Position numbers and translations under genes: made by a program | Origin: Chrysochromulina tobinii | Lineage: Eukaryota | Assembly: GCA_001275005.1 (NCBI GenBank) | Contig: JWZX01003344.1 | Span: forward strand, 1-60,084 | Direction: 5' to 3' | Length of the DNA: 60,084 nucleotides | The notes under the pieces: generated by a model | Seen by the model: the letters and a program-made list of their open reading frames with translations, nothing else | The model's database searches: none | What the model was told of the DNA's origin: nothing | Shown here: positions 1 to 60,084 of the stretch, one piece after another | Numbering within the stretch: position 1 is the stretch's first letter | How the letters are laid out: the number at the start of each line of letters is the position of its first letter

Positions 1-118
1 GGGGATGGTGCGTGCACACCCCCGCCCCCCGCCCCCCCCCCCGCGCAGCCCCCTTGCATCCGCCATGCATCTCGCCCGCATCTGACTTGCCTTCTTCTAC
101 TAAATTGCCCTGATGCAG

Positions 119-200
119 CATTGGCATTTGGATGTCGTTCTGGTTCCTCCTGATGTGGTCGGGCAAGAGATTTAAGTCCCTCGACACTGTGAAGTACTGA
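119..200 (+). CDS. Probable terminal exon of a membrane-protein gene entering from the left edge
   Basis: GT donor at 8 (ATG|GTGCGT) and TGCAG acceptor ending at 118, followed by hydrophobic IGIWMSFWFLLMWSGKRFKSLDTVKY* (TGA 198-200). Confidence 0.45.
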
Positions 201-942
201 GTGTACGCAACCCTTCACGATGAGGCCTCCTGCACAGACACGAGTCCACTCGCCTTCAGCCAATTCTCGTTCAGGCTAGCTCACTGCCACTCGCACTCTA
301 TGCATCAAGTGGCCTCGGGCCTCAACAACGTACCATGATAGCTCATGATCGGATAACGATGGCCTGCGGTTAGGCTCTGCAGTGTGGACGTAAACACCGC
401 GTGCTCCGTGCAGAGTGGAGTGTTGTGTACAGCTGTACCGGCGCGACGGCGGACGGGGCTCGAGGGCGCGCGGCGAAGGCGCCTCGAACGCAGGGTCGAG
501 GGACGAGTCCCTCGGAGGGAGCAGCGGAGCAGGGTGCGTGCTGCCTGGTCGGGTCGTGCGTCGTCGGCTCCTGGGCGAGTCGACGCGCACGCGTGCTCTG
601 CTGCGCCGCCGCCGGTGGAGGGCGGACCGGCCGGGCGTGTACGGTGAAACGACAAAACTAATCTGAACGAATCACAACTATTACATAATGCATACAATTC
701 GCTCAAGAGGCACACGCCGCTTCGCCGGTCACGCGATGTACGATGGAGTCCGACGCGCGCACTCATCGCCGCGCTCCGTCGGCCGCCGGCCGCTCGTGTC
801 AGCAGAAATCGCGCGCCGATTGACGTCACAGCTCACACAGTCCACCGCACACATGCATGTCACGTGGCCTTCCGAATCTTACGCGCGGCCGTGACTCGAT
901 GCGCCTCTCCGTGCCCACCTGTTTCCGGTAGTAGCCCTCTGC

Positions 943-3900
943 TCAGAGCAGCAGCGAGCGGCCCGCGGCGCCTGTGATCTCGCCCACCTTGGCGTACACG
1001 TCCTTGGGCTTGTACGCGACGCATCCGCGGAGCATCGCAGCGCCCGACGGGTGGGAGACGACGGCGGCGTAGGGCGCCTTGTCGGTCTTGGAGAGCTTGA
1101 GGTCCGTAAAGAGGCGCGCGAGCGTGGCGCGCGAGTACGGGTCGAGGTGCTCGGGGGGCTCGAGGCTCGAGGCGGCGGGTGTGCGGTGCAGGAGCTCGTA
1201 CATGCCGGCAACGTCGAGCATCCGTTGCGTGTGGAATCCGAGGCAAGCAAACGCCTTGGCCGGCGTGTCGCACGCGTAGAGCAGCAGCTGCTGCACGTCG
1301 ACGGTGTCGTCCACGCTGAGCGCCTCGAAGAGCACTGCCTTGGTAGCGCCGATGACGTCGTACGCGCCCGGCGGCACCGGCGGGCGCCCCTCTTGTATCC
1401 AGAGCGGCAGCTCATCGTATTGGGCTTTGCTCAGCTTGAGCCCGACGCGCGCGGGCATCGTCGGGTCCAGGTGCTTGCCGGCGAGCGCCGCAGCCGCGTT
1501 GAGCATCTTGACGATGGCGCCCTCCGAGGGCGGCGGCAGCGCCGCGAGCGCAAAGAGCACGTCGGCCCAAGCGACCTGCGGCGAGCCCGGCGGGCAGAAG
1601 AGCGCGACGAGCTGCTCGTACTGGCTCGGCCCGAGGGGCCACCACTGCTCTGGCAGGGGCGGCGAGCTCGCGTCGAAGCCGGCGGCGCCGAGCCGGCTGA
1701 GCACGTCCTTGAGCGCGCTGCCGGTGAGGAAGGCGCCGTCGGCCGAGGCCTTGAGGCTCTTGGCGAGCCGTTGCAGCTGAACCACCGTGAACTGGTCGGC
1801 GAGGGGGTCCTGCCGGGGCGGTGGCACGGGCGGCGGCGGCTCGGGCGGCAGCATCAAGAGGGATTCGTCAATGATGAGCTGGTCGCCCTGCAGCTGCAGT
1901 GAAAGGGGGAGCGTCGCCTCCGCTTCGATGGCGCTGCGCATCAGGCCCACGAGTGAATTGCCCGCCACCGACTCGGCCTTTTGGCGCTGCCCGAGCCAGC
2001 CGTCGAGCTGCTTGAAGGTGCCCGCCACCTGCTCGCGCAGCCCTTCGACGGCGCCGCAGCCGTAGCGCAGGATGGCGACGAGCCGACGGCGCAGCTTGGC
2101 GCGCTCGCCAAGGAGGACCGAGTGCAACAGGGCCACGTACTCCGCAAACCGGAGGGCCTGGGCGTCGACACCGGGACCGGGCGCGGGCGGCGCGGGCGGC
2201 GCGGCACCTTCAATCGGTTCGCAGTGCGACGCAACGAGTGCGCTCACTGCTTGCGCGAGCGTCGCCTGCGGCGAGACGGCCGCCACCGGCGCCGCGCCCT
2301 TGGCGTCCTTGCCGCCCTTTGCGGGAGGCGCGCCCTTGCCGCCCTTGGCATCCGGAGGCGGGGGGGGCGGCGCGCCGTCGCCGGGAGGTGGCACGTTCAT
2401 CTCGACCGCCTCGGCGACGGCCACCTCGGCGAGCGGCGGCGGCGCGAAGGGCAGCGTCCGCTCGGCCTTGAGCGAGAGGTATGCATGCACGAGGCCGCAC
2501 GTGCTGCTGTAACGGTCGGCCTCGGCCTGCACGAGCGCGAGCAACGCCTGCGTGAGCTGCAAGGCATGCGAAGGCAGCCAGCCGTCGGAGGCCATCGAGG
2601 CGAGCATCGCCTCGCACTCCGCGCGCCGCCGGTCCGAGTGCGCGTACAGCGCCTCCTGCAGGTCAGACGCGATCATGTGCAGCTCGGCCTTGCCGTGATC
2701 CACGAGGCGCAGCTCGATGGGCATGGCGTTGAACTTCTGCTGAGCGTTCAGCGCCTCCGCTTCGCGCTGGTCGGGCCCTGTGAGCAGTTCGACGAACTCG
2801 TTGCGGCAGGAGCACACGCGCTGCAGCGCGTGCCACTGCAGCTTGCGCATCGTGCCGAAGGTGCTCGACATGGCGCTCACGTACGCCTTCTCGAGGGCCT
2901 GCCACTGCGCGAAGAGCACCTCGTGCGACTCAGGCGCGAGGGCGGCTGGGGCGGCCGCGACAGCGCCCAGGGCGTCCTCGGGTGGAGGCAGCCCTGCGGC
3001 CGCCGCCTCGGCAAGCTTGGCCGCCTTGGCCGCCTCCTCCGCCACCTTGGCCTCCGCCTCGGCCGCCGCGGCCGCCGCGGCCGCCGCGGCCGCCGCGCCC
3101 TCCTGCAGGAAGGCCTCGCGCGCACCGAGGCGCTCGCGCTTGAGCTGCAGCTTCTCGGCGATCGCCACGCCGATGCGCTCCGACACCTCCTCAATCGACG
3201 CCTCCCCTCCGACCGAAGCGAGCAGGTTGAGCCCGTAGCCAGGCGCAGGCGCGGGCGTCACGCCCTCGCTCGGCCCATACCACTCCGCGAGCGCGGCCTC
3301 GGCATCCTTGTAGGCCACCAGAGCCATTGGCAGCGTCGCCTCGGCGTCGGCCGCGCCCTCGACGTGCACGAGCCGGCCGTTGATGCCGTCAAACGTGGGG
3401 CCGAGCTCGTCCTCCGTCTCCTGGGGAGGTTCGAACTCGAGGTGGTAGATGGTCCCCGTCTTGGGGTCGAGCCGTCGGCCGAGCGCGCGCCGTCGCGCCG
3501 TCTCCTCCGGCAGGTCGAGACGCAGCACGCAGTCAAGCCCGGGCACACGCGGCGGCTTGGAAGGATCGTCCGCGGGAGGGGGCGGTGCGACCTTAGAGCC
3601 CTTCTTGGGCGGCTCCTTTGGCGGCGGCTCGAAGCCCGTCAGCGCCTTTTCGAGCAGCAGCGCCTGCGCCACCGTCTTGGGAAAGTCATCGAGCACGAAC
3701 CCTGCGTAGCTCACGTGATCGATCGCCTCGATGGCGCCGACGATGAGGCCCACTAGCACGTCGTCAGGCACGGGCCCCGGCAGCGCCGCGGCCGCGCGCC
3801 GCGCGAGCTCGAGGGGCACGTGGGCGGGCGGCTCAACGGCCGCCGCCGCCGCCGCCGCCGCCGCCTCCGCCGCCTCGCCCTCCAAGCCCGCCGCCGCCGC

Positions 3901-5910
3901 CGCCTTGGTGGCCGCGAGCTGCTCATCGTAGCGCTTGCATGCGGCCACCGACGCGGCGACCACCTCGGCGGGCAGGATGGCGAAGAGCCGGTGAGAGGTG
4001 ACGAGCTTCTGCGCCTGCAGCGACGTGCCGCTGTACGGCCGGCCGAGCAGGGCCACCTTGACCATCTGGTCCGGCAGCGACGCGTGCTCGCTCACGGGCG
4101 GCGGCGGCATGCAAGCCTCGATGCACTCGAGAACCATGCGCCCCGTCTGCGCGCAGCCCGACTCGGCGGGCGCCGGGTGGAGCGTCGCATCCGACGAGAG
4201 CACCTCGGCCACCGCCACGTCCGCCGGCACCCTCACCAGCGACAGCGCGGGCACTGACCAATCGGCCGCGCCGATGAGATATGTGTCGAGCTCAGCCGCA
4301 TGAAGCATCGCCTCAGTCTCCGCGAGGGCTGTAGCGGGCGCCTCTGGCAGCTCCTCGATGTGCGGCGTGTCGACGTCGATCGGCCCGTCGAGCGGCACGC
4401 CCGCCTTGAACAGCGCGGTCCAGTCGCGCATCACCTTGGGCGGCATCAGCGGCGCGGCCGTCGCGCGGAAGTCGACGACCCGCCCAGCGAGCGCCACGAG
4501 CTGCTCGGCGATGCGTCGACACGTGGCCTCGTGCTTCTGGCGCGTGACCGCCTGGCGCGCGGACTCGTTCTCGGCCGCCGCCTCGCGCTCGCGCGCGAGC
4601 CGCTCCATGTACTCCTGCCGCGCGTGCTCGCCCAGCGCGCGGTCGTGCGCGCGCCGCGCGAGCTCCGACTGACGCGCCGCCTCGGCAAGCTGCTGGTCCC
4701 GAAGCTCGCGATTGTGCCGCATGGCGTCCTTCTCCTTGCGAGCAATCCAGAGCTGCTCGCCGATCTGGCGCTCCTCCTGGCTCTGGCGCGCCAGCTTCGA
4801 GAGCACCAGCTCTTCACAACGCTTCTCCTCGAGCTGCGCCTGCGCCGCGTCCTGCTCGAGCATCACCTTGCGCCGACGCATCTCCCGCTCCTTGCGACCA
4901 GCCTCCTCCTCTAGCCGCTTGACGCGCAGCCGGCCGAGGTACTGCTTGGCCTCGGCGTCCATCGACGCGGCCGAGGGGAGCATTGCCTCGAGCTTCATCA
5001 GGTGCTCCGCCGCGCCCACCTCGACGCGCATCGTGTCGGCGGCCGCGTCGTCCGAGGACGGGCCGTCGCTTTGCAGCCGGCGCAGAGTCGACTCGAACTC
5101 GTGTACGCCCTGCTGCATGTCGAGGGTGTGGAACTCGTGGGTCTTGGCGAGCGTGGCCGCGTGCTTCGTGCGCACCGTCAGCTCGAAGCGCAGCTTCGCT
5201 TTCTCGTCCTCCTTGCGTCGGGTCAGGTTGATTTGGTGCTTGGCGTAGCCGTCGGCCTGCCACTCGGACATCAGCCGCTGCCCCTCGTGGAGCTTGGCGA
5301 GCTCGAGCTGGCGCCGCTGCGCGACCATGGCCGTGTACTGCTTGGCGCGCAGCTCGTCCAGCTCCTCGTCGCGCCGCTGCTGCTCGATCATGTGCTCCGT
5401 GAACTTGGAGAGGGAGAGCGCCTGCGCCAGCTGCTTCGGGTCCTGCACCTGCTGCTTGACGAGGCCCTCAAAATGATCCGCCTGCATACGCTCGTGCGTG
5501 GTGAGCATCGGGCGCGTGGCCTTGAGCGTCGATCCGAGTAGCACGGCCTCCTTTTTGCCGCGGCGCACCACCGGCTTGCCGCCGCCGCCGGTCTTGGCAT
5601 TCTCCAGGCCGAGCTTGAGCTGGTACATCATGTTGATGCCCACGCCCTTGGTCTCGGTCATCAGGTCGTTGGCGAGCTTGGAATTGAATTTGACGCCGAG
5701 GTCGAGCAGCGGCTGCTGGATCGCAGTCAGGTTGGCCACCTTGACGCTCGGCGCCTCGCTGTCCTGCAGCTGCGTGCCCTGCGGCAGCAGCCCGTGCTCG
5801 TCGAGCAGCACGCCGAGCAGGTAGCCGTTGCACAGATCGCCCTCAAAATGGTCGATCTGGCGGCACGATGACGGCAGCGTCTCATTGGCCCAGGCCTTGA
5901 GCAGCTCCAT
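943..5910 (-). CDS. SPEF2: Sperm flagellar protein 2 / CPC1-like central-pair protein (CH domain, coiled coil, adenylate-kinase-like domain)
   Basis: 1655-aa intronless ORF. N-terminal CH-like segment (FEGDLCNGYLLGVLL), long coiled coil, degenerate P-loop LLGRPYSGTSLQA, GFVLDDFPKTVAQA and LID-like RRLDPKTGTIYHLEFEPP match the SPEF2 architecture. Confidence 0.85.
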   Translation of the reverse strand: MELLKAWANETLPSSCRQIDHFEGDLCNGYLLGVLLDEHGLLPQGTQLQDSEAPSVKVANLTAIQQPLLDLGVKFNSKLANDLMTETKGVGINMMYQLKLGLENAKTGGGGKPVVRRGKKEAVLLGSTLKATRPMLTTHERMQADHFEGLVKQQVQDPKQLAQALSLSKFTEHMIEQQRRDEELDELRAKQYTAMVAQRRQLELAKLHEGQRLMSEWQADGYAKHQINLTRRKEDEKAKLRFELTVRTKHAATLAKTHEFHTLDMQQGVHEFESTLRRLQSDGPSSDDAAADTMRVEVGAAEHLMKLEAMLPSAASMDAEAKQYLGRLRVKRLEEEAGRKEREMRRRKVMLEQDAAQAQLEEKRCEELVLSKLARQSQEERQIGEQLWIARKEKDAMRHNRELRDQQLAEAARQSELARRAHDRALGEHARQEYMERLAREREAAAENESARQAVTRQKHEATCRRIAEQLVALAGRVVDFRATAAPLMPPKVMRDWTALFKAGVPLDGPIDVDTPHIEELPEAPATALAETEAMLHAAELDTYLIGAADWSVPALSLVRVPADVAVAEVLSSDATLHPAPAESGCAQTGRMVLECIEACMPPPPVSEHASLPDQMVKVALLGRPYSGTSLQAQKLVTSHRLFAILPAEVVAASVAACKRYDEQLAATKAAAAAGLEGEAAEAAAAAAAAAVEPPAHVPLELARRAAAALPGPVPDDVLVGLIVGAIEAIDHVSYAGFVLDDFPKTVAQALLLEKALTGFEPPPKEPPKKGSKVAPPPPADDPSKPPRVPGLDCVLRLDLPEETARRRALGRRLDPKTGTIYHLEFEPPQETEDELGPTFDGINGRLVHVEGAADAEATLPMALVAYKDAEAALAEWYGPSEGVTPAPAPGYGLNLLASVGGEASIEEVSERIGVAIAEKLQLKRERLGAREAFLQEGAAAAAAAAAAAAEAEAKVAEEAAKAAKLAEAAAAGLPPPEDALGAVAAAPAALAPESHEVLFAQWQALEKAYVSAMSSTFGTMRKLQWHALQRVCSCRNEFVELLTGPDQREAEALNAQQKFNAMPIELRLVDHGKAELHMIASDLQEALYAHSDRRRAECEAMLASMASDGWLPSHALQLTQALLALVQAEADRYSSTCGLVHAYLSLKAERTLPFAPPPLAEVAVAEAVEMNVPPPGDGAPPPPPPDAKGGKGAPPAKGGKDAKGAAPVAAVSPQATLAQAVSALVASHCEPIEGAAPPAPPAPGPGVDAQALRFAEYVALLHSVLLGERAKLRRRLVAILRYGCGAVEGLREQVAGTFKQLDGWLGQRQKAESVAGNSLVGLMRSAIEAEATLPLSLQLQGDQLIIDESLLMLPPEPPPPVPPPRQDPLADQFTVVQLQRLAKSLKASADGAFLTGSALKDVLSRLGAAGFDASSPPLPEQWWPLGPSQYEQLVALFCPPGSPQVAWADVLFALAALPPPSEGAIVKMLNAAAALAGKHLDPTMPARVGLKLSKAQYDELPLWIQEGRPPVPPGAYDVIGATKAVLFEALSVDDTVDVQQLLLYACDTPAKAFACLGFHTQRMLDVAGMYELLHRTPAASSLEPPEHLDPYSRATLARLFTDLKLSKTDKAPYAAVVSHPSGAAMLRGCVAYKPKDVYAKVGEITGAAGRSLLL

Positions 5911-6943
5911 TTGGGATCAGACCGAGTGGTCACGACGGTGTTTGAGAAGCAAGGCAGTCTGCTTTGCAACCGACTTCGCTTCAAAGTGTGTCTCGTTCAT
6001 ATGAATACTTGTACACAATGTAATAAGGTGTATTCTGAGCGGGCAGTAACAGTGCCGTAGCACCGGTTGTCGCATCTGTCGTGTTAACGTTCACACAGCT
6101 CTGCCGCTCGACCCCAACAGTTAAGCGGCCGTGAACCACCGTGTGAAGAGACAGTAGCCCGGCCAGGGGGAAGGTGTCTCCCGGCCGTTTGGGATATTGG
6201 GCACATGGGGTACCATATGGGGATACCTATCGGGAGATCTGCTGCTCAAGGTTTCGAGATCAAAGGGGAAATCTCGAAGCTACAATGTAGTCGATGCGCA
6301 TCCTGATTAACCCCTACGGGAGATACACGTGGCAGATTGTGTGCTACTCGGCACCGCTGCACCTCGGGGGGGGTCTCGAAGCGCAATGCAGGGTCGCGCA
6401 TGTCGTCGTCTCGTCATTGCGTCTCGTCGAATCCTCCGATGAGAGATAAGTGGTCCCGCCCACGGCCCAGCCCACCCACCGCGATGTAAGCCTGTAGCCT
6501 GGCGTGGTCTAGCTTTAGCAGGGACCGGGTACTTATGTCGCCGCTCACCACGAGGCTGCGTTTGTGTAGCTTTGATGAACAACGCGCGACCAGGTTTACG
6601 TACGGTAAACGGCACATTCATTCACAGCACACCAACAGGCAACACGCACATTCAAACCCGGCTATACCCGGTTTCAAACCGTCCCTGCACATTCACTGGT
6701 CCCAAAACGGCCAGAAGATCTGTTCGAAGATCTATCAGCACATCAGTTTCGTCGCGGTCACCCGAGCGCTCCGCACACCATCGTCTCATCAAAGGACGGC
6801 TCCACACCCCTCGGCTCAACACAAGAATTGAGTACTCGCTCGCTCGGGCTTGCACGTTTTGGTTGGTCGCGCGCTGCCGGGGGGTTGTGCTTGTGGTCCC
6901 GAAAATTGAAAATGCCTCAGTGGAGGAGTTTCCGCCCTGTGAC

Positions 6944-9175
6944 TTACTTACTGGTGGGGCTGTTGCCGTCAAAGGTGCGGCTGCTGTCAAAGGTGCTGGT
7001 AGAAGCCATGTACTTGCTGGCCTCGTACGTGCTGGTCAACACATCGTCGCCTCCAGCACGAGGGGATGGCACCGAGGGCAGTCGAGCAGAGTCGCAGCCG
7101 GCGTGGAGCGAGGTCATACGGCCGGGCCGTTCAAAAGTCGTGACGGAGGGTGTCTTCGACGACCGTGGGAGAGTGAGCGCCAGATCGATCGAGTCGGTCA
7201 TGTCCATCGTCCGGGTCAAGGTGGGGCTGTTGCCGACAAACGTGCTGGTCGAAGCCTTGTTGGGGTCACAGGTGCTGCTCGAAGCGGCGTCATCAAAGGT
7301 GCCGTCGTACGTGCTGACGAAACCGGCCGCTGCAGAGGTTTGCTTCGACATTCGCCGGAACTTGGATTTGGTCGAGCTGCTGGACACGCAAGGCGAGGGG
7401 GCGGCGTCGGCACGAGGGCTGAGCGCAAGCGACCCGCCGAGGATGCTCTTGGAGGCGCCGTACGTGCCCTGTGAGGCGTCGTACGTGCCCTGGCTGTCGA
7501 CGGCGACGGGCGCGAGCACCCTCCGGCGCTGGAGTCGCACGAGCGGGCGCATGTCGCGCGCACCCTTGAGGATGCCGTTTTGGATCCCAGGAGACGCGAT
7601 CGCGTCCGCGATCGCCGGCATGTCAGGCCGTTGCTCAGGGTCGCGCCGGCAGCACTGCTTGGCAAGGGCGAGGATGCTGGCTGGGCACTTGTACTCGCGC
7701 CGATCGGTGTCATCGATGAGCACCTGCACAGGGGAGACTTCGCCGCGCTGCACCACGCGCACGATGTCCATCGCGGTCTTGCATTTGAGCGCGTAGTAAG
7801 GCGGGCGCAGCGTCGCCATGTGCACGAGCAGGCACCCAAACGACCACACGTCGAGCGCCGCCGAGTGGGCCTCGCCACGCGCCACCTCGGGCGCCATGTA
7901 TGGCGGCGTGCCATGGATCCCCTCGCCCTCGGCGGCCGAGCCGGGCTTGCCCTTGGCGGACGAGCCGAAGTCGGCGACCTTGGCCACCCACGAGTCCGAG
8001 AGCAGCACGTTGCCAGGCTTGAGGTCGCGGTGAAGCAGGTTGTTGAAGTGCAGGTACGCGACGCCCTTGGCCACGTCGCTCGCGATCGAGAGGAGCGAGG
8101 CGCGCCACGTGCGGTACTCCCTGTACTCGGCGGTGCTGTGCAGCAGCTCAAGCAGCGAGATCTCGAGCAGCTCGAGCACGATGCCCACGCGCTGCACGTT
8201 GTCGGTGGTGATGCCAAGCATGAGCACCACGTTCGGGTGGCGCAGAGTCATCATGGTGTCGTGCTCCTGCAGCATGTCGGCCAGCAGCGCCGCCGAAGAC
8301 TCCCTGTCCTCGCGCAGCTGCTTGACCGCGCAAGGCGTCGCCTTGAACGAGCACGCGTGCACGGTGCCAAAGGTGCCCTCGCCCAGCTTCTCGAGGATCT
8401 TGAGATCCTTCCACGGGATGGGCTGGATCTTGCTCGACTTGGTCGCCTGGACGATCATCTGGTTGAGCGCAAACGACTTGGCCGCCCATCGAGGAGTCAG
8501 GTCGCTTGGTATCGACGAGAGCAGATTGTTCTTTGATGGGTTGTGCTCATCAAAGGTCGCCGAGGCGAAGGCGGGCGCGACAGGATTGTCCTTCTTCACA
8601 AAGTCGATGGTAGCCTCGGCTTCGAGATCTTTGTCCTTCTTCAAGTCGATGGTAGCCTCGGCTTCGAGATCCCTGGCGGGTCGGGCGGCGGCATCCGTCT
8701 GTCTGGCGGGTTGGGTGGCCTTCACAATGTCGACATCCTCGTCCAGCGCGATGCCGTGGGTGGCCGCCCCTAAATCCTCGTCCAGCGCGATGCCGTGGGT
8801 GGCCGCCCCTCTCTCGTCGGCAGTTCTCGAGCTCGTACTCGCGCCAAAGCCCACCTGTGCTCGCAATCTGCCGAAGGCATCGGGGGTGTTGCCGGCGCGG
8901 CCGACCGACTTGGCCCGGCTGCGCCGGCAACGCCTTACCAGCAGTATGGCTGCGATGCCGCCCAGAAGCGAACCGGTCCCGACGGCGATCAGCACTGTGA
9001 GCACGGTGCCGCCGCCGGCATCGGGCACGGAGAGCCCGGGGTTAAATAGCGTTGGCGAGGGCGGTGGTGGCGAGGGCGGTGGCGAAGGAGGCGGCGGAGG
9101 CGACGGCGCCTCGATCTCGAGAATGTTGTAGGTCCAATCGACTTTCACGATTTTGCCGGCGCGGCCGACCGACAT
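6944..9175 (-). CDS. Single-pass receptor-like protein kinase (TKL-like) with Pro-rich (SPPPP) N-terminal region; start uncertain
   Basis: TM helix VLTVLIAVGTGSLLGGIAAILLV followed by RRCRR. Kinase motifs LGEGTFGTV, AVK, HRDLKPGN, DFG, GTPPYMAPE and DVWSFG are intact. The ORF is open to 9319; the ATG at 9175 is the last in-frame ATG before the Pro-rich region. Confidence 0.85.
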   Translation of the reverse strand: MSVGRAGKIVKVDWTYNILEIEAPSPPPPPSPPPSPPPPSPTLFNPGLSVPDAGGGTVLTVLIAVGTGSLLGGIAAILLVRRCRRSRAKSVGRAGNTPDAFGRLRAQVGFGASTSSRTADERGAATHGIALDEDLGAATHGIALDEDVDIVKATQPARQTDAAARPARDLEAEATIDLKKDKDLEAEATIDFVKKDNPVAPAFASATFDEHNPSKNNLLSSIPSDLTPRWAAKSFALNQMIVQATKSSKIQPIPWKDLKILEKLGEGTFGTVHACSFKATPCAVKQLREDRESSAALLADMLQEHDTMMTLRHPNVVLMLGITTDNVQRVGIVLELLEISLLELLHSTAEYREYRTWRASLLSIASDVAKGVAYLHFNNLLHRDLKPGNVLLSDSWVAKVADFGSSAKGKPGSAAEGEGIHGTPPYMAPEVARGEAHSAALDVWSFGCLLVHMATLRPPYYALKCKTAMDIVRVVQRGEVSPVQVLIDDTDRREYKCPASILALAKQCCRRDPEQRPDMPAIADAIASPGIQNGILKGARDMRPLVRLQRRRVLAPVAVDSQGTYDASQGTYGASKSILGGSLALSPRADAAPSPCVSSSSTKSKFRRMSKQTSAAAGFVSTYDGTFDDAASSSTCDPNKASTSTFVGNSPTLTRTMDMTDSIDLALTLPRSSKTPSVTTFERPGRMTSLHAGCDSARLPSVPSPRAGGDDVLTSTYEASKYMASTSTFDSSRTFDGNSPTSK
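8583..8810 (-). repeat. Two short in-frame tandem duplications in the kinase juxtamembrane region
   Basis: GAATHGIALDED x2 and DLEAEATID x2, near-identical at DNA level. Confidence 0.8.
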
Positions 9176-9444
9176 TGGCCCGCGTGGCGGGGTTTCGCGA
9201 GACGCCGTCATCGACGTTGGGCACACCCGAAAGCTTCGGCTCAAACCAGGTGGCGCTTCTCGACGAGGTGCCCGGCGCTCTCGCGCTCCTGGTGGCCGCG
9301 CTAGACAAGGCGGGTGCATCCCGTGCGGACGACCTCGGGCTCATTATCGCCGGTATTGCTGTGGCACGCGGTTCGAGCTACCGGCTGCTCCTCGAGGCGG
9401 GCACCGTGCCTTCGCTCTTGCGCCACCTGCCGCACAATGCATCC

Positions 9445-12400
9445 ATGGGCATCGCGCTCGCCATTGAAATGATCGCAGCAAACGAAAACGGTCAGGATGC
9501 GCTGTGTAAATGCAATGCACCGCCGCTGCTCTTGGCCGCGGCGTCGCAAGCTTCGAACTCGGCAGCTGCGAGATGCTTGGCGTCTTCATTAGGTCACTTG
9601 GCGGCGCATGCCAGTGCACGGGCGGAGCTCGCAAGCCTCGAGCAGCGTGCCGCCAGCGACGACAAGGCGCTGGAGCTCTATGCCATGGCCGGGTTGACCG
9701 CTCGTGGCTTCTTTGCAATGAGGGGGAGCGTGATGCAGCTGTTACAATCGCTGTCGGCGCGTTCGCTGTCTCAAGGCGCGCTGTTGCTCATACAAGCTGT
9801 TGCAATCTCAGGCTCCCCAGAGCAAAAGTATCAACTGATCACGAGCGGCAGCACATTCGAGATGCTCGTCCAAAGCGTCGAGGGCGATGTGACCGGCTGG
9901 GCATGGTGCGCCCTCTCGGAGCTCGTCAGCTCAGACCAGGGCCGTAAGCGCGCGCTCCAACTCGAGCTGCCTCGCCGACTGCCCGCGGCGCTCAAGAGCA
10001 ACTTCAAGGTGGCGTACCAAGCGCTCGTGGTCATAGACAGGCTCTCAGTGAAAGGCTCCAAAGCTGCCGCGGTGGTGCTGGCCACTGATGGGGTGATCTC
10101 CGAGCTCACCCGGCTGATTGCTGCGAACAGTGAGCATTATGAGGCACGATACATTGCCAACGCAGCGGCGAACACGATCAAGAACGTGGTGGGGAGCGCG
10201 CCAGTGTCATACGAACTGACGCCACTCTCCGAATGGAGCCTCGCCATGCAAGCGGCGAGCGTGCTCGAGCGCGCAGCGGTCGAGGCGCTCGAGCCGACGT
10301 TGAAGCTGCTGTCTCTGCCTAAAGTTGCGGATGCGAGTACAGATCATTTGGCTTCCCTTGCGTCCGTGCTTGCGAGGAGCGCTCACGGCTGCAGCTTGGC
10401 GCGCATCGCGCTCGGAAACGTGCTGCAGACGGACGTCACGGTAACCACCTCTGGGCTGCAGGACGCCTTTCTGCTTCGAAACCGTCTGCTCTCGGCATGC
10501 TACGACAATGGGCTGTGGGAGCCGGCGCGCGACTTGGGTGTCGAGCTCATGGCGGTGCTAGAGTTGGGGCAACGCGAGCCGGAGAGGTGCAGCGCGGCTC
10601 TCATTGTGCTTCACAGCTTACCCGACTTTGAGAGTTCTGTTGCGCCTGCTTTGATGAGTAAAGGCTCGGCCGTGCACGTGCTTGTGGGACTGCTGGACCC
10701 CACCAGTCTCGATATTGCGCACTTTGCGCTCCGTGCACTCTGTGTGGTGGCAAAGCTGCCTGGAGGGTACACGGCACTCGCAGATGCCGGTGCTCTCCAA
10801 GCGGCGGTGCAGCTCCTTCGCGAGAGGATGAGTTCGAGCTGGAATTGCGCGGACTTGCTGAGCGCCATCCTGAGCGCTGCGGACAGCGCGGGCGGCGACG
10901 AGCGGCGGCGCGTCGCTGATGCGGTCGTCGCCCTTGGCGCGGTGCCGATGCTCCAGGCCCAGGTCATGAACGACCCGCTCCTCCGGCGCTCGACCACCGC
11001 CGACTGCTGCACGCTGCTCACGCACCTCGCGCGGACCGACGCGGGGGCGCAGGCGCTCAAGGCGCTGATCGACGCGCGCGCCGTGTGCGCGGTGCGCGCT
11101 GTGGTGGCGACGACGAGCCACGCGCGCGCGGCGGCGATGGGGACGGGCAGGCTGATGGGGGCGGTGCACTCGTGGCTCAAGGCGCTCCACAGCATGGCGC
11201 CAGCGGAGCGCGAGGCGACGCTTGGGCTGGTGAGCGACCTCGCCGCGGCGCGCGACGTGTCGACGGAGATGCACGTGCTGCCTCTGGTGCCGCTGATCGT
11301 GCCGGTGGTGCAGTCGATGATCGACGGCGGCGTGTCGGCGCGCGACGTGTTTGCCGTCGCGGTGGTGAAGCTGCTTGCATCTCTGAGCGCCGAGCAGGCG
11401 GGGCTACGGGCGGTGCACGGCGCGGGCGTGCTGCCGCTGCTGCTGCCGCTGATGCGCGCGGGGTCGGCGGCGGGCGAGGGCGCGTACCTGAGCGAGGGCG
11501 GCACGCTGCTCAAGCGCGCGCTGGCCGACGCGGAGGCGCGACCGGCGGGCGTGCGCGTGGTGGAGGCGGTGGTGGGGATGCTGCCGGCGGCGGAGGGCGC
11601 AGGCGTCGATCCCTTTGACGCCGCGGAGGCGCGGCTCGCGATGCGCGCGCTGAAGCCGATCGTCCCGTTCCAAGCTGCGGATGCGGTGTCCGCGATGCCG
11701 TCGCTGGTGGCCGTGCGTGAAGCGGGTGGCGTCGCGCGAACGTTGGCGGCGCTGCGTGGCGACGAGTGGGCGCTGACGCGCTCGCTGGTTCGTCCGGCAG
11801 TTTTTTGTTTTTGCGGGCTGCTCAACGAGCCGGACGGCATGGCGGTCGCGCACGGCCTCGGCGCGCTCCGCACCCTCGTCGACGCCCTCGAGCGGTGCCC
11901 CGACGTGAGGATACACGCCTTCCTCGTGCCGCTCCAGTTATATGTCATCGCACCCGTCCACGCCTACCGCGACGCGATCCTCGACGCCGGCCTCCTGCCC
12001 CGCCTGGCCGCCTTTCTCGAGCCGGGGCCGTCGCACCCCGGCTTCTTCATCTCGACCGCCATCGTGGAGCTCCTCGTCTCCTACGGCGCGCCCGCCCACC
12101 GCGAGGCCGTCCGCTCGAGCGCCGCGCTCGCCGCCATCCTCCGCTGGCGCGCGAGCGGCCGTCTGGCCTCGAGCGCCAATGCTGCTGACCTGATCTCGCG
12201 CTCCTCGACCTTGGTCGGCTGGTTCGCCACCGACCCGGCGGCGCGCTCCATTTTGCGCCGCGCCGTCGACGAGCTGGGCGAAGACGCCGGAACAAAGGAC
12301 GAGGCCGCGCTCAAGCTGCTCACGAGTGCGAGCGCCTTGCCCGAGGGGGCGGCGGTCGCCGTGGACGAGGGCGTCGTGCCCGCAATCATCAAACTGCTCG

Positions 12401-15400
12401 AGTCGGATGCACGGAGCGCCCGACACGCCGAGGCGGCGGAGTGCTTGGAAGTCCTCGCGCGCATGCTCCCGAAGCGCACGGCTCCCGCTGCGGCGGTGTG
12501 CGTCCAGAAGATCAACGAGGCGCTCGACGCGCGCGACGCGAGTGTGCTCGCGCTGCGCTGTGCGCGCGCGCTCGGGTACCTTGCCGAGGCCTCCTCCAAG
12601 GCTCGCGCCGTGATCCGCACACTCGTCGCGCGCATCTTCGAAGAGGCCGACGGCGGCCGCGAGACCCACGCGATCGCGACGCTACAGCTGCTCGGCGTCA
12701 CGTGCGAGTCGCCCGATGGCGCGCGCGTCGCATTCAAGGCGGGCGTGGTCGCCGAGGCGGTGCAGGCGCTGAGCGGCGCGCGCGACACCCAGCTGCGCGC
12801 AAAGGCCCTGGAGGTCCTCACCTCGGTCGCGAATAACAACGAGGCGGCGCGAGCGTCCATGCGCGACGGCAACCTCATCGACACCCTCGTGCGGCTCCTC
12901 CACCGCTCGTGGGCCGTGCCGTCCGCAGCGGATGCGGTCGGCGTGGCCGGCCCGTCCGACGCTGCGGCGAGCCGCGACGCTGCCGCGGCCGCGCCGCACT
13001 CGGCATTCAAGTACAGCGCCTACCTCTCGCACGACGGCGCCCGCGACGAGCTCAAGCGCAACCACGTGGAGCGCGTCAGGGCTGTCCAGGCGGCCCTCGC
13101 CAAGGCGGGCCTGGCGCCGTGCCTCGTCGATGCGGAGCAGAGCGCCGATGACGTGAGCCGGCCGGTGGCCGACGGCATCGCGCAGTCGGCGTGCGTGGTC
13201 GTCTTCCTGACCGAGTCGTACATGAAAAAGGCCGCCGGGCTGGGCAGCAAGGGCGACGACGACAATGCGCGCTTCGAGTTCAACCTGGCGTGCAGCCCGC
13301 TCAAGGGGGTCGCCAAGATCATTCCGGTGGTCATGGAGCCGCAGTGCCTCGCGCAGACGGCGTGGCAGCCGCTCTTCCTTGGCAAGCTGGGCGGCAAGGA
13401 GTACATTGACCTGGCCCGCGACAATGACGAAGCCGCCAGCGGCGAGAAGCACTTTGATGCCGGCGTGGGCCGCCTGATCGCGTCGATCAAGGCGATGCCG
13501 GGCAGCCTCGTTGGGGGAGGGGCGGCGGCGGCGCCGGCGGCGCAGGGGGGATCGTCGTCCGCACCGGCCACCATCGCACCCGCGGACGCGGCCGACGACC
13601 TGGACCGCGACGTGAGCGTGGGCAAGTTGGCGCTGGCGCTCTTGCACACGCTCTCGCGGGGCGACGCGCTGCGCCAAGCCATCCAGGCCGCCAAGCCGCT
13701 CGACGCGCTGCAGTACATCATCGAGCACGATGCGGCACAGCGCGCCGACGCGCTCCTGATCGTGAGCAACGTCTACTCCGAGGTGCTGAGCCAGACGGTG
13801 GACAAGCGCCACGGCGCGGCCATGGCGCAGCACGAGTACGTGCGCTCCCTGCTGCACGACACTCGCATCGAGGACCATCTCGCACCGCGCCTCGCCGAGG
13901 GCGTCAAGGACCTCGTGATTGGCAGCGGGCCGTCGAATGCGCGCATCGCCGCGACCGCCGTGCGAAATCTGGCGGCCGAGTCGGTGCTGCGCCCACGCCT
14001 CGTGCACAAGGGCGTGGGCAGCAGCCTCGCACGCATGCTCGTCGAGGGGCCGCTGGCCCCGCACCCCACGTCGGACGCCGACCTCGTCCTGGCCGCCGAG
14101 GCGCTGCAGCGCTGCGCGCTCGCCATCACGGGCGCGGCGGAGGAGACGGATCGCATGCGGAAGCGGCTCGTCGCGGACGGAGCCGAGGCCGCGCTCACCT
14201 CCGCCGCCGAGCTGCACGAGAACGAGGATGCCGACACGGAGAGCGTCCAGCGGCGTCGGCAGGCGGCCAGCTACGCCCTCGACGCGCTCCACGGCAAGCT
14301 GGATGTGCAGAGCCTCCCTGGCAAAGGACACGCCCAGCGCACGCTCAAGCGGCAGCTCTCGACCCTGGGCACCGACTACAGCAAGTGGGACGACCGCCAG
14401 CTTCTCAGCATCCCGCGCTACAATACGTTCATCTCGCACAAGCGCTCGTCGGCGCAGGACTTTGCCCGAGGGCTGCACTCGCTCATCGTGCACCACGGCC
14501 ACTCGTGCTTCATCGACGTCGAGAACCTCGAGTCACTGAGCGACCTGCCGATGGTGGTCGCGGGCTGCGACGTGTTCATCATGGTGAGCACGCTGCGCTG
14601 CCGCCGCCCTCCTCATGCATCGGGATCTGATTGGCTCCCGGCCTTCTCCGCATGCATTGGGATCTGATTGGCTCCCTGCCATCTCCGCATGCATCGTGAT
14701 CTGATCGGCTCCCTGCCATCTCTGCATGCATTGGGATCTGATCAGCTCCCTTTCATCTCCGCATGCATCGTGATCTGATCGGCTCCCTGCCATCTCTGCA
14801 TGCATTGGGATCTGATCGGCTCCCTTTCATCTCCGCATGCATTAGGATCTGATCGGCTCCCGGCCATCTCCGCATGTCCTCTCACACGCCCCCCTGCCCT
14901 GAGCACGCGCGCACCCCGCTCCGCGCAGGTCCTGAGCGACGGCGTCTTCGAGTCCAAGTTCTGCATGCAAGAGCTTGCGAGCGCCGTCAACGCTGGCGTC
15001 GAGATCGTCCTCATCACCAAGGAAGGCTCTCGCTGGCCCAACCGGAACGGCGACATGGTCGAGGTCTTCCCGCCGCCCGAGCTCATCGAGGCGCTCGAGC
15101 CGCCCGAGTGCCGCGCCGCGTTTGCGCGCCGCGCGATCACGCACACGAACGAGTACTACGCCGCCTTCAGCCACAACCTCATGCAGACCGTGGACAAGCT
15201 GATCAAGGAGCACCGCCAACAGCACGGCAACCCGCCAGAGGGGCAGGACACCCCCGACCGGCTCGTCTTGACGCAGCGACGGCAGCTGCTCCTGGCGCGC
15301 AGCCAGAGCGCCAACCGCAGCAAGGGCTCCTCCGCCACGGCCGCGGTCGCCGTCGTGGAGTCCGCCACCACGTCGCCCGTCAGCCTCGTGGACGCCGAGC

Positions 15401-16949
15401 GGCTAGAGGAGGCCATCGACGAAGTGGGCGACGACCCGAAGCTCGACCCGCGCGTGGTCGCGGCGGCGAAGCGGAAGCTGGAGCGCGCGCGCGTGCAGAG
15501 CAAGTGCACGCTCACGGAGAAGCTCGCCGCGGCGCGCGCGGGCAAGGCGTGCGAGTTTCAGTTCATGCGCGCCAAAGTCCTCCTTGAACGCGACTACAAA
15601 TCCGCGCCCATGCACAAGAGCGTTGAGGATGACTCGGAGCTGTACACAATGCTCTATCTCTCGTCGGCCGAGTGCTGCCAGCACATGTTCCGCGATAAGG
15701 TCCTCGCCGTGTCGCATCGATGGGACCGGAAAGAAGAGCCCGACCCGACGGGCGCTCAGATGAAGGCCAGCAAGCGCATGCTGCGTGCCAACCCCCAATA
15801 CGAGTACGTGTGGCTGGTACGTCGCAGAGCCCTCTTTTGCACATGCTCCTGCGGGTGCCCCCTCCCAATGGACCATTCCACTCTCAAGCATGAATGCATG
15901 AGCTGATTGCGTATCTTTCTCCCCGCGCGTATGGGTGCGATCCGCAGGACTACAGTTGCGCGCCGCAGGGCGAGCGCACGCCGCAGCAGCAAGAGATCTT
16001 CAGCCTCACGCTCGCGAACATCAACTTCCTCTTCCTTGGGGCTTCGGTGCTCATCCTGCTCGATATGTCGTACATGTCGCGCTTTTGGTGAGAGCGAGCC
16101 GCTGCACCGCGTCGTGCGATCGCGCTCCTCCGACTGCTGCTGTGGACGCGGCGCTGAGTTGTTGTGTTCGCATGCTCCGCTGTGGTTGGCAGGACCCAGT
16201 TCGAGGCCTGGATGGCGTTCCAGGAGATTGATTCCCACGGCGTGCTGCGATGCGCTCCGGAGGCTAACCGTCGGTGCACGATTGAGTGCATCCACAACGC
16301 CAACGAGTACACCAAGCTGGGGCTGATCGACATGTGGTCCAACAAGACGCCAGAGGAGGCGTACACCATCCTGAAGAGCGAGGACGTGTCCGTCACCAAC
16401 AAGAAGGACAAGGAGCTGCAGCTGCCCATCATCCAGAAATTCAAGGAGAGCGTGCAGACGACTTGGCGGGCGGCGGTCGAGAGTGGCGAGATGGAGGCCG
16501 TCCTGAGCCCCTCCCGAAGGCCGAGCTTCAAGGCCGAAACCGAGACGGCGCTCGGCGAGCCGGCGAGCCCTTCGGTCAAGGGTGTCTTGGCGAGGCCCCA
16601 GCTCGCACCGTCGCCGTCAGTCTCGACTGTGCGTTTTGAGGCGGATTCGTCCACTGGGCAGGGCGCCATGCTCATGAAAGCGTTTGATACCATCCACCAG
16701 CAAGGAAATACCATTGAGCAACTGAGCCAGCAGCTGGCACAGGCCAACGCGGAGGTGCTTCAGGCGAACAAGGAGGTGCTTCAGGCGAACAAGGAGGTGA
16801 TGCGGCTGTCGCAGGCGCACACGGACGCAACCTCTAGGGCACACACGGAATTTGCGAATGCCGTGAGCAAGCAGGCGGAGCTCCATGTGCAGTTGCTTGC
16901 CGAACAATCAAGGGAGCGCAAGAAGGATGGGCACGGTCCGGGCCGGTGA
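9445..16949 (+). CDS. Giant ARM-repeat / TIR / ARM / TIR / HET-like / coiled-coil protein (~2307 aa); exons 9445-14583, 14929-15816, 15948-16087, 16193-16949; 5' end uncertain
   Basis: Three GT-AG introns join separate ORFs in frame (6924 nt in total) and rebuild motifs across the junctions: CDVFIM|VLSDGVFESKFCMQEL (TIR), YVWL|DYSCAPQ and SRFW|TQFE (HET-like). The Ala/Leu-rich helical repeats with GxV/LPxL patterns are ARM-like. Confidence 0.8.
14616..14876 (+). repeat. ~36-nt minisatellite (GCATGCATTGGGATCTGATCGGCTCCCTGCCATCTCC-like, about 7 copies) inside intron 14584-14928
   Basis: Directly visible tandem copies between the donor and acceptor of the intron that splits the second TIR. Confidence 0.9.
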
Positions 16950-17113
16950 AGTCTAAAGACTGTGCTGTACGACGCTCTACGGCTTTACGTACAATCGTCA
17001 CCTAGTTGTGTGTCCGCGCTCGATCCAGTTTCAGTGTTAACGTTCACAGAGTCGTGTTCACGTTCACACGCGCGTCCGCGAAGGCCGCGTCTCGCCCGGA
17101 GTTCTGCGGGAGC

Positions 17114-17169
17114 ATGCCGACGAACAAGAAGGTCAAGAGCGACAAGCCGAAGCGCGAGAAGGCGAAGGC

Positions 17170-17205
<36 letters not shown>

Positions 17206-17896
17206 TCAGGAGGAGGAGGAGGAGGTCGAATCGGAGGCGAAGCGGATTAAGCGCGAGAAAGGAAAGCGGTCCTTTCTGATGATGATTCGCCAGCTACTCG
17301 CGCTCGTGACATTCGGAATGGTGCTCTCGAAGCAGCCGTTCATGGTACGGCCGCGGGAGTCTGGCAAAAACGCCTTCAAGATGAAGCCGCTCGACGTGGC
17401 CATTGCGGGCGCCGTCCACTGGGCCGCCACATCTCCGATGGTGCTCAAGAATCCCAAGTATGCAGAGTATATCAACATGACCGCGCGCGCGCTGCTCACG
17501 CCGCACGAGTACGTGAGCGCGCAGCAGTCGAAGCGCGCCATGCCCGCCGAACAGACGATCAACGGCGCGTACAAGAAGACGGAAAAGGTGTTCCAGCGCA
17601 CCGTCGACAAGGACACGAACGTGCTCGAGATGCTGAAGCTGCCACTGATGGCGCCGAACATGGTGCTGCTCGGCTCGTACGTGCTCATCCTGGGCTCGAT
17701 CCTGAGCGTGCTCAGCGGCAGCATCTTCGAGTACGTCGTCATCACCGGCTGCGTACTCGTGCTCCAGGGCTCACGCCCCTTTGGTATGGAGCCTCAGCCG
17801 GAGCTGTACGTCGCAGGCGGCGCGGCGGTGCTCGGTCTGCTTGCCATGGAGGCCAGCGCGCCCAAAGCCGAGCCCAAGAAGAGGAAGAAGAAGTGA
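17114..17896 (+). CDS. Hypothetical multi-pass membrane protein with acidic N-terminus and basic C-terminal tail
   Basis: 260-aa ORF with strong GC3 bias, poly-D/E tract, several hydrophobic helices and a C-terminal PKKRKKK. Confidence 0.7.
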
Positions 17897-18334
17897 GGGC
17901 TAACCTGAGGCGCCGTAGGCGATCGCTGCGCGCATGCCGCGCATGGCATGGCGAGACGAGAGCGCTCTCGTGTCTCGTCCTACGGCTCTCGCTCCAGCGT
18001 CCAGCCTGCTCCCATCGCGGGGTAGGCGTGAGCTGACGTTGAGTGTGAGAGCTTTATAATCTTGACCACGCTCTACCTCTCTACTACGGCCCGTGTGGGC
18101 TGGTAACAAATAACACGTCGAACGAGAGTCGAGACATGGTCCGCGCGAACGCGTCGCCCCATGCGGCCCACCTACACGACCGTCGTCGGTGTACTAACGA
18201 AACTCACTCTTCAGACTTCACTCCCTCGTCCCTCCATATCGTATGACGTATCCTCGCTGGAACACTTGCCTGAGAGCAGGCCCTGACGTGAGTGCTGAGC
18301 AGCCGAGTACGCGCTTGTCCGTGACTATGTCTGA

Positions 18335-19648
18335 TCATCCGCCGGCCACATCGTGCATCCACGCTACTCGAATGCTGTCACCTGCGACGGCCTGCATGGC
18401 GACGATGGCGCGTGGGTCGTCGACGAGGCTGCGCGCAAAGGGTGGTACCGCGGCCTCGGGGCACCGAACCGCGTGCTGTCTGTGCAAATAGGCGCGGATT
18501 GAGTGCGCCTCAAACTCGTCCGTGTTGGCCGAGGTGCCCGCCCGTTCGAGCATCACGCCAATCGCGACGAGGGGCTCCGCCACAGATGCTGCGGACTGTG
18601 AAGACGCTGACTGTGAAGACGCTGACTGTGAAGACGCCAACGCTTCGCCCTGTGAAGTCGCTGACGCTTCGCCTTGTGAAGACGCTGACTGTGAAGACGC
18701 TGACGCTTCGCCCTGTGAAGACGCTGACGCTTCGCCTTGTGAAGACGCTGACGCTTTTGACGCTTCGCCATGCGGCGGTGGCGCCGCCGCGGCCGCTGCG
18801 GCCCGCAGGTGCAGAGGCGGCTGCTGGGCCACATACGGGCTTGAGAGCAGCGCCTCGAGCGGCACGCGCGGCATAGAGGCCAAATCGGCGCACACGATGT
18901 CGTCGCTCTCTCCGACTCCGCACCACACCTTCATCCCGGCGTTGGCGCGTGGCTCACCGGCATAGGTGCCCGTCGACATGGGCGGCGGCAACGCCAGCCG
19001 GTCGGCAGCCTCGCCGGCGACCAAGAAGACGGTCGCGCGCACAGCCGTGCCGGCGATAGCGGTGAGCGGCGCGGCTGGGTCAGGTGCCACCTCTTTGAGC
19101 CCGATCGAGACTTGGCCAATCATAGGCGTGGCGGTGACGCGTAGCCGGAGGCCGAAGGCGCTGATGGGCGATGATTCAAGCGAGCCACGCTCGCGCGTGC
19201 AGTCGGAGAGCTCGAGCTCGGTCCGTGGCTGCCTGAGCTTTCGCAGCTGCGATGGTGCAAATGCGGTCACTACAAACATCGCATCCTCGGGCGACTCGCA
19301 TGTGCCAACGTCGCCGCACCAGCATTGCACCTGATTAGCCTGCAGCCACGCGTTGATGCCCGGTTGTGGCCCGATTTGCATGTACACAGAGTCGTCTGGG
19401 TCTGCACAGCGCGTGATTATGATGCGATCCGTCTGCACCAGCACTCGCATAGCATCTGCAGCTTCCAGCTCTGCCGCAGCAGCCTGCATGTTGGCACGTA
19501 TCTTGGTTGCCTTGAGCTCCTTGCATTCGCTCTTATGCTGCTTCCACCCGGCTTGTTGGCACTTGGCATTGCAGTACCAGACCGACTGGCATGCGCCACA
19601 TCTGAGCAACTTCTCAGCTTCGGCAGCGCAAGCAGCGCAAGTCGGCAT
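18335..19648 (-). CDS. MYND-type zinc finger protein
   Basis: N-terminal CAAC...LLRCGACQSVWYCNAKCQQAGWKQHKSEC fits the zf-MYND consensus. Confidence 0.85.
   Translation of the reverse strand: MPTCAACAAEAEKLLRCGACQSVWYCNAKCQQAGWKQHKSECKELKATKIRANMQAAAAELEAADAMRVLVQTDRIIITRCADPDDSVYMQIGPQPGINAWLQANQVQCWCGDVGTCESPEDAMFVVTAFAPSQLRKLRQPRTELELSDCTRERGSLESSPISAFGLRLRVTATPMIGQVSIGLKEVAPDPAAPLTAIAGTAVRATVFLVAGEAADRLALPPPMSTGTYAGEPRANAGMKVWCGVGESDDIVCADLASMPRVPLEALLSSPYVAQQPPLHLRAAAAAAAPPPHGEASKASASSQGEASASSQGEASASSQSASSQGEASATSQGEALASSQSASSQSASSQSAASVAEPLVAIGVMLERAGTSANTDEFEAHSIRAYLHRQHAVRCPEAAVPPFARSLVDDPRAIVAMQAVAGDSIRVAWMHDVAGG
18595..18770 (-). repeat. Coding minisatellite (SSQSA / SSQGEASA units) in the MYND gene
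   Basis: Repeated TGTGAAGACGCTGAC units of 15 and 24 nt. Confidence 0.85.
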
Positions 19649-19857
19649 CACTAGCAGGCGCGACGTCAAGTTTCTAAATGAGAATACAGTCGACTGTATC
19701 ATCCGCTTTGACCGGAACGCGTGTTGGTGGATAGCAGAGGCCACGCTCATCGAGGTGCGCGAAAATTCGCGCTGTGTCGGCTTTGCGCCAACCGCGTTGT
19801 GTGTTTCACAGCAGCAGCACCGCGAACTGGGCAGGAGCCGCGAACTGGGCTATCCTA

Positions 19858-21465
19858 ATGGCCGCGTTGGCCGTGCCATCGCTTCCGGCGGGTGTGACTC
19901 GCGAATCACTGCCGGACGCGGTCGCGGCAACCTTCGACGCCATCGTAGCCACAACCGTGCTCGACGCTGACGAGCGGCAGCAGCAGGTGCTCAAGACCTC
20001 GGATGATTGGGCGGCGCTCATCACGGCACTGGCCAACTCTGGCCTGCTGCCGCAGACAGAGCTTCTCGCTGCGTCGCGCGACCTCTCGCTGCCTGCGTCG
20101 CTTCCCACCCTCGTGCGCCGGCTCAATGTGGCGCACGCGCCGCCGCGCGCCGACAAGGTCGACACGCTCCTCGAAGACGCCGTCGCACGAGTGCGGCACT
20201 TGCATGGGCTGCTAGCGGAGTGGGAGCTCGGCTCGCTCTCGGCCGAGCAGACGGCGCGGCTGGTCGCGATGCTCGAGGCGCTCCGCGGTCGTCTCGGCAC
20301 GAGCGTCGCGCGCCTGCGCGACTGGCACGACGGCATCCACGCGACGCTCGGTCCGGAGCGCTGCCAGAGCCTTTTCTGGGACCTTCTCGATCCATCTGCG
20401 GCGGAGCGCGACCGTCCGCACGCCTTCCAGCGCGAGCAGCTCGGCGCCATCGAACGCCGCTGTGCGCAGCAGCGCATCGCCTCAGCCACCCTCCCGCCGA
20501 GCGCCAGTGCCGCCGCGGCCGCATCCGCCGCCTTGCGTGCCGCCTCTGCCGCGCGCAACGGCGGCGGCGTCATAGCTTTTGGCGGCGGCTTCGGGCCCGG
20601 CATCGACGTGGTCGTGGGCACGTCGGCTGAGGAGCGCGCGAGTCGGCTGCGCGTGGTGCGCTGCCCTCACGCGCACGTGAGCTGGTCGGACGCCGCGCGA
20701 CTCCATAATGCGCTCGACGCTACTCGCCAGCTCGCCCTCTCCCGCCATGCGGCAGCTTTTCTGGGCCACATTCCGCACGTACCCGCAAGCGCACCGCACG
20801 GTTACCCGGCGCACGCGCGCTGGCACCTGGAGCTGGTGAGCGCGGGTGGCTCCCTCGCGGAAGGGCTGCTGGAGGGTGGGGCGCTGCCCGAGACCTCTCT
20901 CCTCTTCCGCCATTGGCGGCGCGAGTTGATCGAAGCACTGTATCACCTCTCCGCTCACACCACCTTCTTGCTCATGGGCGCGGTCGACCTCTCGCACGTG
21001 TACGCGATGGATTATGGCACCCGGCTGGTGCTCGACCAGTTGCCATGGGGCGCCGAGTTCCCCGAGCTACCCGCCGAGGCCGTGCCGCACACCGCCGGTG
21101 CACCCATTGACCATCAAGCTCTTCGCGACGGACTCCTGCTGTACGATGGCGTCGCCATGCTGAAGACCCTCCTGGGCGCGACCGGTAAGCCGCTGCAGGG
21201 CGTGGACACGCTGCCCGGCCTCGCGCCCGGCCTCGAGCCCGCCGAGCCTCTCGAGAGCCGCTCGAGGTCACGGCCGGTCCATCGCTCGGCGCCCGCGACG
21301 CCCAGCGCGCACCTCGCCGCCATTCTCGACGCATGCTCGCATACCACCAAGCCACCCACGCTGCGCCAGCTGCTCTCACACCCGTACTTTGCGCCCATCG
21401 ACGGCTTCGACCGCGAGGACATCCGCGCCGCCTACCTGCGCTGGCGCCAGCAGCATGCGCCCTGA
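19858..21465 (+). CDS. Hypothetical protein with a degenerate kinase-like C-terminal half (possible pseudokinase)
   Basis: 535-aa ORF. LELVSAGGSL, RHWRRELIEALYHL and terminal PTLRQLLSHPYF resemble kinase subdomains V, VIa and XI, but HRD and DFG are absent. Confidence 0.6.
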   Translation: MAALAVPSLPAGVTRESLPDAVAATFDAIVATTVLDADERQQQVLKTSDDWAALITALANSGLLPQTELLAASRDLSLPASLPTLVRRLNVAHAPPRADKVDTLLEDAVARVRHLHGLLAEWELGSLSAEQTARLVAMLEALRGRLGTSVARLRDWHDGIHATLGPERCQSLFWDLLDPSAAERDRPHAFQREQLGAIERRCAQQRIASATLPPSASAAAAASAALRAASAARNGGGVIAFGGGFGPGIDVVVGTSAEERASRLRVVRCPHAHVSWSDAARLHNALDATRQLALSRHAAAFLGHIPHVPASAPHGYPAHARWHLELVSAGGSLAEGLLEGGALPETSLLFRHWRRELIEALYHLSAHTTFLLMGAVDLSHVYAMDYGTRLVLDQLPWGAEFPELPAEAVPHTAGAPIDHQALRDGLLLYDGVAMLKTLLGATGKPLQGVDTLPGLAPGLEPAEPLESRSRSRPVHRSAPATPSAHLAAILDACSHTTKPPTLRQLLSHPYFAPIDGFDREDIRAAYLRWRQQHAP

Positions 21466-21715
21466 ATCCCGGTGGGTAGCGCCGCGGACCGTTCGTGTGA
21501 ATGTGAATCCCGGTGGGTAGCGCCGCGGACCGTCACCAGGCTGAGGCTCAGGGCACAAGGAAAGTGCGTCAACGCGGCGACGTCAGAACAATGAACATGC
21601 AACTTTGTTAGCGCCGGTGTGTGTATAGACCCCGGGGGGCGTTGAGACCAGATCAACGCGGTGCTCTGGAGGGTCTGGGCAAGTTAGAAATCCCAAGGAC
21701 ACCTGCTCACAAGGC

Positions 21716-22654
21716 TCACATACGTCGCCGTTCAGTCTCTGTGTACACCCGCAGTCTCTCTGGTGCGAGTGCAGGCGAGAGAATCCATGAAGGCTCGGCG
21801 CAAACATATCCACGCGAGTCCGCTGATTGCGCTGTGGTTGCCGCGCCCCCCCTAGGCGTTTCACTCCCATCGGTGCCGGTGCTGCTCGCCGCTCGCACCG
21901 TCGCCGGGGTGCTCGGCGGGCCTTCGAGTTCCGCAGCGCACTTCTCATAGGTACCCGAGTGATGGCCGAGCCCGAGGAGAGTGCGACACAGGGGGCATGC
22001 GGAGATGTGTCGATGCTGGACGCAGCGAGCGTGGAAGCGGTGCCCGCACGTCGTCGTCAGTGCGCTCCCCTCCTGGCCATCAAGCAGCTCGTAGCAAATG
22101 GGGCACTCACTATCCGGGTGGTTAGCCGGGACGGCGTTGTGCTCCACCAGCAAAGCAGCCGTTGACTGGTGACCGCGGTGGGCTGCCAGCTGATAGGGAG
22201 AGTAGGCAGCGACGCCGCAGAGGCTCTCGGAGTCGCCCTTGACCGGCACATCGCGCGCATCCACGGCGAAGCAGAAGGGCAGCTCCGCGTCAGCACCCAA
22301 CCTCAGCAGCGCACGCACACACTCCACAGAGCCCTGCCCAACGGCGAGGTGCAACGCCGTGGGCCCACCAGGGCAATCTTTGCCGCCCTTGCACCAGCAC
22401 GACGCATGCTCGCCGAGGAGGTCGTCTGTAATGCGCTCGAGCACTGCCTCGAGAACCCGCGTGTCTCCGCGGTACACTAAAAGCAGATGCGGCAGCCCAA
22501 CGAGCTTGCCAGAGCCGCTTGAACGCTGGCAGGCACCGATTGAACGCTGGTCGAGCACACCCGCAGCAGCGCAGGCGCGCCCGTAACGAGCGACGGACGC
22601 ACAATCGTCTGCGAGCACGGCGCAATGGAGCTGAGCCACCAAAGCGTCGACCAT
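21716..22654 (-). CDS. Ankyrin-repeat plus RING-H2 protein (putative E3 ubiquitin ligase)
   Basis: GPTALHLAVGQGSVECVRALLRLGAD is ankyrin-like; CPIC...CGHRFHARC...CPLCR is a RING-H2. Confidence 0.85.
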   Translation of the reverse strand: MVDALVAQLHCAVLADDCASVARYGRACAAAGVLDQRSIGACQRSSGSGKLVGLPHLLLVYRGDTRVLEAVLERITDDLLGEHASCWCKGGKDCPGGPTALHLAVGQGSVECVRALLRLGADAELPFCFAVDARDVPVKGDSESLCGVAAYSPYQLAAHRGHQSTAALLVEHNAVPANHPDSECPICYELLDGQEGSALTTTCGHRFHARCVQHRHISACPLCRTLLGLGHHSGTYEKCAAELEGPPSTPATVRAASSTGTDGSETPRGGAATTAQSADSRGYVCAEPSWILSPALAPERLRVYTETERRRM

Positions 22655-22921
22655 ATTTCAACGCGCTGTGGTGGGCTGCTCTTTCGTTCATGTGAACGGA
22701 CAGTTAAATAAAGGGAGGATTCCCAAGTACACTCGTATCTCATGCAGATTCACCTCGTATCTCATGCAGAATCACCGCCGCCTTGACGCCGTCGCTCACC
22801 ATACTGGTCCACAGCACTCTGAATCTCAGAGAGCCCCCGGGTGTGTCTTTTCATCAAGTTCTCCACCCGGCCACGCTGCGTGTGGAGGACGCGTGCTGGC
22901 GCGCTTTCGGCACTCGCCTGC

Positions 22922-23857
22922 TCAGTATTCGCGCATGACGACCTTGCCGCCGCCCACCTTGAGAGCCTTCTTGAGTGCGACCTCGTGCAGCACTGCCCTA
23001 CCGTCCTTGCCCGGCGTGAGCAGCGGCTCGAGGCGGTAGCCGTCACCGAAGACCATCTTGGCCGGATAGACGGTGCCGCCTGCGCGCTTCTGCTTCTCGG
23101 AGACCTGGATTCCGTCGTAGATCCTGAAGATGCTCTCCGCCCTCTGCGAGTACGTGTTGCGGTACCACGTAGGAGGCTCCCTGCTGTCGCGCACCATCGT
23201 GGACATGCGGAACATCGGGTAGATAGTCGCGGTCGTGCAGATGCCGTACGGGAACAGGTAAGCGAGCGGCGAGGGCGAGGCGGTCAGCGCGAGGCACACG
23301 TTCTCGTACACCTGCGCCTCGGTGAGATCATCGTTGAAGTAAAAGTCGAACCGATTGTGGTGCACGACGTGGTAGAACAGCCAGAACATGTGCCACGGCA
23401 GCGTCTTGGCCATCTCCTCCTTGGTCGGGCCGGTCGAGCCACCGTCAGCTGTCACCTGGAAGCCCGCCTTCTCAAGGTCCACGCCCGCCTCGGCGTACAA
23501 CGCCATGACATTAGGCAGGTGGCAGTACGCGACCTTGGTCGTCTCGGACCAGAGGCAGTGCGAAAAATCGATCGTCGCGGCGCCGAGGCCGTTGAAGAGG
23601 TAGACGCCTTTCATGGGTGCAGCATTGGCCCCCTTGTTGCCCCACGATTCGATCTCGGACAGCTCACGATTGATCGTCAGCGCAAACGGCGCGAACTGGA
23701 AGGCAATCAGCGCAACGACGACGTATCGTGTGCTTTTAGCAGCGGCGTAGATTAGGAAACCCATGGAGGCAAGAACGAATGGGATGAAAAAGGGGAAGGC
23801 GACGAACTTGGGCACCATGTGCGCAAGGAAGGCGTACAAGAGGAGCTTCGCTGCCAT
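22922..23857 (-). CDS. Hypothetical membrane protein (311 aa)
   Basis: ATG at 23857, hydrophobic N-terminal helices and coding-like GC3 bias. The upstream part of the 565-aa ORF is the antisense shadow of the next gene. Confidence 0.7.
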   Translation of the reverse strand: MAAKLLLYAFLAHMVPKFVAFPFFIPFVLASMGFLIYAAAKSTRYVVVALIAFQFAPFALTINRELSEIESWGNKGANAAPMKGVYLFNGLGAATIDFSHCLWSETTKVAYCHLPNVMALYAEAGVDLEKAGFQVTADGGSTGPTKEEMAKTLPWHMFWLFYHVVHHNRFDFYFNDDLTEAQVYENVCLALTASPSPLAYLFPYGICTTATIYPMFRMSTMVRDSREPPTWYRNTYSQRAESIFRIYDGIQVSEKQKRAGGTVYPAKMVFGDGYRLEPLLTPGKDGRAVLHEVALKKALKVGGGKVVMREY

Positions 23858-24299
23858 CCTGTCGCTGGATGGACCGACGATACGACCTGCATGACGGCCG
23901 ACGCGGATGCCCGGCAACTGTGAACGTGAACAGATCCTGGGTTCTGTGGTGCCCCGCTTCCTCGCGTTCTTGCTGTAGGACCGGGGTATCTGACTGAATG
24001 ACTGAGACTCGCAAATGGCCAAATCTGAGTCCGTCCGTTTGTTCGCCAAAATCGGTCCCGACAGGCGCGACGAGCCGGGCGTCGAGCGATTCGTCGAGCG
24101 TACGAGCGTACCGTGCGCACCCCGTGGAAAAGTCTCGCGACTCGCGGTGCTGCGCGGCCTCGCCCGATTGCGCGGCCAATTCTTTTTTTGACGTTTCAGA
24201 CTTCCAAACTCCAAGTAACAACCGGCCCCTCGGACCCAAAGTGCGCTTCGCCAAAGCCTCTCTCCTGAGCGGGGCTGTGCGGGCCCGGAGGCCTTAGGG

Positions 24300-26606
24300 A
24301 TGGGTGCCGCCATGGATAAGTGCTTGGCGCCGCCGCCGCTGCCTCCTTCCGCCGAGCCGCCTTCCGACGAGCCACCTTCCGCTGGGTCACCTTCCGCCGA
24401 GCCACCTTCCGCCGAGCCACCTTCCGCCGAGCCACCTTCCACCGAGCCGGCATCTGCGCCAGCACCGTCGAGTGCCCCGCCATCGAGCCCATCATCGAGC
24501 GCGAACCACGAGCCAATATGTGCGCCGCCATCGCCAGCTCCGCCCAAGGATGAAACCAAGAGCTTGCCCAAGCCTGTTGAGCCGGCCCGGCGGCCGAGCT
24601 GGTTTGGTACGCCCGCCAAGAAGGAGTCCTACCCGACACCGGCGAGCGGCTTCCGCTCGAAGCGGATCGGCGTGGACAACACGTCTTCGGCGCCGCAGCA
24701 CGACTCGATGGGTATCGACTGGGAAGGTGAGCCAACGGGCGGCTCGCACATGCATGCGGATGTGCTCGGCTACTCAGCGGCCGACTACCTGCACTCGCGC
24801 GAGCAGCTGGTCTCAATGATCGAGCGCGGCCTCAAGCCGCCACAGAGCCTCTTCGTCCAGCTGGAGGCGTGCGCTCACAAGATGAGCGAGGCGGACTTGC
24901 GCGAGGAGTACAAGTGGTACGTGGCCACATACCTATCCGAAAACTCGTCGCTTCAGCTCAAGGGGGCGTGCGAGATGTTGGTCATCAAGCTTGGCGAGAT
25001 CGTCTCGTTGCCGCTCGCCGCGCGCCTCGCGAGAAAGGCGACCGACAAGCGATTATCTGAGTCGAACGTGACGCCGCGCCAAGCCGCGGTGGTCGAACAC
25101 AATTTGGGACCAGGTGGGAGCCGGGACTATGCCGAGTACACTGCGCTCAGGCAAGAGGCGTTGGAGATGCGGCGCAAGGGGCACCGCGTGAAACAGGAGG
25201 TCTATTCCGAGATCGACCTGCGCATGTACACGCTGCCCAGCGCGGACATGGTGGCCGAGTACAAGTACCTTGCGCAGATCTATCTCGATTACGAGATCTC
25301 GCTCGACCCGTCAGAGGTGAGGGTGCGGGGCTTCGTCGAGCTGCGGTTGATGCGGCTCGGCGAGCTGCTCTACATGCCGCTGCAGCTGCGCGTCGCCGCT
25401 ATCCGCGCGGACGCCGTGCTCTCGAAGGTGGAGAAGCTCAAGCCGCAGATTGTATCGAATGCGCTGCTCATGCGCAAGGCCGAGCCGGAGATCAAGCCGG
25501 AGCAGATTGGCCTCGCGCCGCCCACCAAGCCGCCGCCCCGGGTGGTCGCGATGGTGCCGCAGATGCTCCAGCCGGGGGAGGAGGGCTACGAGGAGCCGAC
25601 GGCGGAGGAGTTGGAGCTGGCGCGCGAGCTCATGCCGCACAAGCCGGACACGACGCCGCGCGAGTACTACCTCACCTCGGAGCCGCCGATGACGCCGTCG
25701 CAGGCGGCGATCGTGGGCGCACGCCAGCTGCCGCTGCCGCCATCGCTGGTAGACACTTCGCACCTCAAGCCGGGCGATCCCGGATACGTGCCGCCCGCCG
25801 TGCCGCCACGTCGGGTGGCGGACTACACGACGCCGGGCAAGCCGTTCGACCGGCCGTACATGCACGGGCAGGCGCCCGTCGACATGCTGCGCGACATCGC
25901 GGCGCTCGGCGGCGCACCCGACTTTGTGTCCGGAGTAGGAGGAGACGGACGCCCTGCAGTCCATCGGGCCGAATGGATGAAGGGCGAGCTGCCCGACGGC
26001 GCCGGCTCGCTCATGGCGGCGGAGACGACCCAACGCTCAGGCGTACCCAAATGGCTGCAGAAGCTGCGCTTGCGCGAGAACCTGGGCGGCCGGCGCCGCG
26101 ACGCAGACCAGCTGCGACTGCTCGACCTCGCAGCAGAGGCGGCCAGCCAGGCGGCCTTCCACGGCCTGCAGTCCGGCGCAGCTGGTGCGCTCGGCCCTGG
26201 CTCCATCATCGAGACCGAGGGCACGGATTCGAAGCCCAAGGCCCCTCGGTACGAGCAGCCGGGCAACTTCATGGTCAAGGATCAGCTCATCAGCGAGCTC
26301 AGTGGCTTCCTCCAAAAGGCGGGCGGCGCGGGCGGCAACGTGCGCGGGAAGCTCAAGCCCGTTACCGACTCGGACAAGAAGAGCTGGTTCTTGCGAGAAG
26401 CCGACCGGTTGCGGCTGCAGCAGATCGCCTCGCTCAACGATCGGTCCGCGGCCATCGAGAAGCTCGAGAGGGAGCGTGAGGAGACGCTCAAGAAGCAGGG
26501 CATCGGCGGACGGCCCGTCGAGACCATCGCCTTCGGCGCGCGCAATGCGGGGGGCAGGCTACCGGGATCGCCTCCAGTCTTCGTCGATCGCAGCTTTCAG
26601 GCGTGA
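24300..26606 (+). CDS. Hypothetical protein with Pro-rich N-terminus and an internally duplicated ~95-aa helical domain
   Basis: 768-aa intronless ORF with GC3 bias, AEPPS repeats and two homologous segments (see findings). Confidence 0.75.
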   Translation: MGAAMDKCLAPPPLPPSAEPPSDEPPSAGSPSAEPPSAEPPSAEPPSTEPASAPAPSSAPPSSPSSSANHEPICAPPSPAPPKDETKSLPKPVEPARRPSWFGTPAKKESYPTPASGFRSKRIGVDNTSSAPQHDSMGIDWEGEPTGGSHMHADVLGYSAADYLHSREQLVSMIERGLKPPQSLFVQLEACAHKMSEADLREEYKWYVATYLSENSSLQLKGACEMLVIKLGEIVSLPLAARLARKATDKRLSESNVTPRQAAVVEHNLGPGGSRDYAEYTALRQEALEMRRKGHRVKQEVYSEIDLRMYTLPSADMVAEYKYLAQIYLDYEISLDPSEVRVRGFVELRLMRLGELLYMPLQLRVAAIRADAVLSKVEKLKPQIVSNALLMRKAEPEIKPEQIGLAPPTKPPPRVVAMVPQMLQPGEEGYEEPTAEELELARELMPHKPDTTPREYYLTSEPPMTPSQAAIVGARQLPLPPSLVDTSHLKPGDPGYVPPAVPPRRVADYTTPGKPFDRPYMHGQAPVDMLRDIAALGGAPDFVSGVGGDGRPAVHRAEWMKGELPDGAGSLMAAETTQRSGVPKWLQKLRLRENLGGRRRDADQLRLLDLAAEAASQAAFHGLQSGAAGALGPGSIIETEGTDSKPKAPRYEQPGNFMVKDQLISELSGFLQKAGGAGGNVRGKLKPVTDSDKKSWFLREADRLRLQQIASLNDRSAAIEKLEREREETLKKQGIGGRPVETIAFGARNAGGRLPGSPPVFVDRSFQA
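24345..24450 (+). repeat. 15-nt coding tandem repeat (CCTTCCGCCGAGCCA; AEPPS, about 6 copies)
   Basis: Directly visible. Confidence 0.85.
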
Positions 26607-27148
26607 GAGGGGGCGCTTCCACAGGCGTCGCTTCCACAGGCGTCGCTTCCGCACTGAACCCGCACCGAGCGCCTCGCAGCGGCGGTTGCGGCGGCGGTGG
26701 CGGCGGCGTGAGGTCGGCGAGGGTGGCGTCAGCTCGGGGGGCAGGGTCCACGGTTGTGGTGTTGCATGCATGAGGTGGTGGAATGGCCACGGGGGGGGCG
26801 TTCGCCAGCAGCCGAGCGCCTCCCTAGGGCTCAGAGCGTCTACAAGCAAACCGAGTGGCAAGGGAAGGGGGTGGGGTAGCTGTCTCGGCTCTCGCACGAG
26901 GCCGCCGCCGGTGGATGAGCGTTCGGACGTTCGCACGATATGCGCAATCCGGCGGCGGCGATGTGTGTTCGCCCGTTTGTGAAACATCCCATTGATTTCA
27001 GGCTTAACATGACTTCTAAATGACGGAATTGCTGATCTTTGAGAGCAAACGTCTGGAGCTGCCGGGAAAGCCGCCAGGTATTACTAAGTCTGACGCCCCG
27101 CACCGGGAGCGCCCCGGGCCCGCGCACGCGCGTGATGGCCATCACTCG

Positions 27149-28372
27149 TTAGCCTGAAGCCTCAGTAATGCCGGCTTCTGCCTCTGCCTCAGCTGGCGGA
27201 GGCTCACCGCGGGCAGCTGCAAGCTCTCTTCGCAGCTGCGCCACCTGCGCGCGCAGCTTGGCCTCCCGTGCGGCGGCCTCACGCGCCTGCCGCTCGCGCT
27301 TTCGCTCCTCCTTCTCAACGGCCTCGCGCACAGCAGCCTCCACCTGGAGCGCATTGGCTCGGTTGAGGTCGACGACCCAACTGCCACGATGCGAGGCAAC
27401 ACGCCGCGTGAGAGCGCCACGCTAGAGCAAGGACCGCGCCGCGTGCTCGTGCGAGGGGCGGCGGGCGGCGAGTGCAGGCACACGCGTACAAGAGCCGAGA
27501 ACAAGGATAGGAAAGCTGTTAAGGATAGGAAAGCTGTTCGGATAGGGAGCCGGGCGCACCGCCTGCAGCTCCTCGGCGTATGCGTCCTCCTTTTGCTCCC
27601 CCTCCGCCTGTAGCTTCTGTACTTGCGCAAGCAGCCGCGCCGCCTCCAACTGCGCCGCCGCGGCCGCTGCCATCGCCGCCGCTTCGCCCGCAATCGCGCT
27701 GGACGACTCCGCCTTTGAAGCCCGGAGATCACGCAGCAGCTCCTCCTGCGCTAGTAGTGCCTCCGCTGCCTTCTCGGCGTGAAGCCGCACCGCTTCGGCG
27801 TGCATGCGCTCGGCCGTCGCCGCCTCGGCACGCGCGACGGCCAGCTGCCTCGCTGCCTCGCTCTCCTTGGCGTCGTCGTCGGCTGAACGCACGGCCGCCG
27901 TGATCCGCAGCAGCTCGCCCTGGAAATTGCTAGCTTGCAAGGTGTCCTGCGCGACCCGGGCCAGCGCGAGACGCACCGGATCGGGTGGGGCGAGCAGATC
28001 TGACGTATCGAGGGGCTGAGAGCCCGCCGCTGTCGTGTGCTTAGACGGTCGCGAGCGGCTCGTGTCGGAGCCGTTGTGGTTGCCGCGCGCCTTGCGCGAG
28101 TGATCGAGTGCCTCCCGCACGGACTCGGGCAGGAGCTGGAGCGTACCTTTCTGTCGCCGATCTGTGCCCGAGCCCGAGTTTTTAGGTCGCCGATCTGTGC
28201 CTGAGCCGTCCCTGCGCTGCTTTGTGGCTGCCTTCTTGCTGCTGCTCTTTACAGCAGACTTTGCGCCCGTGGGAGCCGCCGCGCTCCAGCCGTTGCCGAT
28301 GGTCGCCTCCGCTTCAGGTGTGCGCGGAGTTTCGGGGGCATCCTCGGCCACGGGGATGGAGAGCACCTCCAT
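27149..28372 (-). CDS. Coiled-coil hypothetical protein; probable intron 27344-27559
   Basis: E/A/R-rich heptad sequence. The GCG|GTGCGC donor and CTCCAG|GTG acceptor join the 351-aa and 64-aa ORFs in phase 0. Start uncertain. Confidence 0.6.
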
Positions 28373-28573
28373 GAGATTGAGCCCTATTTTCTCGGTTCGC
28401 TCGTCGGCCGATGCTACCCCGAGCTTTTTGGAAAGTCGAGCAAGTTTCAAGTTTCTCCAAAAACGAGCTGACACCACATGTGGGCAAGACTACCCGACAC
28501 GCCACCCCTCCCCCTCAGCGTATTCACGACATCTTGTCCCTTTTCCTTCCTCTTGGACTTGGATCGGCAATCG

Positions 28574-30513
28574 ATGGCCGATGATGAGGAGAAGTTGTGT
28601 CGCTACTGCTTCGACGGCGAGGACGAAGGGCCGCTTATCAGCCCGTGCAACTGCCGCGGCGACCAGAAATGGGTTCATCTCCAGTGCCTGCGCCGTTGGC
28701 AGCGGATGGTGCTCGTCTCGCAGCCAACGCACCCAGCATTCTACGAGCGCGACCCTCGGCACTATCGCTGCAACGTGTGCAAGGGACTATTCACGTGCGA
28801 GCCGCCGACGCGGCTCGAACTCATGGAATCGTTCACGGGGCCCGAGCTAGGCGCGCTCATGGCACCCGGCTGCATCATCGCGTCGCACGCCACCTTCTCG
28901 GCCGAGCTCATGTCCCAGATGCAAGGCATGCCGTCCTTCATGCGCGAGCACTCGCCGTACGCGCATTGGTGCGCAGGCGTCTTCCTCATCACCGAGGTTG
29001 AGCCACTCGACCCAACCCTCACGGTTCCCATCCACTCGCCCGGGGCGCTCGAGGCCGTGCGTGACCGTTTGGGAGACAACCTGATGATCTCGTTGCAAGG
29101 GCAGAGGCTGCGGCTCATGCCGGGCGGCGCGCTCACGGGTGTCGCGCCCGACGAGCTCGGCGAGAGCCTCGCGGCCCTCACGTACTCCGAGGGCATGCGC
29201 CTCACACTCGAGCGCACGCCGCCGCCGGGCTGCGGCGACGACCACGTGACGGCGATCAACTTGGCGCGACAGACGACACGGCCTATTGACGAAACGGCCT
29301 TCGTGCAGGCTCGTGATGCGGTGCTGGCGAGGCTGCCCGAGGCGTCGGCCGTGCGCGTCATGCATTACATCGGCGGTCCATGTTCACCCGACGAAGTCTC
29401 ACATTGCGTGGTGAGTGGCGGCACCGGCTGCGGCTCTCTGAGTACGACTGATTACGACTGAGTACGACTGAGTACGACTGAGTGCGACTGATTACGGCTG
29501 ATTACGGCTGAGTGCGACTGATTACGGCTGATTACGGCTGATTACAACTGATTACAACTGATTACAACTGATTACGGCTCTCTGATGGCGACTGAGCCGA
29601 AGTGCCACTGATTACGACTGAGTGCCACTGATTGCCACTGATTGCAGGTGAGCGGCGGCAATCGAGAGAGCTGCGGCTGGACGGTGCTCAAACATCTCGA
29701 TGAGGCCCTCGAGCTCGCTTGCAGGCGCGCGTTCGACGACGTGGTCGAAGGTCAGGGTGATGTGCGCTGCGGCCAGGCAGTGAAGCTGGTGGGGCTTCAA
29801 ACTCGCCACGAGCTCAATGGCGAGTGCGGTGTCGCTCTTTGCTACCAGCCGAGCGCGGGTCGCTGGGTCGTTCGCCTCAAGGATGGTCAAGGCAAGCAGC
29901 TCAAGCCAAGCAACCTCGAGGTAGCGCGCTCAGAGCGAACACGTCTTCGCCGCCGAATGCCCTCGAGGGCTACGGATGGTTGCTGAGTGCAGATTCGTTG
30001 GCTCGTCATTGCATGCTGAGTGCAGACTCGTTGGTCGTCATTGCAGGTGCTCGGCGACGGCGCGCCTGTGGTGCACTGCGTGTGGGGAGACGCGCAGTGG
30101 AGCCGCACGCAGCTGCTCGGCGAGATCGCTCGCGGGCACTGGGGGCTCTGCCACGCGTCGGTGGCCGAGATGCTCGCTCCTCCGACTGAGCGCTGGGCGG
30201 CTCTCGATGGACGTCTTGTCTTCGCTCCCGAGACAGAGATGATGGAGGATGTGCGCGCCCCGCACGCGTGCCGATCGAACCATGGATCACCTCCCCCCCC
30301 CATTCGACCCTCCCTGACCCCTCCCCCCTAACCGCCCACCCCCTGTGCGCCGCTCATCCGACGCGATGTGCGCAGTTCATCCGGCGCGGCGTGGCGGAGA
30401 TGGAGCGCGAGAGGGCGCTGCAGAGTCGCGCGGCCGATGCGTCCGCGTCCGCAGTCGAAGCGGCCGAGGACGCAGAGGCAGCCCGCGGCCGCGGAGGCAG
30501 CCGAAAATGCTGA
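28574..30513 (+). CDS. RING-CH (RINGv) protein fused to a DUF179/AlgH-like domain; exons 28574-29410, 29648-29920, 30047-30250, 30376-30513
   Basis: CRYC...LISPCNCRGDQKWVHLQCLRRWQ...CNVC is a C4HC3 RING-CH. YIGGP and WGDAQWSRTQLLGEIARGHW resemble DUF179 motifs. Three phase-0 GT-AG introns. Confidence 0.75.
29438..29645 (+). repeat. 10-nt satellite (GATTACGACT / GAGTACGACT, about 20 copies) in intron 29411-29647
   Basis: Directly visible tandem array. Confidence 0.9.
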
Positions 30514-30564
30514 CGCTGGCGAGACTCTGGCTGTCGAAGAGGATGGTGGCGAAGAGTAGGGCTA

Positions 30565-30697
30565 GGCGGACATCGAGGCGGACATCGAGGCGGAGATCGA
30601 GGCGGAGATCGAGCGGAGATCGAGGCGGAGATCGAGCGGAGATCGAGGCGGAAGTCGAGGCGGAGATCGAGGCGGAGATCGAGGCGGAGATCGAGGC
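30565..30697 (+). repeat. 12-nt tandem repeat (GCGGAGATCGAG) downstream of the RING-CH stop codon
   Basis: About 10 imperfect copies. Confidence 0.85.
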
Positions 30698-31466
30698 TGC
30701 CGCATGATATGATAGATCGATTGCGCGTGCCCGTCGCAAGAGGTACGCTAGAGGCAGCGGATCAGGTCGGGCGCACACGTGATGCTTTTGAGACGTGCTG
30801 TGAACGTACATTTAGATGGGGCCAGCATGGGCATGCCCAACCCCATGGCGTGCGCCGCGCCATGCGCATGGCCCATGCCGGTTGCCGCATAAATGTGGGC
30901 ATGCGATTGCGTGAAGCGAGTGAGCGGGGAGATAGACGTAGAGCAGTTAGTAGTCGATGCGGGACGTGGGCGCCCGGCCCGGTGTGCGTGTGGATCGCGG
31001 CCGACGCGGACGGCTCCGGCTCCGCGCGGCAAGATCAAACGGTTACAAGCTGGAAACAACAAGGCTGCGGGAAAACGCGGATTCGATTCGTCACGGAGGA
31101 ATCGAAATAAAACACTCGATGCGCCATACATCGCATGTAATGCGGATTTCAACATTCAACCAAACTTTCGTCAAGAGCTCGAACAGAAGCTGATGGCGCC
31201 GGCTGATCACCCCGGCGCTTAGGGGGCGACGTTATTATGCGTGACGGTGAAGACACCGGAATCATGGTTCCATCAAGGCAGAGGCGCCGAGCAAAAGTCC
31301 GCTCGGCCCGCTCGCCATCGTCACCAACATCGGCGGCCGGGCCGGGTGGCCCTCATCTCTTGGTCCGTGTCGCTCTGCCTTCGATTGAGACGCTTGTCGC
31401 GCAGGCAAGCATTGCGCTCAACACAGCGCTCAAGCCCCCATCTTGAGGCAGCGCAGCCGATGCTCA

Positions 31467-32270
31467 TCACAGCGCTTGGCCCGGTGCGTAGCAGTACTCG
31501 AAGAAGTGATATTCGAGGTTGACCGCCTCCTCGAAACGTTCGCGGGCCGCCGCGAGCACTTTCCCGCCTCCAAGAAGTGTATTCAAGCGCCTGGCCTCGG
31601 CGTCGAGGAGCTCACGAAAATAGGCGACGACGGAGCCAAAGTACGGGCCTGAGTGCAGATCCACCCACTCGCGAAAGTAGAATGAGCCCTCGACAGCTTT
31701 TGGAAGCACGCGCTCGCCCCATGACTGGTATGACCACTCGGCGGCGACGAGCACGGCGAGCATCTCGGCAAGGTTGCCGGTCGCTGCCACATTGCGCATC
31801 AGGTCGATGAACGAGCCAGTCACCGGCGCGCTCGGCGTGCTCTCACGGACGGCGTCGGAGACGCCGAGCGCTTCAAACGAGCGCTCAAAGTACGCGTTCT
31901 CCTTGCCAGTGATCAGACCCAGAAATTGCGCTCCTGGAATCCTGTCCTTGAGCGAATGTGCTCGGGAGATCATGCTGGACAAGAGCACAACAAAGGAATC
32001 GAGGAAGCGATGGTCTTGTACCAGATAGCAGCGCAGCACCCCGAGGTTGAGAGTGCCGGTTGCCAGCTCGTCCGTAAAGCGGTGGTTGATCACTCTACTC
32101 CAAGGTTGGCTCAGTTCCTGTACGAGCGATTCCGTGAAGGACACGTTCGTTTCCGGCTCACGACTTTGTCGCAACTCCTGCAATTGTTCGGCCACTCCTG
32201 CAGCAGCGACAATGACCTCGTCGCAAGCAGCTGCCGCCAATAGCAGCGCGAACCAGCAGCATCGCAGCAT
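31467..32270 (-). CDS. tenA: TenA/THI-4/PET18 family protein (thiamine salvage), TenA_E-like, with N-terminal signal-peptide-like segment
   Basis: HRFTDELATGTL...YLVQDHRFL, AAEWSYQSWG, FREWVDLHSG and LEYHFFE are TenA-family motifs. N-terminus MLRCCWFALLLAAAAC is hydrophobic. Confidence 0.85.
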   Translation of the reverse strand: MLRCCWFALLLAAAACDEVIVAAAGVAEQLQELRQSREPETNVSFTESLVQELSQPWSRVINHRFTDELATGTLNLGVLRCYLVQDHRFLDSFVVLLSSMISRAHSLKDRIPGAQFLGLITGKENAYFERSFEALGVSDAVRESTPSAPVTGSFIDLMRNVAATGNLAEMLAVLVAAEWSYQSWGERVLPKAVEGSFYFREWVDLHSGPYFGSVVAYFRELLDAEARRLNTLLGGGKVLAAARERFEEAVNLEYHFFEYCYAPGQAL

Positions 32271-32480
32271 CCCTCGCACGAGCGCAATTACGACCTTTCC
32301 GCATGGCCACGTGAAGCAAATCGTTTATACATGCGAAAAGGTCAGCTCTGATGCGTCGCGCGGTGGACTAACACACCGAAAGCAAAGTTTCACAGCGCGC
32401 GCGCGGACTCTTGTTCACGAGGGCCACCTGATCACCACGGAGCAGTGTTGTCCGAGTGGTGTCCGCCAACGCAGTAGTCG

Positions 32481-33296
32481 ATGGCACTCTGCCTCTCGCG
32501 TCACGGCGCACGTCAAGATTACGAGTGCCAGGGCCGCGGCGAAAATTGGCAGCTTAGCGCAGAAGCACAGCCGCGCCCATGGGATCCACCGTTGTCGGCG
32601 GCGGGCGTCACCATGGGTGCAGCGATGGGCGCCGCTTGTCGCCGTCACCTGGAACGGATCGGGCAGCCCCCCGTGACGCGCATCGTCTCCTCGCCGTTCA
32701 CGCGTTGCCTGCAGACGGCCGCAGCGGCCGCATTGGAGCTCGGTGTGTTGGCAATCGCTGTCGAGCCCGGTCTTGGAGAGGGCATGCTCGAGGACTGGTA
32801 CAGGAGCTGGGCAGTGCCAGGGGCGGACTCGACCTGGGGCGGCCCTTCGCATGCGCGCGTGGGCATGCCTTTGCCTGCCGGCACGCTCTTGCACGAGGCC
32901 GCGCACGTGCCCGCACACCAGCTCTTGTACAGAGCGCCTGAGGCAGCAGCAGCACTGTTGGCCAGGGGCGAGAGCAACGTGTCCGTGGACGTGACATACG
33001 AGCCACTCACGCCGCCGCCAGACTATCAGTGGGCCTCCTTTGAAGATGAGGACGCGCTCGCCGCTCGCATGCATTCGACGATGAACGCCCTCGCGTGCAA
33101 GTTCCGAGGAGAGAGCGTATTGGCAGTCTCGCACGGCGGCCCTTGCGCGCATGCACACGAGCGGCTGCTCCAAGTGACCCGGCACTCCGGTCCGGTCGCG
33201 GGCTACACGGCCCTCTACGTCTTCGTTCGAGAGCATGAGCACGCGCCGTGGGAGGCGCCAGTGGTGGCCGATACGAGCCACCTCAGCCTCGGCTGA
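32481..33296 (+). CDS. Histidine phosphatase (phosphoglycerate mutase-like) family protein
   Basis: RHG motif (LSRHGARQD), DPPLS, SSPFTRCLQTA and VSHGG. Confidence 0.9.
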   Translation: MALCLSRHGARQDYECQGRGENWQLSAEAQPRPWDPPLSAAGVTMGAAMGAACRRHLERIGQPPVTRIVSSPFTRCLQTAAAAALELGVLAIAVEPGLGEGMLEDWYRSWAVPGADSTWGGPSHARVGMPLPAGTLLHEAAHVPAHQLLYRAPEAAAALLARGESNVSVDVTYEPLTPPPDYQWASFEDEDALAARMHSTMNALACKFRGESVLAVSHGGPCAHAHERLLQVTRHSGPVAGYTALYVFVREHEHAPWEAPVVADTSHLSLG

Positions 33297-33516
33297 TACC
33301 TGACCCCCCACGACGGTGTGGCATTGGTAACTTCCGGGTTGAACGGAATCAGCCCTCGGGCCGCACAGCATACATATAAATAATTGAGGGATATATACAA
33401 ACATGTAAAATTTCACATTCACAGCTCGGGGCACGTGCACATTCACAGATCGCGAGAGAGAGAGCGAGCTGGCTCGCTCATCTCGCTCGCCGGGACCGTC
33501 GGCAGGGCCCAAAAGC

Positions 33517-35436
33517 ATGCCGACTCCCGAATGCCTGCACGCGTACACCGTCCTGTGCACCGACTTCCCCGAGGTTGATGAACCTCGGCTGAGCACGCTT
33601 GAAAGTGCAATCGAAGCGAACGACCCAAACTGCCCGCTCTGCGTGCCACTGCTCTCAGGAGCGGCACACGGCGCCACGGCCAACCGCACAGGCCAACCGG
33701 CAGTTGCTGCAGACTCCGAAGTGCCCGGGCTCGTGGCGTCTGCGGCGCCTCCAGCGTGCTATGCTGCTGTGTACGCTAGCTGTGTGCTGCGTTCATGTGA
33801 GCTGCTCACCCAAACCGACGATGCCATCTCCGCAGCGCTCGGCTTGTACGTCCTGCCGCAGGCTCCGGCGCCAGCATCGGACGCGGTCGAGGTGGTGGTT
33901 CCCGAGAGCAGCGGGGCGGACGAAGAGGTGTGGGCCGCAGAGGCCGACGTCGACGATGTCGAGTACGAGCCATTCGCACCGTCGATGCCGCCCGCGTCTT
34001 CCGCCATGGCCGTGTCGGCACTTGCAGGCAAGCGCTGCACGACCGCGGAGGCGCACGAGAGGCTGGGCCACCTGCTCGGCTCGCTCTCGCATGATGCGCT
34101 CGCGGCGCTCGGCCCCGCTGAGTGGGCAAAGCGCGGCCTCGGCGACGCAGTGCGGACGGCGCTTCGGCAGCTCGCTGAGCCGCGCTGGACGAGTGTACTG
34201 AGTCCGGTGGCGCTGCGGCAGGCGGACGGCGCATTGTCATGCATGCTGCGCGACCACCTGCTGCACAATCCGAGCGCATGCGTGGCTGAGCTGCCCACGA
34301 CGCTCGGCGCGCTCCCCCCACAACGGCGTCCCCTCTTCCTTGCCTCACTGATCGGTGGCGGGGGCACTGGGCGCCTTGCCGTTGCGCCGAGCGCCGCATG
34401 GGATGCTGTCGACGAGGCGGTCCGGAACGAGCTGGTGCCGCTGCTCGAGGCCCTTGGCGAGGCGGCGGGCGCGATGGGTGGATGGATGCAAGGCGCGCGT
34501 GCCGGGTGCGGACCAGCAGAGCTTGCGACGGCGGTGCTGCTACTAGGATGGTATCTCGATCCACCTCCCACGCGCGCGCAACTGGTGGCGTCGCGGCTGC
34601 TGAGCTCCGGTGCACCACAGCTGCTCGTGCGCCTCCTGCTGCCGCCGCCATCGCCGCCCGCGCCCATCTCGGCGCCCGTCTTTGGAGGAGCCCGTGCTGC
34701 CCATCTCGACGCCCGCGCTGCCGGAGCCCGTGCCGTCGCCCCCGCCGCCCCCGCCGCCGCCACAACCAGGGCTGCCGCAGTCGCAAGCGCCTTCGCACCG
34801 GCGCTCAGTCTCGGGTGGGAATGGCTCCTCGCGGCCTGCTCGCGGCCTGAGCTGGCGCCCGTGCGCGAGTTTGTTGCGGCTGTGCCCGCGTTCCCAGCCG
34901 CTGTGCGTGCAAGCGCGCACCTTGAGGCGCGCCCAGCGCAGCGCGCGTGCTGGTGGCTGCTGCTTCAACTGCCGTCGACAGCCGTCGCGACGGGCACCGG
35001 GGCAAAGACGACTCCAGCGACGCCCGCGACGACGCGTTCTTCGGCACCTGCATCGGCCGAGCTGGTAGCCGAGGGGCTCGTAGCTGTGCAAGCGTTGTTG
35101 CATGCGCAGGGCACCCAGGCGCTCGCGCACGCGCTCGAGCTGCTCGCACGACTGCACTCCGCGGCACTCGTCCTCCGGATTTGGATCCTCTCTGAGGCCG
35201 GCCGACCAGTTCTTGCTGAGCTCGAGGCCTTCCAAAAAAGGGTTCGCGCCGCGACGACGAGCGCTGTACCGAGCGTGTCTGCCGAGGTGACGACCGGCGT
35301 GCCCGGCTCGCCCTCAGAGGCGCCCGAGCGCGGCCCTGCGGATGGCGTTGAGAAGGAGGGAGAGCTTCTGGGGCGTGCGTTCGCCGCGGCCAAGCTTCTG
35401 ATGCAGAGCTTTCGTGCGCCTGGCAAGAGGGACTGA
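33517..35436 (+). CDS. Hypothetical Ala/Leu-rich helical protein (639 aa)
   Basis: Long ATG-initiated ORF bounded by AT-richer spacers; no motif recognised. Confidence 0.65.
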   Translation: MPTPECLHAYTVLCTDFPEVDEPRLSTLESAIEANDPNCPLCVPLLSGAAHGATANRTGQPAVAADSEVPGLVASAAPPACYAAVYASCVLRSCELLTQTDDAISAALGLYVLPQAPAPASDAVEVVVPESSGADEEVWAAEADVDDVEYEPFAPSMPPASSAMAVSALAGKRCTTAEAHERLGHLLGSLSHDALAALGPAEWAKRGLGDAVRTALRQLAEPRWTSVLSPVALRQADGALSCMLRDHLLHNPSACVAELPTTLGALPPQRRPLFLASLIGGGGTGRLAVAPSAAWDAVDEAVRNELVPLLEALGEAAGAMGGWMQGARAGCGPAELATAVLLLGWYLDPPPTRAQLVASRLLSSGAPQLLVRLLLPPPSPPAPISAPVFGGARAAHLDARAAGARAVAPAAPAAATTRAAAVASAFAPALSLGWEWLLAACSRPELAPVREFVAAVPAFPAAVRASAHLEARPAQRACWWLLLQLPSTAVATGTGAKTTPATPATTRSSAPASAELVAEGLVAVQALLHAQGTQALAHALELLARLHSAALVLRIWILSEAGRPVLAELEAFQKRVRAATTSAVPSVSAEVTTGVPGSPSEAPERGPADGVEKEGELLGRAFAAAKLLMQSFRAPGKRD

Positions 35437-35867
35437 GGGAAAATTGTGTGAGCCGGGCTAAGGGCGGGCCTTAGAATGAATTGTACACGTGCGTGCGTGC
35501 GGTGTTGAATGCGTACAGCAGTAGTACAAAGTACCACCGCGACATCCAACGCACCAAAGTCACCACAGCAGGCAGTCTCGCCTACCGGGGACTCGGGCCA
35601 GACTCCAAGTTAGAGTGCTGAGCGATTCAGCCGAAAGCGATATAAAGGTGTGGCCCCTGTACACTTAGTCCAATGTACTCGGTATCGGACCGCTAGCGCA
35701 AGAGATACAACATACATGTACACCGTGACTCCTGAGCGTGGTGAGTGGCGTGCTTGCTGCTACTTACCGTAGGCCCCCGCGTTCATGCCTCACGGTCAAC
35801 ATCCCAGTCGCGCCGTCACTCTTCGTCGCGCTCGAGCTTACCCAGTACACGCAGCGTCTCCAGCCGC

Positions 35868-38800
35868 TCAATAACTCTCGGTTGCCTCGCCGTGAGCTCC
35901 TTCAAGCTTCATCTTCTTGACGAGGTCGGCGAGCACCACCTCGGCGTACCTGGAGAGCAAAGTCCGCATCTGGATCGACTCGCGCGTGAGGAACCTCAAC
36001 TTCTCGCGCCGCTTATTCACCTCGCCCTTGGCAGCGTAGATGATGTTGATGATCAGCATGTCGTTCATCGACTGCCACGAGACGAGCGTGTTGAAGTCAA
36101 AGGTGGAGAGCAGCGTGGGCGAGGCGCCTAGCCGGTAGATGTGAAGCCCGCCATAGTTGATTACCACGAGGATTTTGAGAATCTTGTCCACGGACCACAT
36201 CTCTGCCACGTACTGCGCCGAGAAGCACAACGGCGCGAGGCGCACGCGCTCGATAAACATGCGCGTGGCGGCGACTGCATTCATCTCGGTTTCCATGCGG
36301 AAGGCGGCCACGATCTTGCGAGTTGGCGTGGCAAAGCGATCGGCGCCGTCGTGGTGAATCTCGTCAAGCGCTCCGCGCGTGAGATCGTTGAAGGCCCGTA
36401 CGACCGCACCGTCCCAATCGGCCACCGTCTGCTTCTGCACGGGCGACCGCTTCGCCTCAAGCGACCGGAACCAGTGATAGGGCAGGTAATGATGGAGCTG
36501 GCCCGTGAGCTGCCCCTCCTCGAGAACGATCTCCTTCATGTCCTCTGCCTCGCCGCCGTCGCCAATGCCCACGTGCAAGTCCTTAAAGATGGCGAGACCC
36601 GCGAGCTCGAAAACCTCCTCCTTGTTGCCCGTCGTGAAGCGCCCCTCGCGCATGTCTGCCAGCGCTTGGCAGAACTCGAGGTGCTGCTCTTTTTTCGTAC
36701 GCGCATGCGGCAGTAGCGACGTCTGCTTGCGCAGCACGAGCTGGAACGCCAACTGTGGCACCATCGAGACGAGCCCGTACCTTTTGCGCGCCGCGTGCTC
36801 CCACGCTAGTACCGTCTGGTCGAGGAGCAGTTCGTCGTTCGGCAGCTTTCGCTCCGAGGTACCGCCGGGCAAACCCGGGTGATCCCACTGCTCAATCAGC
36901 CCCCACTCGGACTCGTTGTTGAGGCAGTGTTTCTTGCACATGTAACGGACGACGTCGCGTGTGCGTGTGGCCTCGTCCATCACCATCGTGGTAAAGGTGC
37001 CATCCATGAGCGAGACGCGCAAAAAGTCTTGCGAGAAGATGGGCGACTTCTGGTACAGGATTGCAAGCGTCGTCTGCAGCGTCGCAATCCACTCGTCGGC
37101 AACGGCGCGCTCGGGGGACGCGAGGAAGAACGCTTTCTGGCCCGAGTGCAGGCCGAACTGCTTGCCCTTTTCAATCTTGAAGAACTGATTGGCTAATTTG
37201 AGCGATTGCCGCTCCTCGCCCTCCTCCTCGTCGTCGATCTCGAGGTCCTCGTCCTCCTCGTGCAGCGCGAAGAATCGCAAGTCAAGAGAGCCTTTCTCCT
37301 CCGCCTTGTCTCGCGATTCGTAGTAGCGAAGCTTGCCGTCGTTGTACAGCACGCAATAGCGCCGCTCCCATGATCGCTTCAGGTCCTGTAGCTTGTTGTT
37401 GCCCGTCTTCCTCTTGCGCATGTACCCCTCTTTGATGATCGTGGCCACCTTTTGGTTGACGGGCTTGTCCTCCTCCTCGCCGTCGAGGTTGACCTGCATC
37501 TTATATGAGTCGACCAGCATAGCCTCATGCATTGCCTCCTCGATCTTGTCGCCCCATGTGGCTAGCAACTCCACGGACCGCTGCACATCGGGCTCGATCT
37601 CCATCACGATACTGTTGGAGCCCCAGAGGGTTCCCTTGATGCGCCGGCCGATGGCGCGAAAGCCGCGCACCTTGTGGGCGTACAGTTCGTCCTTTCGCAC
37701 GACCGTCAACGAGGTGGTCGGCTTCACCTTGCCCGAGGCGGTGGTGGACAGATGCGGCAAGTCAGTCAGGCCATTGACGTCTCTCCTCATCGCGGGTGAC
37801 GAGTATCCCTGCAGCTCGCACACAGCCAGATTGTACGAGAGCACCGCGTCGAGCGACTCGTGGTCCTCGAAGAGGGTGAGCGTCCCTTGCTTGAGCGAGA
37901 CATAGTACTTGACAGCCTTCGAGAGCTTGCCGATGCGTACGCTGAGCCACCCCTCGTGGCTCACTTGGAACTTGGGCATCTCCATGTACTCGGCCTTGCC
38001 ATCGTCGTCGCGGCTTTTGACCTTTCCTGGCTTGAGCAGCACGCGCCCCCGCCGCTTGCCCGAGAGGCCAATTCTCGTCTTGCCATACCGCTCCGGGTGC
38101 AAGATCTTGAGCAGAATCGCACGCTTCCTCTCCTTCGTGAGGTCGAGATCTTCGAGCATGTCCTGGAACTTCTTGTGCGCGAGGTACGTGCGCGCGTGCC
38201 GCTGAAGTAGGCGCGCCGAGACGCGCACGTCGATGTATGCGCGCCGGATCTCCCAAGACTTGCAAAAGCCCTGCAGTCGCAGGATGGCGCGCCTGATCTT
38301 GCGGTACGCCACAAAGTATTTGAGCATGCGGAAGAAGGACTGCAAAGTAATCACGAGCCCGAGGATCCTGTGCTCACGCACCTTGTCGAGCCTGTCGATG
38401 ATGTCGTTATTCTGCAGGAACAGCAGCGTCTTGCCCACGCGGTACTTGTTCGGGTCGACCGCGAGCTGCTTGAGCAGCAGCTCGCAGCGCTTGGTCACAG
38501 TGCCAGCGCGCAGCGACGCCGGATCGTCGGCGCAGATGCGGTAGTACTGATAAAAATGCTTGAGCGGCCGGCGCACGTTGAGACCCGCCTTGCGGATCTG
38601 CGTCACCTCGAGAGTGCCCGAGTACGCGAGCTGCTTAAGCATGAAGTCGTTATCCCAGTCGCCCGCCTTGAGAGTCTGGTTGGGCTTGAGGCAGCGGATG
38701 TAGTGGTGTTCAGTCGAGCGCAGCTTCTCCATAAGCGACGAGAGCGACTCAGAGAAGGTCTTCCCCACAGTCTTCTTCTTAAGGCCCGGGCCGCCGCCGC

Positions 38801-40798
38801 CGCCGCCGCCGCCGCCGCGTCGCGCGCCGGGCTTGAATGCCTCCTTGGCGGCGGCCGCCTCCTCCTTCTTCTTCGAATCGTTCTGCGCGAGCTGCTTGAG
38901 CTGATCGAATCTCGTGTGCACCTCTAGCAACGCCATGATGTCCGCCGAGAGCTCGTCCTTGTTCTTTTCGACGAAACCCTCGATCGTGTAGATCACCTCG
39001 CCCGCGTAGTGCGAGACGATGAACGTCTTGTCGGATGCCTTCTTAGGCTTCATGTACGCCTTGTACTTGGCGTTCTTCGCCTCTGAGCCAAAGGTCGAGT
39101 GGCAGTTCTCGAGCACCGACGAGTCTTTGCCCGAGCCGGTGGTGCACCCTTCGTCGAGAAGCCCGAGGATGCACAAGGGCCGCTTGGCGATCAGGTCGAT
39201 TACGTGCTGATTGTCCTCGTAAGAGACGAAGCTCCATTCGACCTCCTCCCTGACATACACCTCCTGCTCGAGCTTGAACACGTGCTCGATGAATAAGTTG
39301 TGCAGCGACTCGTTGGTGAAGTTGATGCACAGCTGCGGGAACGAGTTGCACGTGGCAAAGTTCTCAAAACCGAAGATGTCGAGCACGCCGGTGCAGTAGG
39401 CGGCGTTGAAAACTGAGATGTAGTCGTTGATAACTTGGACGCACCAGTCGAAGCAGAGGGAGTAGATGTGCATCACGAGCGAGTTGCGCGCGATGTTGGC
39501 GCGCAACGGGTCAAGCGGCGACTTGTACGTCGAGATCTTACCGCCGCCCATTGTCTTGAACGTGATCGCATCGAGGATCATCGTGGGCTCGACCTGCAGC
39601 TGCTCCGCGCACCGGCTCAGTAGCTTCGTGTCCTTGACCTCTGAGCCCTCCTTGCCCGCGTCGAACTTGATGTTGCCCAGGCTGAGGCAAGCTGCAAGCA
39701 TCACGTATAGCTCGGTACGCTGGTCATTCGAGAAGCCGAGCTTGAAGAGTGACTCATGACAGTCCGCAAACTCCTCCTCGTCGTTCCACGTGGTCACCTC
39801 GGCCACGGTGCCCTTCTGATTGAGAATGAAGTAGTTCTCCCACTTGGTCAATGCGACGCTCGGAAGGTCGCGGATCGGCTTGGGCGCCTTGGCCAGCATG
39901 TAAAAAATGTGGTAATTACGTTCGCCCTCGAGGTGCTGGCAGATGCGAGGCTTCTCGAGGAGGTAGACTGTTGTTACGGCACCCAGGATCACACCGTTGG
40001 ACGAGAATTGAATGTCGAAGTGCTTTCCAAAGCGCGACGAGTTGTTGTTGCGCACCGTCTTGGCGTTGCCGAAGCCTTCCATGATGGGGTTGGTCATCAT
40101 GAGGCGTGGCGCCACCTCATCGGCGACGCGTTGGCCCTTGATTTGCGAGGCCTGCGCAGCCAAAAGGTCAGAGCGTACTTTAGAGCGACAGCCAGAGCAT
40201 GAGAATGGGAGCGGCTAACCGGCGATGCGATCGGCGCGTGCACACCTCCGCAATGAAGGTGAGGCAAATCTTCATCGCCTCCGTCTTGCCGGCACCCGAT
40301 TCGCCCGAGATGAGGATCGACTGCGAGCGATTGTCACGCACCATCGTGTTGTACGTTTGGTCGACGAGGGCGTAAATGTGCGGCGGCAGGTGCGTGCGAG
40401 CGCCGCCCTTGTACTTGGCACGGATGCCCTTCCCGACGCAGCCAGTATTCTTGAACGGATTGACGGAGATGACGATATCACCAACATACGTGTACACGAG
40501 CTCCGCCTGCGCGGCGCGCATTCGTGGCAACATCGGCCGTCAGGGCGTGAGCGAGCACGGTGCGCTCATGTGGAGCACAGGAATTGGAGGATGTGGAGCG
40601 ACGATGAGCGACGGGCAAGCAGAGGAGGCAGGCAGTTCGCACCTTGAATCGTCGCTTCAAGTTGTCGAGGATAGAATCCTTGGTAAGTGTTGGCAGGGAG
40701 ATCATGTCGTTGTGACCAAAACCCGTAACCTTGGCGACGAATGTGGCTGGATCACCATCCTGCCCCGCCTTGAGCGTTCTGACCTCGAATCCTGGCAT
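35868..40798 (-). CDS. Unconventional myosin (motor, IQ motifs, two PH domains, FERM-like tail; ~1566 aa); exons 40798-40643, 40506-40246, 40151-35868
   Basis: GESGAGKTEA P-loop, GNAKTVRNNNSSRFGK switch I, DIFGFE switch II, HYIRCLKPN and IQ-like LQSFFRM/LQGFCK/LQRHAR. PH motifs EGWL and KEGYMRKR...WERRYCVL precede a FERM-like region. Confidence 0.92.
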
Positions 40799-41224
40799 GC
40801 CAGCGATGCTACGTAGTGCGGTACTGTCGCGTAGGCTGAGGATGGGTCGGTGAAAGTCGCTCGGAAGGTCGAGAGGCGTGAAGAACGGGATGACGGGCGC
40901 CAACCAATCGATCGGACCGACGCGTGAAGAGGCGGTTTCATCTCCTCTCCACGACGTCCTGCGACGTCTCCATAAACGCACCGTCCCGTTGATCGATTCA
41001 AGTTGTATTTGATCGCTACTATTGAGCTGGTGCATGACTCACGCAACTTTTGTGGATGATGGCGCAACTTTGACTGGACAAAGTTTCGAAACCGACTGAT
41101 CGATGTTTTGCGCACTCATACACTCGTGCGGAAAACGAGACGTCGTCGGAGACGTCGTGCTGTAACGCCGAGACAGAGAAGGCAGCCCCGCACGTATTTA
41201 GGTTGAGGTTCGCTGGACCTACCT

Positions 41225-41587
41225 ATGGAGCTCATCCAGTGGAAGGAGCTCGCTCCAATCTACACTTCGCAGTCGAAGGTTGTGCCCGGCGATGTCGGCA
41301 AGCCTGCACGGACGCATTACGTGCCCGACCCCATCAAGTGCCGTATCTCTTACGAGTGGCCTTTCAATCTTGAAGCACAGCCCGACCCTTCCAAAGACCA
41401 GGATCAATTCCCCTCGCCGCCCAAGAAAGTATTCGTGCCGCTCGTCAACCCCATCACGGGCAAATCAACGCCTCCATACAAGGCCAAGAATAGCGGCGGC
41501 GGTGGTGGGTCGCCGAACGGACCAGGGCTTGGCGTCGCGTCTTGGCTGCCTCCTGACCACCCCAAAGCTCTCGGCAAAATCTACTAA
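41225..41587 (+). CDS. Small Pro-rich hypothetical protein (120 aa)
   Basis: ATG-initiated ORF with coding-like composition in otherwise intergenic sequence. Confidence 0.55.
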   Translation: MELIQWKELAPIYTSQSKVVPGDVGKPARTHYVPDPIKCRISYEWPFNLEAQPDPSKDQDQFPSPPKKVFVPLVNPITGKSTPPYKAKNSGGGGGSPNGPGLGVASWLPPDHPKALGKIY

Positions 41588-42147
41588 GCGTCGCCTTTTG
41601 TGATGTGCTCCGCGTGTCGGGGGCACTGTGAATTCTGGAGCTGTTGCTTTTAGAGGATAGAGCGACGGCGCATTGTGGTATAGTCTTAGCCCGCTCAGCC
41701 CAGGGTGCGTTGAGACGTGTGATCTGAATCCGAGCGTGTCACTTTCACCTCCGACCCACCCTCATCCCTCAACCTACGCGCGATCCATCGCCGTTACTAC
41801 CAATCTTACTTGTTACTACGGCAGACCCAGACCCGGCAGAGAGGCAGTTGTATAGCCGTACTCGACGTACACAGACCGCCAGTTAACACCCGCGCAGGCA
41901 CACTCACACTGGAGCGACCCGACCCCCGCGCGACCGCAAAAGCGCATCGGAGGACGACGAGCCGTGACACACGCGCAGCCCCGCCAAATAATGTATCGTG
42001 CGTAGTTCCTTTCCACACGACAGTAAAGCCAGCCTATGGCGGCTTTTTAACGCATACGTCTGCAACTGCTATTATGAACACGCTCCGTTGTTTGCTGTTT
42101 GGCACCCGCCCGTGACGGCGCCTCCGTAATGTGAACACGCTGCATCG

Positions 42148-42889
42148 ATGGCCACTGGCGAGTCGAGCGACGCGCTCAGCAAGCCCTTCGTGATCGGCTC
42201 GATTGCGACGTGGCTCGGCAAGAAGGCCGAGGAGTCGCGCTCGCACGAGTGGACCATCTACCTGCGAGCGGCGAACCCGGAGGAGGACCTGTCTCTAATA
42301 GTCCGGAAAGTTGTCTTCGTGCTGCACCCAACGCTGCAGCCACCGACTCGGAGTGAGCGCTCCCAATCTCGCGCATTTTCCAATGCCCGAACGCCCGGCG
42401 CCCCCGACACGCTTACCGCGCGCGCGCGCTCGATTTGCTCCTCGCCTTTTCGCAGCGATCGAGACAGCGCCATTTGAGGTGACCGATCAGGGCTGGGGCG
42501 AGTTCGAGGTGACGTTGCAGGTCTACTTCCACGACTCGCGCGACAAGCCCATCGAGCTCTCGCACATGCTCAAGCTATACCCGCCCGGCGAGCAGGTCAA
42601 CATTGCCGGCAAGCCCGTCGTCGCCGAGCGGTACGACGAGTTTGTGTTCAACAGCCCGTCGGAGGGGCTGCGCCAACGGCTGCTTACGGAGGCTCCGCCA
42701 TCGATCAAGGGCTGGAAGCACTCGGCGAACGGCAAGTGGTTCACCGACTTCGAGGCGGACGCGCCAGTCGAGTCGCAGTCGCTCCAGCAGATCTATCAGG
42801 TCATCACCTCCGAGCTGCAGACGGCGTCCAAGCGGCGGAGACTGCTCGAGGACGAGCTCAAGCAGCTTCAAGGCCAGAATGGTCTGTGA
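42148..42889 (+). CDS. YEATS4: YEATS-domain protein (YAF9/GAS41-like); intron 42353-42455
   Basis: SHEWTIYLR, KVVFVLHPTLQPPTR|TIETAPFEVTDQGWGEFEV and VVAERYDEFVF, plus a C-terminal coiled coil. Confidence 0.9.
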
Positions 42890-43256
42890 TCGAGGCCTGA
42901 GCATATGATCTCTGTGAGAAAGTGATAGTAGGGGCGCTGTGCCTGTGAGCGGTTTACGATGAATTTACAATCACAACAGTGCTGTGTCGCCCCCTCGCCG
43001 CCCGCGCTGCGGAGGTGTGACCGCACGATTGAGGGTGACCGGTGTGCTGGGTAGTGGGTTTAAGGTGGATTTTGTCTAATGTCATAGAATCGTTTTGCGC
43101 CGTAGTATCCGGCGTATCCCGGTCGCGCGGGTCGCGCGGTCCCCACGCCCGGACGTTCGCGGAAGCCAAGCATTAATAAACCCATAACGTCGTGTCGCGT
43201 GGCTCATTACACGGCGTCGTCTGTGTGTCGTAGACCCCTGCGTGCCATACGATGTG

Positions 43257-44402
43257 TCACTCGTTCGCATCTAGGAGGCGCTCGCCACAGCGCGTGAGCA
43301 GCCGGCGGCACTGCTGTCGCGTCTCGCTCTCGAGCACGCGCCCAAAATGGAGGATCCCAAAGAAGAGGATGGGGCGCAGGATGATCGGCGAGCCTTCGGC
43401 GGCGGCGAACGAGAGTAGAAGCGCGCCCGCCCAGCGCTGCTCCTCAAAAGGCAATCCCCTATGCTGCACCCACGCCGCACGCACCGACGTAGCCACGCCC
43501 AGTGCCCCGGGGCATGCAAGGCCTACTAGAAGTCGATCGCACCAAGGGCGCCACCAGCGTCCGAATTCGCGGTGCGGGTGCAGCCGTAGGATCCGGTACA
43601 GCGGGCGGTGCGGCTCAAAGGGCAGCAGCGCACCGAGGACTACGAGCAGCAGCAGCGCCGTCATGGTCACCGCCCGCACGACGCGCTCGCTCTGCAGCCA
43701 TGCCGCCAACGGGGCGCGCTCCGTTCGGTAACGAAACCCGCACTGGTCGCACTGGTAAAATGAGCGCGGGTTGGCCGAGGCGGCACGCCACTCATTCAGG
43801 CATGCCGCGTGCACGTAGCGCACCGAGCCTCGGCACCGACACGGCGCGAGCAGCCGACCCGCTTCTTCACCACAGAAGCAAATGCGGCATACACGCTCCT
43901 CCTCAGGAATGAAATCCTCGGCCGGCGCGGCAGTCGCCGGCGGAGGTGGCTGGGTCGGCGCTGTTCGCTGGGCGCCGGCTGCCGCAGCTCGCGCGATGGC
44001 TCGTAGGGCCTCCGCGGCATCGTCGTCTGCCTGTGGCCGCGGGACAGCCTCGCCATCGCCGCCTGTGGTGGGCAAGAAACGCTCCCACGCGGCGGCCACC
44101 TGCTCGCGAGTCGGCAGCACGAGGCGACGCGGCGGGGCCATGCCGTTGGTGGTCGTCGCCGAGGGCAGCACGGCCGCAAGCACGACCACAGGTGCGGCGC
44201 GAAGGATCTCCAGTAGCTCGGCGTCTTCGAGCATGCGGCCCTTGTGCGCGATGTGGAGGCGCACGGCCGCGGCAGGCGCCGCTCCAATATCGACGAGTCG
44301 TTGCTTGAGCGCACGCACATCGGACGAGGCCGAGACGACGATGCTCGAGAGGAGCGTGCTGCGCACGTCCTTGACCTGCAGCGTGAAAGTGCCGTCGTCC
44401 AT
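43257..44402 (-). CDS. Ubiquitin-like domain + RING-CH + transmembrane protein (MARCH-like E3 ligase)
   Basis: N-terminal UBL-like segment (VRALKQRL...LHIAHKGRMLED), CRICFC...LLAPCRCRGSVRYVHAACLNEWR...CDQC, and C-terminal hydrophobic helices. Confidence 0.85.
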   Translation of the reverse strand: MDDGTFTLQVKDVRSTLLSSIVVSASSDVRALKQRLVDIGAAPAAAVRLHIAHKGRMLEDAELLEILRAAPVVVLAAVLPSATTTNGMAPPRRLVLPTREQVAAAWERFLPTTGGDGEAVPRPQADDDAAEALRAIARAAAAGAQRTAPTQPPPPATAAPAEDFIPEEERVCRICFCGEEAGRLLAPCRCRGSVRYVHAACLNEWRAASANPRSFYQCDQCGFRYRTERAPLAAWLQSERVVRAVTMTALLLLVVLGALLPFEPHRPLYRILRLHPHREFGRWWRPWCDRLLVGLACPGALGVATSVRAAWVQHRGLPFEEQRWAGALLLSFAAAEGSPIILRPILFFGILHFGRVLESETRQQCRRLLTRCGERLLDANE

Positions 44403-44590
44403 GGTTATGAATACAAGTTTCACTTTCTTCGTGTGAACACCGAAACCCCTACCAGGGTGAGAACGATCAACGCGACTGTGATACACTCGCCCGCAGGGGC
44501 AAGCAGGGGGTGGGCACTTCTCTCTATTCAGTTCTCTCTATCGTACGCAATAATCTCGCCGCCACCGAAATACTCCTGGAGTCTGAGACA

Positions 44591-47222
44591 CTACAGTACG
44601 TCGCCGCCAGTCCAATCGCTGCCGTGCGTGAGCAGTGTCGCGCCGTACGGCGTGGACCGCCCGTCGTCGTTGCCGTTGAACGAGTCGTAGTACGTGAAGG
44701 CGACGTCGTCGTCGGTGAGCGCGGGGCCGCCGGGCGGGTTGTCAGCGTTGTTGGTCACTCGGACGACTAGGCTCGTCGACGAGACGGGTGCGGGTAGCCC
44801 TGGACTCGCACACACGAGGCGCTGGGGGCCGCCCCCGCCTTCAGTGGCGAGCGTTGCGGGCACGAGCTCGAGGCCACCGAAGCGGCAGTGAAGCCCCGCC
44901 GCCGTGGGCACATCTGTGTGGCGTCCGTGGCCGAGGTCGCGGAAGCCGACGCCCCAGACGGTGACAGGCGTGCCGCCCTGCCGTGGACCGCCGCGCGGGT
45001 AGATGCGCGACACCGCCACGCCCGCATCTGTGTGGTATGCGAAGCGCACGCCGCTTGAAGTGAGGGCATGCATTTGGCCGTTGATGGTCACCTCGACCGT
45101 CCGCTCGTCATAAGTGCCGCCGAAGGCGTCGTCCACATACGACGAGGCATTCGGCGTTCGCTGCGGTGAATAGCAGCGCACATGTTCACGGTCGACGAGC
45201 GATGCCGGTACCGGCGACTCCCCGCCAAACTTGCAGAAGAGCCCGCCGACGTCGTCAAAGCCGGTGCCGCGCACGCGCACGAGGGTGCCTCCCTGCTCGG
45301 GCCCCCCCGGCGGCTCGAGGCGTGCGACGCTCAGCCCGATTTGGGTATCGTCGAGCTTGTAGTACGTGTAACCGCCGCCGAACTGGCGGGTGGGCAGGTA
45401 GTCCTGGCCGTTGAGGGTGAGCTCGACCTCGACGCGCTGCGAGCTGAGCGGCACCACATTGTCGGCGTGCAGCCAGTGCGCTGGCGAGACACATCGGATG
45501 CTTTGCTCCTCGTCGATGGTCGCGTTGACTTCCTCGTTGAGAGGGCCGAAGCGGCATCGGACGTCCCCGAGGGACGAGAATCGCAGGCCGCGCGCCACAA
45601 GGGACGTGTTGCCCGTGAGCGGCCCACCGGACGGCTCGATCCGGTGGAGCTTCCACACCGTGTCGTCATAGTACCGAAACGGAAGGCCGCCGTCAGTGAA
45701 GTCGAACCCGTTCACCGTCACCTCGACATTGACGTCTCGCCCGTCGAAGGAGCTCTCATACTGCGGCGAGAGCTGCGTGTCGAGCGGTGGCGGCAGCGGC
45801 GGCACGCGGCAGCTGACGGCGCCCCAGCCGGCGCCGCACGTGCGTTGGCCACGGCAGTCCGTGAGCGACGCATTGACGACCTCATGCACCACGTGTTGCC
45901 GCTCGAAGCCCAACACGCCGACGGTACGCGTGTGTGTGAAGCGGCAGAGGACTCCGTGAGCGTCGCCTCCGAGGTCCACGAGCAGCCGTGCGTCGGTCAG
46001 GTACACCGTGAGCACGGTCCCGCCGTGGATCGGGCCGCCGAGCGGGTGCAGCCGCGACGTATTGAACGCGGGCGGCGCGTAGTACGTGTACGGCACGCCG
46101 GAAGACGTGAGCGTACCTGTGGGGAGGAGAGGGCGCCGTAGTGAGCACTTGCATGCAGCTGGCCAGGCTCCAAGGGGAGCCGTATTGAGCACTTGCATGC
46201 AGCTGGCCAGGCTTCAAGGGGAGCCGTATTGAGCACTTGCATGCAGCTGGCCAGGCTCCAAGGGGAGCCGTATTGAGCACTTGCATGCAGCTGGCCAGGC
46301 TCCAAGGGGAGCCGTATTGAGCACTTGCATGCAGCTGGCCAGGCTTCAAGGGGAGCGTACCAACGGTGTCATAGCCGTTGAACGTGAGCTCCAGAGGCAT
46401 GGGGTGCAGCACCGACGCATTGGCGCCCACGCCGCCGGGCCACGTCAGGTCGGTCGGCGCGATGCAGCGTGCGCCGGCCTTGTCGCGACTGTCGCCCATG
46501 GCCCACAGGTATGCATGCACCATGTCGTTCTCGCCGAACTTGCACTTGAGGCCCTGCAGGCGCACGCCCATGGCCGTGCCCGACGAGAGGTCGCGCAGCG
46601 CGTGGCCGCGCACGAGCAACGGCGTCGCGCCCGCAGCCGGCCCACCCGCGGGCGTGATGTGCGAGACGGCGACGTACCGCATGTCGTAGTACGTAAACTG
46701 CAAACCGCTGCCGGTGAAGGTCACGCCGTTCATCGACACCTCGAGCGGCACCGTCACGTGCGTCTCCTCCTGCCCGCGCACGCACGTCGGAGAGGTGCAT
46801 CCGGGTGACGCGCACTCGATCGTGGTCTCATTCGCCAACAGAGCCTGGACCTCGTCCTCACCGAAGCGACACTTGACGTCGCCCAGGTCTTGGAAGGCGA
46901 TGCCCGTCACCGTTACCGCCGTGCCGCCGGTGAACGGCCCGCCGAGCGGAAAGAGCTGCCGTACGTGGCAGGCGGCAATGCTGTGCCCTCCCGTGCTGCC
47001 GTCCAAGTGGTGCTCACCCGTGCTGCCGACAAAGTACGGCCGAGGGATGTCCGGTGGCGGTGTTGCAGGTGGCGCTGTGGGCGGCAGTGATGGTGGCAGT
47101 GCAGGCGGCAGGTCTGGTGGCAGCCTCGGTGGCAAGGAAGGCGAGGTGATGCTTCCGCTGACCGAGGCGACGACGAGCGCGAGGGCGACGGATGAGAGCA
47201 GCTCTTGTCGCCAAGCCGCCAT
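44591..47222 (-). CDS. Secreted or surface protein with tandem IPT/TIG domains (~795 aa); intron 46117-46360
   Basis: Signal-like N-terminus and about 6 repeats of PxGGPxxGGTxVxVxGxxF...CRFG...C...VEVTxNG...FxYY. Confidence 0.85.
46143..46356 (+). repeat. 44-nt minisatellite (GAGCACTTGCATGCAGCTGGCCAGGCTCCAAGGGGAGCCGTATT, about 5 copies) inside the IPT/TIG intron
   Basis: Copies start at 46143, 46187, 46231, 46275 and 46319 and are near-identical. Confidence 0.95.
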
Positions 47223-47322
47223 TGGCGAATAGTTCACAGTTCACTTTTACGACCTCCCTCAACTTTCAATAACTTGAATTCATGAACGCACCAGCGTGAA
47301 CGTTCTGGGATTTGTACGTGTA

Positions 47323-47604
47323 ATGTCGTCGCGTCGCGGCGCTCTGGCAGCGAAGTGTGGCGCCAAGCTCGGCCTGCAGCACTTTGTGATGCGGAGCGAA
47401 GGCCGCAAGCTCTACCGCGATGTGTTGCGTGCGCTCAAAGGCGTCGATGCCGACACCGCTGCCGGGGTGAAGCAGGCAGCGCGAGAGCGGTTTGCGGAGC
47501 ACACCGACGAGACCAACTTGGAACGGCTGCGCACGCTTCTAGTGGACGGCCGGCATTCGCTCAACGAGATGAAGCAGTTCATGGTCACCGCCGTTGTGCG
47601 ATGA
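47323..47604 (+). CDS. LYR-motif mitochondrial protein (LYRM2-like)
   Basis: LQHFVMRSEGRKLYRDVLRAL...ARERF, 93 aa. Confidence 0.8.
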   Translation: MSSRRGALAAKCGAKLGLQHFVMRSEGRKLYRDVLRALKGVDADTAAGVKQAARERFAEHTDETNLERLRTLLVDGRHSLNEMKQFMVTAVVR

Positions 47605-47920
47605 CGCAGCGTGACTAGGAAGTAGGCACCTAGTGTTCGAGCTATCGATGTAGGATGCAGTATTAGCAGACTGATGATGGTTCCTTAGCATAGAAACAGA
47701 AGCGGGTTCAAGGAAACACGTGTTCGTCCTTGCACACACACGACACCATCACACATGCAACTCGCGTCTGTGCGTATGCGCGCACCGTCGAGCTAACGAG
47801 CACACACATTGCATTGGGATATGATGCACGGCAGCGTGCACAGGCCAAAGCCCAAGCGCCGCTCGCCACGGTGGCGGACGGCGCCGGGCCGCTGCCGCCC
47901 CTGCCATCCTCTTTGCCATC

Positions 47921-50209
47921 CTAGAAGTTGCGCGAGAAGGCGCGGATCTCGCTCATGAGCGTGGGGATCGAGAGCGCAAAGTGCGCAAAGGGCGCTCCTT
48001 GCGGGTAGGCGGTCTTCACGAGGTCGAGGAAGCGTGTATAATAGAGGAGGAGCTGGGTCAGTACCTGCTTGAGAATGTCCTGGCCGAGGTGGAAGTTGGG
48101 GAAGGACTTCATCACCTCGCGGTTGACCGTCTCGATGCCCTGCTTCCACGTGTCGTAAAAGGAGCGGATGAGGTGCTCCATCCCGCCCACGTCGACGCGA
48201 GACCGATCCGCCTGCCCACCCGTGATCAGCAACGGCTCCGTCGTCTTGATGTAGTTGATGAGGGCGCCGTAGTCGACGGCGAGGCACTCCTCGACGAAGA
48301 GAGCCTTGACGCTGTCGAGGAGCTGCTCGAAGCGTGCGGACTCGTCGCCGCGCGCGCCGCGCTCGTTGAACGTGGATGCGATGAGCTCGTAGCTGTTCAC
48401 GAGGAAAGCGGATTGGCTCTTGCGTGTGGCGAGGAGCCCGGCAAGACGCTCCTGCAGAAGCCGCTCGACCTCGACGCGCAGCGCGCGGTGGATCGCCGCC
48501 ATCTGCGGCCCATACTGCGGCGGGTTGAGCTTACGGAGCGACGAGGCGAGCTCGGCGTACCTGATGAGGGAGGCCATCAGAGGTCATCAGAGGCCATCAG
48601 AGGTCATCAGAGGTCATCAGAGGTCATCAGAGGCCATCAGAGGTCATCCGAGGTCATCAGAGTTCATCAGAGGTCATCAGAGGTCGTCAGAGATCATCAG
48701 AGGTCTTCAGAGGTCATCAGCGGGCAGCTCGGCGTACCGGCGCGCGATGTAATGGGGATGGACTTCGGGTGGGGCTTTGGGCGCCACCGTCGCGAGCGAG
48801 GCGACGTGCGCCTCCATGATCTGCTTGAAGCGTGACCATACGAGAGCCTGCCCCTGGTGGAAGAAGTTGGAGAGCAGCGGCAGCTGCGTCGCCGAGAGGG
48901 TCTCAGTCAGGCGAGGCATGAGCTCGAGCACAAGCACGCATGCGATCGCATCCCATGTGGAGATGAGGTAATGCTCCAGGTGCTCCATGCAGTGGAAGAG
49001 GCCCTTGCCGAAGATCTGCTCGAAGGCGTCCGCGTCGCCGAAGAATTCGAGCATGAACGAGTGCTCGCTCCTCGCCATGTCGATCAGCAACATCGAGTAC
49101 GAGCGGAAGACCGCCTCATAGAAAATGCCGCCCTCCCCGCTGCTGCTGCTGCCCGGCACGCCGCCCTGCTGCAACACTGCAGGGATGAGGGGCGGATCGC
49201 GCACCTGCTCCAGGATATTGATCCGCTCGCCGAGCTTGTACGCCTGGTCGCCGCGCGCGGTCGCGGGCTTGGGGCCGCCGGTGCCTAATGCGGATGAGAG
49301 CCCTCCGAAGAAAGACGAGACGGAGGCGGTCGAGAGGGACGGTCCGGCGGCATTCCACTCCTCCGCACCAAGCAGGTCGGACTTGGTGGCGGGCTCGGTG
49401 CGCGCGCGCGAGAGCTCGGCGAGGTATCCCTTCACCTTGACCAGGTAGATGGCGGACATGGTCGTCGTGTACACCTCCTTGACCTCGAGTGCCGTCTCGG
49501 GTGCGTGCTCTAACAGGAAGTGGTACAGCCCCTTGTATTTGAGGAGGACCGACTGCTGCAGGATCTGGATGTTGGTCATCTTCTTGCGCAGCATGCCCAC
49601 GCGCTCCAGCAAGAACTCGCGGATCTTCTGCACCGACTTGGTGCGCAGCTTCTCGAGCTCGGGCGCCATGTCCATGCACGCCGACGTCATCTTGGTCGAC
49701 TCTTGCTTGGAGAAGGTGACCTTCTTGTTGAGCTCGAGGACGTACGCGAGATAGGTTTCGTTGACGTCGGCGTCGCAGATGTTGGAGATCAGGTCGGGCG
49801 TCACCACGATCTGCTGGATGAAGGACGAGAGCTCCGCCTCCGCCGCCTTGCGGTTGCGCAGCTTGACGTTCATTGCGAGCGACTCGTCCTGCAGGTACTT
49901 GATCTGCGCTGAGATGGAGGAGAGGTCGCCCTGGAAGCCGCGCAGCATCGACTCCATCGAGTCGAGCACAGTGTCGCACTGCCGAATTTGCGTGTGCAGG
50001 CCCGCGAGCGACTCGCTCTCGCAGATGTAGTCCTGAATCGAGTCGCGCTCGACGCTGCGCAGGGCGGACTCGACCTCGAGCGCGTACTGGCGCAGGTCGG
50101 TGCCCTTGGAGAGTGCCTCCTGCACCGCTGTGTCCGCGCGGAACTCGTCAATGTCGAACTCGTCTTCGAGGTCCTCCACGTCGAGATCTTTCTCAGTGGA
50201 GCGCGACAT
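47921..50209 (-). CDS. VPS52: Vacuolar protein sorting 52 (GARP/EARP subunit); intron 48561-48737
   Basis: VQEALSKGTDLRQYA, LHTQIRQCDTVLDSMESMLRGFQGDL, PELEKLR, PHYIARR|YAE and LTQLLLYYTRF match VPS52. Confidence 0.92.
48575..48720 (+). repeat. 10-nt satellite (CATCAGAGGT, about 14 copies) in the VPS52 intron
   Basis: Directly visible tandem array. Confidence 0.95.
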
Positions 50210-50374
50210 GTTGTCGCCTAGCACAAAGTTGAAGACCGTGCTTTCACGTTCACAGTTGACTTTTTCCATCGATTTTTTGAAGCTGACTGGAATGACTTAT
50301 TCCTGCCGGTCTTCCGCTAAGGCTCACAACGACGATGTCACTGACAAGGCCCGCTTCTGGACCCCCGGGGATGA

Positions 50375-51217
50375 TCAAGCAAACGGCTGGCCCACCAGCC
50401 GGGCGAATTCGTCGGGCTTCTCTGCATGCACCCAGTGGCCGGCCTCGAGCCACGCCGTCTGCGGCTCGGCGCCCGGGAATAAACGATCGAAGGCCTCGCG
50501 AGCGCCCGCCGCTGTGCAGTAGGGTGACCGGCGGCCGGCGATGAGGCGCGCAGGCAGCGTGGCGGGGGCTGGCGGCAGGTGCGCAGGCCAGCCCGCCAGC
50601 ACGCCCGTCCTGGCGGCCGCGATGAGCCCATGCAAGTTGAGTCGGAATCGTCGCTCCTCGGGTACCAGGTTTTGCAGCAGGAAGGCGCGGATGCCTGCCT
50701 CGGCAACGCCAGCCTCGCGCAACGCGGCGTCCGCGTCGCCGCGGGTTCCGAGGACGGCCTCGGGGAGCGCACCCATCGCCTCCATGATCGTCAAATTTGC
50801 CCTCCAGCCCTCGTGAGCCATGCTGTATTCGATGGGCGCGATGTCGGCGACGATGAGCTGCTCTACCCTTGCTGGATGGGCCAGCGCGGCGGCCATCACC
50901 ACTTTGCCGCCGAGTGAATGGCCGCACAGCACAGCACGCTCGGCCCCGAGGCTGTCGAGCAGCTCGACTATGTCCTCTGCCATCGCTTCAGCGCTCGCGT
51001 CATCATCCCACGGGCTGGCTCCATGATTGCGCAGGTCAGCAAGCACAACCGAACGCGTTGCGTTGAGCTTGCGCGAGAGCGTGTTGAAGTTGGAGCTCGA
51101 GCCAAAGAGGCCGTGCAGCACCACCAGCGGAGCCGCGTCGAGCGAGGGATGCTGCGCTGGGATCACTCGGCGGTGCAGGTGAACGTGGCGCCGAAGGACG
51201 AGGAGTCGTCCCGCCAT
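50375..51217 (-). CDS. Alpha/beta hydrolase, ABHD11/YbfF-like esterase
   Basis: LHGLFGSSSNF, DLRNHGAS, nucleophile elbow GHSLGG and AGHWVHAEKP. The N-terminus is Arg-rich and transit-peptide-like. Confidence 0.9.
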   Translation of the reverse strand: MAGRLLVLRRHVHLHRRVIPAQHPSLDAAPLVVLHGLFGSSSNFNTLSRKLNATRSVVLADLRNHGASPWDDDASAEAMAEDIVELLDSLGAERAVLCGHSLGGKVVMAAALAHPARVEQLIVADIAPIEYSMAHEGWRANLTIMEAMGALPEAVLGTRGDADAALREAGVAEAGIRAFLLQNLVPEERRFRLNLHGLIAAARTGVLAGWPAHLPPAPATLPARLIAGRRSPYCTAAGAREAFDRLFPGAEPQTAWLEAGHWVHAEKPDEFARLVGQPFA

Positions 51218-51349
51218 GCGAAAGGGACACAGTGTTTGAGGAGACCTGTGAATGGGCTGTTAATAATCAGAAGCCTACTCGGAATCTTCGTTTCGAAAAA
51301 ATGCACGTCGGAACGATGTGCGCTGACTGAAAGCCTGATTCTGAGCACT

Positions 51350-51955
51350 TAGACGCGGAGCGCAGCTCGGTGCGCGGCCGAAAAGGCCGCAGCGAAGAAC
51401 ACAACGGCCGAGAAGGCCGCAGAGGCAAAGGCAGCCGCCGAGAGAGCCGCAGCTGAGAGGGTCCAACTGTGGTCGCGCTTCGGTGTGAGATGCGGTCTAG
51501 ATGGCAGCCGCTGAGGAGGCGGTGGCCGAGGCCAAGGCGGCGGCCGAGAAGGTGGTTGACGAGGCCTCAGCCGCGGCCAAGAAGGCAGGCGCCAATAAGG
51601 CAGCCGCCGAGAGGCAGCCGCTGAGAAGGCAGCCGCCGTGAAGGCCGTGAAGGCAGCCGCCGTGGCAAAGGCAGCCGCGTTGAAGGCAGCCGCCGAGAAG
51701 GCAGCCGCCGAGAAGAAAGCCGCCGAGATGGCAACAGCCTTGAAGGCCGCGACCGAGGCATAGGCAGCGGCCGAGGCCAAGGCAGCCGCCGAGAAGGCGG
51801 CGGCCGAGAAGGCGTCGGCCGAGAAGGTTGCGGCGGAGAAGGCGGTGGCGGAGAAGGCCGCGGTCGAGAAGGCCGCGGCGCAGAAGGCCGCGGCGGAGAA
51901 GGCCGTGGCGGAGAAGGCGGCAGAGGCCGAGAAGAAGGCGGTTCCCCAACTTCGG
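51350..51955 (+). pseudogene. Degenerate (AAAEK)n-encoding repeat region, probably a decayed coding sequence
   Basis: 15-nt GAGAAGGC(A/C/G)GCCGCC units. The 3' part reads EKAAAEK... in frame; the 5' part is broken by stops and indels and has no long ORF. Confidence 0.5.
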
Positions 51956-52929
51956 TACGCTCGTGGATGCAGACGTGCTTGTGATCAGCCTCAGCTCACT
52001 CTCGTACACGGCTGCGCTCCTGCGTGTGGGTGGCACCGTGGTCGCGCCCAGCTGCATGCACGCTTTCTCGATCTTTGTGCCCTTGGCGCACTGGGAGCTC
52101 GCCGAGGGCTGCCCAGTCTCAAGGGATGAGGCCTTGGTGGAGGGCTTCGCGGACGAATCATTCTCACGTGACCAAGGGCGCAGGCTCAGTCGAACGAGAC
52201 GTGGGGCGGGCAGCTGGCCTCCGCCACTGCCGAGCTTTTGCTGATTGGAGGGTCGTGTGTAGGTCGTGTGTAGAAATCTGTGCCATGGCACCAAAGGCAA
52301 CATTGGGTTCAAGTTAGTACATGCCCGATGCCCGTGAAAACGAAATTCAGCTGTAAGTATAACTCTTAAGAAAATATTCTCCTGTACGGTGTGTTGGAAA
52401 CGGCAGACCGCAATGAAAAACTGAAGTTTGGACGTAGATAAGTTGAACGAACAAAAGTGAGCATACCGCATACGTTATTGCGGCAGCGCGGCGACGTCGA
52501 ACCCGCGATGACGAACCACACCGGAGTGCGAGACGACAATCGCATGAAACGCGCGGTGCAGAAAATGGACGAACGGGAAGCAACAGAGAAAGATGTCAAT
52601 TGTCATTCTCGATGCGCTTGGTGTATGGTGAAAGACTGAGTGCGATCTCTGAAGATTAGATTGTTCAGCTCTCACAATATCGTGTTTTAACTTTGCTCAT
52701 ATTAGTCCAGCGCACGCTCGAGAATCTCATGGCAGGCGAGCTCTGCATGTAATTGACAAACAACATTACCGACCTCGATACGGAGATTTTCGAGCGCGAC
52801 ATGGATTTCAAAACAAAAAGTTGATGAATGAACGGCTGCACAAAATAAATCTGCATCCCAAAAATTCTTGAGACGCCGCTGCCACCTGTATCCGGATAGC
52901 ACGACTCGTTCCCCTTGTCAACCTCCGAA

Positions 52930-53379
52930 ATGAAGCTCACACTCATCGTCTTGGGCATTGTGGCTCAACGCTGCGCGTCGCCGCCGCCGTCGACGCCGCC
53001 GCCCCCCTCGCTGCCTCCGCCGTCGCCGCCGTCGCCGTCACCGCCGCCCCCGTCGCCGTCGCCGCCGCCCCCGTCGCCGTCGCCGCCGCCGTTGCCGCCG
53101 CCCCCGTCGCCGCCGCCTCCATCGCCGCCCCCGCTTCCGCCGCCCCCGTCGCCGCCGCCTCCCTCTCCGCCACCGCTTCCGCCGCCCCCGTACCAGTTCA
53201 CGTGGTACGAGACGGCCGCCGCGGTGGCCGTCTTCTTCGCCATGCTCGGCGTCGTTGGGTGCCTCATCTACGTGGCAGTCAAGCACCGCATCTGCTGCCC
53301 CAAGAAGGATCTCTCGGTGCCTGCCACCCCGGCGGATGTGCAAATGACGGATGTGAAAGTGACAATGAGCACTGCATGA
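52930..53379 (+). CDS. Small extensin-like (SPPPP) single-pass membrane protein (149 aa)
   Basis: Signal-like MKLTLIVLGIVAQRCA, about 75 aa of Ser/Pro repeats and TM AAAVAVFFAMLGVVGCLIYVAV followed by KHR. Confidence 0.8.
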   Translation: MKLTLIVLGIVAQRCASPPPSTPPPPSLPPPSPPSPSPPPPSPSPPPPSPSPPPLPPPPSPPPPSPPPLPPPPSPPPPSPPPLPPPPYQFTWYETAAAVAVFFAMLGVVGCLIYVAVKHRICCPKKDLSVPATPADVQMTDVKVTMSTA

Positions 53380-54590
53380 ACCACGGCGTCCGAGTGAAGA
53401 AAAGACATGCCGCTGCGCAGTGCCGACATGGCGTCCAAGTGAAGATACGCCGCGGAGTGCCGACATGAGCTGAGGGCAAGACACGGGAGCATGCGTGTGA
53501 CGAAACCGGGGGGCACGCGGACGGCGGGAGCACACGGGAGCATGCGAGCCGAAGGCGGCGCGTGTGCCGCATGCTCTGAGCCGCAGGGGGGGAGGAGGGA
53601 GCTGATGAGGGTCGCAATCGGCATGCTCTCAGCTGCAGCAGGGGGAGGAAGGAGCTGATGAGGGTCGCAATCGGCATGCTCTCAGCCGCAGGGGGGGAGG
53701 AGGGAGCTAATGGACACGAGCCAGAACATGCTGCATGCGTGCTCGCCTTTAAGTGTATGAGAATGTTGGTGAGGATACGTGGATACGTGTCCACGTCATC
53801 GTACCCGGCACTTCGTACGCATGCACGAGCATGTGGACACGGCTGCGGCAGGGAGGCGGGTAGCATTTGCAAGTCGGGCTCGTCGTTGCGACTTGCATGT
53901 GCATGGTCGGGGCGTCTAGGGGCGTCCCCTGTCCAGTGTCATCTGTGGCGTGTGGGTGGCGCTGGCCGGGGCGGGGGGGCACGGGCAGGAGGGGAGTTGG
54001 AGTATGAGGTTCATTAATACGAGTCCGATTTAATCCATTTCGAGCATGTTTTTAGGTTTAATTAAATTAATTAGATATGTGGATAAAACCTCATAAATTA
54101 ACTACATACTTTCAGATGAATCAAATGGAAGAGGGAAGTTCGAAGCATAGTGACGATCGATCGTGGAATCTGGAGATCCGCCTAATACTCAAGTTAACAA
54201 ACCGCAAATAACCGCCGTAACCAGAGCCGCCAAAACAGCTGGCGTGGGACCTGGGTTTCCGCTGAGTTTCAGTTTGACGGAGAGCGGCCGTGAAACTGAA
54301 AGCGGCTGAGCTTTTCACCGCGCAGCCGACAGTGTCACCACCCACACTGACACCACGCTGGACTTCGCCGCGCTCTCATTGATAGGTCCGTCTAAAGTCT
54401 CAAGCATGATGTCATGTCGTGTGACTTTAAGTCATGATTACAATCATGATCGCCACATGATGAGCGCCTCAGATCCCTCTGGCAACAGCGCAGTGACGAG
54501 TGAGAACACAGTATACAGAGTACACGCACCGCGCATGATCCACAAATGTGCAACGAGCTTCACAATTGAGCTGTAATGGCCGCGGGCCGA

Positions 54591-54632
54591 TCCGTCAAGT
54601 TCCGTCAAGTTCCGTCAAGTTCCGTCAAGTTC
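54591..54632 (+). repeat. 10-nt tandem repeat (TCCGTCAAGT x4)
   Basis: Directly visible. Confidence 0.85.
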
Positions 54633-54658
54633 CAAGGGCAACCGTCTCAGAACGCCGC

Positions 54659-55355
54659 TCACTCCTTCTTCTCTTCCAATCCGTCGCCACACTTGATCGG
54701 CAGGACGGGCGACACAGCCGTCCGCGAAGCGCATATGCCCAGTACGGCGCCCTCGCAGCACGTGGCGATCAGCAGCTTGACGCGGCGCGTCTTGCGCTGC
54801 GCGAGCGAGGTCATCAGCATGCAATCAGCTTCCATAGATGGCAATCAGCATGCACCACGCATCTATGCGCTTAAATCTTGCGCTGCACGAGGAGAGAGAT
54901 TCCCAATAGTTCACACTCAGTGGCGCGATCAGTTTGAAGCATCCAGAGTCGCAGTCAGTCGCAATCAGTCGCAATCAGTCGCAATCAGTATGAAGCAACC
55001 ACAGAGTCGCAATCAGTCGCAATCAGTCGCCCATCGCACCTGCACGAGAGAGAGCGATTCCCAATAATTGAGCATCGCGTGGATCTCACGCAGGGCGCGG
55101 TTCGTCGCCTCGAGATGCGACGGGATGTACCAATAATCCTACAGCAATGCAATGAGGGGGGCATCAGCATGAGGGAGGGCATCAGCATCTAATGAGGGAG
55201 GCCATCAGAGCTCAGCAGCGCGTTAGGAGGATAAAGCGATGACAATCAAGTGCAATCAAGTGCAGCCGAGTGCAATCAAGTGCAATCACCTGGAGCGCGA
55301 GGAGGACGGAAGCGACGGCGATACTCGCAGGGATCCAATTGCCGAGCGCGATCAC
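54659..55355 (-). CDS. Three small exons (55355-55290, 55138-55040, 54796-54659) encoding a TM helix plus helical tail, possibly SLATT-like; they splice in frame onto the GH38 gene
   Basis: Phase-0 GT-AG junctions give VIALGNWIPASIAVASVLLALQ|DYWYIPSHLEATNRALREIHAMLNYWESLSLVQ|RKTRRVKLLIATCCEGAVLG...*. Confidence 0.55.
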
Positions 55356-55559
55356 CTGTGGGGAGAGGGGGGCGCCGTGGTGAGCCCTTGCATGCGTGCA
55401 GGCGAGACTCGCAGGGATCCGAGTGCCGAGCGCTGTGCCGAGCGCGATGTACCCCGAGCATGCAACGAGGGAGGCCATCAGCATGCAATGAGGGAGGCCA
55501 TCAGCATGCAATGAGGGAGGCCATCAGCATGCGATGGGAGGCTAATCAAGCGGGCTTAC

Positions 55560-58500
55560 CGCCGTCTGGTAGCTCACACTCCACCGAGCGCGCTCGCACT
55601 CGTCGGACTGCTCATCAGGCGAGAGGGGCGCCGTGGCGGGCGCCGAGTTGGGCGCCGTGGTGGGCGTCCCCTTGGCGCACTCGCCCCGTAGAACGACAAG
55701 GGGCGCTTGCATTCCGAAGATGCGTGCGGTGAGGCTCATCCGATGCCTCGTGGACAGGTGGCCCCAGACGAACCAAATCTTGAGATTGGACGGGCCAGAG
55801 TCGATTGCAGGTCTCATCAGCCCACGGCCGTCGTCCTGCAATCAAGGGCAATCAAGGGAGCTCACACCTGCCCCAGCGAGCGATGAAGGAGGATCTCGAG
55901 TGTGCCAATCAAGGGCAATCAAGGGCAATCAAGGGAGATCACACCTGCCCCAGCGAGCGATGAAGGAGGATCTCGAGACCGCCGTCGCCCACCCTCGCAG
56001 CGCCAACGGAGCGATCGAAGAGCAGCGTCAGTTGCTGCGGGGCGCCGTGGTGAGCGCCGTGGTGGGCGCCCGTGCCCCCTGTGCCGTTGCCAGCCTGCCG
56101 CAGAGCTGCGCCAACGGCTGTGGGGAAGAAGGCGGCAGCGGGGAAGGGAGTACGGTCCATACCCGGGGGTGGCCCTCGTCGGCGCCACGCTAAGCCATCG
56201 TGCGTGTGGAAGCTTGTCCCTAATTTGGAAGCCATCGTGCTTGTCACGGCGGAGAGCAGCCCGCTCTGCACGCGCAAGACCACCTCTTGATTGCGCGCGG
56301 CGTACACTGTCACGTCCATCTCCACCGCGGCCTCATGCTCGCTGTCCCTAATTTGGAAGTCGTCCGCCCCGCCTCTCGGCGCCGTCGTGGGCACCCCGCC
56401 GCTCGCGTGATGCACTCGGGTGGTCACTGTGAAGTGGCCCGGGCTCGTGCTCCGTACCTGCTCGAAGAGGCGCGCAAGGAGGGAGGTCATTAGCATGCAA
56501 TGAGGGAGGTCATCAGCATGCAATGAGGGCCCGTGCTCCGTACCTGCTCGAAGAGGCGCGTACGCTCCAACGACACCTGCCGCGCCACGTCACTCAGCGC
56601 CATCGGCGCCTTGTCGAGCAGCCTCATGATGTAGGCGCCGGACTTGTCTGTGCTGTAGGCTAGGAGTGAGGTATGCACCCGCAGGGCGAGCTTCGGCTCA
56701 CCTGCATGCAATGAGGGAGGCCATCAGCATGCATTGAGGGAGGCAATCAGTGAGTTTCGGCTCACCAGCACAGCCGAAGGACAGCTCACGCATCAGGCCC
56801 GAGCTGCCATCGAGGTGCACGTCGGTGCACCCGCCATGCAGAACCGGCCGCGACGGGCCTGCAACCGAGCCGCCCCAGACTTCCATACGAGGCAGCCTGC
56901 CTGCAACCGAGGGTTGTGCGGCTGCTGCAGACGAGGATTGAGAGGAGGCAGTGGTAGTCGTGGTGGCGACTGAGGCTGCAGCTCGTGCTGGCGACACGAA
57001 ATACGTCGCGAGGCCGAGGCCGGGCACACAGGCACGGAAGGCCACCTGTACCTCCGAGGGATCGGTGCTCGGACTTCCTAATTTGGAGGCCACGCGCACT
57101 AATGGATCGGTGCTCGGCATGGCGCCATGCCCGACGTTCCTAATTTGGACGAGCTCGGCCACGTCCGACGGCTCGGCCAGACGTGCAGATGGAATCTCGC
57201 GCCCGAGATCGTCGAGCACGGACGCGTCGGCGCACTCGACAGCGCCGTCCTGAGCGCATGCGCGGCTCATCGCCACCAGCGCGCAGCGAGGTGTTGGGAG
57301 CGGGTTGAACAGGATCAGAGGCACCGTGCTCGCGGGTGGTGCGTGGTCGACGTGGTGCGACACTGAAGGCAGCCGCCTTTCGACGAACTCGGTGGGGAAT
57401 TCTTGCAGTGGAGCGCCCGCGAGCAACATTGCAGCCGCGGTGGCAGCCAGCTTGCGTGCCTTCGAGATGACGTCACGCAGTGTCTTCTCATAGTCTGCCA
57501 CCACCTGCGTGCAAGGCATGTGATGAGGGAGGCAATCTGCATGCGATGAGGGAGGCAATCAGCATGCAATGAGGGAGGTCATCCGCATGCAATGAGAGAG
57601 GTCATCCGCATGCACTCAGGGAGGCGCTCCTGCCACCACCTGGGTGCGAGATGTGCCCGTGATCGCGTCGTGGTGCTGTAGTAACGCCACAGCCCGGCGA
57701 CATTGCGTGAGCGTCTCGAACGCGGCATGCAAGTGCTCGTCACGGCGCTCCTCCCCCTCGAGAGAGGCGAGCCAACGGACCACGCCGTGATGAGCACTTG
57801 CATGCGCGAGGACGACGAGCCAGTTGGCCGCGTGGAGCGCCGCCTCGGCGCGCCGCAGCGCCGTCTTGAGCGCCGGCCGAGTGCCGTAGAAGCCCGTCCA
57901 GTACGAGTGGTCATCGTCGGCGTAGGGGAGCAGATCTCCAGAGTACGAGATCGTGGGGAGCGCGGCCTTCTCAAAGTACGCCGCGGCAAAGTAGCGTGAG
58001 GGCGTTGAGAAGAGGACACGCAACTGCTCGCCTGGGTGCGAGGCATGCAATGAGGGAGGCCATCAGCATGCTATGAGGGAGGCCATCAGCATGCAATGAG
58101 GGAGGCCATTAGCATGCAATGAGGGAGGCCATTAGCATGCAATGAGGGAGGCCATCAGCATGCAATCTGCAATGATGAGGGAGGCCATCAGCATGCTATG
58201 CGCATCGGCTCACCCGGGTGCCTTTCAGCCCCTTGCATGTGCCCGTTGACCCACGCTGCAAGCCGCGACCAAGCAGAGGCAGCTCCAAGGGCATTCTTCC
58301 ATCGGAAGTCGTCGCCGAGGGGAATCATGACGTGGCGCGTTCGGTATGCTTGCGCGCGCTTCGTGGCAAACGCGATGAACTCGCGCGCTTTCTGCTCGAG
58401 CTCCACTTGCGGCAGGGAGGCTGCGCATGCAGTGAGGGAGGCCATCAGCATGCAATGAGGGAGGCAATCAGCATGCAATGAGGGAGGCTCACCCGGCGTG

Positions 58501-59117
58501 CGACGCGACTCAAAGTCAAAGCCTCGGGGAGAGGCGTAGTGGGTGTGAAGCACGTGGGTGTGAATGCCTTGAGTGCCCCCGAGGCCGCCGAGCTGCGGTG
58601 CGCCCGCCTTCCACACGAACTCAAGTTCTCGAAACGATCGCCAGCGCTCCTTGAGCCTGTAGTGAATCCGGTTGATGACGAGAGCTCGCAATCCCATACG
58701 AGCCATGAGAGCTGCGCTTGCGGCGGAGTGCCCAAACGGATCAATTTGCCACCCAACCTGCGGCCGCACGCCAAAGGTCGACTGTAACCATGCGTGCCCC
58801 TCTGTCATGGACTCAAGGATGCCGCCAACCGAGGTCAGAGCTTCGTCGTGCTGCACCCAGCCACCACCAGCAAACTCGAGTCGACCAGAGGCGACGAGCG
58901 CACGCACGATTGCCTGCCGCCGTACGCTCAGCTCGGCATAGTAGCGCGCGAAGAAGCACGTCTCCGCCCATGAAAACGTAAAGTTGCCATCTGCCTCCAG
59001 TGCTCCGATGACGCCGGAAAGGATAGGCTTCACCTCCATGCCGTAGTAGCGATCGGCTGTCTGCAACCAACCAGGGTCCGTATGGCTGTGCGGCACCAGG
59101 TGAATCGTCAAAGTCAT
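55560..59117 (-). CDS. Glycoside hydrolase family 38 alpha-mannosidase; exons 59117-58493, 58420-58214, 58031-57640, 57504-56766, 56701-56544, 56457-55945, 55835-55560; both ends uncertain
   Basis: HLVPHSHTDPGW (Zn site), GWQIDPFGHS (nucleophile Asp), PLGDDF, YWTGFY, QHHDAITGT, SGAYI and LEILLHRSLGQ|DDGRGL. All six introns are GT-AG and keep frame. Confidence 0.9.
58043..58200 (+). repeat. 23-nt satellite (GCATGCAATGAGGGAGGCCATCA) family; other arrays at about 55146-55210, 55458-55545, 56478-56529, 56704-56750, 57516-57624 and 58424-58488
   Basis: The same unit fills most introns of the GH38 locus, and a partial copy marks the 3' end of the VPS52 intron (48562-48580). Confidence 0.95.
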
Positions 59118-59584
59118 GAGGCCACGAGAGCTCGGCACGGCCAGCCAAGGGCCCTTCGACGTGGCGCACACCCGACGACCAAGGCCGCTCTCTTCTGGGC
59201 GTCCCCGCCATTAGCCTGTGAACCAGTTTGTGAACCAGAAGAACGCTCGGTTTCCGGTTCTCGTCTTCAGCAAGACGACAGACGCAGGGAGGCTCACGAA
59301 GATCCTGTCAAAAATGAAACATGTGTCTTTCATAGACCAATCTTCACACCGGAAACAGATGAGGTCCTTGTCGCAGTCGACCCTCTCTTCACCGCTGTCC
59401 GCTCCGTTCGACGCACAAAACGGCAATGCCACCACAGCTCTCGAATCCGTTTGGGCCACCGACGGACACAAATCCATTCGGACCGCCAGCGAAAGCAGCG
59501 CCACCACCGCCATCAGCCGCGGCGCAGGCGGGCGAAAAGATCTTCGGCGGCATCTCTTCTGGATTCAGTGCTCTCTCAAGAAGC

Positions 59585-59938
59585 ATGGACTCGCTGCCTA
59601 AGGCGCCGCCGCCACCAGAGGATGGTGAATCGCCGCCTAAGATGAGCACCGCGCGAATGTTGAAACTGGCGGCCGAGGAGGCCATGAAAGAGCAGCAGAA
59701 GCAGCCGCTGCAGCCGCAGCAGCCGCAGCAGCCGCAGCAGCCGCAGCAGCAGCCGCAGCAGCCGACGCCGACAGATGTGCCCGAGATTGCATTCCTCGAG
59801 GGTTTGGTCACGCGCATGCAACGCTGCGAGAAGGAGGGACAGCTCGAGCTCGCCGTGTCCATTTACAGGACGGCCCTGCCCGTCTTCGCCTCCGCAGACA
59901 CGGCCGCCCGGGCCATCAGTAAGGCCCATGGTCAGGAG
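59585..59938 (+). CDS. First exon of a gene running off the right edge (Pro/Gln-rich N-terminus, then helical segment)
   Basis: The ATG at 59585 opens 118 codons (MDSLPKAPPP...QPQQPQQ...AISKAHGQE) ending at a GAG|GTGAGT donor. Confidence 0.65.
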
Positions 59939-60023
59939 GTGAGTGGACCAATCTTGCGCAAGATCCATGCGGTGAGTCGACTTGCCTCCCTGATTGCACT
60001 TGATTGCCCCTTGCGAGAATTCA

Positions 60024-60084
60024 GCCTCACCCTCACCCTCACCATCACCCTCACCCTCACCCTCCACCCTCCACCCCTCCACCC
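60024..60084 (+). repeat. Intronic CCCTCA / CCCTCCA simple repeat
   Basis: Directly visible after the donor at 59939. Confidence 0.8.

What the first reader, a model, noticed from the sequence alone, without database searches (positions are those of the whole stretch)
9445..16949. Giant ARM-TIR-ARM-TIR-HET protein: candidate SARM1-like immune or cell-death NADase with three effector domains
Seen: four ORFs listed separately in the track splice through three canonical introns into one ~2307-aa protein. Its order is ~1180 aa of ARM-like repeats, TIR-1 (~13006-13500), more ARM repeats, TIR-2 (~14416-15210), a HET-like domain (~15550-16440) and a coiled coil. Established: ARM-autoinhibited TIR NADases (animal SARM1) and fungal HET domains (TIR-related cell-death effectors) act in regulated cell death and immunity. 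Inference: this is a sensor-effector protein of an algal innate immune or programmed cell death system. I do not know of a described protein that combines ARM repeats, two different TIRs and HET in one chain.
Basis: partly seen in the sequence, partly recalled or inferred. Interest (0 to 1): 0.9.

Follow-up and report, generated by a model that had tools for sequence, protein, structure and literature searches.

The report
Giant algal triple-TIR armadillo protein
A freshwater alga carries several copies of a huge spliced gene that joins long armadillo repeats to two TIR domains and a HET-like domain, likely an immune sensor that would cut NAD+ to signal or to stop an infected cell; the copy in this window lacks the front part that other assemblies show.

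Summary
The C-terminal architecture is real. All three introns are spliced in lake RNA contigs (4, 3 and 3 of 4 runs), giving ARM-TIR1-ARM-TIR2-HET-like-coil. TIR1 passes Pfam TIR_2; TIR2's best PDB match is the SARM1 TIR; the HET-like domain fails Pfam HET but folds TIR-like (Z 5.4-6.2). All three keep a glutamate at the catalytic position (HET-like: 209 of 209 relatives). The 5' end is not as proposed: four other contigs hold a gene of about 3,800 codons with two tandem ARM modules. The window lacks the first 266 codons and a 1,169-codon block, and its left 2.2 kb comes from a paralog, joined inside a 626-bp repeat (assembly mis-join or recombinant, unresolved). The gene sits at three or more loci in Chrysochromulina, and copies look mosaic. 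GenBank holds residues 462-2307 as 'tir-containing protein' KOO21666.1; eight paper searches found no description. It is not SARM1 (no SAM; only the TIR matches) and not an NLR. Immune role and NADase activity are inferred, not shown. The scan earlier noted a HET/TIR-like domain fused to TPRs in another protist.

The parts
9172..11382 (+). ARM module A', 5'-truncated, from a paralogous copy (about 92% to module A of the full-length copies); the frame is open but has no natural start
   Evidence: dS 0.15-0.16, dN/dS 0.36-0.41 against L001-L004
10849..11474 (+). 626-bp stretch that occurs twice in the full-length gene (ends of modules A and B); the window switches from paralog type to L001 type inside it, after 11382
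9445..14583 (+).
11383..13005 (+). ARM repeats before TIR1; the most freely changing block between copies
   Evidence: Pfam ARM_ARMC5 E 1.5e-8, below its cut-off; designed ARM and importin-alpha hits to the family profile; dN/dS 0.56-0.93
13006..13503 (+). TIR1, with Glu1278 at 13276-13278
   Evidence: Pfam TIR_2 48.3 bits, cut-off 28; Glu in 14 of 14 aligned rows
13612..14307 (+). Second ARM block, between the two TIRs
   Evidence: AlphaFold2 model matches armadillo repeats at Z 14-17
14416..15210 (+). TIR2 (SARM1/ThsB-like), split by intron 1; Glu1728 at 14971-14973
   Evidence: homolog P0001: best PDB hit SARM1 TIR, E 8e-5; ThsB E 5e-6 and ThcB4 E 3e-8, far below cut-off; Glu in 14 of 14 rows
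14584..14928 (+). Intron 1 (345 nt) holding 7.2 copies of a 37-bp minisatellite
   Evidence: spliced in 4 of 4 RNA runs
15547..16448 (+). HET-like TIR-fold domain across introns 2 and 3; SHRW, WLD and RFWxxxE blocks; Glu2060 at 16203-16205
15817..15947 (+). Intron 2 (131 nt)
   Evidence: spliced in 3 of 4 RNA runs
16088..16192 (+). Intron 3 (105 nt)
   Evidence: spliced in 3 of 4 RNA runs, short sides; same junction in P0248
16665..16949 (+). C-terminal coiled coil (predicted 75-residue helix) with a 21-bp repeat, then the stop codon
9040..9171 (.). Junction zone between a minus-strand receptor-like kinase and the truncated ARM frame; holds a near-copy of 8889-8919 at 9153-9183

Best explanation
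This is the 3' part of a multi-copy Chrysochromulina gene for a roughly 3,800-residue ARM-repeat protein carrying two TIR domains and a HET-like domain predicted to share the TIR fold, likely an intracellular immune sensor whose ARM arms would bind a trigger and release the three domains to cleave NAD+. Shown: splicing, domain order, Glu at the catalytic position in all three domains, no SAM and no STAND NTPase by profile search, three loci with different flanks. Inferred steps: (1) the long ARM solenoid binds a pathogen protein or a modified host protein; (2) the inner ARM block holds TIR2 inactive, as the ARM of SARM1 does; (3) the C-terminal coiled coil brings chains together in place of the SAM ring; (4) activated TIR-fold domains self-associate and hydrolyse NAD+; (5) the cell arrests or dies, which would limit virus spread in a clonal bloom. 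The window's own 5' end is a separate matter: more likely a mis-join of paralogs than the gene as it works.
For: Glu kept in TIR1 and TIR2 (14 of 14 rows each), in the HET-like domain (209 of 209) and in all three domains of 5 of 5 spliced loci. TIR2 is nearest to SARM1 among solved structures. The HET-like model (pLDDT mostly over 90) has the TIR order of strands and helices with the Glu in the helix after the third core strand, and aligns to SpbK, AbTir, MyD88 and SPARTA TIRs and to nucleoside deoxyribosyltransferases at Z 5.0-6.2. Its family is large (4,467 clusters at E<=0.001); partners among 80 scanned relatives include Roc/COR in 9 and GBP in 4. Relatives differ in effector content: P0004 has no TIR1, P0003 no HET-like domain. 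Between loci L001 and L005 TIR2 is the most constrained part (dN/dS 0.15) and the ARM block before TIR1 is looser (0.56; 0.70-0.93 in closer pairs). Copies are patchy mosaics. Fungal HET domains suffice for cell death and have haptophyte homologs (PMC4986451).
Against: No assay, induction or phenotype. The gene is transcribed in ordinary lake samples, which fits any role. Z under 8 may mean only a shared arrangement; Foldseek gave no hit at E<=0.001 and profile-profile matches of the HET-like domain to TIR1 or TIR2 were not significant (E 0.11-0.14). A Glu does not guarantee activity: TLR2 and IL-1R9/10 keep it and are inactive. No block shows convincing dN/dS above 1. The mosaic pattern could come from assembly of mixed strains. 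The neighbours are housekeeping genes, not a defence cluster.
Confidence: 0.5

Rival explanations
1. Same sensor, different output: the TIR domains make a cADPR-type second messenger that activates a separate effector, and do not kill by draining NAD+.
For: In a screen of over 150 eukaryotic TIRs most active ones made cADPR without depleting NAD+; a Chlamydomonas TIR from a clade that includes haptophytes makes 3'cADPR (bioRxiv 10.64898/2026.04.20.719644). TIR2 scores against the Thoeris signal makers ThsB and ThcB4. Three unlike domains suit three products better than one sink.
Against: TIR2's closest solved relative is SARM1, an NAD+-depleting enzyme; fungal HET domains are sufficient for death. 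No receptor for such a signal was identified; I did not place TIR1 or TIR2 on that paper's tree.
Confidence: 0.25
2. A non-immune signalling or scaffold protein (metabolic, prey-handling or cytoskeletal) in which the TIR-fold domains are interaction modules or fine-tune NAD+.
For: Most of the chain is ARM repeats; best fold matches of the inner ARM block include a central-pair protein and beta-catenin. Purifying selection throughout. Expressed in four lake studies.
Against: Three unrelated TIR-fold domains all keep the Glu; gain and loss of effector domains among relatives and gene-sized duplication to new loci are unusual for core structural genes.
Confidence: 0.2
3. On a separate axis: the window's 5' 2.2 kb is an assembly mis-join of two paralogs at the 626-bp repeat, and the organism's real allele has both ARM modules.
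For: From 11383 on, the window differs from L001 at 14 of 13,201 bases, against about 8% before it. 9 of the 15 listed members of a 22-member cluster carry the long 3,266-aa first-exon frame. The same named annotation set holds an L001-type N-terminal half joined to the other paralog's C-terminal half (KOO29975) and a lone module-B piece on a 3,130-bp contig (KOO35984). Lake RNA letters at 5 of 6 sites between 9220 and 9303 match L001-L004, not the window.
Against: The join is in frame; all copies show exchange tracts, so real recombination in the repeat is plausible; distant relatives P0002-P0004 have a single module. No reads spanning the joins were examined.
Confidence: 0.6

Closest known systems
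SARM1 / TIR-1 (ARM-SAM-SAM-TIR NADase)
   Same: ARM repeats upstream of a TIR; TIR2 aligns to the SARM1 TIR with the Glu in register.
   Different: No SAM domain; ARM regions show no sequence match to SARM1's; about five times longer; two more TIR-fold domains and a coiled coil.
Fungal HET-domain proteins (PF06985; HET-E, HET-D, HET-R, TOL, BH1)
   Same: Three motif blocks ending in WxxxE (fungal consensus recalled, not from a call); weak Pfam HET scores in 6 of 80 relatives; an Atlas structure match to a 100% HET ascomycete cluster, TM 0.59 over 171 residues.
   Different: Below the Pfam cut-off; C-terminal, not N-terminal; no NACHT or WD40; an extra conserved C-terminal part (DVxVTNxxDK).
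ARM-TIR and ARM-SAM-TIR proteins of choanoflagellates, green algae, rotifers and molluscs
   Same: ARM plus TIR_2 in one chain (PMC6040629; Atlas clusters).
   Different: Those Atlas clusters are about 220-1,160 aa; none of the listed ones shows a HET family, and none is described with two TIRs separated by ARM repeats.
Thoeris ThsB / ThcB4 signal-making TIRs
   Same: TIR2 scores E 5e-6 and 3e-8 against them.
   Different: 32.9 bits against a cut-off of 220; no effector gene beside it; eukaryotic spliced gene.
GenBank KOO21666.1, KOO23359.1, KOO29975.1 ('tir-containing protein', Chrysochromulina tobinii)
   Same: These are this gene and its paralogs.
   Different: Automatic names only, all partial against the 3,800-codon gene; the HET-like domain and the family are not noted.

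Membership tests
TIR_2 (PF13676), TIR1 | Pfam score above the curated cut-off | tested here: met
   48.3 bits, cut-off 28
TIR_2 (PF13676), TIR2 | Second TIR_2 stretch after splicing | tested here: met
   two TIR_2 stretches in P0001, P0002, P0003; SARM1 TIR match
Catalytic TIR | Glu in helix alpha-C | tested here: met
   E1278 and E1728 in 14 of 14 rows each; E1728 aligns with the SARM1 WVHKE Glu
Catalytic TIR | NAD+ turnover | not testable with these tools
   needs an assay
SARM1 | Tandem SAM domains | tested here: not met
   no SAM in Pfam scans of P0001 or the full first exon of L001; PDB matches cover the TIR only
SARM1 | ARM domain homologous to SARM1's, with the NMN/NAD+ pocket | tested here: inconclusive
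   no sequence match; SARM1 not among the 50 listed fold matches of the inner ARM block, a list filled by other ARM proteins; N-terminal modules not folded
HET (PF06985) | Pfam score above 22.5 bits | tested here: not met
   no hit for P0005; 6 of 80 relatives score 14-19.5 bits
HET (PF06985) | Three conserved blocks mapping to TIR strands and helix C | tested here: met
   S-H-R-W, W-x-D and R-F-W-T-x-x-E conserved in 190-209 of 209, on strands and the helix after the third strand; the fungal motifs compared with are recalled
HET (PF06985) | TIR-like fold, similar to fungal HET models | tested here: inconclusive
   Z 5.4-6.2 to TIRs and deoxyribosyltransferases; TM 0.59 to a HET cluster; the wide search was filled by coiled coils
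HET (PF06985) | Induces cell death | not testable with these tools
   needs expression tests
NLR / STAND receptor | Central NACHT or NB-ARC NTPase | tested here: not met
   none in Pfam scans
Thoeris ThcB4 | NCBIfam cut-off of 220 bits | tested here: not met
   32.9 bits

The most novel reading that the evidence does not exclude
An NTPase-free class of protist immune receptor: a 3,800-residue ARM solenoid whose sensor modules are deleted, duplicated and swapped between paralogs through a homogenised 626-bp hinge, driving three unrelated TIR-fold enzymes in one chain as a relay (one makes a cyclic ADPR signal, another drains NAD+), with the HET-like domain a true NAD+ glycosidase. That would give the first biochemistry for HET-type domains and a haptophyte antiviral death pathway.
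Probability: 0.2. Interest if true: 0.85.

Novelty: new variant of a known kind. Interest (0 to 1): 0.55.

Why it matters
Haptophyte blooms are ended by giant viruses, yet almost no haptophyte immune protein is known. This gene offers three small, separately expressible domains with a predicted catalytic Glu, so the test is cheap. How HET domains kill is an open question in fungal biology (biochemistry and structure listed as not determined in PMC12881547); this domain belongs to an unnamed HET-like family of thousands of clusters with an invariant Glu. The case also shows that short-read drafts cut and re-join such genes, so their true size is missed.

Tried and rejected
Separate genes at 14929 or 15948: rejected, RNA contigs join the exons. 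Start at ATG 9445: rejected. SARM1 orthology and NLR membership: rejected. TIR1 and TIR2 as a recent duplicate: rejected, no significant match. PDB sequence searches with the HET-like profile and with TIR1 alone found nothing useful. Foldseek on both models gave no hit at E<=0.001; the wide fold search returned only coiled coils. Pattern scans for HET-like relatives found none in viral contigs (0 of 97 candidates) or prokaryote genomes (0 of 12); these scans are narrow. Independent gain of the HET-like domain by P0002: its piece is 45% like other relatives and 28% like the window's and falls apart from it in 200 of 200 bootstrap trees, but the AU test does not reject one origin (p 0.14; 29 rows picked from 211, 89 columns), so not claimed. 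Positive selection: not shown; the two ratios above 2 rest on 1-2 synonymous changes. L007 is a weak prokaryotic hit (E 2e-4) and was left out. No whole genome was held. Scan look-ups by place, by sequence and a second word search gave nothing.
Full report
OBSERVATION. Exons 9445-14583, 14929-15816, 15948-16087 and 16193-16949 join through GT..AG introns into 2,307 codons plus a stop. Nineteen public runs hold part of the stretch; 14 are on record as RNA, nearly all from fresh water. I laid four of them, from four studies. Their contigs, mostly 90-99% alike and so from related strains, skip intron 1 in 4 of 4 runs and introns 2 and 3 in 3 of 4; intron 3 rests on sides of 20-24 nt. No contig spans the whole gene. 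GenBank protein KOO21666.1, 'tir-containing protein' of Chrysochromulina tobinii (P0248, 1,846 aa), is identical to residues 462-2307 across all three junctions and is recorded on a contig of the window's length. So the gene is annotated, with an automatic name.

DOMAINS. TIR1 passes Pfam TIR_2 (48.3 bits, cut-off 28). TIR2 is split by intron 1; in homolog P0001 Pfam finds two TIR_2 stretches, and 17 of 18 PDB sequence hits are SARM1, all over TIR2 alone, best E 8e-5. TIR1 and TIR2 do not match each other significantly. The block between them folds as armadillo repeats (model of mean pLDDT 59, higher in this block; Z 14-17). The N-terminal repeats score only below Pfam's ARM cut-offs, but the family profile hits designed ARM proteins and importin alpha. 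No SAM and no STAND NTPase was found. The third effector fails Pfam HET: no hit in P0005 (94% identical to the window here), and 14-19.5 bits in 6 of 80 relatives against a cut-off of 22.5. Its model from a 60-sequence alignment is confident and aligns best with TIRs (SpbK Z 6.2, rmsd 3.7 over 109; AbTir 5.6; MyD88 5.4) and nucleoside deoxyribosyltransferases (5.8) among Foldseek's top 1,000 chains. These Z values are middling and Foldseek alone was not significant. The ESM Atlas links it by structure to haptophyte clusters with MORN, LRR and ankyrin repeats and to an ascomycete HET cluster (TM 0.59). HET homologs in haptophytes and the HET-TIR link are in print (PMC4986451, passages). I call it HET-like.

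CATALYTIC RESIDUES. Glu1278 and Glu1728 are kept in 14 of 14 aligned rows each, many of them close paralogs. Glu2060, in R-F-W-T-x-x-E, is invariant in 209 of 209 HET-like domains, with Ser1975, His1976, Trp1978, Asp1985 and Asp2010 nearly so. All three are present in 5 of 5 spliced loci. A Glu is necessary, not sufficient.

THE HET-LIKE FAMILY. A profile finds 4,467 clusters at E<=0.001 and 888 at 1e-30 (the profile includes some coiled-coil columns, which may inflate the loosest count). Of 80 scanned relatives (from 120 listed of 234), 9 carry Roc or COR, 4 GBP, 2 ankyrin, 2 ARM, 1 LRR and 1 TIR; of 69 more (from 150 listed), 4 carry HEAT, 2 WD40, 2 TIR, 2 SAM, 2 ankyrin and 1 ARM. Many have no other recognised domain. 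This is the shuffling pattern of an effector domain (inference).

THE 5' END. Homology to ARM relatives continues upstream of ATG 9445. A metagenome scan gave 7 loci from 38 candidates. L001-L004 hold one frame of 3,833, 3,833, 3,818 and 3,819 codons after the same three splices, probably less a first intron of 120 or 111 nt (predicted). The full gene has two tandem ARM modules, 32% identical over most of their length but 96% identical over their last 209 residues, a 626-bp repeat. The window lacks the first 266 codons and one 1,169-codon block. Window 9172-11382 is about 92% identical to module A of all four loci and belongs to none of the three known copies; from 11383 it differs from L001 at 14 of 13,201 bases. 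Upstream of 9172 it has a receptor-like kinase on the other strand that these loci lack. The named annotation set also holds an L001-type front half joined to another paralog's back half (KOO29975) and a lone module-B piece on a 3,130-bp contig (KOO35984); the species' genome paper describes a 454/Illumina draft in 3,472 contigs (PMC4580454, passages). I put a mis-join at 0.6 and a real recombinant at 0.4; no reads across the joins were examined.

COPIES AND RANGE. Three loci have different neighbours on the sides that could be read (L001/L002; L003/L004; L005/L006), and the shared sequence of the first two runs from about 140 bp before the start to about 45 bp after the stop, introns included: gene-sized DNA duplication. 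Copies differ in patches, as after gene conversion, though assembly of mixed strains could mimic this. Simple dN/dS between L001 and L005: TIR2 0.15, module B 0.27, HET-like 0.34, inner ARM 0.37, TIR1 0.42, ARM before TIR1 0.56; in closer pairs the last is 0.70-0.93. Distant relatives keep the scaffold and vary the effectors: P0002 (53% in the TIR region) has both TIRs and the start of a HET-like domain, P0003 (33%) both TIRs and no HET-like domain, P0004 no TIR1; these are gene calls without splicing, so later exons could be missed. A Haptolina protein matches residues 1726-2265 at 61%.

MECHANISM. Best reading (0.5): an ARM sensor that on binding a trigger lets its TIR-fold domains assemble, helped by the coiled coil, and cleave NAD+ to arrest or kill the cell. 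Every step after the anatomy is inferred. Main rival (0.25): the product is a cADPR-type signal; most active eukaryotic TIRs in a recent screen did that without draining NAD+ (bioRxiv 10.64898/2026.04.20.719644, passages and sections 5, 8, 9 read; supplements not seen). Non-immune scaffold: 0.2. How HET domains kill is stated to be unknown (PMC10890737, PMC10197012, PMC12881547; passages). TIR proteins occur in haptophyte-infecting viruses (bioRxiv 10.64898/2026.10.11.758280, passages), which hints at conflict over this chemistry but is no evidence for this gene.

NOVELTY. ARM-TIR proteins outside animals are known (PMC6040629, passages). Eight full-text searches showed no paper on this gene or on an ARM-TIR-ARM-TIR-HET chain; the library lacks most subscription papers, and for the broad searches I saw only the top 19-20 listings. 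Verdict: a new variant of known TIR/HET immune architecture, real and larger than reported, function untested. Interest 0.55.

Noticed in passing
window 6944-9340 (-): Receptor-like kinase frame (Pkinase E 2e-48) with a proline-rich stalk and one membrane helix. Lake RNA contigs leave the window's sequence at 9039 and go on in other, coding-looking sequence, so the part outside the membrane may differ between copies.
   Followed up: partly
window 14609-14876: 37-bp minisatellite in intron 1; the intron is 345, 225 and 112 nt in the three paralogs.
   Followed up: partly
P0005 (KOO25348.1): Named 'trafficking protein particle complex 8' but identical to the last 538 residues of the L004 paralog; an ESM Atlas cluster has taken over the wrong name.
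   Followed up: yes
P0091: A 472-aa frame that joins model residues 641-815 directly to 1740-2009: another deletion form or chimera.
   Followed up: no
P0008, P0010, P0011, P0032, P0125: Two HET-like domains flank a guanylate-binding-protein GTPase in four proteins; P0125 has four HET-like stretches. Roc-COR-HET-like is the commonest recognised fusion.
   Followed up: no
window 16687-16802: The coiled coil varies by 21-bp units: an RNA contig drops 21 and 42 nt here.
   Followed up: no
window 943-5916 (-) and 35868-40214 (-): SPEF2/CPC1 flagellar gene and a myosin with PH and RA-like domains; ordinary neighbours.
   Followed up: no
L007 430-705 and 2820-4064: Weak TIR-like match (E 2e-4) about 2 kb from a BrxL-like Lon protease gene on a prokaryotic-looking contig.
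   Followed up: no

Follow-up and report, generated by a model that had tools for sequence, protein, structure and literature searches.

Introns that combine exon copies with satellite filler in the GH38 gene of Chrysochromulina tobinii

The introns of Daphnia pulex that were born during repair of staggered double-strand breaks (Li et al. 2014, PMC4202315) carry, in the portion of that study cited here, a repeat of the adjacent exon at the opposite intron end, and they were later lengthened by nested insertions. Both features recur in the introns of a GH38 alpha-mannosidase gene of C. tobinii. The Daphnia repeats measure 4-12 bp and the introns are AT-rich, polymorphic and, in the same portion, of mostly unknown source. 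In the GH38 region, by contrast, repeats reach 34 nt and the filler is a recognisable, abundant motif; all alleles seen carry the introns, and failed events are visible inside exons.

Introners offer further comparisons. Classes 4/5 and 6/8/10 of Polarella glacialis and Symbiodinium (bioRxiv 10.1101/2020.10.14.339549) likewise draw the donor from the duplication and the acceptor from the insert, which can lie in either orientation. As far as the excerpt used here describes them, they have a fixed 3-8-nt duplication and defined element ends, whereas the duplications here span 9-34 nt and the filler is a tandem array. The Introners of Chrysochromulina sp. (Gozashti et al. 2022, PMC9860276) also belong to a haptophyte and, in the sections cited, show target duplication and no terminal inverted repeats. 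However, their duplication is 4 bp long and the element brings the 5' splice site and co-opts a 3' site, which is the opposite of most introns described here.

Interstitial telomeric repeats at breaks (PMC7215372) are likewise tandem repeats put in during repair; microhomology accompanies them, as does target duplication in some cases. Their unit is the telomere hexamer, however, plain duplication accounts for 3 of 66 loci, and the part of the paper cited here reports no intron creation. Finally, tandem duplication of AGGT (review, PMC3443670, in part) gives a duplicated proto-splice site resembling the boundaries of introns B, C and E below, but there the entire intron is exon-derived and here most of it is foreign filler. 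The listings of a search of mostly open-access literature gave no description of the present intron type; supplements to the Introner papers may include related families.

The GH38 gene and its introns

We analysed a 60,084-nucleotide stretch of C. tobinii DNA (the window), to which all coordinates refer unless another locus is named. Its G+C content ranges from about 0.56 to 0.73; the genome of C. tobin has 63.4% according to the part of its description cited here (PMC4580454). Very long uninterrupted ORFs, measured stop to stop, occupy 943-5916 (1657 aa), 9046-14667 (1873 aa) and 35868-40214 (1448 aa). Much of the window is therefore intron-poor, so that the GH38 gene stands out as a hot spot.

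55560..59117, minus strand: GH38 alpha-mannosidase gene, exons 1-7 (gene model, Pfam and orthologs; start codon position approximate)

The product contains PF01074 and PF09261. In a quick tree it clusters with four metagenomic proteins and one Prymnesium parvum protein (support 98), which makes the organism a haptophyte. The genomic orthologs L006 and L008 are sister to this group (support 100). Searches for longer relatives with two of the exons found none closer than 66% and 52%. We compared the window with a second assembly of the same organism (L003), a second strain (L002), RNA contigs from runs X14, X15, X16 and X19, and a DNA run (X1) that may be the source sample; one RNA run is a freshwater sample.

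The last three exons of our first model, below 55356, were dropped: they match no GH38 ortholog, and L003 has exons that do. The window departs from L001 and L003 at 55457, within a 23-mer array, and L003 continues to ortholog-matching exons, supplying from its position 11205 onward the true 3' exons of the gene, which lie outside the window. From this sequence comparison, the window is probably misjoined at 55457 and the three predicted exons below probably belong to another gene. RNA depth is zero at 55001-55167 in three runs, which, as absence of cover, is a weak argument alone. Since these exons were rejected from GH38, predicted introns H and I were assigned to another gene; both stayed among the 21 and 22 introns counted below. 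Introns A-G of the GH38 gene are as follows.

58421..58492, minus strand: intron A, 72 nt, pure 23-mer satellite; spliced in X19
58032..58213, minus strand: intron B, 182 nt, 21-nt junction repeat with 4 mismatches; spliced in X15 and X19
57505..57639, minus strand: intron C, 135 nt, 18-nt junction repeat (1 mismatch) around CAG|GT, 23-mer filler; spliced in X14 and X19
56702..56765, minus strand: intron D, 64 nt, 19-nt junction repeat (2 mismatches); spliced in X14 and X15
56458..56543, minus strand: intron E, 86 nt, 34-nt junction repeat (1 mismatch); spliced in X14
55836..55944, minus strand: intron F, 109 nt, 10-mer satellite; X19 splices from the first donor
55457..55559, minus strand: intron G, 5' part (continuation in L003; X19 contig)

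Introns A-F were predicted in our gene model, and RNA contigs remove exactly these: C, D and E are spliced out in X14, B and D in X15, and A, B, C and F in X19. The X19 contig also extends 11 nt beyond the intron G donor and then departs from the window. Intron G begins with an 11-nt copy (1 mismatch) of its true next exon, known from L003. A further intron of 72 nt, G2, is predicted in frame at L003 11601-11672 and has a 17-nt junction repeat; we predict its splicing because removal restores a motif common to orthologs.

An earlier reading of this DNA, made from its sequence only, had described five direct-repeat pairs with satellite between the copies. All five are present at exactly the positions it gave, and 23-nt satellite is found between copies. 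Four pairs are exact, at 56446-56474/56532-56560 (29 nt), 56692-56702/56756-56766, 57495-57507/57630-57642 and 55862-55900/55939-55977 (39 nt), and one, at 58026-58039/58208-58221, has 2 mismatches in 14. In introns B, C and E a duplicated AG|GT site provides the boundaries. In D, G and the introns at 48561 and 46117 (listed below), AG instead comes from the filler. Intron D opens with a 14-nt copy of the next exon and its satellite supplies the acceptor AG. Two of the mismatches in intron B fall on the AG and GT: the intron copies have these letters, and the exon copies have synonymous changes at third codon positions instead, which suggests that the ancestral target at this site was CAG|GT.

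The 39-nt pair of intron F is correctly located, but it is not the boundary repeat for which it had been taken. It consists of exon end, donor and satellite duplicated within the intron. Each copy is of the donor type, and splicing in the RNA starts from the first. The internal copy is a secondary duplication in an existing intron and no scar of its birth. Intron A behaves similarly. The window allele has no junction repeat, and exon copies lie inside intron A in other alleles: 10 proteins contain an in-frame copy of the upstream exon, and 4 contain a repeated exon end with donor and satellite. Altogether, exon copies inside existing introns were seen in 14 of 24 intron A proteins, in intron F and in two L003 introns. 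Because copies also enter existing introns, a repeat alone does not date the birth of an intron, and the earlier assumption that each repeat marks one is not supported.

Copy number at introns E and F is assembly-dependent, with 3 copies in L001 and L003 against 2 in the window. In L002 at least 2 copies are present at each, and its longer intron E contains a nested partial copy. Nested events differ between strains.

Exon copies, fillers and insertions inside exons

Junction repeats were scored, with the splice dinucleotides excluded, in 21 introns drawn from the window and L003. A score of at least 6 was reached by 10 of the 21; among 420 mismatched donor/acceptor pairs, 9 reached it (binomial p about 6e-12). 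The introns of sister orthologs L006 and L008 gave 0 of 4; the controls comprised these four and the mismatched pairs. Repeat lengths are 9, 12, 13, 14, 17, 18, 19, 20, 21 and 34 nt, mostly 3' of the junction. In the usual design, the first 8-17 nt of the next exon open the intron and the final YAG comes from the filler.

When exon copies at any intron position were counted (score of at least 10), 12 of 22 introns were positive compared with 8 of 462 controls. Either test was passed by 16 of the 22, of which 11 are predictions; six had no exon copy by both tests, including intron A in the window allele. Introns outside GH38 were mostly chosen via satellite arrays, and for that reason the rates do not stand for the whole genome. 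Among the nine RNA-confirmed introns, six have junction repeats of at least 9 nt, one is of the internal type and two have none. For introns defined by RNA alone in 40300-51300, two of three have junction repeats (9 and 13 nt). Introns outside the GH38 gene include the following.

48561..48737, minus strand: intron of another gene, 13-nt junction repeat, 10-mer satellite; RNA joint in X14, X16 and X19
46117..46360, minus strand: intron of another gene, 9-nt junction repeat, 44-mer array with the 3'-end motif at its end; RNA joint in X14
29411..29647, plus strand: predicted intron (from sequence), 14-nt junction repeat with 1 mismatch, 10-mer satellite
42353..42455, plus strand: counter-example, an RNA-defined intron without exon copy or satellite

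In the predicted intron at 54797-55039, the upstream exon end and the downstream exon start are both copied, and the two copies directly adjoin, as at a spliced junction.

Several filler units occur, of 10, 23 and 44 nt, besides a 3'-end motif; the words CTGAT, TTGAT or CTCAC in them resemble branch points. Bins with filler motifs have a summed DNA depth of about 1200-9800 (about 1200-7900 for the 23-mer) compared with about 40 on unique exon, a ratio that is not a copy number. The full 23-mer occurs 17 times in 54501-60084, all on one strand, and is absent from 1-54500 and from L003 1-6036; it is an abundant motif clustered locally in the GH38 region. We did not find the satellite in viral_contigs, in genome_contigs or at 69 other loci. 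Filler 3' ends are conserved, and a filler ends in YAG only where the target has no AG, which selection also predicts. A terminal AG is missing from the fillers in introns B, C and E and in the antisense exonic insertions.

Other satellites lie at 14609-14876 (37 nt), 30564-30697 (12 nt) and 53569-53712 (53 nt). The first sits in a predicted intron that has no exon copies; the latter two arrays could not be placed in introns and do not enter the counts. A telomere-like hexamer array occupies a predicted intron of the upstream gene (window 60021-60084, L003 5990-6097). The Emiliania genome paper reportedly describes introns with 10-11-bp repeats.

Repeat-plus-motif structures are also found in exons. 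In the coding sequence of the window exons and L003 we counted 7 exact repeats of at least 12 nt at 20-120-nt spacing, compared with a mean of 0.045 in 200 codon-order shuffles. Several of these pairs flank motifs; three long ORFs taken as a control have 0-1 motif matches each. The intron 3'-end motif has 8 matches in the window against 0 in 100 shuffles. Examples in the GH38 gene are given below.

57059..57117, minus strand: in-frame exonic insertion, 14-nt direct repeat at 45-nt spacing; retained in X14 contig 56756-57192
56857..56911, minus strand: in-frame exonic 13-nt direct repeat at 42-nt spacing, unspliced despite AG|GC; retained in X14
56192..56240, minus strand: exonic 12-nt direct repeat at 37-nt spacing, with the four-copy exonic motif; retained in X14
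55595..55683, minus strand: in-frame exonic insertion, 8-nt repeat at 81-nt spacing, filled with the sense intron 3'-end motif; retained in X19
57725..57805, no strand assigned: intron 3'-end motif, present in exon 3 as an inverted pair; retained in RNA

The filler at 57059..57117 includes a motif that occurs four times in exons. We presume this four-copy motif to be an intron motif; it was not found in any intron examined. The region at 56192..56240 is 18 nt longer in L002. The inverted pair at 57725-57805 looks like a replacement rather than an insertion, because the segment is about equal in length to that of P0001. In L003, a 20-nt pair at 51-nt spacing flanks an antisense 23-mer in frame, as read from the DNA. 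An in-frame exonic array at L003 11291-11357 has a unit like the intron satellite of L003 5222-5323.

Exonic repeat-plus-motif insertions are often antisense, mostly in frame, and kept in mRNA where RNA covers them. These versions are the main new evidence, beyond the earlier reading, that insertion does not depend on splicing. Since the same insertions persist unspliced in exons and mRNA, insertion likely comes before splicing.

Distribution and age of the introns

Introns B-G are missing from genomic L006 and L008, each of which has two introns of its own, and B-G are accordingly lineage-specific. Long branches separate this gene from the orthologs whose DNA is visible, so the comparison shows lineage specificity only. 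One L006/L008 intron sits in the same loop as intron A, at a different position and phase. At L006 1238-1497 and L008 647-966, where the sister orthologs have two introns, one of them begins with GC, and its filler is a short repeated motif of its own.

Intron C is absent in 24 of 26 non-self loci spanning its site and intron F in 8 of 8, although some of these loci may be transcripts. Two of the loci spanning the intron C site carry in-frame insertions of 11-15 residues nearby. Four closer orthologs (1197-1290 residues, full-length single ORFs on 7-23-kb contigs) are probably intron-less, given that the gene calls of that collection read through introns. P0142 (72%) reads straight across site A. 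In P0148 (66% to exon 1), read-through near site A shows a low-complexity insert flanked by two exon-like peptides that resemble each other, a hint of this process in another haptophyte.

Within the species the picture differs from that expected. Intron positions had been predicted to be absent from relatives or polymorphic among strains; the absence from orthologs was found, and the polymorphism was not. Introns A-F are all present in L002, where B is shorter by 46 nt and E longer by 168 nt. Among 24 conspecific proteins with exon 1, 23 enter intron A, one jumps to satellite and none reaches exon 2; intron B is entered by 8 of 8 conspecific read-through proteins. Neither L002 nor the 30 cluster members listed out of 72 showed an intron-less allele; A and B are the best sampled, and the introns look fixed within the species.

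Repeat copies differ at 14 of 177 positions (about 8%, a lower bound), compared with 30 of 2628 exon bases (1.1%) between L002 and the window. The copies are thus mostly older than the strain split, and 'recent' in the sense of polymorphic does not describe these introns. The broader proposal of intron gain through variable-length duplication and satellite filler, distinct from Introners with their fixed duplication, is supported as a lineage-specific process.

Possible origins and their meaning

We propose that repair of a break, or template switching, duplicates the target and fills the gap from nearby intron motifs, creating introns without a classical transposon, and we put the probability of this reading at roughly 0.5. 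Staggered-break repair or a template switch would duplicate 9-34 nt of target, and the gap would be filled by copying motifs out of neighbouring introns. The filler would contribute the branch-point-like words and, in many cases, the terminal YAG. If the target of a sense insertion starts with G|GT, or spans AG|GT, the insertion could then be precisely removed and so become an intron; antisense or unspliceable insertions would persist only where they keep the frame within tolerant loops. Later on, the satellite would grow and shrink, and the same process would add secondary exon copies to existing introns.

Duplication and filling is supported because repeats exceed chance, their lengths vary, there are no terminal inverted repeats, and exonic versions are retained in mRNA. 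Terminal inverted repeats scored 3-7 in the 22 introns, against a null with mean 4.9 and 95th percentile 7. By inspection, the part shared between introns is the tandem unit; 5' ends are locus-specific, and lengths range over 64-483 nt. The introns lack the fixed duplication and terminal repeats of DNA-transposon Introners and the end-to-end similarity with consistent boundaries of Introners of any type, and share with the latter absence from orthologs and precise splicing. Because no intron-absent allele was found, birth in a single step lacks an empty site. A narrower version, in which introns beget introns locally as resident satellites (DNA or intron RNA of the same gene) template repair of nearby breaks and no transposon takes part, is plausible but less likely than not.

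An unlikely competitor is a non-autonomous retro-type element, or excised intron RNA, inserted by target-primed reverse transcription, which would leave variable duplications, 5'-ragged fillers and a fixed YAG end. Variable duplication length, conserved filler 3' ends and the antisense insertions all agree with it, and introners derived from non-LTR elements are known (PMC12130899, in the portion cited). It does not account for the lack of a terminal AG on the fillers of B, C, E and the antisense exonic insertions, for several unrelated units (10, 23 and 44 nt), or for the concentration of the 23-mer in one gene; moreover, no master element was seen in the loci compared.

We consider it improbable that the introns are older and of other origin, with exon copies arising secondarily by slippage in unstable satellites and sometimes replacing a splice site. 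Real secondary copies do exist at F, in two L003 introns and in intron A alleles, satellite length varies between strains, and the introns are fixed across all alleles seen. Yet slippage would have to replace the donor exactly with the first bases of the next exon in at least 10 introns, and it leaves the repeat-plus-motif insertions within exon interiors unexplained.

Tandem duplication of a longer AGGT-containing exon segment, its interior later overwritten by satellite, has in vivo support as a mechanism (PMC3443670, in part) and fits B, C and E, whose copies flank AG|GT on both sides. We think it quite improbable for this gene: the exon-homologous part is at most 34 nt of introns of 64-483 nt, with no whole-intron exon homology encountered, the 9-34-nt copies are nearly perfect with abrupt ends, and D, G and the introns at 48561 and 46117 draw AG from filler and have no duplicated AG. 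That the duplications are short-read assembly artefacts at satellites, as the assembly-dependent copy number at E and F and the apparent misjoin at 55457 might suggest, is hardly credible given mismatches between copies, X1 DNA contigs (depth about 40) that run from satellite into exon at either end of B and of C and show no differences, the same pairs with their own variants in the second strain, and precise removal of the introns in RNA.

For most newly gained introns the source is unknown; in Daphnia, as the cited portion of PMC4202315 has it, the repair footprint is evident and the inserted DNA is mostly without identifiable origin. In the GH38 gene of C. tobinii, footprint and filler source are both legible. 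One gene holds the successes, spliced and in sense orientation, beside the failures, which are in frame, often antisense and kept in mRNA. The order of insertion followed by selection for splicing becomes directly testable with one genome and population data. On the practical side, intron satellites misjoin short-read assemblies and corrupt gene models.

If resident satellites do template repair, the patch would be a ready-made splicing cassette, with branch-point-like words and a 3' splice site. The 2025 Introner survey removed satellite-driven families, according to the part cited here (PMC12130899), and a local satellite-templated route would be invisible to surveys that discard them. Such a route could explain a large share of the introns in this haptophyte lineage.
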